Positions 1 through 64,000 of a stretch of 64,000 nucleotides of DNA are shown one piece after another. A program made the position numbers and the translations under genes. Origin of the DNA: a bacterium (GTDB lineage: Bacteria; UBP15; UBA6099); NCBI GenBank assembly GCA_029564595.1, contig JAKQPS010000018.1:10159-74158 (forward strand), read 5' to 3'. The notes beneath the pieces were generated by a model. That model was given only the letters and a program-made list of their open reading frames with translations, did no database searches and was not told the DNA's origin. Each line of letters opens with the position of its first letter. The first letter of the stretch is position 1.

Positions 1-1
1 C

Positions 2-1687
2 GGCTATGCCAAGAAGTTGAAACCGGAGTTCCTCAAGGCGAATCCACACCTCGTCATTGACACGAAGTTTTTTGATGAAGAGTTCAAAGACAAGATCCTG
101 ACAAGTATGGAGTCTATTGATTGTACCATGGATGGATTGTTAGTACATAGTGAAAACTTTCATGCATTAAACCTCATGATAAAAAAATACAAAGATAGCA
201 TAAGTTGCACATATATTGATCCTCCATTCAACCTTCAGCAGAACGCCGATTTTCTTTACAAGACAGACTATAAGGATTCCACATGGGCTTCGTTTTTGTT
301 TGATAGAATAATGATAGGTAAAATGTTATTAGCAGATGATGGGGTTTTTTATATAAGGTGCGATGACCATGGGAACTATTTGGTAAGAATGATTGGTGAT
401 ATGATATTCGGAACCGATCAGTTCCAATATGAGTTGTCCGTTCAAAGGATAAGGAAAAATGTAACCAATCAAGGCAAGATTTCTATGCCATTGGCAAATG
501 ATTCACTCTTTCTATACTATAAGACCGAAAAAGGCACACTTATTGACCCGTTTTTAAAACTCTCGTCGAAGCGCGAAAGCTACTGGCGTCGTATCGATGA
601 TTCTGCTGGTTATAGGAACCCACCCGAAAGAACTATATTTGGACAGGTGTTTACTCCATACAAACATGACGCACATTTCAAGTTCTCGCAAACAACCATG
701 GACAAGATGATTCTCGATAGAAGGATTAGATTGCGTTGCAACTCATGTGGAAATGAACATTATGAAGGTACGTGGACTCATTGCTCAAAATGTAATAAGA
801 AAGAAGCAACACCACAGTATCTCGTCGAAGAGACAGACCAGAAAGTATTAGATACAAACTGGATGGACATATCGGGTTACTCCAGTTCATGGGGGTTTTC
901 CACTGAGAACTCAGAGACATTACTTGAGCGATCTCTTAAGGTTGGTTCACGAAGTGGTGAGATCGTGATGGACTTTTTCGCTGGGAGTGGAACAACTTTA
1001 GCTGTTGCTCAGAAAATGAGAAGAAAATGGATAGGGATAGAAATGGGAGTTCATTTTGACACCATCACCATGAGACGATTGAAGACGGTTTTGCATGATG
1101 GGAAATCTGGAGCTTTCAAATACATCCGTCTGGAATCATACGAGGACGCGGTAAACAACCTCGAACTGAAACGGACGGAAGCGCAGACGAGCCTGCTCGA
1201 CGGCAATGCGGCTCTGCGCGAGGACTATACGCTTCGCTACATGCTGGATGTTGAAAGCGGCGGCAGCGCGTCGTTGCTGAACATCGGGAAGTTCGACGAT
1301 CCCTTCAACTACACCATGAATATCTCCACGGGCACGGCGGGCGAGAGCAAGCCCGCGGCCGTGGACCTCGTGGAGACTTTCAACTATCTCATCGGCCTGC
1401 GCGTGGAGCACATTGACCACATCCGGGGCTTCCGCGTGATACAGGGCCGGAATCCATCGGGAGAAAAGGTTCTGGCGATCTGGCGCAACACGCGGGAAAA
1501 GTCCAGCGAGGACCTCGACGCGTTCTTTCAGGCGCAGAACTACAACACCCGCGATTACGAGTTCGACATCATCTATGTGAACGGCGACAACAACCTCGAA
1601 AACCTGCGGCGCGAGGACGAGACCTGGAAGGTCCGCCTCATCGAGGAAGAGTTCCACCGCCTGATGTTCGATGTAAAGGACGTGTGA
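2..1687 (+). CDS. mod: Type III restriction-modification DNA methyltransferase (Mod subunit), 5'-truncated by window edge
   Basis: Catalytic YIDPPFN motif precedes SAM-binding DFFAGSGTT (beta-class order); directly upstream of a Res helicase-nuclease; frame is open to the window start. Confidence 0.92.
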
Positions 1688-1697
1688 GGGCACAGCC

Positions 1698-4600
1698 ATG
1701 GCGAGAACAACTACCAGACGAGCAAGACGCGCGGAGCCGCGGCTGAAGTTCGACCAGAAGCTGGTGCTCAACCAGTGGATGCTGCGCCTGTTCGAGGTCG
1801 AGCGTTTCGACCAGATCGCAACAGACGCATTCAAGAACCCGGCTCTCGAAGGCTGGGACGAAGATAACGTGACCCGGTTTTACCACGAACTCACCGCCCA
1901 GCTTTTCGACCGGCCCCGCCTGCCAAAGGACGACCTGCTGCGCTATGACGGCAATATTGTGCGGCACTGGAAGGCTATCACCGATCGGCGAACCCACGAC
2001 GGCCGCCGCCTTTACATGAAATATTTCCAGTACCTTGCCCTGCTGTTCACGGAAATATATCTGGACCGCTATTTCCGCGACGCCGAGGGGCTGCTGAACG
2101 AGTTGAACGCTTATGTGGAAATATTCAACGCGGACAAGCTCGAAGCCGACCGCGTGGAGCCGTTCCCGCCGGATTCATTGAACAAGCTGGCGTTCTGGAT
2201 GGCCACGGGCAGCGGCAAGACGCTGATCATGCATGTAAATATCAAACAGTATCTGCACTACATGGCGCAGGCAGGCATGGAGCGCGACCTGAACCGGGTC
2301 ATACTGCTGACACCCAACGAGGGGCTGTCCAAACAGCACCTCGACGAGTTCCTGCTGTCCGGCGTGGAAGCGGAAATATTTTCCAAGGAGTCACGCGGCC
2401 TGTTCGCCGGGCGTTCCGTGGAGATCATCGAAGTCACGAAACTGCGCGACGACATGGGCGAGAAAACCGTGGCCATTGACGCATTCGAGGGAAACAATCT
2501 CGTGCTAGTGGACGAGGGGCACCGGGGCGCCAGCGGCATCGAATGGATGGACAAGCGCAACCGCCTGTGCGAAAACGGGTTCTCTTTCGAGTACTCCGCC
2601 ACATTCGGCCAGGCCATGAAAGCGGCGAACAAATCGGCCCTGACACAGGAGTACACCCGCTGCATCCTGTTCGATTACTCGTACAAGTTTTTCTACCGGG
2701 ACGGCTACGGCAAGGACTATCACATCCTGAACCTTGAAGACGACACGCAGGAGGATGTGCGGCAGTTGTACCTGACCGCATGCCTGCTGATGTTCTATCA
2801 GCAACTACGGCTGTATCACGACAGAAAAAATGAGTACCGGCGATTTCTCATCGAGCATCCGCTGTGGGTTTTCGTGGGCGGCACGGTCAACGCCGTGCGC
2901 ACCCAGGGCGGCAGGCAGGTGTCCGACGTGGTGGACATCCTGCTTTTTATCGCCGGGTTTGTGAAGGACCCGAGACAGGCCGTGGGCCGGATCGAAAGGC
3001 TCAAGACCGGCGTCGCCGGATTGCTCGACGGCCGGGGCCGCGAAGTTTTCGCCAATGCGTTTGCATATCTGATTCGCACCGGCCAGACGCCGGAGCAGAT
3101 TTTCGAAGATGTGCTCAAGACCGTGTTCAACGCGCCCGCGCCCGCCATGCTGCATGTCGAGAATCTGAAAGGCGCGGACGGCGAGATCGCGCTGAAGATA
3201 GGCGACACGAACGAGCCATTCGGGCTGATAAACGTCGGAGACGCGTCGAAGCTGTGCGGGCTTTGCGAAAATCACCCTTCGCAGATGGTGGTGACCGACA
3301 GGGAGTTCTCCGGTTCGCTTTTCCGGGAACTGGACAAGGCCGACACGACCGTGAATCTGCTCATCGGCTCGAAAAAGTTCACCGAGGGCTGGAACAGTTG
3401 GCGCGTCAGTACCATGGGACTCATGAACGTGGGCCGGTCGGAAGGCTCGGAGATCATCCAGCTTTTCGGGCGCGGCGTCCGCCTCAAAGGGCAGAACTTC
3501 TGCTTGAAACGAAGCAGCTACCTGCTGGAGGAGCGCGCGCCGGAGTTCATACGCACCATCGAAACGCTGAACATTTTCGGCATCCGCGCCGATTACATGC
3601 GCCAGTTCAAGGAGTACCTCGAAGACGAGGGCCTGCCGTCGAACGAGGACCGCATCGAGATTGTGCTGCCGGTTCTGAAGAATCTCGGGGAAGTGAAACT
3701 ACGCACCGTGCGTTTGAAGGAAGGTCTCGACTTCAAGAAGAACAGGCCATATCCGACACTCGACATGCCACCCGAACAGTTGGAGCGGTATCCCGTTGTG
3801 CTGGACTGGTATCCGAAGATTCAGTCCGAGCGCAGCCGGGGCATCCGGGCGGAGGCAGATATTGCGGAGAAGTACCAGGCGACGCTTTCACGCGAGCATC
3901 TCGCGTTCATGGACTTTGACGCCATCTACTTCGCGCTACAGCAGTACAAGAACGAGCGGACGTGGTTCAACTTTAACCTCACGAGAGAAACTGTCGTGCG
4001 CCTGCTGGCGACGCCCGACTGGTACACGCTGCTCATACCCCCGGAGGAAATGCAGTTTACCCGGTTCGACCGTGTGCGCCTGTGGCAGGAGATCGCCGTG
4101 GCCCTGCTGCAGAAGTATTGCGACAAGTATTACAAATATCGCAAGGCGGAGTTTGAACTGCCGAACCTTGAATACACGGAGTTGACGCCGGACGATCCAA
4201 ACTTTCTTGATGAGTACAGGATTCTCATAGACGAATCGCAGCAGTCCATCGTGGAGACGATAGGTCAGTTGAAGCAGGCCATTGAAGCCGGGAACCTGCG
4301 GGACGTTGCGCTGGACCGCTTCCGGGCGATCTTCTTTGGCCGTCACCTGTACGAACCGCTCATCTATTGCACGAGCGACCTCATTGATGTGAGGCCGGTT
4401 GCGCTGAATGAAGGTGAGCGGGATTTCGTGATGGATTTGCGGCAGTTATATGACCGGAACTCCGCGTTTTTTCAAGACAAGGAACTTTACCTGCTGAGAA
4501 ACCGGAGCAAAGGACGCGGCATCGGTTTCTTTGAGGCCGGCAACTTCCACCCGGATTTCATCCTGTGGTTGCTCGTCGGCGACCGGCAGTATGTTTCATT

Positions 4601-4874
4601 TATTGATCCGAAGGGTCTGCGAAACCTGCAGGGGCGCACCGACCCTAAGATTCAGTTCTACCAGACGGTGAAGGACCTTGAGCGACGTCTCGGAGACCCG
4701 CGCGTCACCCTGAACTCGTTTATAGTAAGCGTGACGCCGTACGGTCAGGTCCGATGGTGGGACGGAGGCATGTCCCCAGCCCAGTTCGACGCCTGCAACG
4801 TCCTGTTCCGCGAGCCGGACGGCTCCGGCGCATATCTCCAGCGGCTGCTGTCAAAGGCCATCGCGCCGGTTTAA
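1698..4874 (+). CDS. res: Type III restriction endonuclease (Res subunit), SF2 helicase-like ATPase plus C-terminal PD-(D/E)XK nuclease
   Basis: Walker A MATGSGKT, Walker B VDEGH, SAT motif, QLFGRGVR motif VI, C-terminal FHPDFI...FIDPKG; starts 10 bp after mod stop. Confidence 0.92.
4783..4829 (+). repeat. 47-bp direct repeat, copy 1 (inside res 3' end)
   Basis: AGTTCGACGCCTGCAACGTCCTGTTCCGCGAGCCGGACGGCTCCGGC; matches 6285-6331 with one mismatch. Confidence 0.95.
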
Positions 4875-5051
4875 TCTGTCAACCGCTCTATTTAGGGCAT
4901 TAAAGAAGCATGTTATTTTTTGAATGACCGGGACTGATATATCAATAAGATGCTCAGGATGATAATGGCGTGACTGTGGCCAAAGACAGACCTGTATAAG
5001 CTTCAATGAAATCGACACAACTCTTGCCGATCCGCTCCGGTGAATAGAGAC

Positions 5052-5990
5052 ATGACAGATATTCCTGAAACCATCCAAATCAATCCTTCCAAGAAACCAA
5101 CGCATGTCGCCTTTGCCGACGAGTCACATCATAACGTCGGACGATACCGCAGTATAGCGCTTGTGACGCTGCCGATGGGGCAACTCAGCTCATGCAACAT
5201 CGCCGCCGCAGGCATCCTGTGCGACTGCAAGTTGAGTGAGTTCAAGTTCAGCAATATATATGGGGCCAGCGACAGAAATGCCGTCATTAGGTTGCTTGAG
5301 TGCATAGTAGAAAAAGCACATCGTGGCAACCTTCGGATCGACATCCTAGTCTGGGACATTCAGGATAGCCGTCACATGATAATCGGCCGCGACGATACCG
5401 AGAACCTGAACCGGATGTACTACCATCTCTTGCGAACCACGATGAAGTACCGATGGCCGAACGATGCAATATGGAGAATATACCCAGACCATAACTCTGG
5501 AATCCGTTGGAATGATCTGACCGGGATACTTCAGCATGTAGGCCTTCAGCCGGAAAAAAGGCCGGACTTGTTTACACCCATTGTTTGGGGTCTCGATTTC
5601 ATCAGGGAGTTTGATGTGGAGCGCATAGTTCCTTGTCATTCGCACGATACGCCTTTAATACAGGTCTCTGATATATTCGCCGGGCTGGCCGTGTTTTCTC
5701 GGGTGAACTACAACACATACAAGACATGGGAATCAAGTCAGGGATCGCAGACATCACTATTGTTCAACGAGGATGAATGTGAGATGAGCTTCAGCAGGGC
5801 GGAGAAGGAACGGTGCCGGATTATACGGGACTTCAATCGCATGTGCAAAGACCGAAAGATGTACGTCAGTCTTGACACCCATTCTGGGTTGAAGACCATG
5901 AATCCCAGTTTCCCGATCAACTTCTGGTGGTACGAACCACAGCACCCGGATGATAAGGCGCCCGTGAAGCAACGGCAGATAGATTGGTAA
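5052..5990 (+). CDS. DUF3800-family protein (predicted RNase H-like fold)
   Basis: N-terminal FADES motif and later IQVSDIFAG (QxxD) motif typical of DUF3800; alternative GTG start at 5040. Confidence 0.72.
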   Translation: MTDIPETIQINPSKKPTHVAFADESHHNVGRYRSIALVTLPMGQLSSCNIAAAGILCDCKLSEFKFSNIYGASDRNAVIRLLECIVEKAHRGNLRIDILVWDIQDSRHMIIGRDDTENLNRMYYHLLRTTMKYRWPNDAIWRIYPDHNSGIRWNDLTGILQHVGLQPEKRPDLFTPIVWGLDFIREFDVERIVPCHSHDTPLIQVSDIFAGLAVFSRVNYNTYKTWESSQGSQTSLLFNEDECEMSFSRAEKERCRIIRDFNRMCKDRKMYVSLDTHSGLKTMNPSFPINFWWYEPQHPDDKAPVKQRQIDW

Positions 5991-6046
5991 TGGAAAAACA
6001 TAGAACGATTACCCTCGTTGCGTTCAGCCGCTGATATGGGAATCAT

Positions 6047-6284
6047 CTATAAGCTTCCGAAGCTCTGAATCGACCACGGAGGAGCACGCCTCGTGAGTTC
6101 GAACACTTGCTTCAGAAAAGCCGCCTCTTTCTTCTTCGGCGTACCATGCCCCATCAGGATCGTTGTTGCCGCATCTCGCACCTTGTTTCGGAAAGACTTA
6201 ACGGCTTCGATGATCTTTTCGTGGTGGACTGTGGTGTGATCTTCTGCCACAATGCTGATCTTCTTTGGCAGATATTCCCGGCCT
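6047..6284 (-). pseudogene. Possible 3' remnant of an unknown gene, cut at the 47-bp repeat
   Basis: The 97-aa minus-strand ORF looks protein-like only left of the repeat; its N-terminus is antisense res-derived sequence; no family recognised. Confidence 0.3.
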
Positions 6285-6331
6285 AGTTCGACGCCTGCAA
6301 TGTCCTGTTCCGCGAGCCGGACGGCTCCGGC
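6285..6331 (+). repeat. 47-bp direct repeat, copy 2 (duplicated res 3' segment)
   Basis: AGTTCGACGCCTGCAATGTCCTGTTCCGCGAGCCGGACGGCTCCGGC; 46/47 identical to 4783-4829. Confidence 0.95.
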
Positions 6332-6784
6332 TTCTATCATCAGCCAATGATTCGAAAGATACTAAAATAAACAATGATTACAGATATAACGTCGTCAAAA
6401 TAAACTCAGAACTTAGGTTCATTTGTATAGCAAGAGCGTCTGGATTATCTTGCTTCATGATCGACATCAAATGATATATTTTTCAGCGAAAAATGTTTTT
6501 TTCGTCCTTCAAGGAGAGGGAGACACCATTTTCGGGTTGAAAAACGACCCCAAAATAACCACAATCTATGATGTATGATGATTACTATATCGATTATTAA
6601 CAATATTTAAAGAAAAAGGCAGAATATGGTAGTAATACTAGACATAATGTCTAATAAACATTGTTAGTGTGTCATGGACTTTTCATTTTATATGTCGAGG
6701 TTGGTCGAATAACGAGATTGTCGTCAAGAAGGTCTGTCGTGGTCATATTAGGCCCAGATGCCTCGAATATTCGGCGCCGGCGTC

Positions 6785-6986
6785 GGTGCGTAGCGTGCGC
6801 GTTGAGGTCAGATTTGGTTCTGCGAGGACTAAACATCCTTCTGCCGACTTTATCAAGCCTCACGCGCCGCTTCCGTGCCACCCTCTGTACACATGGCCCG
6901 GCTCGGCTAAATGCCCGGTCATATCGGGGTAATATTTATGAAGGTCGACAGGAAGATTGTGGGGCAACTTTTTATAAGTTGGCCAC
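6785..6986 (+). ncRNA. Candidate structured RNA element in the RT upstream region
   Basis: Bulged stem AGCG-t-GCGCG-t-TGAGG (6792-6807) / CCTCA-CGCGC-CGCT (6858-6871) enclosing hairpin TTTGGTTC/GGACTAAA (6813-6833); further hairpin 6959-6986; G-U pairs favour the + strand. Confidence 0.35.
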
Positions 6987-7446
6987 TCGACGGCTCAAAA
7001 TCGAAAAAACATACTCCCTAAGCTTTTAGCAGCGCTGGGACACCTCATTTCGCCATTTTACGCCGTTTTACAGGATTTCCGGGTCCAACGTAACAACAAT
7101 CCTAGGAATCGCCTGTTTTTGATTGTTTTTCTTGTAAGGCATGAAAGATATCTTGCGTTAGTGCTCGTAACAGCGAGCTAATCTGGTATAATAACTTGTT
7201 TTAATCTATGATACATGATTAACAGCCATATACAGCTTTGTGTTCGTCGCCTTAAGAGGTTTTTGGATACAAAATGCTTTGGCCGCATGACTGCATAATC
7301 GCAGAAATATTTTGGAACTGAAAAACCAGATAAAAAATACGAGAAAACAGGAGTTTTTCGAGTCATGAAGGCCGAAGACCCTAGGACATCGCTACAACTA
7401 GCTTTAATCGTTATGTGATATGTTCCAAAACCCCCAAAATCGGCGG

Positions 7447-7474
7447 TTGACAAATCTCAGGATTTTATTATCAT
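7447..7474 (+). promoter_or_regulatory. Sigma70-type promoter for the RT leader/ncRNA
   Basis: Perfect -35 TTGACA (7447-7452), 16-bp spacer, -10 TATCAT (7469-7474). Confidence 0.65.
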
Positions 7475-7480
7475 CAGAGC

Positions 7481-7800
7481 GAGGTGTTTTTTTTTAGAGG
7501 TGATCCTATCCGCACGGGCGCCAAAACCATCGCCCGACAGAACCGGCCGAGACACAAACCCTCGGGCAGATGAACACTGATAAGATGTATTATCAGGGTT
7601 TCCGGGCGTGGTGAGGATTGCATCTGTATATAGAGTGTGCGAGATAGGATGAGTGAAGATGGTCGCTCGTGTGGCTCACCTCATTCGTGAAGGCCCAGCG
7701 GGACCCTGAAGCAGCTTAGAAGAAAAAGGCCTTTCACTCATTCGGACTCGCACACTCGCTCCCAAACCTACGGAACGATCTGCCTTCCGTTTATTTTTTT
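7481..7800 (+). ncRNA. Candidate ~320-nt structured RT-associated non-coding RNA
   Basis: Perfect stems 7515-7520/7531-7536, 7547-7551/7561-7565, 7577-7583/7590-7596, 7633-7643/7747-7757 (11 bp) and 7649-7657/7733-7741 (9 bp); lies between a promoter and a terminator-like hairpin; no ORF in the track. Confidence 0.65.
7770..7800 (+). terminator. Intrinsic terminator-like hairpin directly before the RT start codon
   Basis: ACGGAA (7770-7775)/TTCCGT (7785-7790) followed by TTATTTTTTT, then ATG at 7801. Confidence 0.55.
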
Positions 7801-9015
7801 ATGATACAACAGATAGCTTCCTCAGAGAATATTCAAGAAGCCTTTGCTCATGTTAAGAATAGAGCGCGCGATGTCGATCAAGGAGCTGGTGTAGATAACA
7901 TAACCGTCGCGATGTTCGCTAAGCGATACACACTTTACGCAACGCAGATTCAGCGCGATCTTTTGTCCATGGCATATGAACCTAGTCCCGTTAGGCAGTT
8001 CCCAGTGGACAAGGCAACAGGCCTGCCTGTTCGGATTCCAATAATCGAAGCAAGCGAGCGTGACGATTGCCGCATTTTGGGGATTCCAACAGTTTTTGAT
8101 CGTGTAGTCAGTACAGCTATTCTATCGATAATCGAACCGATATTCGAGGTATTGTTTGAGGACTCCGTCCACGGATTCCGACCAACTCGGGGCCAGATCA
8201 CAGCACTTAATCGGATTTGCTCATTTTTAAAACAAGGAATCATCAATATATTCGAGACAGATATTGAAAGTTGCTTCCCAAGAATTCAGCATAGACTTCT
8301 ACTCGAAAAAGTCTCTGCGACGACCTCAGACCCGGACTTAATCGAGCTGATCAGACGCATTATCAGAGCGCCTATTGATACTTGTCCAAACGAACCGAAC
8401 ATATGCGGTCTCCATCAAGGCGGGAACATATCGCCGTTCCTATGCAATGTTTATCTGACCGATTATGACCGAACAATGGCTGCAGCCGGTTTGAAAAATA
8501 TCAGATATGCCGATGACATCATTTGTTTTTGTCATACGAAAGAGGAAGCGAAACAGGCAGAAGCGTTGTCTGAAAAGACGCTAGCGCCATTGGGCATGAA
8601 TCATAAAGCAAAAAAGACAAACCAAGTTTCAGCCTACGAAGGATTCGTCTTTCTCGGCTATGACATCAAGCTCATTGACGATGTAACAATAATGATAAAA
8701 GCCTCTGAAAAAGCTATAGTTAAACTGAACTTCAAAATCGACGAGGCACTCAAGGAATCCTCTTCTTCTAGCGCCCGAGATTGTGTCGAAGCTGTAAAAA
8801 ATGTTGTCTCAGGTTGGTTAGGACATTACGGCGCAATCAATGACTCCGGGCAGATTCGGGACATCAACGAGCAAATATCACTATCGATAAAACGCGGGAT
8901 GAGTCGATACAATTACAGTGCAGTAGAACGCGGAGATGTAGCCGTGCCGAATATAGCTAGAATGATAGCGGCGATTAAATATCGCAGAAAGCTCAGTAGC
9001 TTCCACCAAGAGTAA
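7801..9015 (+). CDS. Reverse transcriptase, group II intron-like (RT0-RT7 plus thumb/X domain, no endonuclease domain)
   Basis: GAGVD (RT0), RILGIPTVFDRVV, HGFRP, TDIESCF, GLHQGGNISP, RYADD, FVFLGY, thumb VSGWLGHY. Confidence 0.95.
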   Translation: MIQQIASSENIQEAFAHVKNRARDVDQGAGVDNITVAMFAKRYTLYATQIQRDLLSMAYEPSPVRQFPVDKATGLPVRIPIIEASERDDCRILGIPTVFDRVVSTAILSIIEPIFEVLFEDSVHGFRPTRGQITALNRICSFLKQGIINIFETDIESCFPRIQHRLLLEKVSATTSDPDLIELIRRIIRAPIDTCPNEPNICGLHQGGNISPFLCNVYLTDYDRTMAAAGLKNIRYADDIICFCHTKEEAKQAEALSEKTLAPLGMNHKAKKTNQVSAYEGFVFLGYDIKLIDDVTIMIKASEKAIVKLNFKIDEALKESSSSSARDCVEAVKNVVSGWLGHYGAINDSGQIRDINEQISLSIKRGMSRYNYSAVERGDVAVPNIARMIAAIKYRRKLSSFHQE

Positions 9016-9121
9016 ATATTTTTTGCTGATTAGAAGCAAGGAGAGTAATCCTGTTGGCAATGTTCTACAGGAGCGTCGTGTTCAAGGAACTTGCCGTAAA
9101 AATGCCTAGCAAACGTACAAG

Positions 9122-9145
9122 TGCTACCCCATTATGCTACCCCAT
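9122..9145 (+). repeat. Tandem 11-bp direct repeat, putative integrase arm-type sites
   Basis: TGCTACCCCAT at 9122-9132 and 9135-9145, ~45 bp inside the att core. Confidence 0.6.
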
Positions 9146-9190
9146 GATAATAATATATCCGTCATTAGTGATATATTTAGGTTTTACAAA

Positions 9191-9207
9191 GAGTCCCACT
9201 CTCTCCG
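9191..9207 (+). mobile_element. att core (tRNA 3'-end duplication, probably tRNA-Ser) marking the right end of an integrated island
   Basis: GAGT-CCCAC-TCTCTCC-G parses as T-loop end, T-stem 3' strand, acceptor 3' strand and discriminator G; the rest of the tRNA is absent; housekeeping genes follow. Confidence 0.7.
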
Positions 9208-9385
9208 TATAATAACTCTGAAGTGAATAAAGGCGATACGATATCATGTTTTGTTATGCGCCGCAGTTTGACGACGATGTTGCAGCGCGCGGTATTATCC
9301 CTGTTGTTTTATCCCGAATCCGTCGTTAGGATTCGGGAGCGATAGTTCAGAGCGGATGAAATGCGGAACGCAAGACGCGTTTTTA

Positions 9386-9453
9386 CAGTAGGAGCGGGGT
9401 TGCCCCGCCCCAAATTATCGTAGTTATTGGGCGCGGAAACCGCGCCCCTACTG
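9386..9453. repeat. Inverted pair of GTAG-family REP-like palindromes
   Basis: CAGTAGGAGCGGGGTTGCCCCGCCC ... GGGCGCGGAAACCGCGCCCCTACTG. Confidence 0.7.
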
Positions 9454-9758
9454 AACAAAAAAGGCGGCGTCAACGAAGCAGTTCGCCGCTGTGAAAACCG
9501 CCCCTGTTCGTCGGCTCTATCGACGAATCCGGGTTTATCGTCTCACGATAGAGATACGCTTTGAGCTTTATGCTTTAATGAATCCGAACCGGCATTGATT
9601 GCCTAACTGAAAGCATCCCGGTTGAAATTTATTAAAATGCTTGATAATTCTTCGCCCGTTAGAGTAAAGTAGTCTAGCCGGAGCGACCCGGCAGGTTATT
9701 AATAGATTACTTTCAGAGATTTGGGCGCGCGTCGCGCCCGCACATCCGGAGGTGAAAT

Positions 9759-10904
9759 ATGGCAAGAAGAGTTGCCGTTTGCGCTGTGGCGCAGACAGGG
9801 TTCGTTTCCAACATGTGGCAAAAGCGTTTCCAGCAGATGTGCTTCGAGACTGTCGAAAGCATTGTCAAACAGACTGGCGTCGACTGGAACGAGGAAACGG
9901 GCATCAGAAACATCGTGACATGTTCCGACGACGTTTTCGACGCGCGCACCATATCGGACAACGGAATAACAGACGCCGTCGGCGCGCATTTCAGAGGCGA
10001 GGAGAAAACGGCTCAGGACGGCATCAACGCCATCGCTTACGCCATGGCGTGCATCATGTCCGGCCATGACGATGTCGTGCTCGTTGTGGGACACACGAAG
10101 GAATCCCAAACCGAAAGCCGGAACATGTGCTCTAACCTCGCGTTCGACCCGTTCTACTGCCGGGATCTGGGGCTAGACTTCGAAAAAGGCGCGGCGCTCC
10201 AAGCCAGAGCCTACGCGCTGAAATCTGGAATATCCGAAACGCAACTTGCAAAAGCTGTTGTCAACGCGCGGCGCAATGCCGCCAAGAATCCGCTCGCGAA
10301 CGCGCGGGAACTGGTCACCGTCGAACAAGTTGTCAATTCTCCAATGTTGTGCGACCCGATTCGCGCTCTCCACGCGTACCCTGTTTCCGACGGGGCCGTC
10401 GCTATGCTGCTGGCGGCAGAGGACAAATATAAGGAATACACGGACAAGCCGGTATGGCTCACAGGCTGGTCGAACTGCATGGACAGCTATTTCTTCGGAG
10501 ATAGGGACCTTGCCTCGAATTTCTCTCTTAAGAAGGCGTCCGCCGCCGCGCTCAAGATGGCCGGGGTGTCCGACGCAAAGGGCGCGTTCGACGTTGTCGA
10601 GATAAACGACGCTTACGCGTATCAACTTGCAATGTGGGCCGAGGGCCTCGGCCTTTGCGACGAGAACAAAGGCGGCGAATGGATAGAGAGCGGCATTCTT
10701 GAAACGGGAAAAATCAATCCGTCGGGAGGGATGCTGGCGGGCAATCCTATAATGCTGGGCGGGTTGGCGAGAGCGGCTGAAGCAGTTATTCAACTGCGTG
10801 GCGAAGCGGGCGAAAGGCAAGTCGCCGGAGCCAAGCGCGCTGTCGCTCAAGGCACGACCGGCCCTGCCGGACAACATCAGGCAGTCATGATTCTCGAAAA
10901 CTGA
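9759..10904 (+). CDS. Thiolase-superfamily (SCP2/SCPx-type) protein, Ltp4-like
   Basis: PVSDGAVA, DVVEIND, INPSGG, QLRGEAGERQV motifs; no Cys at the usual nucleophile position; GGAGGT RBS. Confidence 0.85.
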   Translation: MARRVAVCAVAQTGFVSNMWQKRFQQMCFETVESIVKQTGVDWNEETGIRNIVTCSDDVFDARTISDNGITDAVGAHFRGEEKTAQDGINAIAYAMACIMSGHDDVVLVVGHTKESQTESRNMCSNLAFDPFYCRDLGLDFEKGAALQARAYALKSGISETQLAKAVVNARRNAAKNPLANARELVTVEQVVNSPMLCDPIRALHAYPVSDGAVAMLLAAEDKYKEYTDKPVWLTGWSNCMDSYFFGDRDLASNFSLKKASAAALKMAGVSDAKGAFDVVEINDAYAYQLAMWAEGLGLCDENKGGEWIESGILETGKINPSGGMLAGNPIMLGGLARAAEAVIQLRGEAGERQVAGAKRAVAQGTTGPAGQHQAVMILEN

Positions 10905-10920
10905 GCGGGAGGTGAAACCC

Positions 10921-12126
10921 ATGAAGAAACATAAAAAGAACAGAAACGTGGCGATAATCGGAATCGGGCAGACTCACCACTCGAGCCACCGAGAAGACGT
11001 CAATCAGCCGGAAATGATTCATGAAGCGGTGGAACGGGCTCTGAAGGACGCCGGGATCGGCATCGAAGACGTGGACGCTCTGGTTCACGGCAACATGGAA
11101 TTGTTCGAGATGGTGCATCAGCCCGACCTCTGGCACGTCATCGGCACAGGCGGCTACGGCAAAGCCTGTTACCGCGTCACCACAGGAGGAACGACCGGAG
11201 CCACCATCGTCGGCGTCGGAGACAATATCGTGGCTTCCGGTCTCCATGACATAGTGATGATCATCGGGTTTGAGAAGCAGCAGGAAGGGCACACCACGGG
11301 CGGCATAACGAATATGGCTGACCCGCTCTGGGCGCGCAACCTGCAGACCGGAGCGCTGACAGGAGCCACAGCGGAAAAAACAATCAACGAGTTCGGCGCG
11401 GACAGAGCGAAGCGCGCCGCTATGAGGCTCCGCGTTACTCTGGACAAACACGCATCGCTCAACCCGCACGCGCACCGCAACTTCGGACTTGACTACGACC
11501 AGATTGACGACCTCATGGTCAACTCCCCGCAGCTTGTCGGCGAATTGCGACTTATCCACATGTGTTCTCAGAGCGATGGCGCGGTCGCCATCATCCTCGC
11601 CTGCGAAGAAAAAGCGAAAAAGATATCCAAGAAACCCGTATGGATACGCGACCATGTCACCGTCCATAGAGAAGAAACTTTCAACATGTTCGGCATCAAC
11701 GAGAATCAGGAAGTCACCCACCACAACGCGGCGCGCAAGCTCTTCGGCCGCAACGGCATAACTAATCCGAGGGAATATTTCGACGTGTTCGAGATGTACG
11801 ACCCGTCCTCGTGGTGGGGCTTGGACTGGCTGAGGGAGTTCCTCCAACTCGAAGGAGACGAACACCTTAAGATGGTGGAAAACGACGAGGTGTCAATAAA
11901 CGGCTCGTTCCCGCTGAACCCGTCGGGGGGAGTCATATCGACGAATCCAATCGGGGCGACGGCGGCGCTGAGAGTGGCCGAAGCGGCCCTTCAGGTGAGA
12001 GGCGACGCCGGCGCGCATCAGATCCCGCGCGAGGTGAAACACGCCCTCGCATCCGGTTTCGGAGGCACTTTCTGGACCGTTCTGTTCATGCTTGAAAAAG
12101 ACCTTGACTGGCAGGAGGCTGAGTGA
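10921..12126 (+). CDS. Thiolase-superfamily (SCP2/SCPx-type) protein, Ltp3-like
   Basis: VAIIGIGQT start, RVTTGGTTG, SDGAVA, EMYDP, LNPSGGVISTNPIGAT, QVRGDAGAHQ. Confidence 0.85.
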   Translation: MKKHKKNRNVAIIGIGQTHHSSHREDVNQPEMIHEAVERALKDAGIGIEDVDALVHGNMELFEMVHQPDLWHVIGTGGYGKACYRVTTGGTTGATIVGVGDNIVASGLHDIVMIIGFEKQQEGHTTGGITNMADPLWARNLQTGALTGATAEKTINEFGADRAKRAAMRLRVTLDKHASLNPHAHRNFGLDYDQIDDLMVNSPQLVGELRLIHMCSQSDGAVAIILACEEKAKKISKKPVWIRDHVTVHREETFNMFGINENQEVTHHNAARKLFGRNGITNPREYFDVFEMYDPSSWWGLDWLREFLQLEGDEHLKMVENDEVSINGSFPLNPSGGVISTNPIGATAALRVAEAALQVRGDAGAHQIPREVKHALASGFGGTFWTVLFMLEKDLDWQEAE

Positions 12127-12127
12127 C

Positions 12128-13288
12128 ATGGCCAAATACTTTGATGTAAGCGTGGAAGATATTTTCAACACAATGGAAGCCCGGTTTCGCGTCGAAGGCG
12201 CGAAGGGCGTCAACGCCGTCCTCGCGTACGATATCTCAGGCGACGGCGGCGGCAAATGGCTGGTGGAAGTCCGCGACGACTCCGTTAAAGTCGCCAAGAC
12301 GGACGACCTCTCCGGCTTCTCCGTCAAAACGTCAGCCGACGCGGAGACCTTCGTCGGCGTGAACATCGGCAAGATCGACGGCACGCAGGCTTTTATGTCC
12401 GGCAAGATAAAGATCGAGGGCGACATGGCGCTGGTCGCCGCGTCCGCCAAAATGTTCACCAGATATTCCCTGCCCAAGAAAAGCGCCGTCACCGTTCAGG
12501 GAATATTCGACACTCTGGTGGCGCGTTTCCAGCCGCAAAACGCCGCCGGACTGGATATCTCAGTGGGATACGACATCACAGGCGAAGACGGCGGACAGTG
12601 GACCGCCGTCATAAAAGACGGCAAATGCGCGCTCGAAACCGGTCTGCGCGACAACTGCGCCGTCGTCAACATCGTCAAAGCCAAAGACTACATCGATTTG
12701 ATCCTCGGCAAGCTGGACCCGATGGTGGCAATGGGCGCGGGAAGGCTGAAACTTAAAGGCGATATGAACGTGGCGATGCAACTGCCGAAAATATTCGCCA
12801 AGTTCGAGCCGCCCAAGGAAGAGGAAGAGCAGGAACTGATTGTCATAAAGAGAAATATATCGGTTGACATGAAGTATTCCACCGGGCCGGTGATGGGCAA
12901 GTTCTTCGAGGGGCTTATCGAAAAGAAGATACTCGCGAACAAGTGTCCGAAGTGCGGCCGCATGCAGGTTCCGCCGCGCGAGGTGTGCGCGGAATGCCGC
13001 TGCTGGGCGGGCGACATGATAGAGGTCGGGCCGTCGGGCACGATAACTCTCATCGAGATCATTTACTACTCCAGCCCCGACCCGCTCACGGGCGAAACCC
13101 GCGAGACTCCTTACGCTCAGGTTCACATATTGCTGGACGGCATCGGCACAGAAGAAACATTCTGGCATCTGCTGAAAAACGAGGACCTCGCGGACACCAA
13201 AAAAGGCGACCGCGTGCGCCCCGTGTGGAGCGACAAACGCGTCGGCTCCGTTCACGATATTATTCACTTTGAAAGAATCAGAGACTGA
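12128..13288 (+). CDS. Tandem SCP2 sterol/lipid-binding domains fused to a Zn-ribbon/OB-fold (DUF35) domain
   Basis: Two repeats of YDIxGxxGGxW...(G)K/RLKxxGDM; then CPKC..PPREVCAEC and GDRVRPVW. Confidence 0.85.
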   Translation: MAKYFDVSVEDIFNTMEARFRVEGAKGVNAVLAYDISGDGGGKWLVEVRDDSVKVAKTDDLSGFSVKTSADAETFVGVNIGKIDGTQAFMSGKIKIEGDMALVAASAKMFTRYSLPKKSAVTVQGIFDTLVARFQPQNAAGLDISVGYDITGEDGGQWTAVIKDGKCALETGLRDNCAVVNIVKAKDYIDLILGKLDPMVAMGAGRLKLKGDMNVAMQLPKIFAKFEPPKEEEEQELIVIKRNISVDMKYSTGPVMGKFFEGLIEKKILANKCPKCGRMQVPPREVCAECRCWAGDMIEVGPSGTITLIEIIYYSSPDPLTGETRETPYAQVHILLDGIGTEETFWHLLKNEDLADTKKGDRVRPVWSDKRVGSVHDIIHFERIRD

Positions 13289-13314
13289 CGAGCATTCCGA
13301 AAGGAGCAACGGCC

Positions 13315-13773
13315 ATGACTGAAGAAAACAAGCATTGCTACATAAAAGAGGGCAAGCTCGCCCTGCCCTACCAGTATTTCGCAGGGCGCGTCGGCAGCAA
13401 GTTCCTTGTCTCGCTTCGCGACAAAAAGAAAATCCTCGGCGTGAAATGCGAAAAGTGCGGCAAAGTGTTTATACCCCCGCGCAAGACTTGCGAACGCTGC
13501 TTCGAGGATATATCCGAAAAATGGGTCGAGCTTTCCAACGAAGGCGAAGTGACCAACTTCACCGTTGTGAGAACCGACGATAAGCACCATCCGAGAAAAG
13601 CGCCTTATGTTCTTGCCATGATAAAACTCGGCGGCGCGGACACGCCCATCGCGCACATCCTCGGCGGCGTAGACCCCGACTCGGTGAAAACAGGAATGAA
13701 AGTCAAAGCGGTGTTCGCCGACAAAGCCGTCAACACGATGTTGCAGATTGACAGGTTCGAGCCGGTCAACTGA
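13315..13773 (+). CDS. Zn-ribbon/OB-fold DUF35 protein
   Basis: CEKC..PPRKTCERC, GEVTNFTVV, GMKVKAVF. Confidence 0.88.
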   Translation: MTEENKHCYIKEGKLALPYQYFAGRVGSKFLVSLRDKKKILGVKCEKCGKVFIPPRKTCERCFEDISEKWVELSNEGEVTNFTVVRTDDKHHPRKAPYVLAMIKLGGADTPIAHILGGVDPDSVKTGMKVKAVFADKAVNTMLQIDRFEPVN

Positions 13774-13789
13774 TAACTAAATAGCGATT

Positions 13790-14419
13790 TTACCGTTCGG
13801 CGACGACTCTATTGACGAGCCGCCCAATGCCGTCTATCTCGACTGCCGCCTCGTCTCCCGGCGACATCGGACCGACTCCCGACGGAGTGCCAGTCGCTAT
13901 AACATCGCCCTTCTCAAGCGTCATCACGCCGCTGACGAACTCGATTATTTTTTCCACTGTGAATATCAGATTGCCCGTGTGCGATTTCTGTTTTAGTTCC
14001 CCGTTCAGATAGCATCTCACGCCAACCGCTCCGGGGTCAATCTCGTCCGTAACCAACGGCCCGATGGGGCAAAAAGTGTCGAAACTTTTCGCCCGCGTCC
14101 ACTGCCCGTCTCTTCCCTGCATGTGCCTCTCCGTCACGTCGTTGACGCAGGTAAAACCCTCAATGAAGTCCATAGCGTCTTCGGCGCGGACTCTCTTGCA
14201 ATCGCGTCCAATCACAACGCCCAACTCGGCCTCGTAGTCCACCCGCGTCGCTCCCTTTGGATAGACGATTAATCCGCCGTCGTGGATGACCGCCGTGGAG
14301 GGCTTTATAAATAGTATCGGCTCCTGCGGCAACGGCATGTTAAACTCCGTGGCGTGGTCTCTGTAGTTCAATCCAACCGCCACAACTTTCCCCGGCTTGT
14401 CTTTGTATTCTCTAATCAA
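13790..14419 (-). CDS. Fumarylacetoacetate hydrolase family protein
   Basis: VGLNYRDH, DYEAEL, NDVTER, KSFDTFCPIGP, GDVIATGTPSGVG; TTG start after GGGAGG preferred (ORF extends to 14443). Confidence 0.92.
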   Translation of the reverse strand: MIREYKDKPGKVVAVGLNYRDHATEFNMPLPQEPILFIKPSTAVIHDGGLIVYPKGATRVDYEAELGVVIGRDCKRVRAEDAMDFIEGFTCVNDVTERHMQGRDGQWTRAKSFDTFCPIGPLVTDEIDPGAVGVRCYLNGELKQKSHTGNLIFTVEKIIEFVSGVMTLEKGDVIATGTPSGVGPMSPGDEAAVEIDGIGRLVNRVVAER

Positions 14420-14582
14420 GTTGCCCTCCCGCGCGCAGCGCACATCTTATATACCACACATCCCTGCGCCGCACAACACCGGCGGCGCATCCGTATTTCG
14501 GCTGCGTATTGATTATCCCTCCTTATCATGATAAAAATAGTGGCGATAAATCGTTAAGGATGAGATTCATCCGAAAGTCAGT

Positions 14583-16256
14583 ATGAACCAGATAGATTGG
14601 TCCCACATCGTTTTCAACCTGCTCGGCGGACTTGGCATTTTCCTTTTCGGCATCAAAACCATGTCGTCGGGGATGCAGCAACTCGCCGGGAATCGAATAA
14701 AGCGGACATTCGACAAACTGACAAACAACCGGTTTGTCGGCCTGTTGGTCGGACTTTCCGTCACCGCGATTATACAGTCAAGCTCGGCTACGACCGTGAT
14801 GATAGTCGGATTCATAAACGCCGGGCTGATGGAACTGTCCAGCGCTGTGGGCATCATCCTCGGCGCCAACATCGGAACAACTATAACTTCATGGATAATA
14901 GTGATAAAGATAACGCGCTATGCGATGCCTATAGTCGGCATAGGCGCTTTGCTGGCTCTTTTCTCAAAGAATAAACGAGTCAAGACATGGGGCGAGTCCC
15001 TGCTCGGCTTCGGACTTCTTTTCATGGGTCTTAAACTCATGGAGACGGCGTTCATGCCGTTGAGAGAGAACGAGCAGTTCATAACATTCTTCGCGCAATT
15101 CGGAGCGGCTAGCTTCCCGCAGATTCTCAAAAGCGTCCTCGCCGGCCTGCTGCTTACAATGATCGTTCAGTCCAGTTCTGCGACAATCGGCATAACCATC
15201 GCCTTGGCGAATCAGGGGCTGCTGACCTACGAAGCCGCCGCCGCTCTCGTGCTCGGCGAAAACATCGGAACCACCATCACCATGGAACTTGCTTCCATAG
15301 GCGCCAACATTTCAGCAAAAAGAGCCGCTCGCATTCATACGCTCTTCAACGTCATCGGCGTCACTTATATGGTTTTTGTCTTTCCATACTATATAAAACT
15401 CATCGACCACATCGTGCCGGGGGGAATGAACCATGTTGCTGCTGACGGCACGCGACCGTATATCGCCGCGCACATCGCCGCCGGACATTCCGTATTCAAT
15501 ATTTTCAACTCTCTGGTTTTTCTCTTTGCCGCCGGGCTTCTCATCAAGCTGGTGACTTTGCTTATCCCCGGCGACAAGGATAAATCCGATCACAAACTCG
15601 AATACATTGATTACAGTTTCATCTCCGCGCCGGCGATAGCTCTCGGCCAGTCGAAAAAAGAAATCATCAAGATGTCCGGCATGGTCATAGACATGTTCAA
15701 GTGGAACTCGGACATGCTGGTCACCCAGTCGCTCGACCAAGACAAAGTCGAGCGATTGTTCAAATACGAGAATATCACAGACTCTCTTCAGGCTGAAATC
15801 TCGAAGTTCCTCGCGCAACTTCTTCAGAGCGGCCCCGGCCCCGATCACGCGGAAGAAGCTCGCAGATATCTCAGAGTTACCGACGAGTTGGAATCTATCG
15901 GCGACTACTGCGAACAGTTGGCAAAATACTGCGTCCGCAAAGAACAGCAGAATGTGGTTTTCACTGAAAGCGCCTCTCAAGGACTGCTGGATTCGCATAG
16001 AGAACTGCTCGAATACCTTGAGATGTGCATGCTTTGTTTCATAGAAGAAAAAGCGCGCAACCGACACGAGGCCGACTCAAGAAGCAAATCCCTTCAGAAA
16101 ACAATAAAAAGGTTGAAGGACGACCATGTCGAAAGGCTTAACAGAGGCGAATGCGACGTCGTCCCCGGACTCCTGTACAACGACATTCTCACAGCATTCC
16201 AGAAAATTCGATCCCACTCCCACAACATAGCCGAAGCCATAATCGGATTGAAATGA
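14583..16256 (+). CDS. Na/Pi cotransporter family protein with C-terminal PhoU domains
   Basis: Two QSSSAT...GxNIGTT repeats; helical C-terminus with ELESIGD. Confidence 0.92.
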   Translation: MNQIDWSHIVFNLLGGLGIFLFGIKTMSSGMQQLAGNRIKRTFDKLTNNRFVGLLVGLSVTAIIQSSSATTVMIVGFINAGLMELSSAVGIILGANIGTTITSWIIVIKITRYAMPIVGIGALLALFSKNKRVKTWGESLLGFGLLFMGLKLMETAFMPLRENEQFITFFAQFGAASFPQILKSVLAGLLLTMIVQSSSATIGITIALANQGLLTYEAAAALVLGENIGTTITMELASIGANISAKRAARIHTLFNVIGVTYMVFVFPYYIKLIDHIVPGGMNHVAADGTRPYIAAHIAAGHSVFNIFNSLVFLFAAGLLIKLVTLLIPGDKDKSDHKLEYIDYSFISAPAIALGQSKKEIIKMSGMVIDMFKWNSDMLVTQSLDQDKVERLFKYENITDSLQAEISKFLAQLLQSGPGPDHAEEARRYLRVTDELESIGDYCEQLAKYCVRKEQQNVVFTESASQGLLDSHRELLEYLEMCMLCFIEEKARNRHEADSRSKSLQKTIKRLKDDHVERLNRGECDVVPGLLYNDILTAFQKIRSHSHNIAEAIIGLK

Positions 16257-16281
16257 CAGGCGATTGTATTTTTTCAGAAAT

Positions 16282-18159
16282 TCAGGCTCTTGGAAGAACA
16301 ATTATTATCCGTGATCCGCGACCCGGTTCGGACTCAGCGGTTATCTTGCCTCCGTGCGCGGCCACGATATTGTAGCTTATCGCAAGCCCCATCCCTGTTC
16401 CCACGGCGGACTGTTTGGTTGTGAAAAAAGGATTGAAGATTTTTGAGAGGTCTTCCTGATTAATGCCGCAGCCAGTGTCTTCGATTACGATTTCAACACT
16501 ATTTTCGTTCTGAGCAAGCCGGGTCGACGCTTTCAAGACCTTCCGTTCGGAATCCAGCATAGCGTGAGAGGCGTTCAGCATGACATTCAGAAATACCTGA
16601 CGAAGCTTATTGTCGTCCGCGCTGACAATCAACGGCCCGCCCTCCCAGTAGTCCGGTTCGAACGATATTCCCGCGTTCTTAAACTGATGCCTGAGCAGCG
16701 CGGCGGTTTTCGACACAATCTCGCCCGCGTCTACTTGCTCGAAAACATAGTCTCTTTCTTTAGCGAACGACATCAGGTCGTTCACCTTTTCCGCAATCCT
16801 GTCCAACTCCTCGAGAATAATTTCAGCTTCGGCCCTCAACTCCGGGTCCAGCCCCTCGCGCCGCAAAATCAACTGCACATACGTTGAAATAATAGCGAGA
16901 GGATTGTTTATCTCGTGAGCTATGCCTGCTGACAACTGTCCCATCGCTTGGAACCTGTCCGCCACAGCCATCCTCTGATACATAGATTTAATCTCATTGA
17001 GCCGCATCTCCAGCCTTGTCGTCATGTTCAGAAAGGATTCCGACAAATCCCCAATTTCGTCTCCGCGACGCGCGAACTTGTTCCGCAGATTTTCGAAAGA
17101 AGAGCGAAGCTTGCTCATGTCCTCGCTCGCCTCTTCGATGCTCGAATACTCGCCCGAAGCTTTCATCTCCCACACGCTTGAAGCAGTCTGCGCTATCAGC
17201 GCGAGCGGTCTTGTCATGTTGCGCGCCGTCAGAACCCCCGCCGCCGCCGCCGCTGCCGTGAACCCCAGAATAATAAGCCCGAACAGATTCCGCGTGCGTT
17301 CCGCCGATTTCGTTATCGATTTCATCGAATATCCTATGCGGACCGCGCCCAGCGCCGTGTTCCCGTCTCTGCACAGCGCGGAGACTTCCACCATCCTGCC
17401 GCGTTCCTGAGTCTCTCCTATCTCCTGAACGATGAACGGCCTCAATAGGCTGACTTCCGCCGCGCCCGCAGCCAGCTCATCAGTGATGTATTCCTTAAAT
17501 TCATCCGTCCTGTATTCGTAATAGACCTCGCCGGAAGGCCCTGTGACGATTGCGTAAAGCGCGTCTGAAGCCTCTTCAATCATCTTCCTGACCATCAGTT
17601 CGATCTGGAAAAAATCCTCCTCGGCAAGATGATGCGCGGCGAGCGCCGCTACCGCATATCCGAGAACGAGCAACTGTTCCGTTTCCTCGCTCTCAAGCGC
17701 GGGCCGGGGATCGAAATATACCTCGACTTCGCCTGTAATTACTCCTTCCGATTCTATTTTTGCCGCGACGCTTTTCAAATTTTTTCCATCGTCGCCGGGA
17801 CTCTTCCTAAAGGAGTAAACCGTCGCGCCGTCCGCATTCCTGATATCGCAGCCTGAAAGAGCCGCGCCCGACTCGACCGCCCCCCGCAACAAGCCCTCCG
17901 CCACAAGCGCCGCCCTCTCTTCCTGCCCGGCGGACACCATCACGTTCGTCATCCCGTGCGAGATGGACGCCGCGAGTATTCTTGCGCTCCCCTCTCTCTG
18001 TTCCAGCCATATCCTCCTCGTCCTCATGTCTACGCCCTTATACACAATCGCAGCGGCTAGAAACACAACCACTCCGAATAGAGCGGACAACCGCGTCGCC
18101 GTGGCGAGCCTTATTCTTTTCACTCTCGTATCGTTCACGCGCGAACCGCCGTCTCTCAT
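16282..18159 (-). CDS. Membrane sensor histidine kinase (HAMP-HisKA-HATPase, NtrB-like)
   Basis: AHEINNPL H-box, QVFLNVMLNA, DTGCGI, FNPFFTTK, GTGMGL; N-terminal TM segments. Confidence 0.93.
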   Translation of the reverse strand: MRDGGSRVNDTRVKRIRLATATRLSALFGVVVFLAAAIVYKGVDMRTRRIWLEQREGSARILAASISHGMTNVMVSAGQEERAALVAEGLLRGAVESGAALSGCDIRNADGATVYSFRKSPGDDGKNLKSVAAKIESEGVITGEVEVYFDPRPALESEETEQLLVLGYAVAALAAHHLAEEDFFQIELMVRKMIEEASDALYAIVTGPSGEVYYEYRTDEFKEYITDELAAGAAEVSLLRPFIVQEIGETQERGRMVEVSALCRDGNTALGAVRIGYSMKSITKSAERTRNLFGLIILGFTAAAAAAGVLTARNMTRPLALIAQTASSVWEMKASGEYSSIEEASEDMSKLRSSFENLRNKFARRGDEIGDLSESFLNMTTRLEMRLNEIKSMYQRMAVADRFQAMGQLSAGIAHEINNPLAIISTYVQLILRREGLDPELRAEAEIILEELDRIAEKVNDLMSFAKERDYVFEQVDAGEIVSKTAALLRHQFKNAGISFEPDYWEGGPLIVSADDNKLRQVFLNVMLNASHAMLDSERKVLKASTRLAQNENSVEIVIEDTGCGINQEDLSKIFNPFFTTKQSAVGTGMGLAISYNIVAAHGGKITAESEPGRGSRIIIVLPRA

Positions 18160-18290
18160 TTCGACGCCTCAAACATCCCGGCGCTCATTGCCGCATGTCA
18201 ACCACGCGGACGTTTTTAAGCGTAATATTAGTTTACACGGCGTCCCGCTAATTGTAAAATATTAGAGAATACGAGAACGCAAATCATCTC

Positions 18291-19274
18291 TTGCGCGGCG
18301 GAGACGGAATGTTCGGAATCTGCGCGGCATCCATAAGGGTAGGAACCATAAGGCGAGCGCTGGCCGCCGCGGCGGCGGTTTTGCTTTTCGCGGCGTCTTC
18401 AGCCGCCGCGGACACGGATAAAATTTCTTTCGACTTTCCCCTTCCGCCGTCCCTTCTCGGCGAAGGCTCTTCTCTTATCAACAAGCATCTTAGAGCGTTT
18501 CAATCCGCGTTGAAATCGGAAGCCGAGATAGAAATCAAGTTCGTCACGGACACTGATTCATGGGACAAGGTTATAGCGCGGCTTGAAACCGAACACACGG
18601 ATTTCGCGTGGATGCCGCCTTATTACTACGCGCGCGCGCGATATTTCAACCCGAAATCTTCCATCCGGCCTCTTGTCATTTACAAATCAGGCTCATCAAT
18701 CAGGTCGCCTTCCTGCATTTACGTCAGGAAGGACAGCGGACACAAGAACATGCAGGACATTATGGCCGGCCGCGTCCATCTCCCTGATGAATCCGCTTGG
18801 GCCGTTCTGAACGGCATTTTCGCGGACGACCCCGAACTTTCGAAATACAAAATCGATCCGACAATCTTTTTCACCGGGTTCAAAGTTTTAAACCGGGAAT
18901 CATCCGCCCGCGCTCTCATGTTCAAAACCACGGACGCCATCGTTCTCGAGCCGGAGTATCTTAAACACATCGTCTACGGAAACAAGCCTCTTGCGGACGG
19001 CATCGTTCCGCTCGTCTGCTCAAAACCGTTGCCGAATGTCATTATAGTCTATCGAAAAGACATGGATGAAAGGCTGGTGGAATCTCTAAGGCTGGTTCTG
19101 ACCAACATGCACACTTACGAATCTTTCAAGAGCCTCCGCCATTACTTTAGAATTTCGAAAGGGATGTGGACGGACGCGGCGCACGAAGACCTGAAGCCGT
19201 GGATCGACCTTCACAAGGAAGCCGTCGCCGGCGATTGGGAAAATTCATACAGGAAAACTGTTCTCGGAAAATAA
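18291..19274 (+). CDS. Periplasmic substrate-binding protein, phosphate/phosphonate (PhnD-like) fold
   Basis: Signal peptide, DFAWMPPYYY, IYVRKDSG, SKPLPN..IVYRKD; no cognate permease nearby; start may be 18309. Confidence 0.6.
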   Translation: MRGGDGMFGICAASIRVGTIRRALAAAAAVLLFAASSAAADTDKISFDFPLPPSLLGEGSSLINKHLRAFQSALKSEAEIEIKFVTDTDSWDKVIARLETEHTDFAWMPPYYYARARYFNPKSSIRPLVIYKSGSSIRSPSCIYVRKDSGHKNMQDIMAGRVHLPDESAWAVLNGIFADDPELSKYKIDPTIFFTGFKVLNRESSARALMFKTTDAIVLEPEYLKHIVYGNKPLADGIVPLVCSKPLPNVIIVYRKDMDERLVESLRLVLTNMHTYESFKSLRHYFRISKGMWTDAAHEDLKPWIDLHKEAVAGDWENSYRKTVLGK

Positions 19275-19396
19275 CCAGAAGACCGCGGCATAATCAAACA
19301 CGTTCGGCATACAAACGTCGACACATTTCAACCCGCGTTCAAATTCAACCGCGAAGAAACACGCCTATTCCGGATTTCTCATTCGAGAAACACGAA

Positions 19397-20560
19397 CTAT
19401 TTCTTTTGTTTCGGATTTTTGAAGGCTTTCTTGCCGTACAGTTTTTTCAACTCCGGATTAGCCAGAGCGTTCCGCTTCAACTCCGCGGCAAGCGCCTCCC
19501 TCTTGTCCAACAGCCTTTTAAGCGGCTTCTCCCCGACGCTTTCCATCACGTATCTGCTCAACAGAGGGAAAGTAATCGAGGCGCAGGAGTAAACCACTGT
19601 CTGATTGACGGTTTGCCCCTTCACCTTGCCCCAAGATTTCGCCTCCTGAGGCGTGGCTCCCGATAGGCCGCCCCACTGCGGCGTGTCGGTTGTTAGTTGG
19701 ATAAAATAGTCGTGCCCGCCGATGTCGTCTTTCAGTATCTGCCACAGCGTGGGCTGCGTCTGAAGATAGAAATTCTTCGGCGAGCCTCCGCCCACTATCA
19801 CAACTCCGTTCTTCTTTCCCTGCCTCACTATCGCCGTCGTCTCAACAACATCCATCACGGGGTCCACCACAATCCTTTTTCCCATGAAATACGGCAGTAT
19901 CATGTTCATCGCTATGGAGGAATCTCCGGGGGACGAAGTGTAGATGGGCACGCCGTATGTGACCGCTTGGGCGACCAGAGATTTTTCCGGGAACGGCGCG
20001 TCTTTCAGAACTTTTTCTCCCAACAGTTTGTGCAGGGAAGCGGATGAAACAGGGCCTTTGAATTTGTGCTCGAACGACGCGTCCAAAACCATCGCGTCGG
20101 TTGGCAGCAGCGTGTCGTCGTCCATTATGTAAGTGTCGTATATCCTAGCGATGCCGCGCTTGTTCAGGAGCGCGTCGTCCACATGCGGAGATCCCTGAAT
20201 GACCGGAAAATTAAACGCCCTGTGAAAATCGTGATAAAGATTCGCGCCGGTGGAAATTATCACATCCACGAGGCCGCGCTTCATCAGTTCTATTATCGGG
20301 CCGCTCATTCCTATGGGAGTCATCGCTCCGGCCAGCGTCAGGGCGATGGTCGCCCCGCTCTCCGCCATCCGCCTGTATATGTCGCAAGCCTCGCCGAGCC
20401 TTCTGGCGTTGTATCCCGAAGCTCCAAACACATCGTCTATGAACTTTTTTACAGAGCCTTCCGCCATCACGTCCAACGGCTCTATCATTCGCCCGTGGTA
20501 GTTCCGGCATTTCTTTCTCTCTTTGTATTTCTTTCCATCCTTGCTCTTTGTGTCAGCCAT
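19397..20560 (-). CDS. Deoxyhypusine synthase-like protein (probable homospermidine synthase type)
   Basis: AGAMTPIG, ISTGANLYHD, SPGDSS, GGGSPKNF, GGLSGATPQEAKSWGK; ORF extends to 20626. Confidence 0.9.
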   Translation of the reverse strand: MADTKSKDGKKYKERKKCRNYHGRMIEPLDVMAEGSVKKFIDDVFGASGYNARRLGEACDIYRRMAESGATIALTLAGAMTPIGMSGPIIELMKRGLVDVIISTGANLYHDFHRAFNFPVIQGSPHVDDALLNKRGIARIYDTYIMDDDTLLPTDAMVLDASFEHKFKGPVSSASLHKLLGEKVLKDAPFPEKSLVAQAVTYGVPIYTSSPGDSSIAMNMILPYFMGKRIVVDPVMDVVETTAIVRQGKKNGVVIVGGGSPKNFYLQTQPTLWQILKDDIGGHDYFIQLTTDTPQWGGLSGATPQEAKSWGKVKGQTVNQTVVYSCASITFPLLSRYVMESVGEKPLKRLLDKREALAAELKRNALANPELKKLYGKKAFKNPKQKK

Positions 20561-20622
20561 TATGCATGCGTCCTCTGATGATTTTGAAACTGCCGCGCCT
20601 CGCTTCCATTCGACCGCTTCGG

Positions 20623-21552
20623 TCAACCCTCATCTTCCTTAGCCGATCCTTCCAATCCTCTTAAAAACGCCACGCTTTCACAGACAGCCGATTCCTCCCG
20701 CTCGACCTGCCACGGCGGCAGGTTGCACTCTATGGAGAACAGGCCGTCGTACATTCTGTCCCTGAGTATCTCGACTATCTTGGGTATGTCTATTTCGCCC
20801 TGTCCGAGAGGCGATCCCAGCAGCATCGGCCCTGTGTGTTTCAAGTCCTTAATATGCGTGTATGCCGCGTAAGGAGCCAGCCTCTCGGCGGTCAGCACGG
20901 GGTCCTCGCCGAGGAACAGCGCGTTCCCTGTGTCCAGCGTCACCATGAAGCTCTCGCTGTCCACTGCGTGAACTATCTGAAGCATTTCTCTCATCGTGTA
21001 ATCAGAGTGGTTCTCCAAAGCGACGGTAAGCCCTTCGAGCGACGCGTCCCTCGTGAACAACTTCAACCTTCGCGATACCTCTTTGATTTCCGCCTCTCGG
21101 TCCGTCACCAGATGAAACGGCTTGTGAAACATGTTAGGGATGATAAGCCCGCCGTAAACCCTCACTATGTCCGCTCCGAACTCGTGCGCGAGGTCGAACA
21201 TCTCGTTTTTCATCTTTTCCATCGCCTGAAATATCACTTCAGGCAGCGAGAACGGCAAGCCGAATCCGAAAACCAACTCAAGACCGGATTCTCTCAGTTT
21301 GTCCCTAATCTCCTCGGGATTCTTGCGCATTTCCCGTTTCATCATGAAATAATCGAAACCCACGCCGTCCAGCTTCAGTTCGGCTGCCTTGTCGACAACA
21401 TCCATCAAAGTCATTTTGCCAAGCAGCATCGAGTTATGAAAACACCACTCGTCCAGCCCGATTTTCATCGCGGGAAGCGCGTATTCTTCTTCCTCGACTT
21501 CTAGCGATTCATCAAGAGCGGTCTCCTGCCGTTCGATTTCTTCAAGCGTCAT
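20623..21552 (-). CDS. Sugar phosphate isomerase/epimerase (xylose isomerase-like TIM barrel)
   Basis: ALENH, LDTGN, THIKD, SIE metal-binding motifs. Confidence 0.85.
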   Translation of the reverse strand: MTLEEIERQETALDESLEVEEEEYALPAMKIGLDEWCFHNSMLLGKMTLMDVVDKAAELKLDGVGFDYFMMKREMRKNPEEIRDKLRESGLELVFGFGLPFSLPEVIFQAMEKMKNEMFDLAHEFGADIVRVYGGLIIPNMFHKPFHLVTDREAEIKEVSRRLKLFTRDASLEGLTVALENHSDYTMREMLQIVHAVDSESFMVTLDTGNALFLGEDPVLTAERLAPYAAYTHIKDLKHTGPMLLGSPLGQGEIDIPKIVEILRDRMYDGLFSIECNLPPWQVEREESAVCESVAFLRGLEGSAKEDEG

Positions 21553-21713
21553 TGCGCCTCTCCATGTTCGCGCGCCGGGATTTGTCCGGCAAAATTATTT
21601 GCTCATGTTAACACATAGGCATCAACCAGTCAAACCGGCGGTCTATTGATATTCATCCTTGTTCATTGCGGACAAGCGATATTTTTGCCAATTCAGGTTC
21701 GCCAAAATAAAGA

Positions 21714-21747
21714 AAACCGCGGCGTCCATGTCGGTCCGCCGCGGTTT
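21714..21747 (-). terminator. Intrinsic terminator downstream of the 1402-aa gene
   Basis: 11-bp stem AAACCGCGGCG/CGCCGCGGTTT with T-rich tail on the minus strand. Confidence 0.7.
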
Positions 21748-21789
21748 GAAATTCGAATCTGACTTAATTACGCGCTCCCGCTGCCGGCG

Positions 21790-24700
21790 TCACGGAGTTC
21801 TTCTGTCGAACTCGGGGTCGCACAACATTGTGCTTGCCGACACCGGAACGGATTTTCCGAAGTTCTTCTTAAGAACGGCGAGGTCGGGCATGCCGATTTT
21901 TCCATTCATATCGAAGTCGACCGCGGGGTGGTACTTAGCGTCGCCGACTTGAGTGCCGAACCTGTATTTGAGAGGATTCATGTTGGGCATACCCACCGTC
22001 GGGCTGCAAGTCGGGTTGCCGACATCGCCTCCGCCCGCCGTGGCGGCGTCGGGCGCGGTTACGCCAGTTACGGCTGTCGCTGCCGTGGCGCTCAGAGTTC
22101 CCGCCGCAACAAGAGTCACAACGCATTCTCCCGCAGGCGCGCCCGCCGCGCATCCCATCAAGCCTGACGCGCTTTGATCCCACGTTCCTTCAGTGAATCT
22201 TACCTGCACGACATACTGCTTCGTCGGGTCCACGCAATCGGCGCATGTTCCGCTCCTCAATCTGAATGTCGGTATCTCTCCGTCATTGTCCGTTGTCGCT
22301 GTTTTGACAATCGCTTTTGTCGTATTATCCACCACTTCAATAGTAACGCCGGGAACTCCAACGGACGCCTTCTTGAAACCTGTCGCCTGCCCCGTCGCTA
22401 CCAAGCATCCGGCGTCCCCGCTGTTGCATGTCTGTATCTCATAAGCGGTAATCGGAGTGTTAAGCGCTATCTCCACCGGACAAGCCTCGGGGTCTATCAT
22501 GCAAGCGTCCTGCGTGTCCAATCTTACGGCATTTCCCGACATCGCTATCTGTGATTCTCCGCATGAGACTCCGGTGTAGCTGACGCCGAAATAGTAGTTG
22601 CCTGAGGATGTGACGGGAATGTTCGCGAAAGTTCTCGGCTCCTGCCCCAATTGCCTGTCATATTCGCCCGCAATCGGCGTAGATGACGTCAGCCTTCCGT
22701 AAGGGGTCAAGCAGGACGCCGGGTCCGAGCTGGTGCAAAGATACACATGGTATCCGGCTCCCATCCCGTCGTCGGCTGAGGAATTGGTCCATCCGGCCCT
22801 AGCCCCGAAATACGACGGCGCTATCTCGAATCCTTCTACCGCAGTCGGCACCGCACACTTGTCTGACGGATAACAATGGCCGCAGTTCGAAAGATCGGAT
22901 GCCGAGTAAATGGAACTCGTGTTTGCGCTAGGATCCTTTGCGGTCGCGCAATAAATGTAATCCGTATCTGACGTTACGTTTTCATCCATGTAGTTCAGCG
23001 TTGACAAAGAAGAGGTCGTAATCTTGGTGAAACTTCCTGCGGAGGCGCATGTTGCGAATTTTCCTTGGCATCTGTAAACATCGTAAGTGACGGGATTTTT
23101 ATCAGTCACGGCGGTCCAAGTCGGAGTGCATGAGAACGAGTCGAACGGAATAGGCTCAATCATTTCCGGCTTACCGGGAGGAGTGGTGTCAAGCGGGGTG
23201 CAAATTACGGCTACGGATGTCGGCGGCACCGTGCTGGCGCGGGAGAATTTGTCAAACATATTGTAAGCGTACGCTCTGTAGCAGTATGGCGTGCCATTGA
23301 CAAGAGCAGAGCTTGAATGATTGAATTCCGTGTCGCCGCCGGCCATGACTGTTCTGATAGGAGTGCCGCCGCCGGGTGTGGGCAACGTTGTGCATCCGCC
23401 TGACACTGACTCGGTGTGCATTATCTTATAACCCACAAGTTCGTCGGGTGTCGGATAATCGCAGTTTGCGAAAGGCCCGCCGCCGTCGCCCTCGTCGGCG
23501 CATACCTGACTCCAAGTCAGCACACATGTCTGTCCTGTCGGGTCAGCCGTCACAACCTGATTCTCGGGCCACAACGGGGCGACGTCTGGAACGACCGATG
23601 TTATCGTGATACATTTCCGATATTGATAGATAGTGGCGAATGCGCTGCAGTTGGCCCCCGTATTGGACGGGCATGTGCTTGCCGTCTTGCAATTGTCGCA
23701 AGCCTCAACCCAGAAACACCACTCTTGGTCCGTGCTTCCGAACGCGGTGTCGTTTGATAGAGACATCGGATTGAGCACAGCCGGATGCGCGATGAGACTT
23801 CCGTTCAACTTTGAGTAACCCACAGGCAGTCCGCCGCTATCCTCTCCGCATGAGGATGGGGTCGCTTTCTGACAGTAATAGACGTTGTAACCGCCGCCGA
23901 GCATGTCGTCATCGGCGCTGGGTTCCCAGTTGACAACCACGCCGTATTTTCCCATTTGAAGAACGACCGAAGGCTCTATCTTGCTGGGCGGCTTCAAGTC
24001 TTCGGGGATGCAGCTCGTGGGCGTCCAACTCGATTTATTGTCGCCGACATCTATAGCCCTGACTTCATAACTGTACGTAGTCGCGTTTATGAGATCCGGA
24101 TCGTCAAATGAGTTGGGAAGAATTGCGGTGGTGTTCAACTGAACTCCGCCTCTTCTAATGTCGAAACCGTAAAGAGACGGGTCGGACGCCTTGTCCGCAA
24201 CCCAAGTGCAGTAACATTTTTCTTCCTGCCCGGAAGGCGTGCCGCAGTCGAAACTTGTGGGAGCCGCCGGGGCCACCCAGTCTTCCGGCGTGCATATTGC
24301 GGATGTCCATTGCGCTTGAACAGTTTCCTGATTGCCGGGTTCCGCCGTTGAGTTGAACGAAGAGAAGTAAAAGTATCTCGGATTACCGTTCAACTGATTG
24401 CCGGAACTGGGAATGTTATAAGTTTTGTTGTACAGGGCCGAGCTGTTTTCCGGGAAATTGCTTGCTCCGGACAGCGCGCCGACAAGAGTAGCGGTCGCCT
24501 TGTCGTCAACAGTGTTGTAGTAAACGTTATAGTAACTCGTGAACGATTTGTCCGGGGACGGAAGTATCTCGAAATTGCAGTTGTTTCCGCCCGGGGGAAT
24601 AGTCGTTCCCTGTTTGATACAGGTGGAGGTGGTTCCCACGCCGCCCGTCTGGCATGTGGACGATTTTAGAATCGGAGGAGCCGGTTTTCCCGGAGGAGCT

Positions 24701-25998
24701 ACGGTAACGGACCTGTTTTCCTTAAGCATATCCAGACCGGGCGTGAGGTCGACCGCGAAGAACGGCGTGCCGCCGGACAACTGAATCTTTCCGGTCAGGA
24801 ACACCATCGTCGTGCTTTTGCTTGTCGAGCCGATAATTGATTTCCCGTTGGGAAGCGAATTCTTGGCGATAAACCTAAGCTCGCTGTTGGTGTATCCTAT
24901 CTTCAGTTTTGTTTCAGTGTCTGTTCCCACGACGAGTTTGCATGCCAACGGGTCCGGAGTGTTCGGGTTGGTGACGCAGTCGCCGTTCCAGAGAACTTTT
25001 GCGAGGTTCGGGTCTATAGCTTCCGCTTTCGGAGCGAAAGATACCGCAAATGCGTTCGGGAAATAAACGTCTGCCGGGTTCGGGTCCGCTATATCCGGGT
25101 TGAAGAAAATCATTAGATAGCCTTCGATTGCTCCCGAACCGGATTGAGGCGGCTGTCCGCCCAGCTTTATTTTCGTGCAAACCACATCGTCCGTCGGCAG
25201 TTCTCCGTATCCTTTTCCGGAGCTGGCAGAGTAGCCTCCGATATCAAGTATCTGCCACCCAGAGACTACGGACTGGTCTCCGTTCGCGTCCGGCTCGCCG
25301 CAAGTGTCTCCAGTGGGGTCGTTGACGGAATAAGTCGTTCCGCAAGAAGGAGAACCGGTCTGGTTGTTCGAGCAACGCTCATAGCTGGACATCATGGTGC
25401 AGTTGTTCGTCGCCGCTGTTTCATAGTAGTTGTTCCATGATGTTATGCTTGTGCATGACGCGTTATCGGGGCTTGGAAGCTGGGAAGTGACGTTTCCTCT
25501 GCCGTCCACCGCCACGATGTAGTACGTGACAATATCCCCGACAACCGCCGTGCTAAGATCGACTTGGCCTTCGAATTTTCCAGTGTCGGAGTTATAGGAC
25601 ATCGTCACCGGCGGTCTTGTGGCGGAAACCTCGTTAATATAGTAATACAGTTTAGGGTTTCCCTGCTTCAGACAGTTTCCCGTTCCGTTCGGGTTGGGAA
25701 TGCAAGGTGGATTGGGCACAACGGTTGGGTCGGCCCTTCCCCACCATTCCGCCATTGCGCAGTCTTTCTGGTCGCAGTCCTCGCCGCAACAGGCCTGCAT
25801 CTGTTCCTGTCCTTCGATGGTCGCGTACACCGTCATTACGGCGCCCTGCACAGCCGAAGAGTTTACTATCGCCGAAATCTTTGGCGTCTTCGGAATGGTT
25901 GGGATGTCAAACTCGAATTTGACATCATCCGCTATTGCTCCGCAGCTCAACAGAACCGCAAGCGCCAGCGCCGCTCCTGCTATTCGTATTCTTTTCAT
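21790..25998 (-). CDS. Large secreted Cys-rich protein with multiple fibronectin type III-like modules and C-terminal dockerin-like EF-hand
   Basis: Signal peptide; repeated W...Y(N/D)(V/I)Y...YxYxxxAxD modules; C-terminal DFDMNGKIGMPDLAVLKKNFG. Confidence 0.75.
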   Translation of the reverse strand: MKRIRIAGAALALAVLLSCGAIADDVKFEFDIPTIPKTPKISAIVNSSAVQGAVMTVYATIEGQEQMQACCGEDCDQKDCAMAEWWGRADPTVVPNPPCIPNPNGTGNCLKQGNPKLYYYINEVSATRPPVTMSYNSDTGKFEGQVDLSTAVVGDIVTYYIVAVDGRGNVTSQLPSPDNASCTSITSWNNYYETAATNNCTMMSSYERCSNNQTGSPSCGTTYSVNDPTGDTCGEPDANGDQSVVSGWQILDIGGYSASSGKGYGELPTDDVVCTKIKLGGQPPQSGSGAIEGYLMIFFNPDIADPNPADVYFPNAFAVSFAPKAEAIDPNLAKVLWNGDCVTNPNTPDPLACKLVVGTDTETKLKIGYTNSELRFIAKNSLPNGKSIIGSTSKSTTMVFLTGKIQLSGGTPFFAVDLTPGLDMLKENRSVTVAPPGKPAPPILKSSTCQTGGVGTTSTCIKQGTTIPPGGNNCNFEILPSPDKSFTSYYNVYYNTVDDKATATLVGALSGASNFPENSSALYNKTYNIPSSGNQLNGNPRYFYFSSFNSTAEPGNQETVQAQWTSAICTPEDWVAPAAPTSFDCGTPSGQEEKCYCTWVADKASDPSLYGFDIRRGGVQLNTTAILPNSFDDPDLINATTYSYEVRAIDVGDNKSSWTPTSCIPEDLKPPSKIEPSVVLQMGKYGVVVNWEPSADDDMLGGGYNVYYCQKATPSSCGEDSGGLPVGYSKLNGSLIAHPAVLNPMSLSNDTAFGSTDQEWCFWVEACDNCKTASTCPSNTGANCSAFATIYQYRKCITITSVVPDVAPLWPENQVVTADPTGQTCVLTWSQVCADEGDGGGPFANCDYPTPDELVGYKIMHTESVSGGCTTLPTPGGGTPIRTVMAGGDTEFNHSSSALVNGTPYCYRAYAYNMFDKFSRASTVPPTSVAVICTPLDTTPPGKPEMIEPIPFDSFSCTPTWTAVTDKNPVTYDVYRCQGKFATCASAGSFTKITTSSLSTLNYMDENVTSDTDYIYCATAKDPSANTSSIYSASDLSNCGHCYPSDKCAVPTAVEGFEIAPSYFGARAGWTNSSADDGMGAGYHVYLCTSSDPASCLTPYGRLTSSTPIAGEYDRQLGQEPRTFANIPVTSSGNYYFGVSYTGVSCGESQIAMSGNAVRLDTQDACMIDPEACPVEIALNTPITAYEIQTCNSGDAGCLVATGQATGFKKASVGVPGVTIEVVDNTTKAIVKTATTDNDGEIPTFRLRSGTCADCVDPTKQYVVQVRFTEGTWDQSASGLMGCAAGAPAGECVVTLVAAGTLSATAATAVTGVTAPDAATAGGGDVGNPTCSPTVGMPNMNPLKYRFGTQVGDAKYHPAVDFDMNGKIGMPDLAVLKKNFGKSVPVSASTMLCDPEFDRRTP

Positions 25999-26047
25999 TT
26001 TCGTCTCCCCCGTTTCGTCTAAAAAAACGACTCCGCCTTATTCTATA

Positions 26048-26062
26048 GCAAAATTCTTGCCA
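26048..26062 (-). promoter_or_regulatory. Sigma54 (-24/-12) promoter of the 1402-aa gene
   Basis: Minus strand TGGCAAGAATTTTGC = GG-N10-GC, 50 bp upstream of start. Confidence 0.75.
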
Positions 26063-26152
26063 AAAACAAAGGATTTTCCATGTTTTAAAAGCGCTCTATT
26101 GTGCCTCATTGCTCCTAATCGTGCTGTTTGAAAATGCCTTTTTTTCTCCCAC

Positions 26153-26192
26153 CTGTGACTTTTTTGCGAATCGCCTGTGACTTTTTTGTCAC
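26153..26192 (-). promoter_or_regulatory. Putative tandem enhancer (bEBP) sites
   Basis: GTGACAAAAAAGTCACAGGCGATTCGCAAAAAAGTCACAG; 15-bp direct repeat with 22-bp period; 32/40 identical to 49659-49698. Confidence 0.7.
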
Positions 26193-27112
26193 TATATCTG
26201 GTTTATCAACAACGGTTTGTTCTCAATATATTCCTGATTGAAGTACATAAAAATCAGCACTTCCGTCCTTTTATCCTTCTCGATGTTCACTATTAATTTG
26301 TCGCATAGATAGCGTGTCAGATAGATGCCCCTGCCGCCCGAAGCTATGAGGTCTTCCGGGCTTGGATTGACGCCTTTGTTTATCTGGCTCAATACCTTTT
26401 CTTTTGAAAGCGAGCCGCTGGAATCGTTTATTACCACTATGAGTTTTTTATCGTCCGCCCCGTATTGAATCACCACTTCCTCGGTGTCTTTGAGGGCGAC
26501 GACTGAGCCTTTTTCATATCCGTAGGCGTGATAGATTGCGTTCGTGCCCATCTCAATGAGGCCGGTTTTCAGCCCGTAGAGTTTTTCCTCGTCTAGGTTG
26601 GGGCGCGCGAATTCGATTATGTCGTTGACGGCCGTCTTCAACATGGAAGTCTCTGTTATTTTAACTTTAACGATATTCGGAGAGCCTTCGAGGTAGTTGT
26701 CTATGCCGAAGATATTATTGCCGGTGATGAGGTTGTCCACCGTTCTGATAATCTCATCCGGGGGGTCCATCTTGCATATAATGTTGAAGACGCCTTTTTC
26801 GAGGGCCATCTTCATATAGTCGTCGATGTTGAATCCGGTAATCATCCCGGTGTTGATGCCGGGGTCGATTTTTTTGATGGCCTCAATCGTCTCGAAGCCG
26901 TCCATTCCGGGCATGTTGATATCTGTGAGCACGAACTGGAACAGGGGGTTGGGGTCTTCGCGGTCGGCTTCAAAAATTTTGACCGCCTCTTCCCCGGAAG
27001 CGGCAAAAACCGCGCTAAAATCTTCTTTTTTTGAAAAGATATCCTCAAAGAAGGCGCGGACCGACCTTGAGTCGTCCACAACTAAAATGTGTTTCTTTTC
27101 TAAGGTCATCAA
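26192..27112 (-). CDS. Response regulator receiver fused to RsbW/anti-sigma-like HATPase domain
   Basis: ILVVDD, TDINMPGMDG; C-terminal EMGTNAIYH and GGRGIYL. Confidence 0.85.
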   Translation of the reverse strand: MMTLEKKHILVVDDSRSVRAFFEDIFSKKEDFSAVFAASGEEAVKIFEADREDPNPLFQFVLTDINMPGMDGFETIEAIKKIDPGINTGMITGFNIDDYMKMALEKGVFNIICKMDPPDEIIRTVDNLITGNNIFGIDNYLEGSPNIVKVKITETSMLKTAVNDIIEFARPNLDEEKLYGLKTGLIEMGTNAIYHAYGYEKGSVVALKDTEEVVIQYGADDKKLIVVINDSSGSLSKEKVLSQINKGVNPSPEDLIASGGRGIYLTRYLCDKLIVNIEKDKRTEVLIFMYFNQEYIENKPLLINQI

Positions 27113-27200
27113 TATGAGATAATTCCGGGAGAAAAACCGGATGTCCCGTCAGGGAGCCGGAGCGGCGGAGCCGATTCCGGGAATCCCGGCGCTGTGATTG

Positions 27201-27503
27201 TCATCGCACAGTAATAATCTTGTCGAGCCTAGTGGCTTTCATCACCTTGCGGATGTCGCTGTTGATATTGGTGAGAACGAACTTTCCTCCCTTTTCGGAA
27301 ATGGCGGCGGCGATCTTGTTGAACATGCCGAGCGTCATGCTGTAGAGAGTCGTCACGTTGGACAGGTCGAGGGAAACCTCGGTCGCGCCCGCTTCGATCT
27401 CTTTGACTATCGCCGCTTCCACCTCTTTATAGTTGTCGAAGTGGATTTCCTCTTCCGGCTTGATGTTTACCCTTGCGCCGTCCCTTTCTATCATCAGTTC
27501 CAT
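27201..27503 (-). CDS. STAS-domain anti-sigma factor antagonist
   Basis: 100 aa; LDLSNVTTLYSMTLG, GGKFVLTNINSDIRKVMKATRLD. Confidence 0.85.
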   Translation of the reverse strand: MELMIERDGARVNIKPEEEIHFDNYKEVEAAIVKEIEAGATEVSLDLSNVTTLYSMTLGMFNKIAAAISEKGGKFVLTNINSDIRKVMKATRLDKIITVR

Positions 27504-27574
27504 TTTTCATTTCCTTTCTATATCGTTCCCGCGACTTTCATATCCTAAACAAAACCGGCGAAAAAAACAATCCG

Positions 27575-28555
27575 TCAGGGCAACGGCCTCTCGCGTTCTT
27601 CCTTGTTGAGTTTTCTCCAGTTTTCGGCTTCGGCCTTGCCGGCGGTGTTTTCCGGCAGGATGAGGGTTAACGCTTTGTGATGCACCTCGACTTCTATCGG
27701 CGTCATTCCCAATACTTCTCCGTCCACGTGGTAGTACGCGTTCGGGACTGTTTCGATGCGCATTTTCTTGGCTCTCAGGTGGCCGGCGCTGAACTTGTCT
27801 ACGAACCTGTAGTAGTCCCGCCTTCCGCGCGCGAAGTTGATAATCAGTTGTAGAATGCCGATCGGCGACTTGTGCTGCAGAACGCAGACGTCCAAAAACC
27901 CGCTCTTGATCGAAAACTTCGATTTGATTCCGAGAAAACCGTCGAAGCTGGCCGCGTTGCCGACGATGGTGTTGAAGGTGGAGAACGTCACTTCCTTGTC
28001 CTCGTCGATAATAATCTTCATCACCTGACGGCCCTTGTCGAAAGTCTGCCTGAGCGCGGATATCACGTAAGCCAGAACGCCGACATACTTTTTGATTTTG
28101 GGATTGACCTGATAGGCGATCTTCGCCTCGATGCCGATGCCGAGCATCCAGATGTAATATCTTTCGCCCACCCTGCCGACGTCCACGCGGACGGGGATTC
28201 CTTCGAGCACGTTCTTGGTGGCTATCTGGATGTCGGAAGAGATTTTCATCTCTGAGCAGAACACGTTGGTGCTGCCGTTGGGGATGATGCCCATGCGCGC
28301 GCCCGAATGAGCCAGCCCGTTGGTGACTTCGTTTACCGTGCCGTCGCCGCCGGCCGCGACCACCGCATAGTATTCCCCGGTCTTCGCCGCCGCCGCCGCC
28401 AGTTCCGCCGCGTGCATCGCCCGCTCGGTTATCCCGAATACGACTTCTATCCCCGGTTCATGCGTCTTGAACCACTTTTCGATCTCCTGTTTGGAAAAAT
28501 CCAAACCTCTGCGTCCGGCCTTGCCGTTTAACACCACATAGACTTTTCTTCCCAT
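27575..28555 (-). CDS. Diacylglycerol kinase family lipid kinase (YegS/DgkB-like)
   Basis: NGKAG, AAGGDGTVNEV, IPNGSTNVF, VDGE. Confidence 0.9.
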   Translation of the reverse strand: MGRKVYVVLNGKAGRRGLDFSKQEIEKWFKTHEPGIEVVFGITERAMHAAELAAAAAKTGEYYAVVAAGGDGTVNEVTNGLAHSGARMGIIPNGSTNVFCSEMKISSDIQIATKNVLEGIPVRVDVGRVGERYYIWMLGIGIEAKIAYQVNPKIKKYVGVLAYVISALRQTFDKGRQVMKIIIDEDKEVTFSTFNTIVGNAASFDGFLGIKSKFSIKSGFLDVCVLQHKSPIGILQLIINFARGRRDYYRFVDKFSAGHLRAKKMRIETVPNAYYHVDGEVLGMTPIEVEVHHKALTLILPENTAGKAEAENWRKLNKEERERPLP

Positions 28556-28693
28556 GACTCACCTTTCGCTCTGTTTTTTTCGTCGCGAATAGACGATGAA
28601 ACATTCATATAAATACTGTCCTATGGCATTTCAAATTTAAATATACTAATGAAATGGGGATTAAATCAAGTGAAAAATAAATTTTCCGCCGCT

Positions 28694-29653
28694 TCAAAGC
28701 TTGGCGGAGAGCATTCTCAGGGCTTCCATGCTTTCAATCAGGCGTCTGTCGATGATGTAGATTTCGTTTCTGTCCGGATTTTTCAGGCAGTAGCGGTCTC
28801 CGCCCGGAGCGCCAATCGTGAATGTCTTATTTTCGCCGTTCGAGTATCCGAATTCGAGAGAATAGGCAGGGTTGTCCAGACCGCACGAGGCGGCGTCCGA
28901 AGGCCCGGCAAACCCTGCGGCCTCTGAAAATTCCAGCGCCGACATCAGGTCGAGAGCCTCGTTCGCGCACTCTTTTTCCTTCGAGCCGGATATTCTCCAA
29001 TCAAGGCCAGTGACCGACTGTTCTTTCTCCCCGCCGCCGTGTTTTCCTCTTTCGCACGACACCGCAGCCGCGCCGAGCGCGGCCGTGACGCGCCGTATTT
29101 TGTCCCTTTCGAGCGGCTCTGTGAGGCTTTTGTCGCGCAGTCCATCGGCGGTGACTTCCAGACTCTTTATCGTGTAGGATGAAACGAGGTAAACGGAGTC
29201 GCCGCCGGAGCGCGCCGCGTAGAAGTTGCCGCCCACGGGCGCGGCGTCGCCGACAACTATTTTTACGGTTTGACCGCTGTCCAGAGTAATTGCCGCTTCG
29301 AGCCGGGGACTGTCTAGCCCGAACTCTGCGGCGTCTTCCATTTTCCCGGCCACACCCTCGGATTTTATCTCGCGCAGAGCGTCGAGCAACGTTTCGACGG
29401 CGAGTTTGTTAGTCCGCGCGTCCACCGGGCTGGCCAGCCGCCATGAGCCTTTTTTCTTTTCGATTTTCAAAGTCTCGCCGCCGAAAACTATTTCCAATGA
29501 AACTGCTTTTGCGGCGTCAATTTCCGCCACGACCGGTTTTTTCGCTTCGTCCGCGCGCTCTTTCCGAGATGGCCCTCTCTCTATGAAATATACATAAGCC
29601 GCAAGGGCCAGAAAAAGCGCGGCGGCGACTGCTGTCGCGGTGAAGCTCTTCAT
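28694..29653 (-). CDS. DUF4340 domain protein
   Basis: N-terminal TM; two FGLDxP/GLDNP repeats; LRDK; follows GldG-like gene with ATGA overlap. Confidence 0.8.
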   Translation of the reverse strand: MKSFTATAVAAALFLALAAYVYFIERGPSRKERADEAKKPVVAEIDAAKAVSLEIVFGGETLKIEKKKGSWRLASPVDARTNKLAVETLLDALREIKSEGVAGKMEDAAEFGLDSPRLEAAITLDSGQTVKIVVGDAAPVGGNFYAARSGGDSVYLVSSYTIKSLEVTADGLRDKSLTEPLERDKIRRVTAALGAAAVSCERGKHGGGEKEQSVTGLDWRISGSKEKECANEALDLMSALEFSEAAGFAGPSDAASCGLDNPAYSLEFGYSNGENKTFTIGAPGGDRYCLKNPDRNEIYIIDRRLIESMEALRMLSAKL

Positions 29654-31137
29654 TTTGACCGCCTCCTGAACCATATCCAAGCGCCCGTCGCGGCGAGAGC
29701 CAGCGGAATAAGGGCGACGCAGATGATAAACAGACTGCCCCGCTGTTGAGCCGTCATTTCAAGCGGCCTGAAGTCCACCGGGCGCGGCCTTATCACAATC
29801 ATATCTTCCTCGCCCGCCAGCCATGCCGTCGCGTTCATGAAAAGGTCCGCGTTGCCCGTGCCGCCCATAAGCTGCTTGATAATCCCGTCCATAGAAACGA
29901 GAGAATTCGACGGGAAATCCGCGTCGCCGAAAACAACAATTCGAGTCGAGGATTCCATCGCGGGGTCGGAGCCGTCTTCCCCGATTTCATCCTCAGGCGC
30001 GTCTTTTTCGGCAGGTTTCGGCTCTGAGAGTTTTTCCGCCGCCGCGCCGATGGACACCGGCCCTTCCAAGTCTGCCGCCGCGTCGAACGCGGGACGCGCC
30101 GTCTTCAGGTCGGTTTCTCCCCAACCCTTCGAGGTGGTTTTCAACAAAGAAAGCGTCTCTACGCCGTCCCGCGTGGAACCGATGGGCGAAACGCTTCTTG
30201 CCCCTTGAAGAGTGACTGTCAATTTAGATTCGAGCAGTTTCGAGGTTATTTCGTGCGGCGCGAGTTCCGGAATAGGCGCGAGCGGGTCTTCTCCGAAGAA
30301 CCTGCCGGGGTCGATTACCACGTCGTTGCCGACGGAGATGCCCCACTCGGCGAGCAGCGGCTCAAGTCCGGTTTCGACCGCTGGTTCTAGAAGAAAAAGC
30401 GCGCGCCCGCCGTTTGTGAGATATTCCTTTATCGCTTCAATTTCCAGATGCGGGAACATCTTCCGTGGCCCTAGAACGCCTATCGCCGCGCATTCGCCGG
30501 GAACCTTCTTGTCCACCGCCATATTTATCGTCTTGACTATGAAATTTTCGCCTTCCAGCATCCCCCCGACCGCGCCGTAGTCCCCGCCCCCGGAGCCGTC
30601 TATGCCACCTTCTCCGTGCCCTTCGACGAAACAAATCGTCTTCTGCTCATTTGATGTCAGCGCTATGACCGCGTTCGTGAACGCCTGTTCGCCGGAAAAC
30701 TCCGGCGGCGTCTCGCCTCCGTAAGGGTCGTAGCTGAACTTAAAAATATCCGACATGCCGACGTTCTTTTTTTTGTCGCCCGCGATGAACACCACGCCGT
30801 AGTCCGACACATTCAGTTTTCTGGCTTCCGCAGGCCGCGCGGCTGGGTCTATCATCTCGAACGTAAACTTTGGCGACACCCTCGAATACTCCTTCAAAAT
30901 GTCTTCTATCATCGACGCGGGTATCGAACCTGTCTCAAAAAACGCCTTCGCCTCGACATCCGATTCGAGCGTGCGAAGAACCGCCGTCGTCTTGTCCGAA
31001 AGCGTGTTCAGCCCCATCTCGGAGAAATCTTTCCTGACGGGATTGCGGGCCGCCACGTAATAAGCCATAAAAGCGATGCCCACCGCCAGAAAAGTCAGAA
31101 CCGCGGAATTTATTCTATTCAGAGACCTTTTTTTCAC
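29650..31137 (-). CDS. GldG-family ABC-type uncharacterised transport auxiliary component
   Basis: TLSDKT, GEQAFTNA, FVEGHGE, GDADF, GNADLFMN, IRPR, terminal TM; GTG start after AGGAGG. Confidence 0.85.
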   Translation of the reverse strand: MKKRSLNRINSAVLTFLAVGIAFMAYYVAARNPVRKDFSEMGLNTLSDKTTAVLRTLESDVEAKAFFETGSIPASMIEDILKEYSRVSPKFTFEMIDPAARPAEARKLNVSDYGVVFIAGDKKKNVGMSDIFKFSYDPYGGETPPEFSGEQAFTNAVIALTSNEQKTICFVEGHGEGGIDGSGGGDYGAVGGMLEGENFIVKTINMAVDKKVPGECAAIGVLGPRKMFPHLEIEAIKEYLTNGGRALFLLEPAVETGLEPLLAEWGISVGNDVVIDPGRFFGEDPLAPIPELAPHEITSKLLESKLTVTLQGARSVSPIGSTRDGVETLSLLKTTSKGWGETDLKTARPAFDAAADLEGPVSIGAAAEKLSEPKPAEKDAPEDEIGEDGSDPAMESSTRIVVFGDADFPSNSLVSMDGIIKQLMGGTGNADLFMNATAWLAGEEDMIVIRPRPVDFRPLEMTAQQRGSLFIICVALIPLALAATGAWIWFRRRSK

Positions 31138-31150
31138 TGTATCGGCCCTC

Positions 31151-31897
31151 CTAAAATCTCTTCGAATCAAGCCTTCTCGCCGTGAAGAAAAGGAAGAGAA
31201 GGATGAACGCGACGTAATAGACGACGTGGGTAGAGTCGATGACGCCCTTTTCGAAATCGAAATAATGGTCGAGAACGCCCGCCGCTTCGAGCACGGAAGA
31301 GAGAGCCTTGGCGACCGCCTCCGCCGCCGCCGAGCCTGTGAAGCTGGCGGCCAGCGCGTCCACCGCGCTCTGCGCGGCCCTAATGACAATCAGCAACAGA
31401 GCCAACCCGAAGGCCGACACCGCCGCCGCCGGCTGGCTTCGCGTCAGCGACGAGCAGTAAACCCCAAGCGACGCCAGCGCCCCGGACAGCAGTAAAAGCC
31501 CGGCATACCCCGTCAGCGCGGGTCCCCAGTCCGGGTCGCCGTATATCCCGATTATCAGCGCGTACTGGCCGGACAGCGCGATTATCGCCCCCGCCAGAGC
31601 CATGACCGCCATGAACTTCCCCGCCACCAACTGCCCGGACGTCACCGGCGACGTCATCAGAAGCTCGTCCGTGCCGGACGCGAATTCCTCCGCGAACGAC
31701 CTCATAGTCAGAAACGGCATGATGAAGATAAGCATTGTGGCTATCAGCCCGAACGCGCCTCTCATGCTCGCCTCTTCCATGCCTGCCACGAGCAGGAATG
31801 ACGACACGCAGAAAAACACAGCCATGACGACGTACGCGAGCGGCGACATGAAAAGCGATTTGACATCTTTTTTGAATATATAGTAAGCGTTACTCAT
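31151..31897 (-). CDS. ABC-2 permease (GldF-like)
   Basis: SPLAYV, TMRSFAEE..SGTDELLMTSPV, GKF; multi-TM. Confidence 0.88.
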   Translation of the reverse strand: MSNAYYIFKKDVKSLFMSPLAYVVMAVFFCVSSFLLVAGMEEASMRGAFGLIATMLIFIMPFLTMRSFAEEFASGTDELLMTSPVTSGQLVAGKFMAVMALAGAIIALSGQYALIIGIYGDPDWGPALTGYAGLLLLSGALASLGVYCSSLTRSQPAAAVSAFGLALLLIVIRAAQSAVDALAASFTGSAAAEAVAKALSSVLEAAGVLDHYFDFEKGVIDSTHVVYYVAFILLFLFFTARRLDSKRF

Positions 31898-32846
31898 CGC
31901 TTGATGCCTCCTCGTCGGCGGTCAGTTTGATGAAGACGTCTTCCAAAGAAATGGAGTCGCGGGACAGTTCGAGCAGAGTCCATCCGGAAGCTGCGGTCTT
32001 GTGAAAAATAGAGCCGCGAGCGTCGAACCCCGCGCGGCAGGAGACGGTGAAACGCTCCGAACCCGGAGCGACCTCCGACGCCGGCTCAACACCATCTACC
32101 CCGTCGATGGACATGAACGCTTGCGCGGCCTCGCCGGGCTTTGCCCCGGCGACCTCCACTGTCAGCGCGTCGCCGCCCCTGAGACGCCGCGCGAGGCCCT
32201 CCTGCGTGTCCACCGCCGCCACCCTGCCCTCGTTCAATATCACCACCCTGTCGCACGTCGCGCTAACTTCGGTCAATATGTGCGAGCTTAACAGTATCGT
32301 GTTCGTCTCGCTCAGTTCCTTAATCAGGTTTCGTATCTCGATTATCTGGTTTGGGTCCAGCCCGACCGTCGGCTCGTCCAATATGAGAACATCCGGGTTG
32401 TGAATCATCGCCTGAGCCAGCCCGACCCTCTGCCGGTAGCCCTTTGAAATGTTCCTTATCAGCCTCCCGGCCACATCCGCGACGCCTGTGCGCTCCATAA
32501 CTTCGTCCGCTCGGGATGCGCGCGACTGTTTCGGAACTCCTTTTATCTCCGAAGCGAACAAAAGGTAGGACTTGACTGTCATATCGTTGTAGAGGGGAGG
32601 GATTTCGGGCAGATAACCGAGACGGCGTTTCACAGCGACGGGAGATTCGGCGATATCCATGCCGTCCAGCAGGACGCTCCCGCCGTCGGCGGGCAGATAG
32701 CCCGCCATGATCCGCATCAGAGTGGTCTTTCCGGCGGCATTGGGGCCGAGCAAGCCGAGCGCTTCGCCCTTTTCGAGCCGGAACGACACCCCGTCAACCG
32801 CCCGCAGGCCGCCGTAGTTCTTTGTGACGTTCTTTACTTCCAGCAT
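31890..32846 (-). CDS. ABC transporter ATP-binding protein (GldA-like)
   Basis: GPNAAGKTT, SKGYRQRVGLAQA, LDEPTVGLDP, SSH. Confidence 0.93.
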   Translation of the reverse strand: MLEVKNVTKNYGGLRAVDGVSFRLEKGEALGLLGPNAAGKTTLMRIMAGYLPADGGSVLLDGMDIAESPVAVKRRLGYLPEIPPLYNDMTVKSYLLFASEIKGVPKQSRASRADEVMERTGVADVAGRLIRNISKGYRQRVGLAQAMIHNPDVLILDEPTVGLDPNQIIEIRNLIKELSETNTILLSSHILTEVSATCDRVVILNEGRVAAVDTQEGLARRLRGGDALTVEVAGAKPGEAAQAFMSIDGVDGVEPASEVAPGSERFTVSCRAGFDARGSIFHKTAASGWTLLELSRDSISLEDVFIKLTADEEASSDE

Positions 32847-33100
32847 GGCCTTCCTCCGTCAAATCTATGAAAAACACATCGAAAATAATTTGCGCCAAAC
32901 ACTCCGTCAAAAAACCGACGGATGGAATTATAGCCGAACGCGCCGGAAATATTCCCTGCCCTTCATCATTTTTTGCTCCTTCGCTCCCGCCTGCGCGCCG
33001 CTTTTTCAATTCTCTTTCGACAGTTTTCGCTGTCAACTTGTTCCGAACGCTTAAAATTTTGCGGCTTTTTCACTATAATATTTTGCGATAAGCAAGGAGA

Positions 33101-33799
33101 ATGATTATGAAAAAACGTCTGATTTGTCTGGGCCTCGTTGTGATTTTCTCCGTAGTCGGACTTTATTCAGCCATTCATCTGGCGGAAATACACTATAAAA
33201 AACCGCATCATCAGTTGATGCTCATAGACACGCTGCCGTTCATGGAAAAGTGGTATCCGAGGGATCAGGTGGAGTCGGCGGTGAAAAGTCTGGAAGTTCT
33301 TGCGGACGTTAACACGATAAACCCGTTCGACAACCCGGATTTTGACCCATACGCCGCCGCTATGAACGCGCCTGCGGCGACAGAGAAGTTCGTCCCGCAG
33401 GAATCCTGCGACATTTCGGAAGCGATAAGCTGCACAAAAGTGGACGACAGCGATTATTCAAAAATCGCGGGGCTGGCTGTGAGCGCGTATGGAATAATCG
33501 GTTACATCCTTCTCATCGGCCTTGTCATAATCCACGCCGCGCGCCGCATATCAAGGTCGGACGTTTTTGTCTTCATGCTTTGGGTGGGCGCATGGCTCGG
33601 CATTTTGTTCTCGATATATCTGACCGTCGTCGAAGCCTTCTTCATCAAGAGTTTCTGCCCGTACTGCTTGGTGTCCGCAGCGGTCATGCTCGGCATTTTC
33701 ATCTGCATGATAGCGGGATTCGGCTTTGAGCCTTTGAGGATGTTCCTTCGCGGAGAAATATTCCCGACATCCCTGTTCATCAAGAAAAAACAAAGCTGA
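33101..33799 (+). CDS. Vitamin K epoxide reductase (VKOR) family protein
   Basis: Loop Cys pair CDISEAISC, YSKIAG, active-site CPYC, four TM segments. Confidence 0.88.
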   Translation: MIMKKRLICLGLVVIFSVVGLYSAIHLAEIHYKKPHHQLMLIDTLPFMEKWYPRDQVESAVKSLEVLADVNTINPFDNPDFDPYAAAMNAPAATEKFVPQESCDISEAISCTKVDDSDYSKIAGLAVSAYGIIGYILLIGLVIIHAARRISRSDVFVFMLWVGAWLGILFSIYLTVVEAFFIKSFCPYCLVSAAVMLGIFICMIAGFGFEPLRMFLRGEIFPTSLFIKKKQS

Positions 33800-34069
33800 A
33801 AACGCGCCCGGCAATTCATCGCTTGTGTCAGCAATAAATCAATACAACAGAAGCCGATTTTGCGAGAACGAAGTTCCGAAAATCGGCGACCAAACGTTTT
33901 TTGGGAAGGGGCGCAGGGAAACCAATTTTTTGCAAAAAAATGGTTTCCCCGCACAAATATTTAAAAAATCTTTAAGCTCCCGCATCAACAATAATGACCG
34001 GGCGATTGATTTTTTCCTTCCATGACTTCAAAATGAGACTGCCATAAAGAATCGGAGCGGGCGGCCCTT

Positions 34070-35737
34070 ATGTCAAATTTCCACGGCAGTTTCATCCTCG
34101 TGCTGCACACCCACCTTCCGTGGGTTATGTACCATGAAGATTTGCAGGAAGGCTGGCTCATGGAAGCCGTCGCCGAAACGTACATCCCTCAGTTGCTGTC
34201 TCTTCGGCGGCTGGTGGCCGAAGGCATTTCTCCAAAAATCACCTATACAATGTCTCCCGTCCTCGTTGAGCAGTTAAAGCTCGACCATTTCAAAGAGAGG
34301 TTCAAAACATACTGCCAATCCAAGATAGATGCCGCCAGAAACGACCGCGAGAACTTCAAGTCCAATTCCGAGCCGCATCTGGCATATCTTGCCTCCCGGT
34401 GGGAAGAATACTACTCGGCGACGCTTGAGACATTCACGAAAGAGTTTGCCGAAGACATCCCCGGAGCGTTCAAAGCGCTGAAGGACGCCGGGCATATCGA
34501 ACTGATGACGTGCGGAGCGACGCACATGTATTTTCCCGCCGCCTCCGAGGACACTTCTATTCAGGCTCAGGTGCGCACGGCGGTAGAGTCTCACGTGGTG
34601 AGCTTCGGTTCCCAGCCGAAAGGCATGTGGCTGCCCGAATGCGGCTATCGGCCCGCCTGCAAGTGGGGGCCGCCCGTCGGCTCCAGATTCGGCGAAATTC
34701 CCTACTCACGCAAGGGCGTCGAAGAGTTCCTCAGCGAGGCCGACCTGAACTACTTCATCATCGACAACCACCAGTTGATGAAGGCGCACCCGTCAGATTA
34801 CGTCAAAGACCCCTTCTTTGCGTACAGAGCCGCCGGCGCTCAGACACCCAAACAGCCCGTCTCCGTTTTCGCGCGCGACATACAGCTTTCACTTCAGGTA
34901 TGGCGGCACGAAGTCGGTTACCCCGGCGACGGCTCATACCTCGATTTCCACAAAAAACACTCCGACGGCCGCCTTCGCTACTGGAAAATCACCCACACCA
35001 AAGCGGACATGGCGTACAAAGACTACTATTACCCCGACGACGCCCTCGACCAGAAAGTAATCGAACACGCCGGACACTACAAAAAACTCATCGCCGACAG
35101 CCTCAAGACTCATTACGACCACACCGGAACCGCCTCTATGGTCCTCACCGCTTTCGACACCGAACTGTTCGGCCACTGGTGGTTTGAGGGGCCTCAGTTC
35201 CTCTATAACGTCATTAAGTGGATTAACAGCGACCCGGAAATCCGGACGGAGACCTGCTCTGAATACCTCGCCAGAATGGAATCGAAGGCGGACGTCTATC
35301 TGCCCGAATCCTCTTGGGGAGCCGGATACGACTCGTCAACTTGGATAAACGAGAAAATCGCTTGGATAATCGACCGCGAATGCGACGCCGAACGGGATAT
35401 GCAGAATCTTGCCCGCGAGTTTTTCCACACCACCGACGAGGAACTTATCAAAATCCTAAAACAGTGCGCGCGCGAGATGATGCTGCTTTCTTCCTCCGAC
35501 TGGAAGTTCATGATAACCAATAGCAGCGCGGCAGACCACGCCGAACGCCGCGTCGGCCAACACCATTCGGATTTCAAACGTCTTGCGGCTATGGCGCGCG
35601 GCTACGGGCGCGGAGACACGCTCTCTCAGGAAGACTGGTATTTCCTCGGAGACTGCATGGCGCGCAACCGGCTGTTCCCCGGCGTGGATTTCAAATGGTT
35701 CGCGAACCCGGCTTTCCCGGCGGTCGACTGCGGTTAA
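34070..35737 (+). CDS. GH57 1,4-alpha-glucan branching enzyme (DUF1957)
   Basis: LHTHLP, ETYIP, WLPEC, FDTELFGHWWFEGP, ESSWG, SSDW. Confidence 0.93.
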   Translation: MSNFHGSFILVLHTHLPWVMYHEDLQEGWLMEAVAETYIPQLLSLRRLVAEGISPKITYTMSPVLVEQLKLDHFKERFKTYCQSKIDAARNDRENFKSNSEPHLAYLASRWEEYYSATLETFTKEFAEDIPGAFKALKDAGHIELMTCGATHMYFPAASEDTSIQAQVRTAVESHVVSFGSQPKGMWLPECGYRPACKWGPPVGSRFGEIPYSRKGVEEFLSEADLNYFIIDNHQLMKAHPSDYVKDPFFAYRAAGAQTPKQPVSVFARDIQLSLQVWRHEVGYPGDGSYLDFHKKHSDGRLRYWKITHTKADMAYKDYYYPDDALDQKVIEHAGHYKKLIADSLKTHYDHTGTASMVLTAFDTELFGHWWFEGPQFLYNVIKWINSDPEIRTETCSEYLARMESKADVYLPESSWGAGYDSSTWINEKIAWIIDRECDAERDMQNLAREFFHTTDEELIKILKQCAREMMLLSSSDWKFMITNSSAADHAERRVGQHHSDFKRLAAMARGYGRGDTLSQEDWYFLGDCMARNRLFPGVDFKWFANPAFPAVDCG

Positions 35738-35888
35738 TTCCGCTTCGCCCGCCCCATCGGCAAGCTTTCTTGCTCGCCTAAATTATAAAATTTCTTATCG
35801 TCGTTGTTATTCATGCGCTGTTAAAAAATTGACGCTCATTCCCCGAACGGCGAAAAACGTGCACAGTCACAATGCGTTTCTGTCGTTA

Positions 35889-35970
35889 ATTCGTAGGGGC
35901 GACCCGCTGGGTCGCCCGGATAGGATGGCAATTTCTGAAGAGGGCGCCCCATCGGGTCGCCCCTACGAAT
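35889..35970. repeat. Inverted pair of GTAG-family REP-like palindromes
   Basis: ATTCGTAGGGGCGACCCGCTGGGTCGCCC ... GGGCGCCCCATCGGGTCGCCCCTACGAAT. Confidence 0.8.
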
Positions 35971-36212
35971 AATGTTTTTGTTATCATTTATCCCGGTCCT
36001 AGGAAAATTGGGACATTCAGCGCGGCTTCTTCTCGATGAGTGGCCCCATTTTCCTCTCCCCCGCTTTTTTTTACTCGTTCATTCTTCCCAATACTAAGAA
36101 AAAACAGGCTTGTCCAGTGGTTTTTCAGCCCGAAATGGCGTTTTTTTATGTTTTAGGTTATATTCATCCGATGAAAAAAGGATATTATATATAAAATATT
36201 GAATGGACGGTT

Positions 36213-37391
36213 ATGCCTGTAAGAGTCATTCACACTGCTGATATACATTTGGGACGCCGGTTCCCCAGCCTCGACAGCGAGGCGGAAAAACTCCGCGCGG
36301 CGGATGTTGTTAATGTTTTCAATGAGCTGGCCGACTACGTAATCAAGAACAAAATCAACATCCTCATGATAGCCGGCAGCCTGTTCGACAAGATGCATCC
36401 CAACCGGGAGACGGTTTCCACCGCCCTTTCTGCGTTCGGGCGCATCCACGAAGCGATGCCTTCTACCCGCATCGTTCTCACCCCCGGACAGGAGGAACTA
36501 GTGGCGGAGAAAGACGGCAGCTCGGACTGCGCCCTGTCGATATTCGACCACCTTTCATACGTGAAAGTGATGGGGACGACCGAAGACCCGGAAAAAGTTG
36601 TGTTCGAGTTCGAAGGTCAGAAAGTCATGATAGCGTCCAGCCAAGCGGCGTTCTTCTTCAGCGAGGCGTTCAGCCGCAGGCGCATCCCTCTTCCGAGGGA
36701 CGCGGCGGGCATCTTCCTCATGTGCGCCTACTCCCGCAGACAGGGCCTCATCAACATCGAAGACGACCTCCTCAGGGAACGGGTACTAGACCCGCTTCGC
36801 GACCGGGGCTATCAATACGCCGCCCTCGGACACAAAAATAAATTCCAGACCCTTACCGCCGGAGACTTCACCGCCATTTACCCCGGCAGCCTCGAACGCT
36901 TCAATTACGAGCTTGACAGGGAACGGAAGTTCTTCGTGCAGTTCGAGGTGTCCGGCGGAAAGATTCAGCCGCCGACGCCCGTGCGCTCGTCCGCGCGCCC
37001 TCTCGAATATGTCAGCCTCACCTTCAGCGCGGGCGATGCCGATATCGCTAAATCCCTCGAAGACACTCTCCGCCGCGCTAAAAAAGAGAAGGCTCTTCAC
37101 ATCATCCTCAACGGACAGATAAGCCTCGCCGAATTTAACTCATTCATGAAGGGCGAGACGTTGAAGAAACTACGGGAGCAGTTCGCGTTCGTACACGTGG
37201 AAAACCGGCTGGCGCTGGTGGACGCGGGAGAGGAATACCGTTTCGACGCTCTCCGCGTGAACTCTCCGGCGCAGGAGTTTGAAAGATACGTCGAACGGGA
37301 AATCGCCGCCGCTCAGGACAGGGGCGACGAGGTCAGACTGCTTAAAGAACTGCTCGAAATGGGAGTCAAGGAGATCGAGGAAGGCCTGTGA
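36213..37391 (+). CDS. SbcD/Mre11-like metallophosphoesterase with degenerate active-site motifs
   Basis: HTADIHLG, YAALGH, YPGSLE; but AGSLFD and PGQEE replace AGDLFD and PGNHD. Confidence 0.82.
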   Translation: MPVRVIHTADIHLGRRFPSLDSEAEKLRAADVVNVFNELADYVIKNKINILMIAGSLFDKMHPNRETVSTALSAFGRIHEAMPSTRIVLTPGQEELVAEKDGSSDCALSIFDHLSYVKVMGTTEDPEKVVFEFEGQKVMIASSQAAFFFSEAFSRRRIPLPRDAAGIFLMCAYSRRQGLINIEDDLLRERVLDPLRDRGYQYAALGHKNKFQTLTAGDFTAIYPGSLERFNYELDRERKFFVQFEVSGGKIQPPTPVRSSARPLEYVSLTFSAGDADIAKSLEDTLRRAKKEKALHIILNGQISLAEFNSFMKGETLKKLREQFAFVHVENRLALVDAGEEYRFDALRVNSPAQEFERYVEREIAAAQDRGDEVRLLKELLEMGVKEIEEGL

Positions 37392-40327
37392 TCTTAAAAG
37401 AAATTAAAGCTTCGAATTTCATGAGGTTCGAGAACTTCGCTCTCGGCGGCATGCCGGACACCGGAGTGGTGGGAATATTCGGCGACAACGAGTGCGGCAA
37501 GTCTTCCATCGGCGAACTGATATGCTTCTGCCTGTTCGGACGCACCCCCAAGGCCCCGGAGGGCGACCCCAAAAAAATCATCAGGTGGGGACAGGACACC
37601 TGCTCGACCGAAATCACAGTGACCATCAACGGAACCACCGTCAAGGCGTCCCGACGGCTCTCCGCCGACGGCTCCACCGACGGCCGCATGATCGACACCT
37701 CGGACAACTCCCCTATCGCCACTTCATTCGACGAAATCGAACCGAAAGTCAACGAACTGCTCGGTTTCACTTTCCGCGAATTCAGATACTCGATGTTCAT
37801 CGCGCAGAAAGAACTGGACATCATGCTCCACAGCGCTGACGACAGGCGGCTGGTGCTGAACAACATGCTCGGCGTCGGTTTTATGGAGAAGATGGCTAAG
37901 AAGGTGGCCGCGAAACGCTCCGACAGAGAGCTTGAAATCAAATATATACGCGAACGATTCGAAGAGAAGAACGAAGTCCTCGATGTGTACCGCGCGCGCG
38001 AGATGGACATGGAGCGGCTGACTGAGAAAAGGGACAAAGCCGCCGCCTCCCTCACCGACATCCTCAAAGAAAGAGACCGCGCGGTCTCCACTCTTTCCAT
38101 GCTGGAAGACATCCGCAGGAAGGCCGAGCAGACGGAAGTGCTCGACATGCGGATAAAGAGCCGCCGGGAGCAACTCAAGAGGATAGAGCTTGAATGCGCC
38201 GCGCTTATGCGGGAAGCCGACCGCGTCCCCGCTATGCAGAAAGAATCGTTGGAAAAAGAGGCTCTCATCGCCGAATTTAAAGATGTCCGGCTGGTCGAAA
38301 TAGAAGAACTTTTCAAAAAGATAGACGACTGGCGCGACATGGCGGCAAAGCGCGATCAGGTAAGCTCACAACTCGAACTTAAAGAGGCCGCCCTCTCGGA
38401 CATCTCCCGCAAACTCGCTGAAATCAAAGCCGCCGAACAGGAAGGCCGCGAGTCCGAGGCCGAGCTTCTCGGCGTCGAAAATTTCCTCCGCGCCTACTCC
38501 GATCCCGACAGTCTCAGCCGCATGCGCTCTCAGCTTATGAAAGACATCGAGTTCCTCGAAAACGAGTTGGAGCGCGTCAAAACCTCGTCCGTCCACGACG
38601 CCGACAAATCCGCCCAGTTGATAGACACTCTTGAAAAACAGCGCGACAGGATGAACAGGCAGATGTCAGCGGCTAACGTCGAAGAGATTGACCCGCTGAG
38701 CGTGGACAGGATGCGCAACGCCGAACTGAAACAGACTAGGTCGAGAGACATTTCCCTCGGAGCCGCGGGAGCTTCTCTCGCCGCCGGCGTGGCTTTGACT
38801 CTTGCAATGTCCAATACCACCATGCTCGTCGTCATGCTTGGAATGATTCCAGCGGCCGCAGCCGCAGCTTCTTTTCAGTCAAAACTTGCCCTCACGCGCC
38901 AAACTCTTCAGGACTTGCAGAGAAAGACCTACGCGTATGAAATAACTCGTCGCGGCGTCTCCGAAATGAGCGAAACACTCGACGACATCGAAACCCGTCT
39001 CTCCAAGATGAAATCGGACAGCGCATCGGCGGAAAAGATATCAAATGTGTTCTCTCTATTGCGGACGGACAGCTTCGAGTCGTTGAAAAAATCCATCGAA
39101 GTTCTGGACGAACACGGGCTGCGGGAGTTCGAGCGCGCTCGCGGCCTTATGAAAGACATCATCGAGAAGTTTTCCCCTCTCCGCGCTATGGCGGGAGAAG
39201 GAAAGACATTCGTTCAGATAGCGAATATCGAGTCTTCGGATTTGCTGTCCGACAAACAACGCAGAGAATCCGACCTTAAAGCGAGACTCTCCGAGTTGAA
39301 AGATATTGTGGAACCGAAGATGCGCTTCATTGAGCAGTCCGAGGGGCTGCTGAACACTATCGGCGACATACGCGCCCAGATAGCCAGAATCGAATCGGGC
39401 ATGATCGGTCTCGGAGTCACAGCCGACGACGAGCCGGAAGCGCGCCGCAGGAAACGCGAGACGGAAATCCAACTCGAACAACTTGCACGCGAAATTGAAA
39501 ACAACAACGTCGAAATCCAACGCATTGAGGCTCAGAAATTCGAGTCAGTCAGATTGGATAAAAAACGCCGCGAGATTATCGACCATATAGACGAAGATCT
39601 GATAAAGTTCTACGAACTGCGCGAGAACACGCACAAGATAGACTGCTCAGACAGGCGTTTCGCCGAACTGACATCTGAGCGCGAGGAAGCGGAAAGACAA
39701 TCGCTGGAAGCGCGCGCGCAGATAAAGGAAATCGAGGCGGAAATGGGCGTCGTAAAAACCGACCTCGACCGCGTTTCCCCTCTCGTCGATGAAATCAACG
39801 CCATTGCCGCCGAACTGAACTCGAAGGAAACTGTCATTCTGAAACTCAGGGAGCTTGAGAGCCTGTTCATTCAGACCGGACTCGACATAAGAAAGAGGAT
39901 GATACCCCAGATAGAATCATATTTCGGGTGGGCGTTGCCCAAGATGACGCGCGGAAGATACTGCAAAGTGCGCATCGCCGAAGACTTCAACATAAGCGTG
40001 TTCTCGGACGAAAGCGGCGGCTACGTGGAACTGGACTCTCTCAGCGGCGGGACGGTAGACCAGTTGCTTATTTCGCTCAGGCTCGCCTTCGCCCGAGCCG
40101 CCATCGCTCATTCCGGAGACTCCAGCCAGTTCCTTTTCCTCGACGAACCTTTCAGTTCCTTCGACGAACCCAGACGCGAGCTGTTCCTTAAACTTCTTGA
40201 AACCCTTAAAGGAACTTTCCAGCAGATTTTCCTTATCTCCCACCTGCCCGACTTGGAGGACTTCGTAGACCATTACATCCGGGTGGACCTCTCATCCTCG
40301 CAGCCGGTCATCGTCAGTTGGGCGTGA
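37388..40327 (+). CDS. SbcC/Rad50-like SMC ATPase with central hydrophobic hairpin
   Basis: Walker A GDNECGKSS, Q-loop FIAQ, long coiled coil, LSGG signature, FLDEPFSSFD, ISH. Confidence 0.88.
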   Translation: MILKEIKASNFMRFENFALGGMPDTGVVGIFGDNECGKSSIGELICFCLFGRTPKAPEGDPKKIIRWGQDTCSTEITVTINGTTVKASRRLSADGSTDGRMIDTSDNSPIATSFDEIEPKVNELLGFTFREFRYSMFIAQKELDIMLHSADDRRLVLNNMLGVGFMEKMAKKVAAKRSDRELEIKYIRERFEEKNEVLDVYRAREMDMERLTEKRDKAAASLTDILKERDRAVSTLSMLEDIRRKAEQTEVLDMRIKSRREQLKRIELECAALMREADRVPAMQKESLEKEALIAEFKDVRLVEIEELFKKIDDWRDMAAKRDQVSSQLELKEAALSDISRKLAEIKAAEQEGRESEAELLGVENFLRAYSDPDSLSRMRSQLMKDIEFLENELERVKTSSVHDADKSAQLIDTLEKQRDRMNRQMSAANVEEIDPLSVDRMRNAELKQTRSRDISLGAAGASLAAGVALTLAMSNTTMLVVMLGMIPAAAAAASFQSKLALTRQTLQDLQRKTYAYEITRRGVSEMSETLDDIETRLSKMKSDSASAEKISNVFSLLRTDSFESLKKSIEVLDEHGLREFERARGLMKDIIEKFSPLRAMAGEGKTFVQIANIESSDLLSDKQRRESDLKARLSELKDIVEPKMRFIEQSEGLLNTIGDIRAQIARIESGMIGLGVTADDEPEARRRKRETEIQLEQLAREIENNNVEIQRIEAQKFESVRLDKKRREIIDHIDEDLIKFYELRENTHKIDCSDRRFAELTSEREEAERQSLEARAQIKEIEAEMGVVKTDLDRVSPLVDEINAIAAELNSKETVILKLRELESLFIQTGLDIRKRMIPQIESYFGWALPKMTRGRYCKVRIAEDFNISVFSDESGGYVELDSLSGGTVDQLLISLRLAFARAAIAHSGDSSQFLFLDEPFSSFDEPRRELFLKLLETLKGTFQQIFLISHLPDLEDFVDHYIRVDLSSSQPVIVSWA

Positions 40328-40398
40328 AACAACCTCTTCAGAGACGTTTTATGAATATTTGCCGCGCGCGATACGATTACTGAAAGCGTTTCATAAAT

Positions 40399-41871
40399 AT
40401 GAGCGATTCCAAAGCTGAAAAAATAATCAGAATAACATCAATCATATTCGCGGCCCTGTTGCTCGCAGGAGCCGCTCTTTACCTTTTCGTTTTCGTCAAC
40501 TTTTTCAAGAACGACGCGGTCTTAAGCGGCGGAGAGGACATAGTTCTCTACTGCTCCCGGCTGCTCGCCGGCGGCTATCAGATATATCATTCCAGTCCGG
40601 CCATCGATGCGCCTTTCTGTTACCCTATGTACCCTCCCGTTCACTATTACATCCTTGTTTTCGCTCACAAGCTGTTCGGCGATTCGCTTATAGTCGGTCG
40701 GCTGGTTTGTTTTTCGTTTGTCTTCGTTACCGCCGCTATGATTGGAATGATAGCGAATATCAGAAGCGGCAACAGGCTCGCGGGGCTTGCCGCTGCCGGC
40801 ATCTTTCTTTTCTTCCATCCGATTTTGGTATGGTCGGGACAGAACCGGGTGGATATCACCGCTCTCATGTTCGCGGTTGCGGGCGCGCTATGGTATTTCA
40901 AATTTGAAAAATCAAGATTCGCTTATCTGTTCAGCGCCGTGTTCTTCGCGCTGGCCGTTTACTCGAAACAGACTATGCTAGCGTGTTTCGCCGCGCTTGT
41001 TCTTTCCCTTTTGTTCTCGAACGCGAAAAGAGCCGTCGCTCTCGCCGCGACGTGGTCCGCTCTATCTCTTGCCGCCTTCTTATTGCTGAACTCGATTACC
41101 GACGGCGGATTCTATTTCCAGATGTTCGGGATGCATCAAGCCCCGATGTTGCCGGACCGCGCCTATGCTCTGCTTAAAATGATACTGTCGGACGGCATGT
41201 TTTTGGTTTTTACCGCATTGGCGCTGCTGACGTCTGCGACGCGCGGCAAACTCAAGTTTGAAACCGCCTTCGCTCTGGTTTCGTGGATATCCGCCTCGGC
41301 CGCCCTCTCTTACTACGGGTCTTCCGTGAACTATATGTTCGAAACATGCGCCGCATTATCCTTAGGCGCAGGCTGCGCAGTCGCCGGTTTCCGCGAAAAC
41401 AAAGTGGCCAAAGCGATTGTTCTCGTCCTCGCCGTCGCGGCCCTTTCCCAGAGCGTTTTCGTCAACTTGCGGGAAATAAAAAATATCGCGATCGTCAATC
41501 CGAGACGGATTGAGCATGTCCGAGACTTGAAAACGGCTGCTGACAAGTTGAAATCCAGATACTCTTCTGAGAACATGTTGCTTTACGACACAATGGAGCC
41601 GGCTCTCGAACTCAACTGGGATGTGAGGATGAACTACGTTGAATATTCAAAGATCGGCGGGGTAGACGATGACATCCTGATGCGTATGATAAGAAATAAA
41701 CAGTGGGATGCGGTGGTCATGTCGTACGACATTGAGAAAGCCGTCGACACCTATCCGGTGGCCTTCCCTAAGTTTGCCAGAGAGCAACTGGAAGCCATCG
41801 ACGACAATTACGTCGTCGACCCGGATTTCAAAAGCAACCAGAAGTCTTTCACTTTGTTTGTCCCAAGATAA
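40399..41871 (+). CDS. Multi-pass membrane protein, GT-C glycosyltransferase (family 39/ArnT)-like
   Basis: YPP, GRL, RVD, KQT motifs among many TM helices. Confidence 0.65.
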   Translation: MSDSKAEKIIRITSIIFAALLLAGAALYLFVFVNFFKNDAVLSGGEDIVLYCSRLLAGGYQIYHSSPAIDAPFCYPMYPPVHYYILVFAHKLFGDSLIVGRLVCFSFVFVTAAMIGMIANIRSGNRLAGLAAAGIFLFFHPILVWSGQNRVDITALMFAVAGALWYFKFEKSRFAYLFSAVFFALAVYSKQTMLACFAALVLSLLFSNAKRAVALAATWSALSLAAFLLLNSITDGGFYFQMFGMHQAPMLPDRAYALLKMILSDGMFLVFTALALLTSATRGKLKFETAFALVSWISASAALSYYGSSVNYMFETCAALSLGAGCAVAGFRENKVAKAIVLVLAVAALSQSVFVNLREIKNIAIVNPRRIEHVRDLKTAADKLKSRYSSENMLLYDTMEPALELNWDVRMNYVEYSKIGGVDDDILMRMIRNKQWDAVVMSYDIEKAVDTYPVAFPKFAREQLEAIDDNYVVDPDFKSNQKSFTLFVPR

Positions 41872-41963
41872 CGATATCCGCGAAAACATAATCCGGATTA
41901 CGCGGGAAACAAAATTAGGTTATAATTGCGCGCGGACGATTATTCGGCCGGAGAGCGTTTTCT

Positions 41964-42749
41964 ATGACGATGCTTCATGACATAACGACGGAGGGAACGT
42001 CTTTTCAGAGGCGGGCTCTTTTCGTGTTCGCAAAATTCGTCGAACTGCCTCTTCTGAGATGCTCGTATCAGTTGTTGCGCGGCAGATGGAAATGGCTCGG
42101 TTCAAAACCGCTGTTCAAAAGAATCATGGGAGTCGTTTTGGCGAGGCCGCTGGCGCTGTACGGCGATTCGGCTAGACCCGTCCCTTATAAAGAAATCGTC
42201 GAACATATAAACAGGCTCGACGGCGCCATCGCCGTCGGCGCTTGCCGATGCAGAATCTCCCACCACTCTTGCCCTCATCCCTTAGACACGGATATCGTGA
42301 TACGGACCGGGACGGAGGCGTGGCTAAAGGCGTTTCCGCGCGAGTACAGAGTGATTGATAAACAGGAAGCCTTGAACATTGTGGGCAGATGCCATGAGCT
42401 TGGGATGTTCCACATGTTGTTTTTTCATTTCCCTTCGCATGGAAAAGCCGAATACGTCATCTGCAACTGTTGCGAATGCGGGTGCGTGCCGTACATAATC
42501 AACCGGGAATTGGGACAGGATTATTTTCCGCTTCTGCGCGGGCACAGCGTCGCGGTCACAATCGACGATAAATGCGACGGCAGCGGAGAATGCGTGGCCG
42601 CCTGCCCCTTCGGACAAAGAGAAATCATCAACGGAAAAGGCGCAACGCTGGACTGTTTCGGCTGCGGGCTGTGCGCGGCGGCTTGCCCCGCCAACGCAAT
42701 ACGAATGAACCATACGGAGCATGACTGCCATGAACATCCTCATCAATGA
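41964..42749 (+). CDS. 4Fe-4S ferredoxin-domain protein
   Basis: CRCR, ICNCCECGC, CDGSGECVAACP, CFGCGLCAAACP. Confidence 0.85.
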   Translation: MTMLHDITTEGTSFQRRALFVFAKFVELPLLRCSYQLLRGRWKWLGSKPLFKRIMGVVLARPLALYGDSARPVPYKEIVEHINRLDGAIAVGACRCRISHHSCPHPLDTDIVIRTGTEAWLKAFPREYRVIDKQEALNIVGRCHELGMFHMLFFHFPSHGKAEYVICNCCECGCVPYIINRELGQDYFPLLRGHSVAVTIDDKCDGSGECVAACPFGQREIINGKGATLDCFGCGLCAAACPANAIRMNHTEHDCHEHPHQ

Positions 42750-43518
42750 AAAAAAATCCGAACCTGTCGCGGCGGGCATTAAGACGAACCCCGGCGCGGA
42801 CTGCCGTTGGCCGGACTCTGAAAGATATTCCGGCATCTCTTTTTGCGACGCTGTCAGAGCGGCTACCGAAGGCGATGGCAAGGCGTTTACCCTAGACTCC
42901 GAATCGATAACCGTTTGCAGGTGGTCAAAGGTGGTTCTCGGATTCAAGGAGCCTGACCCGGCGCTCGACCTTAAAGTGCAGCATAACCTTCCTTTCGGAA
43001 CTGAATCTATACTTATCGCTCCGATATCCATGTTCGACGCGGAATGCCCTCCGGACACGGTTCTGATAAGAACGACGCCCGCCAAAATTAAAAAAATCAT
43101 AAAGCTGGCCGGGGAATCCTCTCTGGCGGACGAACACGCGGACGATCTCAGCAAGTCCGCGCTCGCGGTGCTGTCGAAAAGCGGAAACTCCATCGAAAAA
43201 ACCCGCGTCGAACTCGTCAACGGCGCTCTGGCGCGCCTCAACTCCCTCGAACAATGGCGCGACTTCACTAAATGGATTTTTAAACATCAGTTGACCACTT
43301 ATGTTTTCGATCTTCTTCTCGATAAATATCTCGCCAATATGTCCATGTGCAGGAATTCGACCGTCATGCCTTTTCTGTCAGGAAAACTGAATGTCTCTTA
43401 CTTCTGCACCGGGGGCATAGCTTGGGGCATGAACAGCCCCGACCACATGACATGCGGAATGCCTTATGAGATTTACGCGAGAATTGCGCCCCTTATTGCG
43501 GACGGCCCGCGAAGTTGA
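42721..43518 (+). CDS. DUF169-like protein
   Basis: SFC, C..SKVVLG, IAP...PDTV, SMC...P..SGKLNVSYFCTG. Confidence 0.6.
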   Translation: MTAMNILINEKKSEPVAAGIKTNPGADCRWPDSERYSGISFCDAVRAATEGDGKAFTLDSESITVCRWSKVVLGFKEPDPALDLKVQHNLPFGTESILIAPISMFDAECPPDTVLIRTTPAKIKKIIKLAGESSLADEHADDLSKSALAVLSKSGNSIEKTRVELVNGALARLNSLEQWRDFTKWIFKHQLTTYVFDLLLDKYLANMSMCRNSTVMPFLSGKLNVSYFCTGGIAWGMNSPDHMTCGMPYEIYARIAPLIADGPRS

Positions 43519-43685
43519 ATTGAAGTTTTCACCAAAGGTTTTGAATTGCCTTTAACCGGCATCCTTGCCATTAGGGGTTTATTGATATGTCAATTTGTGT
43601 ATAATTATAACTTGTTTTATATATATATTTGAATGGAAACAATTGAATTGCGCAGAGAAAAACTGACCGGGAGTTTTTTACGCGG

Positions 43686-46600
43686 ATGACATTTGAAAGA
43701 TCACGCATCCGTGCCGCGCGCATATTTGCGATAGTGACTGCGCTTTTTTTCGCGACTGTTATGTCCGTAGCAAGCTCAGCGTCAGCGGCTACGTCTGCTG
43801 ACACCCCTCAGATAAAACCACAGATATTCCACGACGCCGCGCCGCAAAACCCTCAGTCCGATGAACTATTAAAAATCATCGACGACATACTTAAAAAAGA
43901 AGAAGAAAAAGGCAAGGTGAAGCCTCCGGAATTCGACGACGTGATAGACAGCCTGATATATCAATTGGAAAACGCCATCCCTGAAAGAGCGGAGGATTCG
44001 GCGGCTGTTAAGACAGCAGAAGAAAAACCGACTCCGCCGCCCGCCCCGCCGGCTCCGGCGATGCCTAAAATTCAGGAACTATTGGATAAGCTGGACAAGG
44101 TGGGTGGCATCGAAACCGATCAATCCCCTACTGAAGAAGCCGAACCTGAAAAAGAAAAAGAAGCGGTCGCGCCGGAGATTATGGCCGAAAAGAGCGCGCC
44201 CCGCATCGAGCCTGAAAAACCAGTTCCCGCCGCAGCCCCTGCGGAATTGCCTGTGGCGGAAAAAGAGGAAAAGAAAGCGGCGACGCCCAAACCCGCGCCG
44301 GTTAAGCCAACCGAAGCCCCAAAAGCTTCCGAACAGTCGAAACCTTCACAACAGCCTGCAACAGCGGCTCCTGCCCCAGTGAAATCTGCCGAAAAAAAGG
44401 ATCAGACAATCTCTCCGCGCAGAGAACAGGCGGCAAAACGAGCTAAGACAGCAAAGCCCCCTGCCCCTGCCGCTCCTGCATCGAAAACGGAAACGCCTCA
44501 AAAAGAGAAAACCAAACCTGTCGAGAAGAAACCTGAAGAAAAGACGCCGCCGCCTGCTGAACAAGTCCCAAAACAGAAACCGCAGACCGCTTCCGGTACA
44601 ACTGAAAAAACCGAGGCTTCGCAAACGACATCAAGCGCAGCCGCCCCGCCCGCTTCAGAACAGAGCGAAATAGACCGGCTTCTTCTTCGTCTGGAAAACT
44701 CCGCCGATGGAACAACGAAGGAAGAAATCAAAAAAGAAGAAACTGCTCCCCGCGCGCCGGAGAGAAAAAAACGCTCTCTCACAGTTCCTTCGACCATAAT
44801 GTCATTCCCGGAAAGAGAGACGGTTGCGCCCGCCGCAGAGCCTGAGAAAACGGATAAAAAAAAAGAAAAATTGAAACGAAGCTCTGAGACGAAAAAGGCT
44901 GAACCGCCCGCCGCAACCGCCTCGCCGCCCGCCGTTTCTCCGCCCGCCGCGCCTGCCCCAAGGCCGTCGTCTCTGGTTTATCCCTCTGAACAGCCTGCCG
45001 CGCCCGCCACCGAACAAAAAAAAGATCAACCTGAAAAAGCAGCCGACAAGAAGACGAAAGTAGAACTTTCCGGATATAGGTATCTGAAATACAGAGCTTA
45101 CGAGTCTTCGGGAGCCTCTCAGGAATTCATGTCTAGAGAAGGTTTGCGCAACGCCGGAGAGCGCATCGAACAGGGAACAGACATGACGGTGACAGCCTCT
45201 GTCGGAGACGACCTGAAAGTGACAGGGAAATTTTATGAGATGCCGCGCGAAGACAGGGACATGACATTCGACATTCTGCGAGGGCATTATGGGTTGACAT
45301 ACGGCAATGTCTCGGTGTCGCTGGACGGTGGCGAGTTCGCTGGCGTTTCAAAGAGCGCGGACGGCATCGGCCTTACATATGAAGACAGCAGAACAGACGT
45401 TACCGCTCTGATGTCAAAATCGAAAAGCCAGTCGGGCGTCGTAAGTTTCATGGGGCGCAACATCAAGGGGCCTTACGACCTGAACGCGCGAGACATAGTC
45501 GGCGGCTCGGTGAGCGTGACCGTCAACGACGAGGCCGCCCCCGCGTCGGATTACGTTCTGGACGTCTTTCAGGGAACGATAACATTCAACAGGATTCTTA
45601 GCCCTGTGGACAAAGTGACTATTTCGTACGAAAAGAAGCTGACCGGAGGATTCAACGCGGGAGGACTTACCGGAATCGCCGCGAACAGAAAATCGGCAAA
45701 CGGCAAATTCGCATACGGACTGACCCACGTGGTTCAACAGGCCAATCGTCAGGCGCGAAAACTCACCGAGAGCGTTTCACTGGAAACGCCCGTTCTGATA
45801 ATCGACGGCGGCAACTATTTCCTTCAGGTCCAGAACAGGTTTGTCGTCCGCAGCGACGCGACCAACGGAACGGAAACAATCATAAAGAACAACAACGTCA
45901 CGCTCCAGCCTAACATCGATTACAACTGGCTGGCGCAGCCGGGCATCGGCGCGCACGATATCGAAAGGTTTTACGCGCAGGGAAGATTTCTGCTGCGGAC
46001 GCCTCCCGACCCGGCGGACACTTTCGCCGTCAGCTATTCCTATTACACAGAAAACACTTCGATACAGGAAACTATCAGAGAGCCGCTTGCGCTTGATGAA
46101 ACCGGTTCGAGAGGATTTCCCGAAAAATTCACTATCTACTCCGGCTCCGAAAACATTTACGTCTGCTCGGACATCGACCTCAACATCTGCCCTATCCTGC
46201 TTTCGCCCGGAGCAGACTATGTGGTTCAAGAGAGGCTGAACAGGATAGATTTTCTGATACCGAGGAACGCCGCCGACGAATACATCAGGGCGGACTACTG
46301 GAGCTATCCCGACATCGGCTCTCTGGAGACCGACTACGACCACGTAGTGAACGACATCCGGCTGAAGTATCAGCCCAACAGCGACATAACCATAGAGTAT
46401 GAGATGGCGACCAGCCTTGCCGACGTTTCCAGCAGGCCGATATCAGTGACCAGCCAAACTGTGAAAGTCATCGAGGCGGACCTCGATTGCCGCCTGCCGT
46501 CGAACGCGAAGGACTGCGTCTTCCCGCTCGGAAAGCCCGACATCGTCGCGAACACGGTTGTGCTGTACCTGAACGACACGGTGTCGCAGGAGTCCGTGCT

Positions 46601-48125
46601 GAAGCGAGGCTCTGACTACACCGTGGACAGCGTCAGAGGAGAGATCGCCCCTGCGATATTCCTTCCCGCGGGCACGACCATAATCGCCGACTACCAGTTC
46701 AACCCGGAAAGCCCGGACGAGCTTTCGAGGGGATACAAGCAGCGGATAGCCGGAGCATGGAAACGGGCCGGCACGGATTTCAAGTTCAGCCTCAACTCAG
46801 GCGACACCTACTACACTCCCATAGGCGGCGCGTCCGATTTCGAGGTCGGCAAACTCTCCATGTCGCTGTCGCATAAAATCGGCGATACGTTGACGTTCAG
46901 CGCCGACCGGCTGAACGTTGACACCGCGCTCGACCTCGCCGACTCCAACAGGCGCTCAAGCGTCCAGACGCGGTTCTCTCTGGCAGGCTCGCTGGGATTC
47001 GTCTCCAACTTCAATCTCGGCTACCAAACGCGGGAGACTACAGACGACCTTTCCCCGGCCCAGACTGACGACAGCGACGACAAGCTCAACCTCACTATGG
47101 CGATGCCCCTGCCGTGGCTCAAAAACGCGGACATGACTCTCGGATACCAGACCGGCGAATACAGCAACAACGTTACCGGAGCCGGAAACACGAACCAAAG
47201 CAACACAATCGGCATTAACTACAAGCCAACGTCCAAACTGGCCCTGACCACCATGTTCGTCGTCAACAAGCTGGATTCGGAGAGCGAGACCCTGACATTT
47301 TCCTCTATGAACCGCTCGCGGAAAATCGGAGTCAAATGGACGCCGTCCACTATGCTGACGCTGACGGCGGACTTGGACACGCAGCAGACGAGCGATTCGC
47401 GGCCCACTGTGGCTGACAGGGAAATAAACAGCTCGCGGCTCATGCTTTCCACCGCTCCGTTCGGAAACGTCAAATCGGTTGTGATATCTTATTCGCAACA
47501 GGACACGCCGAGCGCGACAGGCCCTTCGACGGGGAGCAAAACGACCACTTTCACCACCGGATACCTTATCAACAAAGCCCTGACTTTCACTCCCGCTTTC
47601 GCTTTCACGGACTCCTACTCAGGAGACACATCCTCCACGAGCAGCCAGACACAGAACTACAAGCTCGACTTCAGACCTCCCGGAAAAACATATCACGCGG
47701 CGATCATGCGCAACCAGACGACTTCGGATGTGACCTCTGCGAGCGGAACCAACTCCTCCGAAAACTCCGGATGGAATCTGGCTCTGGGCTACGACCCCAG
47801 CAAATTTTGGAATTATTCCGTGAATCTTAAAATGGATTCCACAAGCTCCGGTTCGGCGTCCGATTTTGAGACATTCTCTTTTTCGGGCCGGGCGATGAAC
47901 AAGCCCAAGGAAGGCCGCGCCAGATGGCTCAACCTTCAACACACCTCAAGGTCAGGCTCAATTGGCGACACCGCTAGAATCCTCGAACTCGGCTCGGAAA
48001 GCAAGCTGTCTGAACTGATATCAATGAACTTCTCATACAAAATGTCGCAGCATTCAAGTTCAAGCAGAGAAGACAGCAATTACACCGGCCACATCATTGA
48101 AACAACTCTAAAAGCAAACTTCTAA
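43686..48125 (+). CDS. Very large exported protein: Pro/Ala/Lys/Glu-rich disordered N-terminus and predicted outer-membrane beta-barrel region
   Basis: Signal peptide; ~440 aa low-complexity region; repeated DYxxDxxxGxI modules; alternating beta-strand pattern ending in C-terminal Phe (KANF). Confidence 0.65.
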   Translation: MTFERSRIRAARIFAIVTALFFATVMSVASSASAATSADTPQIKPQIFHDAAPQNPQSDELLKIIDDILKKEEEKGKVKPPEFDDVIDSLIYQLENAIPERAEDSAAVKTAEEKPTPPPAPPAPAMPKIQELLDKLDKVGGIETDQSPTEEAEPEKEKEAVAPEIMAEKSAPRIEPEKPVPAAAPAELPVAEKEEKKAATPKPAPVKPTEAPKASEQSKPSQQPATAAPAPVKSAEKKDQTISPRREQAAKRAKTAKPPAPAAPASKTETPQKEKTKPVEKKPEEKTPPPAEQVPKQKPQTASGTTEKTEASQTTSSAAAPPASEQSEIDRLLLRLENSADGTTKEEIKKEETAPRAPERKKRSLTVPSTIMSFPERETVAPAAEPEKTDKKKEKLKRSSETKKAEPPAATASPPAVSPPAAPAPRPSSLVYPSEQPAAPATEQKKDQPEKAADKKTKVELSGYRYLKYRAYESSGASQEFMSREGLRNAGERIEQGTDMTVTASVGDDLKVTGKFYEMPREDRDMTFDILRGHYGLTYGNVSVSLDGGEFAGVSKSADGIGLTYEDSRTDVTALMSKSKSQSGVVSFMGRNIKGPYDLNARDIVGGSVSVTVNDEAAPASDYVLDVFQGTITFNRILSPVDKVTISYEKKLTGGFNAGGLTGIAANRKSANGKFAYGLTHVVQQANRQARKLTESVSLETPVLIIDGGNYFLQVQNRFVVRSDATNGTETIIKNNNVTLQPNIDYNWLAQPGIGAHDIERFYAQGRFLLRTPPDPADTFAVSYSYYTENTSIQETIREPLALDETGSRGFPEKFTIYSGSENIYVCSDIDLNICPILLSPGADYVVQERLNRIDFLIPRNAADEYIRADYWSYPDIGSLETDYDHVVNDIRLKYQPNSDITIEYEMATSLADVSSRPISVTSQTVKVIEADLDCRLPSNAKDCVFPLGKPDIVANTVVLYLNDTVSQESVLKRGSDYTVDSVRGEIAPAIFLPAGTTIIADYQFNPESPDELSRGYKQRIAGAWKRAGTDFKFSLNSGDTYYTPIGGASDFEVGKLSMSLSHKIGDTLTFSADRLNVDTALDLADSNRRSSVQTRFSLAGSLGFVSNFNLGYQTRETTDDLSPAQTDDSDDKLNLTMAMPLPWLKNADMTLGYQTGEYSNNVTGAGNTNQSNTIGINYKPTSKLALTTMFVVNKLDSESETLTFSSMNRSRKIGVKWTPSTMLTLTADLDTQQTSDSRPTVADREINSSRLMLSTAPFGNVKSVVISYSQQDTPSATGPSTGSKTTTFTTGYLINKALTFTPAFAFTDSYSGDTSSTSSQTQNYKLDFRPPGKTYHAAIMRNQTTSDVTSASGTNSSENSGWNLALGYDPSKFWNYSVNLKMDSTSSGSASDFETFSFSGRAMNKPKEGRARWLNLQHTSRSGSIGDTARILELGSESKLSELISMNFSYKMSQHSSSSREDSNYTGHIIETTLKANF

Positions 48126-48163
48126 ACCAAATTTTTAACGAGAATAATCCGGAAAATAGGATT

Positions 48164-48290
48164 TATTCCATCGTTACCAAGGTCTCCTTGGTAACGGATT
48201 GACCGAAAGCTCCGCTTTCTCGTTTTCCTTTATATCTGCGTTGCCAAGGAGACCTTGGCAACGATGAGCGAGAGACCCTAGCAACGATGA
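48164..48290. repeat. 127-bp REP-doublet/MITE-like element, copy 1
   Basis: Identical to 48409-48535; internal inverted palindromes CATCGTTACCAAGGTCTCCTTGGTAACG / CGTTGCCAAGGAGACCTTGGCAACGATG. Confidence 0.9.
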
Positions 48291-48315
48291 GTGATGTTTG
48301 ATCGTTGTTTGAGAG

Positions 48316-48406
48316 AATCGGCCACATACGGTCTTGAAGAACAGCATAAGCGAAAAACGGGGACTGGCAGCGCGCATCTCAGCGATGCCTGTACCCGCTT
48401 TTCGCG
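48316..48406. repeat. ~91-bp repeat with imperfect hairpin, copy 1
   Basis: Similar to 49540-49631 (GCGAAAAACGGGGAC...GCCTGTACCCGCTTTTCGCG). Confidence 0.85.
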
Positions 48407-48408
48407 CC

Positions 48409-48535
48409 TATTCCATCGTTACCAAGGTCTCCTTGGTAACGGATTGACCGAAAGCTCCGCTTTCTCGTTTTCCTTTATATCTGCGTTGCCAAGGAGACCT
48501 TGGCAACGATGAGCGAGAGACCCTAGCAACGATGA
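48409..48535. repeat. 127-bp REP-doublet/MITE-like element, copy 2
   Basis: Direct repeat of 48164-48290. Confidence 0.9.
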
Positions 48536-48597
48536 TTAATCCTAATGATGGCAACGCGATTCAATGAATATCTTTCATGGTTTCGCAACTTTGCTTA

Positions 48598-48626
48598 TTG
48601 ACACAATGGTTTAAAATGAATAACAT
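48598..48626 (+). promoter_or_regulatory. Sigma70-type promoter
   Basis: TTGACA-N17-TAACAT, 41 bp upstream of the 48668 start. Confidence 0.55.
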
Positions 48627-48667
48627 ACACATTAAGAAGCTCTGAAAATCATTTTATAAAGAAAGCG

Positions 48668-49525
48668 ATGGTAATAGCGTTGGAAAAAGCGTTCATCCCC
48701 TTGTTTGCCGTTATGGTTTTGCTATTCGGAGTTCCGCGCGCGGTTTTCGCCTCCAGCCCTCAATCCGACCGGAGCTATTCCACGCCTCTTTTTGTTCCCG
48801 AAGCTCTGACGCTGGAGCATAATCAGCCGGACCCCGAAAAGCGAATCGGCGTCTCAATCGGAACAAGCTACGCGCAATTCGGACGGATAGCCAACGTGCC
48901 GTCGGCGGACGTTCACATAAGGGCCGAGGGCGCGAACTACCACGCTCTCGCGAGCGTAGCCGGGTTCGACGTCTCGTATGTCAAGCAGGACTACAGGCTG
49001 ACGAGAGTTTCCGGCAAGACAAAGAACGTGGCGAAACACGAGGCGGATATAATCGGGGTCGGATGGGAGTCAAGCCCCGGACTTTTTCGGCTTCCTTTGA
49101 ATGGAGGAATCGCTCTCGGCTCCGTTATGTATTTCGACGACAATGGAGCCGGGAGCCAGAACTTCGCGCAACACCGGGCGGCATACACGTTCAGGCATGG
49201 CAACCGCGTTTCCGGGCGCGTCGGCGCCAACTGGACCACCGGAGACGTTGAGAACCTTTCCGGCGCTCTGGCTTCGGTTTATTATTCCGTCGGCGACGAA
49301 TTGACTCTTTACGCCGACTACAACTCGAAGGATATCCACAAGCTCGTGTTCAACCGGGTTATCCTCCCTTCGGAGGGAATCGACTGCTCGACATGCGGCG
49401 ACGACGCTCTGTCTGTGGGGATGTCGTTCAAGATACGCGGATACGCGAGAGCCGTAATAGGTTTTTACGATGTGGATGACCTTATGGCTCCGATGGCCGG
49501 AATTTCCACTTTCAAGGAATATTGA
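48668..49525 (+). CDS. Exported hypothetical protein, possibly small outer-membrane beta-barrel
   Basis: Signal peptide; amphipathic beta-strand pattern; terminal aromatic residue. Confidence 0.55.
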   Translation: MVIALEKAFIPLFAVMVLLFGVPRAVFASSPQSDRSYSTPLFVPEALTLEHNQPDPEKRIGVSIGTSYAQFGRIANVPSADVHIRAEGANYHALASVAGFDVSYVKQDYRLTRVSGKTKNVAKHEADIIGVGWESSPGLFRLPLNGGIALGSVMYFDDNGAGSQNFAQHRAAYTFRHGNRVSGRVGANWTTGDVENLSGALASVYYSVGDELTLYADYNSKDIHKLVFNRVILPSEGIDCSTCGDDALSVGMSFKIRGYARAVIGFYDVDDLMAPMAGISTFKEY

Positions 49526-49539
49526 ACGTATGATAAGAA

Positions 49540-49631
49540 AATCGGTCACATTAGGTCATGATGAACAGCAAAAGCGAAAAACGGGGACCGGCAGCGCGCG
49601 TTTCAGCGGCTGCCTGTACCCGCTTTTCGCG
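49540..49631. repeat. ~92-bp repeat with imperfect hairpin, copy 2
   Basis: Diverged direct copy of 48316-48406. Confidence 0.85.
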
Positions 49632-49658
49632 GTTCCTGCGGGATTGGCGCTATCAATT

Positions 49659-49698
49659 GTGACAAAAATGCCGCATGTTAGTCGCAAAAATGTCACAG
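49659..49698 (+). promoter_or_regulatory. Putative tandem enhancer (bEBP) sites
   Basis: GTGACAAAAATGCCGCATGTTAGTCGCAAAAATGTCACAG; 32/40 identical to minus-strand 26153-26192. Confidence 0.7.
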
Positions 49699-49788
49699 TC
49701 TGGTGAAAATGAGCCGAATTCGAACAAAACTATTGTCAACTTTTACATGCTTTTGCCCGCTTTTGCAACGCGGTTTTCTCCGCGCGGT

Positions 49789-49803
49789 TGGCATGGTTCT
49801 TGC
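49789..49803 (+). promoter_or_regulatory. Sigma54 (-24/-12) promoter of the RCC1-repeat lipoprotein
   Basis: TGGCATGGTTCTTGC = GG-N10-GC. Confidence 0.75.
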
Positions 49804-49872
49804 CCTACATTTGCAAAAGCGCCAAAAAGCTATTCGCTGTTAAGTCAAATATTAACTAAGCCGAGGTGTCTG

Positions 49873-52800
49873 ATGAATAAATCGAGGATGATTTGCGCGG
49901 GACTGTTGTGTCTGATTCTAGCGGCGGCAGGTTGCGGGGGCGGCGGAGGCAGGGGAACGCTGCTGCCGAGTCAGCCGGGCGCTCCGGCGGCGAATAAGTT
50001 GTCCCGCGTCATCGGCTATGTGTATGACGGCGACGGTCGGCCTGTGTCCGGCGTTCGAGCGCAATCGGTCACTACGGCGCGGGGCGTGCGCGTCGCGGCT
50101 GCGGGCGGTGGCGCTTCCGCCGTTTCGGACGCCAACGGCATGTTCTATTTCTCCGTTTCCTCTTCTCCGGCTGAAAACGAGCGCATCGTCCTCAAACTCT
50201 CCAAAGGCGGCTATGTTGACAACCATGTTGTTTACCGGGTTCGATACTCCGCCGTTGAGAACGAGGATTTGCTGATGCCCGTCAGGATGTTGCGCGCGCC
50301 GGGAAGCGAGTCGCCTGAGACCGCCACAGTGGCGGAAGTCAGGCGCGCGAACGGCACGACCGCGATTTTCACGCCGACGATAGTGACCGACCCCGACAGC
50401 GGGCTGCCTGTGGCAAGAACAGTCGTCACCATCGAAGACGACATCCAAGAAGTGTCATTCAAGCTGCCGTCGCCGGCAAACACGAATGTGTCGTCCGTGA
50501 CGTTCACCATCGGGGGCGCGGTGTCTGCTGGCAGGTCCGCCGGACGGGTTCTGGGCAGCGAGGGCGGCTCGATTCAGGTCACAGGTTCGCTGTTCTATGG
50601 CGACCCGACGGACCCCAAGGCTCTTGAGGTGTTTCCGGGCGAGTTCCTGACGAAGGACAATGTCCCCAGCAGCGCGGCGCGCAGAACAGCGGGCAGCGGG
50701 GGCGGCGGCGAAGGGGTTCTAGTCACAGCCGGGTTTACCCAGATAAAGCTAACGGATTCTTCGGGAGACGAGATAACTTCATTCGCGGACGGCGCGGAGG
50801 TCGGCGTTGTGATGCGGGTTCCCGACGGCGTCTTCAATCCCGACACCGGGGCGACTGTGGCCGAAGGCGACAACGTGCCGATTTTTACTTATGACGAAGC
50901 AGCCGGAGAATGGAAAGTCGAGTATAACAGCAACGGGACGATCAAGCGCGGAACAGTGATGCGGGACACCGACGGCCTCTACGTGCCCTTCACCACCGAC
51001 CACCTTTCTTGGTTCAACCTCGATTGGAAGGGCCTTCGATGCCCCGACGGCCATCCCGCCATCAAAGCGGTTGATGATACGGGAGCTTATTTGACGAGTT
51101 TTTCTGTTTCAACTTTACATAGTGATTCCGCATTTTGGACATACCCCATGCAGACCAATGACGGCATAGCAGAGTTCATGAGCGCTCCGGCTGACATCCC
51201 GTGGAGCATTCGGGTTTGGGCGGAAGGTTTCTATAGCGACACTGTTAGTATGATTGGATGCAATGACGTTACCATTCCTATGCATCGACTAAATGGCACA
51301 AGAGTTTACGCGAATGCCACATGCGGAGGCCGCGCTTACTCTGATGTCAATATTTATGCGTACAAGGAAAATATTCGAGTAGGCTCCCAAAAAGCCTTAC
51401 ACGGCACAGCATCTCTATTGCTCCCTCCCAATACTGAAGTAACGATATACGGCATATCAACTGACAGTTGCAAGGACATTAAGAGCGATTTATTGACGAC
51501 CACTAACGCATACACTGCGCAATCAGTGCAATTGTTATTTGACAATGCTTGCTGTCCAACAAACAGCTACGATGAGCCTCTGCGTGTTTCAGGCCTAACG
51601 CCTGCCAAAGCGATAGGTGTTAATCCAGAAGCGTCAGTAAATGGAACCATAGTTTTCTCCAAACCCGTGATGTATCCAATTTTCTTTGATATGCCTCTCA
51701 CAATCACGCTCAAACAGGGAGCAGACACTATTCTTGATAATGTTGCGGCTTCGACTCTCGGAACCGTTTCATGGCCTGACGCATCTGTAGGAACCGCTCA
51801 GACACTTTCATTCACTGTCGCCCGCGCAGACGATATTCAAGCGGGAAAAACTTACTCCTTCACCGTCGGCCTTGCCCCATCATACATTATCGCAGATGAC
51901 GGCGCGGAGCTCGAACTCTCTTCCTATCTTTCCTCAACATCGGGCGTCGTCTCATACACTGCCGCAAGCGTCACTGGCTCATTCTCCACAGTGTCTGACG
52001 GAACCAACAGGCTGCCCGAACCTGTCCCCGGGCCGGACAAAGACGCCGGAATCGGAGCGCTCGTCACACTTGACGGCTCCGAAAGTTCAGACCTCGACGG
52101 AGACCCGCTCACGTTCGACTGGGAACAGGTTTCAGGGCCGTCTGTCGTCATTTCAAACTCTACCTCCGCCGTTGCGACGTTCACCCCGTCCACCGCCGGC
52201 GTTTATGTCTTCAAACTAACTGTCAACGACGGCAATGGCGGAATAGTAAGCGCTCAGACAACAGCCACCGTCTGCAATATCTTCTGCGGAACTAACGCGG
52301 ACTGCGACGACAGCGACCCGCTCACGTCCGATGTGTGCGAGAATCCAAACACATGCAGCGCGGAATGCTCGAACACAACATGCTCGGCTGAATGTTCGTC
52401 AGACTCCGATTGCGACGACAGCGACCCGAACACAGTTGACGAATGTTCCGCCCCCGGAACTTGCGAAGCCGCCTGCGTCAACTGCATACCCGCGTGCGAG
52501 AACAACTCTCAATGCAATGATTCCGACCCGCTCACATTTGACACATGCGAGAACACGAACACATGCGCCGCCTCTTGCGTCAACACGCCCATAGAATGCA
52601 ATACGGACACGGACTGTTACGGGGGAACCCCAGCCTGTATTAATGGCGGACTACTTTCTTCTGATTGCGTTGTTTGTGTAAATAATTCACACTGCGATGA
52701 TTCAGCCCCGTTAACATGGGATGTGTGTGAGAATCAAGGACAAATCAACGCCTATTGTTCAAACACGCCTTGCGAAGCCGCCTGCTATTCCGCTTCCGAT

Positions 52801-53949
52801 TGCAATGACGGAAACCCGGACACGAATGATATGTGCTTCGCTCCAGCCTCATGCGAAGCGGAATGTTTATCCTTTTCAAATTTAAACGTAATCTCGGCAG
52901 GATACTCACATTCATGTGCAATCCACACGAACGGAACCGTCAAATGCTGGGGAGATAATAGCTATGGTCAACTTGGCGACGGCTCGACGACGAATTCATT
53001 GGTGCCTGTAACAGTAACAGGCATTTCTAACGCCGTATCCGTTGATGTAGGTTTTTATAATCACACCTGCGCGGTTCTTTCAGACGGACAGGTCAAATGC
53101 TGGGGATATAATGGACATGGTATACTTGGCGACGGCACGACAACAAGTTCATACATGCCCGTGACCGTAACAGGCATTTCTAACGCCTCATCCGTTTCAG
53201 CAGGCGGAAATCACACCTGTGCGGTTCTTTCAGACGGACAGATCAAATGCTGGGGAAATAATTCAAATGGTCAATTTGGAGACGGCACGACGACGGCTTC
53301 ATCCGTGCCCATAGCTGTAACTGGCATTTCTAACGCTTCATCCGTTTCAGCAGGTGATCTTTACACCTGCGCGGTTCTTTCAGACGGACAGATCAAATGC
53401 TGGGGATGGAATGATTTCGGTCAACTTGGCGACGGCACTACGACGGATTCACTCGTGCCTATATCCGTAACAGGCATTTCTAACGCCGTATCCGTTGCGG
53501 TAGGAAACGGTTATTTACCACATTATACTCACACCTGCGCGGTTCTTTCAGACGGACAGGTCAGATGCTGGGGGAATGGTGGCTATGGTCAACTTGGGAA
53601 CGGCACGACAACCGATTCATCCGTGCCTGTAGCCGCAACAGGTGTTTCAACCGCAGTATCCGTTGATGTAGGTTTTTATCACACCTGCGCGGTTCTTTCA
53701 GACGGACAGGTCAAATGCTGGGGATATAATATGTATGGTCTGCTTGGGAACGGCACGACGATAAGTTCAAAAGTGCCTTTATATGGAACAGGCATTTATA
53801 ATGCCATATCCATTTCGGTAGGAGGCGATCACACCTGCTCTGCTCTTTCAGATGGTCTGGTTAAATGCTGGGGAAATAACAGCAGTGGTCAACTTGGCAA
53901 CGGCACAACGACGGATTCGCTCGTGCCTGTATTAGTCAACCCGTTCTAG
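49873..53949 (+). CDS. Large surface lipoprotein: Ig/PKD-like domains, Cys-rich CDDxDPxTxDxC repeats and 7-blade RCC1/BLIP-II-like propeller
   Basis: GAGGTG RBS and lipobox AAGC-GGGGG (true start 49873, not 49675); LDGSESSDLDGDPLTFDWEQVSGP; seven CWGxxxxGx(L/F)GxG repeats. Confidence 0.85.
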   Translation: MNKSRMICAGLLCLILAAAGCGGGGGRGTLLPSQPGAPAANKLSRVIGYVYDGDGRPVSGVRAQSVTTARGVRVAAAGGGASAVSDANGMFYFSVSSSPAENERIVLKLSKGGYVDNHVVYRVRYSAVENEDLLMPVRMLRAPGSESPETATVAEVRRANGTTAIFTPTIVTDPDSGLPVARTVVTIEDDIQEVSFKLPSPANTNVSSVTFTIGGAVSAGRSAGRVLGSEGGSIQVTGSLFYGDPTDPKALEVFPGEFLTKDNVPSSAARRTAGSGGGGEGVLVTAGFTQIKLTDSSGDEITSFADGAEVGVVMRVPDGVFNPDTGATVAEGDNVPIFTYDEAAGEWKVEYNSNGTIKRGTVMRDTDGLYVPFTTDHLSWFNLDWKGLRCPDGHPAIKAVDDTGAYLTSFSVSTLHSDSAFWTYPMQTNDGIAEFMSAPADIPWSIRVWAEGFYSDTVSMIGCNDVTIPMHRLNGTRVYANATCGGRAYSDVNIYAYKENIRVGSQKALHGTASLLLPPNTEVTIYGISTDSCKDIKSDLLTTTNAYTAQSVQLLFDNACCPTNSYDEPLRVSGLTPAKAIGVNPEASVNGTIVFSKPVMYPIFFDMPLTITLKQGADTILDNVAASTLGTVSWPDASVGTAQTLSFTVARADDIQAGKTYSFTVGLAPSYIIADDGAELELSSYLSSTSGVVSYTAASVTGSFSTVSDGTNRLPEPVPGPDKDAGIGALVTLDGSESSDLDGDPLTFDWEQVSGPSVVISNSTSAVATFTPSTAGVYVFKLTVNDGNGGIVSAQTTATVCNIFCGTNADCDDSDPLTSDVCENPNTCSAECSNTTCSAECSSDSDCDDSDPNTVDECSAPGTCEAACVNCIPACENNSQCNDSDPLTFDTCENTNTCAASCVNTPIECNTDTDCYGGTPACINGGLLSSDCVVCVNNSHCDDSAPLTWDVCENQGQINAYCSNTPCEAACYSASDCNDGNPDTNDMCFAPASCEAECLSFSNLNVISAGYSHSCAIHTNGTVKCWGDNSYGQLGDGSTTNSLVPVTVTGISNAVSVDVGFYNHTCAVLSDGQVKCWGYNGHGILGDGTTTSSYMPVTVTGISNASSVSAGGNHTCAVLSDGQIKCWGNNSNGQFGDGTTTASSVPIAVTGISNASSVSAGDLYTCAVLSDGQIKCWGWNDFGQLGDGTTTDSLVPISVTGISNAVSVAVGNGYLPHYTHTCAVLSDGQVRCWGNGGYGQLGNGTTTDSSVPVAATGVSTAVSVDVGFYHTCAVLSDGQVKCWGYNMYGLLGNGTTISSKVPLYGTGIYNAISISVGGDHTCSALSDGLVKCWGNNSSGQLGNGTTTDSLVPVLVNPF
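52891..53940 (+). repeat. Seven intragenic ~150-160-bp tandem repeats (RCC1 blades)
   Basis: Recurrent ACACCTGYGCGGTTCTTTCAGACGGACAGRTCARATGCTGGGG in the five central units. Confidence 0.9.
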
Positions 53950-54033
53950 CCCGCATGTTTCTCCCATGCGAGTTGGGAATGTAGAAAAGCATTGCTGAAC
54001 AATCTTGCTTGAACCATGAAAACGGATTCGGGG

Positions 54034-54909
54034 TTATTTGATGTCGCGGGCAAGCCTGAACCCGATGCTTTTGTCCCTGATGTCCGCGCGCACGCCGCGC
54101 CTGTCTGCGACGCGGCAGTATTTGACCGGCCTGTCCCAACTTCCGCCGCGAACAACTCTGAACCTTCCGGTGTCCGGCCCCGCCGGGTCCGCGGCCTCCC
54201 CGGTCGGATACGGCCCGAGCCAACTGCTCGTCCATTCGTACACGTTGCCGTGCATGTCGTAAAGGCCCCAAGCGTTCGGCTCCTTGCCGCCCGCAGGCTG
54301 TACGCCTGAGCATTGGGGTTGCGCGCCGGCGGACAGCATTTCGCAGCCGGGATAGTCCGCCGCGCTGTTGCCGCAATGCCATCCGGCGCGGTCGAGCGCG
54401 GGGTCGGACGCGCATGACTCTTCGGTTATGTCGCCCGTGTGGAAAGCGGACGAGGCTCCCGCCCGCGCGGCGTATTCCCATTCGGCCTCGGTGGGCAGCC
54501 TGTAGCCGCCGCCGTGTTTCTCGTTGTACCGGACGATGAACTCCTGAACGTCATCCCATGAGACGTTTTCGACAGGGCAGTCGTCGCCGCAGTTTTTGAA
54601 ATGCGAAGGGTTTGCCCCCATTATTTCCGTCCATTGCTTCTGAGTCACCTCTTTAACGCCAATCTTGAAGCCCTTGCTGATTACGACGTGGAACTGGGTT
54701 TCGTCCGGTTCGCGTCCAAGCTCGGACTGGGGCGACCCCATAGTGAACGACCCGGCGGGTATGAGGGCGAAGTCGTCTGAGATTGCGGGTTTGCCATTGG
54801 CGCGGCGGGGTTTCTGTTTCTGCGCGTCTCTGCCGCTGCACCCGGCCGTCAATGCCGCCGCGCAAATGGCCGCCAGCAGAATCATCGCGTGTCTTTTTGT
54901 TCCGCTCAT
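54034..54909 (-). CDS. Formylglycine-generating enzyme (FGE-sulfatase/SUMF1) domain lipoprotein
   Basis: Lipobox TAGC; FTMGSP, EVTQ, RLPTEAEWEYAAR, GLYDMHGNVYEW, RGGSW, GFRL. Confidence 0.9.
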   Translation of the reverse strand: MSGTKRHAMILLAAICAAALTAGCSGRDAQKQKPRRANGKPAISDDFALIPAGSFTMGSPQSELGREPDETQFHVVISKGFKIGVKEVTQKQWTEIMGANPSHFKNCGDDCPVENVSWDDVQEFIVRYNEKHGGGYRLPTEAEWEYAARAGASSAFHTGDITEESCASDPALDRAGWHCGNSAADYPGCEMLSAGAQPQCSGVQPAGGKEPNAWGLYDMHGNVYEWTSSWLGPYPTGEAADPAGPDTGRFRVVRGGSWDRPVKYCRVADRRGVRADIRDKSIGFRLARDIK

Positions 54910-55048
54910 ATTCGGGCCGCCTCGAAGGTTATAGTCAGAAAGATAATAGCCGAACGGCTCCGGGGCGGTCAACCTGATTCTTTTCGCGCGGGCGAAATAT
55001 CAGTTTGAGGAAAGGGCGCGCCCGCCGCAAGCGCGCGCGGCGCGGCGG

Positions 55049-56467
55049 TTATCGCGGGCGAAGGTCGAATCTGGCGAACGCTTCGATGTGCGCCGTGTGT
55101 GGAAACATGTCAACCGGGATAACTCTTTCGAGGGAGTATCCTGCTTCGATGAGTTCGACGGCGTCTCTTGCGAGAGTGGACGGGTTGCAGGAAATGTAGA
55201 GCACTTGACGGGGCCGCGCCTCTGCGACGGCTTTGAGGACTTTCGGGTGCATGCCGACTCTGGGAGGGTCTACCGAGACGATGTCAGGGGGGGCTTGGGC
55301 GCATTGTTCGGCAATAACTTTTTCGGCCTCGCCCTCCACCATCTCGACGTTGGAGAAGCCGTTGAGCCGGATATTTTCGCGTCCGTCCGCCACCGCGTCG
55401 GGGTTGCTCTCGATGCCTATCACCCTGCCCGCGCGCCCGGCCAGCAGCATCGCTATGGGGGCCATGCCGGAATAAATGTCGTACGCCGTCTCCCCGCCGG
55501 AGGTCTCCGCGTTGTCAATCAGCAGCCGATAGAGTTTTTCGGACTGCGCGTGGTTGGTCTGAGCGAAAGAGGCGGCGGATATCTTGAGTTTCAGCCCGCA
55601 GACCTCGTCGATAATGTGGTTTTCGCCGCTGAGAACCCTTTCCTCGCCCGAAACGGCAATTCCGGAGAGGGAGTCGTTTATCCGCCACAGGAGGCTTTTG
55701 ACTTCCGGAAAGCCCGAAGCGACAGCGTCCGCGTACTCGCGCGAATATTTGTCAAAGTCGCCGGTGTGAGTGACGACGCAGGCCATGACGTCGCCTTTGG
55801 ATGAAGCTCTGACCACTAAGTTGCGCATGAGGCCTTCATGTCTCCGCGCCCAGTGATGAGTCAGGCCTCTGGCGGAGGCGAACGCCCTAGTCATGTTGCG
55901 CAATTCGCACAACCGCGGGGCCTGAAGGTGGCAGCGGTCCACGTTGACCACCCTGTCGAAAAAGCCGGCGCGGTGCATGCCGAGGCTCAGCGAGCCGCCC
56001 GCGCCATCACCGAAGGTGTATTCCATTTTGTTTCTGTATTCCCACGGGCATTCCATGCCGATGATGGGTTCCACCGGCGGGTTGGGGACGCGCGCGATGC
56101 GTTCTAGGCAATCGGAGACCTGACGGCGTTTCCATTCGAGCTGAAGATGATATGGATAGTTCTGCCAGACGCAGCCGCCGCAGAGGCCGCCGGTCGGGCC
56201 GCCGAAATGCGCGCACCTCGGCTCCACCCGGTCGGGAGATGCGGAAACGAGGCTGTCCGCGCGGGTTTCGATGTAGCCGCGTTTGCGCCGCGTCACTGTG
56301 GCCTCTACGACGTCCCCGGGGACACCGCCCCTGACGAACGCCACAATGCCGTCGTCCGCGCGGGCGACGCCCGAACCGCCGAACGCCAGACTGTCTATCT
56401 TCAGCGTCAGCTTATCCCCTGTCTTGGGACGGCGCGCTTTGGTTTGTTTGTTTTCAGATTCTTCCAT
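55049..56467 (-). CDS. rlmD: 23S rRNA (uracil-5)-methyltransferase RlmD
   Basis: TRAM domain, C..CGGC Fe-S motif, YRNKMEY, FAQTN, VDPPRVG, YISCNPSTLARD, DMFPHTAHIE; start could be 56500. Confidence 0.92.
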   Translation of the reverse strand: MEESENKQTKARRPKTGDKLTLKIDSLAFGGSGVARADDGIVAFVRGGVPGDVVEATVTRRKRGYIETRADSLVSASPDRVEPRCAHFGGPTGGLCGGCVWQNYPYHLQLEWKRRQVSDCLERIARVPNPPVEPIIGMECPWEYRNKMEYTFGDGAGGSLSLGMHRAGFFDRVVNVDRCHLQAPRLCELRNMTRAFASARGLTHHWARRHEGLMRNLVVRASSKGDVMACVVTHTGDFDKYSREYADAVASGFPEVKSLLWRINDSLSGIAVSGEERVLSGENHIIDEVCGLKLKISAASFAQTNHAQSEKLYRLLIDNAETSGGETAYDIYSGMAPIAMLLAGRAGRVIGIESNPDAVADGRENIRLNGFSNVEMVEGEAEKVIAEQCAQAPPDIVSVDPPRVGMHPKVLKAVAEARPRQVLYISCNPSTLARDAVELIEAGYSLERVIPVDMFPHTAHIEAFARFDLRPR

Positions 56468-56554
56468 ATTTGCCTTTTCGTTTTTCCCGCCGCTATTCAC
56501 TCGCGGCGCGCATAAGTATATTATATGTGGCGAACACTGTTAAGGAGGCGCGAG

Positions 56555-57322
56555 ATGATAATCGACAAGTTCAGGCTCGACGGAAAGAAAGCCATAGTGA
56601 CGGGAGCAAGCAGGGGAATCGGACAAGAGATAGCCATCGCGCTGGCGGAAGCGGGCGCGGACGTGGCGGTGTGCGGAAGGAAGCCGGAGACGCTGGAGCC
56701 GGTGGCGCAGGAAATAAGGGCGAGAGGCCGGGAGGCGCTGCCTATTGCCTGCCATGTGGGCAAGTCCGACCAGATAAAGCCGTTTCTCGACGAAGTTTAC
56801 GCCAAATTCGGCAAGGTCGATATTTTGGTGAACAACGCGGCGACGAACCCTATCTTCGGGCCGACGCTGAACGCCGACGAGAAGGCCTTCGACACGATAA
56901 TGGCAACCAACCTCAAAGGGCCGTTCCTGTTGTCGCTCGAAGTGGGCAAGAGGATGCTGAAAGAGAAGACGCGCGGAAGCATCATAAACATATCGTCGAT
57001 AGCCGGAATCACGCCGGGCATGGGGTTGGGAGTGTACTCGGTGAGCAAGGCCGGGCTGATAATGCTGACTAAGGTGCTGGCGCACGAGTGGGGCGCGGCG
57101 GGAATCCGTGTCAACTCGGTCGCCCCCGGCGTGATTAAGACGAAGTTCAGCGCCGCCCTCTGGAGCAACGAAGCGATACTGAACGAAGTTAAAAAGGGAT
57201 ACCCGCTGGGCAGGATCGGCGAGCCGGACGAAGTGCCGGGCGCGGTCGTGTATCTGGCGTCTGACGCGTCGTCGTTCGTCACCGGGCAGACCATTCTTGT
57301 GGACGGCGGCGGCAGGATGTGA
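56555..57322 (+). CDS. Short-chain dehydrogenase/reductase
   Basis: TGASRGIG, NNA, YSVSK, VDGG; AAGGAGG RBS. Confidence 0.93.
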   Translation: MIIDKFRLDGKKAIVTGASRGIGQEIAIALAEAGADVAVCGRKPETLEPVAQEIRARGREALPIACHVGKSDQIKPFLDEVYAKFGKVDILVNNAATNPIFGPTLNADEKAFDTIMATNLKGPFLLSLEVGKRMLKEKTRGSIINISSIAGITPGMGLGVYSVSKAGLIMLTKVLAHEWGAAGIRVNSVAPGVIKTKFSAALWSNEAILNEVKKGYPLGRIGEPDEVPGAVVYLASDASSFVTGQTILVDGGGRM

Positions 57323-57465
57323 CGGGAAGTTCCGTCGGGTTTTTTCACCGTTTGACGGCTTGTCGCCCGCAATTCGCTGTTTCGTGATAAAATGTCCGAA
57401 AAGACGCGGGCCTGAGCAGTGTTATTTTGGCGACATGAAAGCTGTTCGGGCGCGGGGAGGCAGAT

Positions 57466-58098
57466 ATGACCGAATCAGCGGCGCAGGCGTTGGCGATTCT
57501 CAGAGACCCGTCTCAGTTCAAATGGTATGTCATTCCGATTCTGACTCTCGTGGTTTACGTTTACGCCAACGAAGCGCAGAAGAAGAACTGGAATGTCATT
57601 TTTGCCGGGCTGACATATTTCGCCCTCGATATATTCATAGAGATAGTCAATTCGCTGATATTCCATTTCACGCAATACGCGCCGGCGTGGGGCACGCCCG
57701 GAGCCACCGCATATCTGTTGATGATTGGCATGAACATAGAGATATTTTTCATGTTCGCCATAGTCGGGCTAGTCATGGCAAAGTTCCTGCCCGAAGACAA
57801 GAGCATGAGAATCCTCGGAATCCCCAACAGGGCGGTCTTCATAGCGTTCGCCGGGGCGATCTGCGCTGCGATAGAATGCGCCCTCAACTATACCGGCGCG
57901 CTGACATGGGAGTACCCGTGGTGGAACACTGGCCCGGCGGCAATTGTAATTTTCGGCGGCTACTCCCTGTTTTACACCATCTCTTTCAAGGTGCACGACA
58001 TGAAGCAGCGCAGCTCGCAGATACTGGCGGTCGGAAGCCTGCTGGCGCTCGACCTGATTCTGATTGCGATTTTCATGGGCGCGCTCAAATGGATTTGA
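57466..58098 (+). CDS. Hypothetical multi-pass membrane protein
   Basis: About six hydrophobic helices; GGAGG RBS. Confidence 0.7.
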   Translation: MTESAAQALAILRDPSQFKWYVIPILTLVVYVYANEAQKKNWNVIFAGLTYFALDIFIEIVNSLIFHFTQYAPAWGTPGATAYLLMIGMNIEIFFMFAIVGLVMAKFLPEDKSMRILGIPNRAVFIAFAGAICAAIECALNYTGALTWEYPWWNTGPAAIVIFGGYSLFYTISFKVHDMKQRSSQILAVGSLLALDLILIAIFMGALKWI

Positions 58099-58136
58099 TT
58101 TGTGACATCATATATTGAAAACTGGCGGAGGAAAGC

Positions 58137-58730
58137 ATGAAAATAGTGACGCTGATGGGAAGTCCCAGAAAAAAAGGCAACACGGACAAAGTTCTCTCCC
58201 TATTTGAAGCGAAAATGAAGGAGAACGGACATAGGGTCGAGAGGATAAACATAGCGGGGAAGAAAATAGCAGGATGCAGCGGATGCTGGGCGTGCGCGAA
58301 AGCGAAATCGGCTCCCGGCTGCGCAATTAAAGACGACGCGATCCCTGTTTTCAAATCCATGATGTCGGCTGACGCGATAGTTTACGCAACGCCGTTGTAC
58401 TGTTGGGATTTCACATCGCAGATGAGAGCGCTTATCGACAGGCACGTATGCCTCGTTTCAGGATTCGAGACCCCGGCGCACGCGTCCGCGCTTGAAGGAA
58501 AAACAACCGCGCTGCTGGTCACTTGCGAGGGACCGGTCAAAGACAACGCCGACCTCATTCAGATAATGTTCGACCGGCTGAACGGATACGGGAAAAGCTG
58601 TGTGGCGGGCAAATTCATCGTGCCCGGATGCGTCTCGCCTGAAAGCATCGGACCCAAGGCGGAGAAGACAGCCGTAAAAATGGTTGCGGCGATGGAAAAA
58701 ACAGCCCTTAAACGCTCAAAGTCTAAATAG
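58137..58730 (+). CDS. Flavodoxin-fold iron-sulfur flavoprotein / NADPH-dependent FMN reductase family
   Basis: GSPRKKGNT, CSGCWAC......C, ATPLY, IDR. Confidence 0.88.
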   Translation: MKIVTLMGSPRKKGNTDKVLSLFEAKMKENGHRVERINIAGKKIAGCSGCWACAKAKSAPGCAIKDDAIPVFKSMMSADAIVYATPLYCWDFTSQMRALIDRHVCLVSGFETPAHASALEGKTTALLVTCEGPVKDNADLIQIMFDRLNGYGKSCVAGKFIVPGCVSPESIGPKAEKTAVKMVAAMEKTALKRSKSK

Positions 58731-58796
58731 GCGTCAAATCTGTTGTGACAAGACAAGTTTTCGGTAAAACGCTTGTTTTCAAGCTCAGGAACAAGT

Positions 58797-58825
58797 TTGA
58801 CGAAGAGCTTACGCGGAAGTAAAAT
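58797..58825 (+). promoter_or_regulatory. Sigma70-type promoter
   Basis: TTGACG-N17-TAAAAT upstream of the 58857 gene. Confidence 0.55.
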
Positions 58826-58856
58826 GTATTGAGTGATATTGTAAATTCCAAAGGGG

Positions 58857-60761
58857 ATGATTCTAATGAATAGAAGAATGCTGAGAAACATTCTTGCGGC
58901 AATAGTTCTATGCCTCGGCGCGGCGCTGGCCACAGGCTGCGGCGGCGGCGGCGGCGCGACAGGCGGCGGAACCCCGGTAGTGAATCCCCCGGCGGACAAC
59001 AACCAGACTGTGACGCGCACCATCGCGGGCACGGTGTACACCTCGTCCGAGCAAAGCGGCTCGCGCGCGGCCTCCAGAACCGCCGATGACATTCCGGTGA
59101 CCAACGCGGCCCTCAAAGCCTATAATGTGACCGACGCGACGAAAACCAACCTCATCACCGCAGGCGGAACCACAGGAGCGAACGGCGTTTTCTCCGCCAC
59201 TATTACGATACCGAAAAACACAACACCCAGCATTATTATTGAAGCGCTCATCGGCCCCGCCGGAGACGCGGGAAACATAAAACTGGCCGTCGAAAGCATC
59301 AGCGCCAACAGGACAGGACTTCTCGCAGATAAAGGCACGACAAGGAAAGCCGTGATTTTCGAGCTGATTCCGGATGTCGCTATGAACACAATCAGCGGCG
59401 TTGACAACCTGATGGCCGGAGAGGGAATCGACGCCACTGCGTCGATAACGAACGCGACTCGGGCGAGAGAACTAGTCAACTACATGTCTTCCATCATTAC
59501 CGCCTGCCCGAATGTCGGCGCAAACCCGGATTACGACTGCATTCACACACAGATAGGCAACACGCTGGCCGCCACCAACTTGGACGCAGAGGTTGAAAAA
59601 CTTGTCGAACGCTTGGACACGGCAGCCAAGGTCGCGCTCGGAATCGCAAGCATAAATGAAATCATAGCCAACCTCATTGAGCCGGATTATTCGCGCGCGC
59701 AGGTGGACGCAATCGTGGAGGTTTTCACGGACGCGGGAGAAAGCGCGCTGAGCACACTGAACAATATCGACACGAAACCCAAAGCGGCGGAGTTGTGCGC
59801 GGCGATGTCGGACGTCGTAGACGTCTGGGATGCGGCGCACGCGAATACGACCGCAAAGAGGCTTGCCGTCAAAGACAAGGCGATGGCGGTAAGAAACGGC
59901 GAGATTTTCACTTACAGCGACGTTTACAGCGCGATGGGGCTTCTCCGCTCCGGAATGGCGCAGAAGATTTCCCCGAATGCCGCGGCGGCAGCATCAACGC
60001 TTACCACTTCAAACGATATCAACTCAATTATTAGCGCATACGACATCATCCGGGGGATGCTGATTGAGGTGATGGTAAAGGAAGCCGGAGCGACGCGCGA
60101 CGAAGCGGCAGACGCCGTCGAAGGACTTCTTGAAGTCCTCGCCGACCTCGGAGAATCTTCGAACGGAACAGCCTCCTTCGACGCGATAATGGACAACTGG
60201 GTGGTAAGCTGGGAGGACGCCACTCTGGCGACCAATCTGATGACAGCTCTCTTCCCGATGGAAATGGATGTGCGCGCGAAGACCGACCCGCTTATGCTGC
60301 TTGCGCATGACATAGCGGATTTGCCGCCCGGATTCTCCGACGCGCAACTTGAGGCAGTCCTTCTGGACTATCTATCACCGGCGACAACCGCCGCCGCAAT
60401 GACCCTCTACAACAACAACAAAGGCAAGAACTGCCAGTTCGGCTACACCTTCCCGCCCCTCTCAATAACTTCCACAGACTGCCCGGACAAAGAGGAAGTC
60501 ATCAGCCTTATCGAGACTCATTACGAGAAAGACCTGCCCAAGCTCCGCGCGGTCGTGGACGGAGTTGAAGCGTGGGTGAATCACCCGGACAACGCGATCA
60601 ACCTCCTCGGTTTGGGGAACTCTTTCAGCAAAGTTGAAACGGTGTACAATTCAATGAAGGCGTCCACATCAAACAAGAATCAGTTGAGCGAGGCTCTGAA
60701 TATCGCGGGAGTGAAACCCGAACTTTTCTGGCTCGCCATCAATCTGGAACCTTACATGTGA
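58857..60761 (+). CDS. Hypothetical lipoprotein (beta-sandwich N-terminus, helical C-terminus)
   Basis: Lipobox ATGC followed by GGGGG; no family recognised; start may be 58866. Confidence 0.75.
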   Translation: MILMNRRMLRNILAAIVLCLGAALATGCGGGGGATGGGTPVVNPPADNNQTVTRTIAGTVYTSSEQSGSRAASRTADDIPVTNAALKAYNVTDATKTNLITAGGTTGANGVFSATITIPKNTTPSIIIEALIGPAGDAGNIKLAVESISANRTGLLADKGTTRKAVIFELIPDVAMNTISGVDNLMAGEGIDATASITNATRARELVNYMSSIITACPNVGANPDYDCIHTQIGNTLAATNLDAEVEKLVERLDTAAKVALGIASINEIIANLIEPDYSRAQVDAIVEVFTDAGESALSTLNNIDTKPKAAELCAAMSDVVDVWDAAHANTTAKRLAVKDKAMAVRNGEIFTYSDVYSAMGLLRSGMAQKISPNAAAAASTLTTSNDINSIISAYDIIRGMLIEVMVKEAGATRDEAADAVEGLLEVLADLGESSNGTASFDAIMDNWVVSWEDATLATNLMTALFPMEMDVRAKTDPLMLLAHDIADLPPGFSDAQLEAVLLDYLSPATTAAAMTLYNNNKGKNCQFGYTFPPLSITSTDCPDKEEVISLIETHYEKDLPKLRAVVDGVEAWVNHPDNAINLLGLGNSFSKVETVYNSMKASTSNKNQLSEALNIAGVKPELFWLAINLEPYM

Positions 60762-60777
60762 GGCGGCGGGCGCGTTA

Positions 60778-61413
60778 ATGTTCAAAAACAAAACACTTGC
60801 TACGTTAGTTGCGGTTGCGATAATTGTTTCAGCGGCGGCTTTCGCCGCGCGGTCGAACGCGGAAGCGGCGAAAACCTTTCCCGCGCAGTTCGAACGTTTC
60901 ACCAAAATATACCCCCAATCGATATGGGACAGAGGAAAGCGCGTCTCCTTCATGTACGGAAAGCGCTCGACGATACCCGTCGGGCTGGAACTGCCGGTCG
61001 TCCGAGGCGACGAAGTCATAGGCATCTTCAAGTGCTCTTCCATAGGAACGATGAACATTCACGGGTACTTCGGCTCGCACTCCAAAGACATCATTTTGAA
61101 AAAGAGCGACGCGATACTGTCGCCGCTCCCCGACGCCCTGCCCGTCAGAAACCCTAACAACAGCATCGGAACCACCCTGTTCGCGTCGCAAACCGCGACA
61201 AAACTTTGGCTTGTGGTCGACCGAGGCTCAGGCGACGGCTTGGACGCCGATTCCAAAGCCGCCGCCTTTCTGGACGGGGTTTACGTCGGATACTACACAA
61301 TATCCTTCCTCGGACGCTCCATTTCATACGGAACCCTAGCGCGGGAAGCGATATTTCCGCTCCACCGCCTCGACGACATCGTCATAGACTTCTCCCAGCG
61401 CCCTGAGCAATGA
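60778..61413 (+). CDS. Exported hypothetical protein
   Basis: Signal peptide ending AFA/AEA; follows the lipoprotein by 16 bp. Confidence 0.65.
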   Translation: MFKNKTLATLVAVAIIVSAAAFAARSNAEAAKTFPAQFERFTKIYPQSIWDRGKRVSFMYGKRSTIPVGLELPVVRGDEVIGIFKCSSIGTMNIHGYFGSHSKDIILKKSDAILSPLPDALPVRNPNNSIGTTLFASQTATKLWLVVDRGSGDGLDADSKAAAFLDGVYVGYYTISFLGRSISYGTLAREAIFPLHRLDDIVIDFSQRPEQ

Positions 61414-61681
61414 CAAGCCGCGACTCTTTCGCGCGATTTCCAGTCTGACAACAATACCCGGGCGCTTCTTTATTGCGCGGCATCATCTTATGTCCTACTG
61501 ACAGCAAAACCTTGAAAATCAGCGATTTTCGGCTTGCCGGCGGGCGAATTTGCGAGCGCGCTGGAATTACTGAAAAAAAACATTGTGACCGAGCAGCATT
61601 TGTGATATTGTGCGGGCAAAGCATCATGCCCCTGAGGGGCGGGAATTGAAAACCGGACGCCGCGCATGGAGGAATGCGACT

Positions 61682-62836
61682 ATGTTGAACTTTGATTTGT
61701 CAGAAGAACAGAACATCATCAGAAGCACAATACGGGATTTTGCGGAGAACGAGATAGCCCCGATCGCGCGCGAACTGGACGAGAAAGAGGAGTTCTCCTT
61801 AGAACTGACAAAGAAAATGGCGGGCGTCGGCCTGTTCGGAATGTTCCTGCCCGAAAAATACGGCGGGTCGGCGATGGATTACACGTCGTACATCATAGCG
61901 GTCGAGGAAGTGGCGAGGGTGGACGGCTCTCAGGCCGCAACCGTGGCGGCGGGCAACTCTCTCGGCATCGGCCCCATCTACTATTTCGGCAGCGAGAAAC
62001 AGAAGATGGATTGGCTGCCGAAACTCTGCAGCGGCGAAGGGCTGGCCGCGTTCGGGCTTACGGAGCCGGAGGCAGGCTCGGACGCTCAGGCGTCCAAGAC
62101 GACCGCCAAACTGCGCAACGGCGAATGGGTCTTAAACGGCAGCAAAATATTCATCACAAACGCGGGCACGGAGATGTCGCTGGTGTCCACCATTCAGGCT
62201 ATCACGGGCACGCGCGAGGACGGTCGCAACGAAATGAGCTGCATCCTCGTGCCGAACGGCACTCCCGGCTTCGAGGCGAAAACAATGCACGGGAAGATGA
62301 TGTGGCGCTCGTCAAACACGTGCGAGCTGTATTTCGACGACTGCCGCGTGCCGGAAGAAAACATTCTCGGACGGCGCGGAGACGGTTTCAAACAGATGCT
62401 CGAAACGCTCGACGGCGGCAGGCTGAGCATAGCGGCTATGGGCCTTGGCGGCGCTCAGGGCGCTTTCGAAAAAGCTCTCAAGTATTCTCAGGAAAGATAC
62501 CAGTTCGGAGTGCCGATCTCGCGCTTTCAGGCGAACGCCTTCAAACTCGCGGACATGGCCACCGAAATCGAGGCCGCAAGAAACCTTCTCTACAAGGCTT
62601 GCTGGCTGAAAAGCAAAGGAAAACAGTATTCAAAGCTGGCGGCGATGGCGAAACTATATTGCTCGGAAGTGATGAGCCGCGTCGTCAATCAGGCCGTTCA
62701 GATTCACGGCGGATACGGACTGATGAAGGAATACGACATAGAGAGATACTACCGCGATCAGAAGCTGCTCGAAATCGGCGAAGGCACGTCCGAAATCCAG
62801 CGGATTGTCATATCGCGCCATATAGGTTGCAGATAG
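61682..62836 (+). CDS. Acyl-CoA dehydrogenase
   Basis: FGLTEPEAGSD, LNGSKIFITN, GRLSIAA, RYQFG, QIHGGYG, EIGEGTSEIQR; GGAGG RBS. Confidence 0.95.
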   Translation: MLNFDLSEEQNIIRSTIRDFAENEIAPIARELDEKEEFSLELTKKMAGVGLFGMFLPEKYGGSAMDYTSYIIAVEEVARVDGSQAATVAAGNSLGIGPIYYFGSEKQKMDWLPKLCSGEGLAAFGLTEPEAGSDAQASKTTAKLRNGEWVLNGSKIFITNAGTEMSLVSTIQAITGTREDGRNEMSCILVPNGTPGFEAKTMHGKMMWRSSNTCELYFDDCRVPEENILGRRGDGFKQMLETLDGGRLSIAAMGLGGAQGAFEKALKYSQERYQFGVPISRFQANAFKLADMATEIEAARNLLYKACWLKSKGKQYSKLAAMAKLYCSEVMSRVVNQAVQIHGGYGLMKEYDIERYYRDQKLLEIGEGTSEIQRIVISRHIGCR

Positions 62837-62906
62837 CTGCGCAGCCCGGCTTTTTCACGCCGCATATACCCATGCCAACTATACGGCTTCGCATGCGTTG
62901 GTTATG

Positions 62907-64000
62907 CTATTTCTTGCCGTCCGACAACTCCAGAAGATAGGTTCCGATTTCCCACTTGGAGAGAGAAGCCTGCGCGGTTCCGGCGTTGACGCGGAGCGCG
63001 CCGCCCTTTTCGTCCTCGGTGATATTCGTCTTTCTCGCGCGGGCAATAGCCGGGCCGGGATTGCTGAATCTTAGTTTCGAGCCGTCGCCGAGCGCGTCAT
63101 AAACGCGCGCCACAAGCGCGTCGGATTTCTCCGCTTTCTTCAAAGCGACCATGATTGCGGCGGCGTCTTCCCCCGCGCTGAAAAGAGATGCCGACCTTCC
63201 GAGCGGCCCTTTGGCTTTGCACCTCGCAAGCGCAACCGCAGGCGTATTGAACTCGACCCCCGCGCGCGGCAATGAGGCAGCCTTCCAGTCTCCGGCGTGC
63301 GGATATATCGCGTATCTGAAAGAGTGCATGCCGCGCTCCCAGCATTCTGCGGGCTTGGTCATCGCGATGAAAGGAGCCAGATGGTCCGGCGTGAACACGC
63401 CTTTCATGCTCATCCCGCCCTCGCTAGACCATTCTCTGAGAGTTATCCCGTGATGCTCGTAGAGCGCCCATTCGGCGTGTCCGAGTCCCTTCTTCATGAT
63501 TTCTTTAGCCTCCACGGACGCGCGAAGGATGCTCGCCATATTGCGCGCAAGATACCTCAGGTACGCCGCCGAGAAAACAGAAACGCTCCTGAACAGAACC
63601 AGCCCCATGCAGTCTGTTTCCGCGTCCATTCCGGGATTGCCGGAGTTCAGGACGGCGAGGCCGCGTTTCCCGCTTGAAATGTCAACCCAGTTCTGCGCGC
63701 ACCAGTGTCCGGGATTGCGCGGCTCGGAATAGAAAGGCGTCTCGAACACAGGCTTCCCGCCCGCCGCCGCGCCGAACATCGCCTTGACGCGCATGTCCCT
63801 TCCTTTGAAATCGATGTCCGTCTCAAAGTCAACGCGGCGCGAACCCGCTTCAAGATAAACGCGCTGAACGCGGTCCATGTCTTTGTGTCGGCCTCTCGCC
63901 TCGAACCCTGCTCGCACAGGCCCGCTCTCGATGAGCCTTATCGTTGACCTGTAGCGTTTGCCCTCCCACGCCTCTCCCGTCTTCTGCACAGTCCACAGGT
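62907..64000 (-). CDS. GH38 alpha-mannosidase-like protein, C-terminal part (5'-truncated by window edge)
   Basis: GPVRA, RVDFETDIDF, AQNWVDIS, HSFRYAIYPHAGDW, FNTP, ALKKAE. Confidence 0.8.
   Translation of the reverse strand, partial: LWTVQKTGEAWEGKRYRSTIRLIESGPVRAGFEARGRHKDMDRVQRVYLEAGSRRVDFETDIDFKGRDMRVKAMFGAAAGGKPVFETPFYSEPRNPGHWCAQNWVDISSGKRGLAVLNSGNPGMDAETDCMGLVLFRSVSVFSAAYLRYLARNMASILRASVEAKEIMKKGLGHAEWALYEHHGITLREWSSEGGMSMKGVFTPDHLAPFIAMTKPAECWERGMHSFRYAIYPHAGDWKAASLPRAGVEFNTPAVALARCKAKGPLGRSASLFSAGEDAAAIMVALKKAEKSDALVARVYDALGDGSKLRFSNPGPAIARARKTNITEDEKGGALRVNAGTAQASLSKWEIGTYLLELSDGKK

What the first reader, a model, noticed from the sequence alone, without database searches (positions are those of the whole stretch)
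7447..9015. Stand-alone group II-like RT preceded by its own promoter-bounded, highly structured ~320-nt RNA at the end of a defence island: candidate new RT-ncRNA system
Seen: a TTGACA-N16-TATCAT promoter, then ORF-free DNA with three short hairpins (7515-7596) and a long interrupted stem (GAGTGTGCGAG 7633-7643/7747-7757; ATGAGTGAA 7649-7657/7733-7741) enclosing ~73 nt. A hairpin plus U-tract and an intact YADD RT follow. No group II intron DV (AGC/CGC triad hairpin) or DVI is recognisable after the ORF. There is no cas1, Avd/TR or retron VTG motif, and no effector gene is adjacent. Known: retrons, DRT2 and DRT9 use an upstream ncRNA as template, but their RTs are not of this RT0-containing, maturase-like type; intron-less group II-like (G2L) RTs exist and some act in DNA repair. 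Inference: a domesticated intron-type RT paired with a dedicated template/scaffold RNA, possibly antiviral given the R-M/DUF3800 neighbourhood.
Basis: partly seen in the sequence, partly recalled or inferred. Interest (0 to 1): 0.9.

Follow-up and report, generated by a model that had tools for sequence, protein, structure and literature searches.

The report
Rare intron-less group II-type reverse transcriptase
A very rare, intact reverse transcriptase descended from group II intron enzymes but lacking any intron sits alone behind a long folded leader RNA on a mobile defence island, and whether that RNA is its working partner is still unproven.

Summary
The features present are a strong promoter-like site (7447-7474), about 320 ORF-free, strongly folding bases (z -3.9), a 25-nt-arm inverted repeat (7633-7657/7733-7757), a hairpin plus U-tract abutting the ATG, and an intact 404-aa YADD RT (7801-9015). 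Rfam finds no intron domain, although two related control loci are detected.

The RT is closest to group IIC intron RTs (GsI-IIC, TM 0.77). It forms its own long-branched clade of only three proteins among billions searched. It is single-copy, under purifying selection, and lies in low-GC island DNA that same-genus genomes lack.

The one relative with DNA available (52% identity) is also island cargo, next to xis/int and a tRNA. It shares only the RT, a long ORF-free leader, and a hairpin plus U-rich tract just before the ATG. Its leader shows no detectable sequence or structure similarity to the window's. A conserved dedicated ncRNA is therefore not shown.

Best reading: a domesticated, free-standing group II-like RT of a new lineage, whose expression is gated by a leader/attenuator that the RT may bind. 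A templating RT-ncRNA defence system remains possible (about 0.25). Interest is moderate to high.

The parts
7447..7474 (+). Sigma-70-like promoter TTGACA-N16-TATCAT; predicted start near 7481
   Evidence: 11 of 12 consensus matches, the best site in 6900-9800. Function is not shown.
7481..7800 (+). About 320-nt ORF-free structured leader (candidate ncRNA or attenuator) in front of the RT
   Evidence: no ORF of 60 aa or more; MFE -116 kcal/mol, z -3.94. It is single-copy in the genome. Rfam gives no match, and phage and plasmid records give none. A metatranscriptome contig covers 7511-7751 with no differences.
7500..7621 (+). 5' multibranch domain. It is closed by 7500-7507/7614-7621 and holds the hairpins 7547-7565 and 7577-7596, plus the alternative hairpin 7516-7535.
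   Evidence: helices with pair probability >= 0.7; sequence read.
7633..7757 (+). Long interrupted stem enclosing a two-hairpin junction. Arms are 7633-7657 and 7733-7757, extended by 7661-7664/7728-7731.
   Evidence: A strain variant, C7731T, changes G-C to G-U in this stem. No counterpart was found in the G010 leader.
7770..7800 (+). Terminator-like hairpin (7770-7775/7785-7790) and U-tract (7791-7800) ending at the start codon
   Evidence: G010 has a hairpin in the same position (9 pairs, then TCTTTCTT, then ATG). The two hairpins differ in sequence.
7801..9015 (+). Free-standing group II-type reverse transcriptase, 404 aa
   Evidence: Sequence families: RVT_1 3.7e-28; TIGR04416 244 bits, below its 300 cut-off. 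Best solved relatives are the IIC RTs 7uim and 6ar1. AlphaFold2 pLDDT is 96.4, and Foldseek's best match is GsI-IIC RT at TM 0.77. The three-protein clade has 99% SH-aLRT support. Against G010, pN is 0.32 and pS 0.88.
8014..8067 (+). Roughly 14-17-residue insertion between motifs RT1 and RT2 (within about residues 72-89), present in 2 of the 3 family members
   Evidence: Alignment: present in P0001 and P0003, absent from P0122 and from the 10 other RTs aligned.
8506..8517 (+). YADD active-site motif (residues 236-239)
   Evidence: It is conserved in all 3 family members.
9016..9298 (.). ORF-free spacer between the RT and the island border
   Evidence: One search lists only ORFs of 59 aa or fewer. 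An RNA-run contig covers 8854-9137. Rfam gives no match.

Best explanation
Window 7447-9015 is a single-gene accessory module. It encodes a domesticated, free-standing reverse transcriptase that descends from group II (IIC-like) intron RTs but no longer has a ribozyme. It belongs to a very rare, previously unplaced lineage with three known members.

The enzyme keeps the full group II RT architecture: RT0, RT1-7, the 2a/3a insertions, the thumb (domain X) and YADD. It is therefore very probably an active, primer-dependent polymerase.

The gene is transcribed from its own promoter through a 320-nt structured leader. The leader ends in a hairpin plus U-tract that touches the start codon. I infer that this hairpin and U-tract gate RT expression by transcription attenuation and by occluding the ribosome site, which has no Shine-Dalgarno sequence. 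I also infer that it is the likeliest RNA contact of the RT, by analogy with intron RTs that bind the DIVa stem-loop at their own start codon (recalled, not checked here). Most transcripts would stop there as a free leader RNA, and read-through would give a little RT.

The module rides on mobile or defence islands, which points to a role in conflicts with phages or other mobile elements.

Shown: anatomy, lineage, rarity, purifying selection, island context, and a conserved layout in one homologue. Inferred: attenuation, RT binding to the leader, and the defence role.
For: Lineage:
- NCBIfam's group II RT/maturase model is by far the best match (244 bits, against 69 or fewer for the Drt and retron models), yet it falls below the cut-off.
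- The best solved relatives are IIC intron RTs (1.3e-32 and 7.1e-32). G2L4 scores only 3.8e-9.
- The AlphaFold2 model (pLDDT 96.4) matches GsI-IIC RT at TM 0.77 over 367 columns.

No intron:
- No Rfam hit was found at E<=10 in the window or in the G010 locus, while the control loci L008 and L010 were detected.
- The RT and its leader each occur once in the genome. The only other RT match there is a different, 33%-identical gene.

Distinct, constrained family:
- Only P0003 (52%) and P0122 (about 40%) are close. The profile score then drops from 690 to 245 bits.
- The clade has 99% SH-aLRT support on a stem of 0.89 and lies outside the sampled maturase-bearing clades.
- All three members keep the catalytic D154 and YADD.
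- pN is 0.32 against pS 0.88.

Accessory cargo:
- The RT is present in 1 of 8 family genomes and 2 of 13 phylum genomes.
- GC is 43-49% against a genome average of 54.5%.
- The island carries type III R-M, DrmD-like and DUF3800 genes.
- The G010 copy sits beside an HTH_17 gene, a tyrosine integrase and a tRNA.
- Only the RT is shared between the two loci.

Layout:
- Both loci have a long ORF-free leader and a hairpin plus 9-10 U-rich bases immediately before the ATG, with different hairpin sequences.

RNA:
- One contig from each of three metatranscriptome runs lies on 7511-7751, 7911-8117 and 8854-9137.
Against: - Attenuation and RT binding to the leader are inferences; nothing here measures them.
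- The window's hairpin is weak (6 bp, 3 of them G-C, 9-nt loop) and was not listed by the terminator scan.
- The leaders of the two loci share no detectable sequence or fold. Whatever the body of the leader does is either not conserved or evolves too fast to see with one comparison.
- The elaborate, highly stable fold in the window (z -3.9) is more than a simple attenuator needs.
- Lack of a Shine-Dalgarno sequence is not unusual here. Only about 47% of long ORFs have one by a crude count, against a 16% background.
- The RNA-run contigs are at low depth (2-5.5). They cannot show strand or transcript ends and could be DNA carry-over.
- The defence role rests on neighbourhood alone, and no effector is conserved.
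Confidence: 0.45

Rival explanations
1. This is a two-part RT-ncRNA system. The leader would be released at the terminator as a stable ncRNA that the RT binds and partly reverse-transcribes, with the long stem-loop delimiting the template. The cDNA or the complex would mediate anti-phage immunity. That would be functionally like retrons or DRT2/DRT9/DRT10, but built on a group II-type RT.
For: - The order promoter, structured RNA, terminator-like hairpin, RT is the gene order described for ncRNA-using DRTs (passages of PMC12632851 read).
- The fold is exceptionally stable (z -3.94).
- A metatranscriptome contig lies entirely inside the leader (7511-7751), in a run with no contig on the RT ORF.
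- The only point difference seen in a second strain keeps a stem pair (G-C to G-U), and its two indels lie in unpaired homopolymer runs.
- The context is a defence island.
- The homologue has the same layout.
Against: - No sequence or structure conservation of the leader was detected in the one homologue available, and that leader is not unusually stable (z -1.6).
- No effector gene is conserved.
- The 75-nt loop unit gives no endless reading frame of the DRT2 kind. No formal search for DRT10-style A-B-A' template motifs was run.
- From recall: group II-type RTs are primer-dependent. No priming route is evident here, whether a 2'-OH branch as in retrons or protein priming as in UG class 2.
Confidence: 0.25
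2. This is a host-beneficial DNA-repair or translesion polymerase in the manner of G2L4. The RT would work on DNA ends without any RNA partner, and the leader would be an ordinary long 5' UTR.
For: - It is free-standing, intron-less and group II-like, the category to which G2L4 belongs (abstract and passages of 10.1101/2022.03.14.484287 read).
- The G2L4 structure is among the Foldseek hits (rank 6, TM 0.72).
- No effector or RNA conservation was found.
Against: - Sequence similarity to G2L4 is weak (39 bits, against 116 for IIC RTs).
- The active site is YADD, not the YIDD stressed for G2L4.
- The distribution is patchy and island-borne (2 of 13 phylum genomes), unlike a housekeeping repair gene.
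Confidence: 0.12
3. This is an immobilised, decaying group IIC intron. The leader would be a degenerate DI-DIII, DV/DVI would have been lost, and the ORF would still be open by chance or by recent decay.
For: - The closest relatives are IIC intron RTs.
- The 320-380-nt distance from leader start to ORF is similar to the 5' part of small IIC introns (recalled, not tested).
- GUGUGCG at 7635-7641 resembles an intron 5' end (sequence; the consensus is recalled).
Against: - No Rfam intron domain matches upstream or downstream in either locus, even with lax filters, whereas controls are found.
- Three members at 40-52% identity all keep intact ORFs and catalytic motifs, with pN far below pS.
- The family has its own conserved substitutions and sits on a long separate branch.
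- The unit is single-copy.
Confidence: 0.07

Closest known systems
Group IIC intron-encoded RTs (GsI-IIC RT, PDB 6ar1; Eubacterium rectale IIC intron RT, PDB 7uim)
   Same: These are the best sequence and fold matches (1.3e-32 and 7.1e-32; TM 0.77). Shared features are RT0, RT1-7, the 2a/3a insertions, the thumb (domain X), YADD, a size of about 400-420 aa and no endonuclease domain.
   Different: The window has no ribozyme domains and only one copy. TIGR04416 scores below its cut-off (244 against 300) and GIIM is only marginal (0.037). The family has its own changes (HQGG for PQGG, CFP for CFD, GWLGH in the thumb), a new C-terminal tail, and an RT1-RT2 insertion in 2 of 3 members.
Free-standing group II-like RTs (the G2L classes of Simon & Zimmerly 2008, PMC2602772), including the DNA-repair enzyme G2L4
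   Same: The concept is the same: a conserved stand-alone ORF closely related to intron RTs, with domain X kept and no domain V (passages read).
   Different: It is not G2L4 (39 bits; YADD rather than YIDD). It has no CRISPR or cas1 link such as G2L1 and G2L2 have. Placement against G2L3 and G2L5 could not be tested because no reference sequences were on hand. No leader RNA was mentioned for any G2L class in the passages I read.
ncRNA-templated defence RTs of UG/Abi class 2 (DRT2, DRT9, DRT10/UG17) and retrons
   Same: The gene layout has a structured non-coding RNA directly upstream of, and apparently co-transcribed with, the RT. The module is compact, sits on defence islands and has an intact catalytic site.
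   Different: The RT lineage is different. The Drt2, Drt9, Drt3a and retron models score far below their cut-offs. The PADLOC UG17 model also matches 4 of the 5 other group II-like RTs tested, at 98.7-182.8 bits, and the family members P0003 and P0122 at 116-130 bits, so that hit is generic. There is no SLATT or other effector. No conserved ncRNA fold has been shown. Rfam finds no retron or other RNA family.

Membership tests
Mobile group II intron | Ribozyme domains flanking the ORF (DI-DIV upstream, DV/DVI downstream) | tested here: not met
   No Rfam intron model matched at E<=10 in 5500-10500, in 7440-7830, or in the G010 locus. Controls L008 and L010 gave D1-D4 and/or DV hits.
Mobile group II intron | Intron-type RT/maturase protein (TIGR04416 equivalog; GIIM domain) | tested here: inconclusive
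   TIGR04416 scores 244 bits, below its 300 cut-off. GIIM gives E 0.037 at 14.5 bits, below its cut-off of 23. The fold nonetheless matches GsI-IIC RT including the thumb.
Mobile group II intron | Mobility, seen as multiple copies | tested here: not met
   There is one copy of the DNA in a genome rated 97% complete. Repeats can be under-assembled in a 203-contig assembly.
Free-standing group II-like RTs (G2L, broad sense) | Nearest relatives are intron RTs, the ORF is conserved, and no intron RNA is present | tested here: met
   relatedness; conserved, constrained ORF; no intron RNA.
G2L4 DNA-repair RT | YIDD active site and close sequence similarity to G2L4 | tested here: not met
   The active site is YADD. 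The match to the G2L4 chains 9d4s and 9d5x is only 39 bits.
CRISPR-associated RT (G2L1/G2L2, RT-Cas1) | Fusion to or adjacency of cas1, or a CRISPR array | tested here: not met
   The protein has 404 aa and no Cas1 domain. No cas gene appears among the ORFs of window 1-13800 that were scanned, and no spaced repeat array lies in 6000-9800. The rest of the window was not scanned for cas genes.
DRT10 / UG17 | UG17-clade RT with an adjacent SLATT gene and a subtype ncRNA | tested here: not met
   The UG17 model scores 130 bits, but it also matches 4 of the 5 other group II-like RTs tested at 98.7-182.8 bits, so the hit is generic. No SLATT or other PADLOC hit was found in the neighbouring small ORFs. 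The motif is YADD; passages give YVDD for the characterised system.
Retron | Retron-clade RT plus an msr/msd ncRNA | tested here: not met
   The retron_St85 model scores 37.7 bits against a cut-off of 235. No Rfam family matches the leader. The inverted repeats at the two ends of the leader are short and overlap the predicted transcription start (read).
Diversity-generating retroelement | Template and variable repeat pair, and an Avd accessory gene | tested here: not met
   No direct repeat longer than 20 nt lies in 6000-9800. No Avd-like Pfam hit was found among the neighbours. DGR RT structures rank well below the IIC RTs.

The most novel reading that the evidence does not exclude
A group II intron RT lineage has been domesticated into a minimal RT-plus-RNA immune or conflict module. 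The 320-nt leader would be released at the pre-ATG terminator, bound by the RT through an intron-style protein-hairpin contact, and reverse-transcribed within the long stem-loop domain to make a functional cDNA. This would be an origin of ncRNA-templated defence independent of retrons and the UG/Abi DRTs.
Probability: 0.22. Interest if true: 0.85.

Novelty: new variant of a known kind. Interest (0 to 1): 0.58.

Why it matters
Free-standing group II-like RTs are known as a category, but only two of their roles have been worked out in the literature consulted here: CRISPR spacer capture and G2L4 DNA repair.

This lineage is extremely rare, with three proteins among the billions searched. It is clearly under selection and horizontally carried on islands. 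It is the closest thing to a bare IIC-type RT with its own promoter and a long structured leader.

If the leader proves to be the enzyme's partner, ncRNA-guided reverse transcription would have been invented from the intron lineage as well. It would also supply a compact IIC-type RT plus RNA pair for study.

If the leader is only regulatory, the locus is still a clean case of how an intron RT is tamed. It would keep a hairpin at its own start codon, possibly a relic of DIVa autoregulation.

Tried and rejected
- **Intron hypothesis.** Rfam was run with lax filters on the window and on G010. Nothing matched.
- **More family members with DNA.**
  - The metagenome-contig scan returned 80 loci, the best at 30% identity, and none belongs to the family.
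  - Genome contigs gave only G010.
  - Viral contigs gave none.
  - Plasmid and phage tblastn gave only relatives below 32% identity among the listed rows.
  - The third member, P0122, is known only as a protein from a 2225-nt contig.
- **Leader homology.** Each of these tests was negative:
  - local and end-anchored alignments
  - a pairing-profile alignment
  - a single-sequence covariance model of 7630-7762
  - blastn of the leader against phages and plasmids
- **DRT2-like endless ORF.** The loop unit gives none.
- **Conserved neighbour or effector.** tblastx of window 1-16000 against the G010 locus finds only the RT. PADLOC and Pfam give nothing for the small flanking ORFs.
- **Pre-ATG hairpin in other RT relatives.** Seven metagenome loci were inspected and no comparable hairpin plus U-tract was seen, but their start codons are uncertain. 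This was uninformative.
- **Missing Shine-Dalgarno as a signal.** Rejected, since only about 47% of long ORFs show one.
- **Parts of the locus without RNA-contig cover**. No conclusion was drawn.
- **The UG17 hit.** Rejected as generic.
- **Supplements.** Supplementary files of the papers were not consulted. RT trees and G2L accession lists in them might place this lineage.
Full report
**1. What is in the sequence**

The ORF at 7801-9015 (+) encodes a 404-aa protein with the motif IRYADDI. Upstream lies the best sigma-70-like site of the region, TTGACA-16-TATCAT at 7447-7474, which matches 11 of 12 consensus positions. From there to the ATG no ORF of 60 aa or more exists on either strand.

The stretch 7475-7800 folds at -116 kcal/mol. 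One hundred dinucleotide shuffles average -97.2 +/- 4.8, giving z -3.94, and none folds as well. Helices with pair probability of at least 0.7 define three parts:
- A 5' multibranch domain, closed by 7500-7507/7614-7621, with hairpins at 7547-7565 and 7577-7596.
- A 3' domain made of the long interrupted stem. The repeat finder reports it independently as 25-nt arms at 7633-7657 and 7733-7757, 84% complementary.
- A final 6-bp hairpin (7770-7775/7785-7790) whose U-tract (7791-7800) runs into the start codon.

**2. Not an intron**

Rfam has seven D1-D4 models and the DV/DVI model for group II introns. It gave no intron hit at E<=10 in 5500-10500 or in 7440-7830 with laxer filters. It also gave none in the homologous G010 locus. 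Seven metagenome loci encoding related RTs were scanned in the same way. Two of them (L008, L010) gave strong D1-D4 and/or DV hits, so the method does detect introns of this neighbourhood.

The RT and its leader each occur once in the genome, which is rated 97% complete. The only other RT match in that genome is a different, 33%-identical gene on contig C176.

**3. What the protein is**

- Pfam finds RVT_1 (3.7e-28) and a marginal GIIM match (0.037).
- NCBIfam's group II RT/maturase equivalog is far ahead of every other model, at 244 bits against 69 or fewer for Drt3a, Drt2, retron and AbiA. It still falls below its cut-off of 300.
- PADLOC's best hits are a generic 'RT' model and then RT_UG17. 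The UG17 model also matches 4 of the 5 other group II-like RTs tested, at 98.7-182.8 bits, so it says nothing specific.
- Among solved structures, the best sequence matches are the IIC intron RTs 7uim (1.3e-32) and GsI-IIC 6ar1 (7.1e-32). G2L4 reaches only 3.8e-9.
- An AlphaFold2 model built from a 64-sequence alignment has pLDDT 96.4. Its best Foldseek match is GsI-IIC RT, at TM 0.77 over 367 columns.
- The alignment shows RT0, RT1-7, the 2a/3a insertions and the thumb motif. It also shows family-specific changes: HQGG for PQGG, CFP for CFD and GWLGH for GWxNY. An insertion of roughly 14-17 residues lies between RT1 and RT2 in 2 of 3 members, and the family has its own C-terminal tail.

**4. 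How rare it is, and where it branches**

A word-indexed search of 5.8 billion proteins found one close relative, P0003 at 52% identity. All other listed hits were intron-type RTs at 29-37% identity. An exhaustive profile search of 1.84 billion cluster representatives added one more, P0122 (392 aa, about 40%). A three-sequence profile scores these at 690-788 bits and the next protein at 245 bits.

I built a tree of 83 rows. It held the 3 family members, 57 of the 60 best cluster representatives (3 shorter than 330 aa were dropped), 22 maturase-bearing RTs chosen by me, and the genome's second RT. The three form a clade with 99% SH-aLRT support on a stem of 0.89. The clade lies outside the sampled maturase-bearing clades. 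Its only suggested sister is a long-branched protein at 88% support, and deeper forks are unresolved. No curated G2L, CRISPR, UG or retron references were available, so this is a placement among nearest neighbours, not a full classification.

Codon comparison with G010 gives pN 0.32 against pS 0.88 (saturated) over 395 codons. D154 and YADD are invariant in all three members. The gene is under purifying selection.

**5. Context**

The RT was found in 1 of 8 genomes of its family and in 2 of 13 genomes of its phylum, counting the window's own genome. Several of those genomes are only 67-89% complete.

Two same-genus genomes align with the window only from 9625 rightwards, at 96% and 90% identity. 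In one of them the DNA beyond that point matches other contigs of the window's genome.

GC is 43-49% across 6000-9400, against 54.5% for the genome.

To the left lie DUF3800, a type III restriction enzyme, an N6_N4 methylase and a DrmD-like SNF2 helicase. Further left are FGE-sulfatase, ARPP-1, ADP-ribosylglycohydrolase, PD-(D/E)XK and DUF932 genes.

In G010 the RT is followed on the same strand by an HTH_17 (excisionase-like) gene and a tyrosine integrase next to a tRNA gene. tblastx between window 1-16000 and the 16.8-kb G010 locus finds only the RT.

The conserved unit is therefore the RT with whatever lies just upstream, carried as cargo on different mobile or defence islands.

**6. Is the leader a conserved RNA?**

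G010 has a TGCTATAAT element about 390 nt upstream of its ATG. I read this as an extended -10; the scan, which requires a -35 hexamer, did not list it. No convincing ORF lies between it and the ATG. One 107-aa GTG-started frame overlaps the leader and the RT start, but it has no PADLOC hit (Pfam not run) and sits in GC-rich DNA. A terminator-like hairpin (9 pairs, then TCTTTCTT, then ATG) occupies the same position as the window's. The two hairpins differ in sequence, so the position is kept and the letters are not.

Beyond that, nothing is shared:
- Local alignment scored 21, against 18.6 +/- 2.2 for shuffles.
- End-anchored alignments of five segments gave z from -1.5 to 1.7.
- A pairing-probability profile alignment gave z 1.0, with 10 of 60 shuffles at least as good.
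- A covariance model of 7630-7762 found no match in the G010 leader at E<=10 with filters off.
- The G010 leader is not unusually stable (z -1.6; 9 of 100 shuffles fold as well).

These tests have little power with one pair at 52% protein identity. They still give no support for a conserved fold.

**7. Expression hints**

Three activated-sludge metatranscriptome runs each hold one perfect contig on the locus:
- 7511-7751, entirely within the leader (depth 5.5).
- 7911-8117, within the RT (depth 5.2).
- 8854-9137, the RT 3' end plus 122 nt downstream (depth 2.2).

Contigs cannot show strand or transcript ends, and DNA carry-over is possible.

A DNA run from another study differs from the window at three places, all in the leader. 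C7731T turns the G7661-C7731 pair into G-U. Single-base insertions lie in two unpaired homopolymer runs. All are at depth 4-5 and may include assembly errors.

**8. Reading**

The safest statement is that this is a new, very rare lineage of free-standing group II-type RTs. It is an intron RT that has lost its ribozyme, is kept by selection, and travels on islands.

For mechanism I commit to the following. The only leader feature whose position is kept between the two loci is the hairpin plus U-tract that touches the ATG. It is therefore the part most likely to matter. It should terminate most transcripts and hinder ribosome loading on the rest, keeping RT levels low. By analogy with intron RTs that bind DIVa at their own start codon (recalled, not tested), it is the likeliest RT contact.

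I put that at about 0.25. The layout and stability fit, but conservation, an effector and a priming route are all missing. A G2L4-like repair role (0.12) and a decaying intron (0.07) are less likely, for the reasons given under the rival explanations.

**9. Novelty and score**

Free-standing group II-like RTs have been a known category since 2008 (PMC2602772, passages read). G2L4 has a worked-out role (abstract and passages read). ncRNA-templated RT defence is known for retrons and for DRT2, DRT9 and DRT10 (passages of PMC12632851 and 10.64898/2026.04.29.721553 read; other papers seen only as search listings). Those three full-text searches listed no paper whose title or abstract start describes a group II-type RT with a dedicated upstream ncRNA. 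Other searches might find one.

I rate this a new variant of a known kind, with interest 0.58.

Noticed in passing
window 9299-9545: A roughly 245-nt element rich in GC hairpins is highly repeated. The window's own genome gives 146 blastn hits, 53 of them 180 nt or longer. Each of four related genomes holds dozens of copies. Depth is high in both DNA and RNA runs, and a variant form skips 9390-9456. It sits at the island border and looks like a MITE- or REP-like repeat.
   Followed up: partly
G000:C176 (locus L003, 1135-2310 +): The same genome holds a second, unrelated RT of 391 aa, 33% identical over residues 91-253. It lies on a short contig. Its best PADLOC hits are the generic RT model (1.2e-50) and the RT part of an RT-Cas1 model (1.2e-42). 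In the tree it sits on a very long branch near proteins of about 950 aa.
   Followed up: partly
G000:C157:1-10158 (left of the window; locus L105) and window 1-5990: The island carries a large conflict-gene cluster. Its genes are DUF932, a PD-(D/E)XK nuclease, ADP-ribosylglycohydrolase, ARPP-1, FGE-sulfatase, a DrmD-like SNF2 helicase (PADLOC 1.1e-203), a 981-aa N6_N4 methylase, a type III restriction enzyme (2.4e-231) and DUF3800. It may be a DISARM-like or type III R-M hybrid.
   Followed up: partly
window 6563-6579 and 7203-7219: A 17-nt direct repeat, AATCTATGAT(G/A)(T/C)ATGAT, has two copies 640 nt apart at 88% identity. They flank the small ORF 6661-7029. They could be operator or attachment-type sites.
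   Followed up: no
L005 (G010:C160) 8385-11376: Two tyrosine integrase genes (8385-9608 + and 10156-11376 -) face two tRNA genes (9556-9641 - and 9976-10048 +). This suggests two integrative elements inserted back to back. The RT module is the first cargo of the right-hand one.
   Followed up: no
metagenome loci L006, L007, L009, L011, L012: Five of the seven best metagenome RT relatives (27-32% identity) gave no Rfam intron hit at gathering score. They may be further intron-less group II-like RTs, or introns cut off by contig ends.
   Followed up: no
window 6047-7453: Three small ORFs lie between DUF3800 and the RT promoter: 6047-6340 (-), 6661-7029 (+) and 7178-7453 (-). None has a PADLOC match, and Pfam gave only one sub-threshold zinc-ribbon hit, for 6661-7029. 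None has a counterpart at the G010 locus. Part of this stretch (6278-6669) is 89% identical to a different contig of a same-genus genome.
   Followed up: partly
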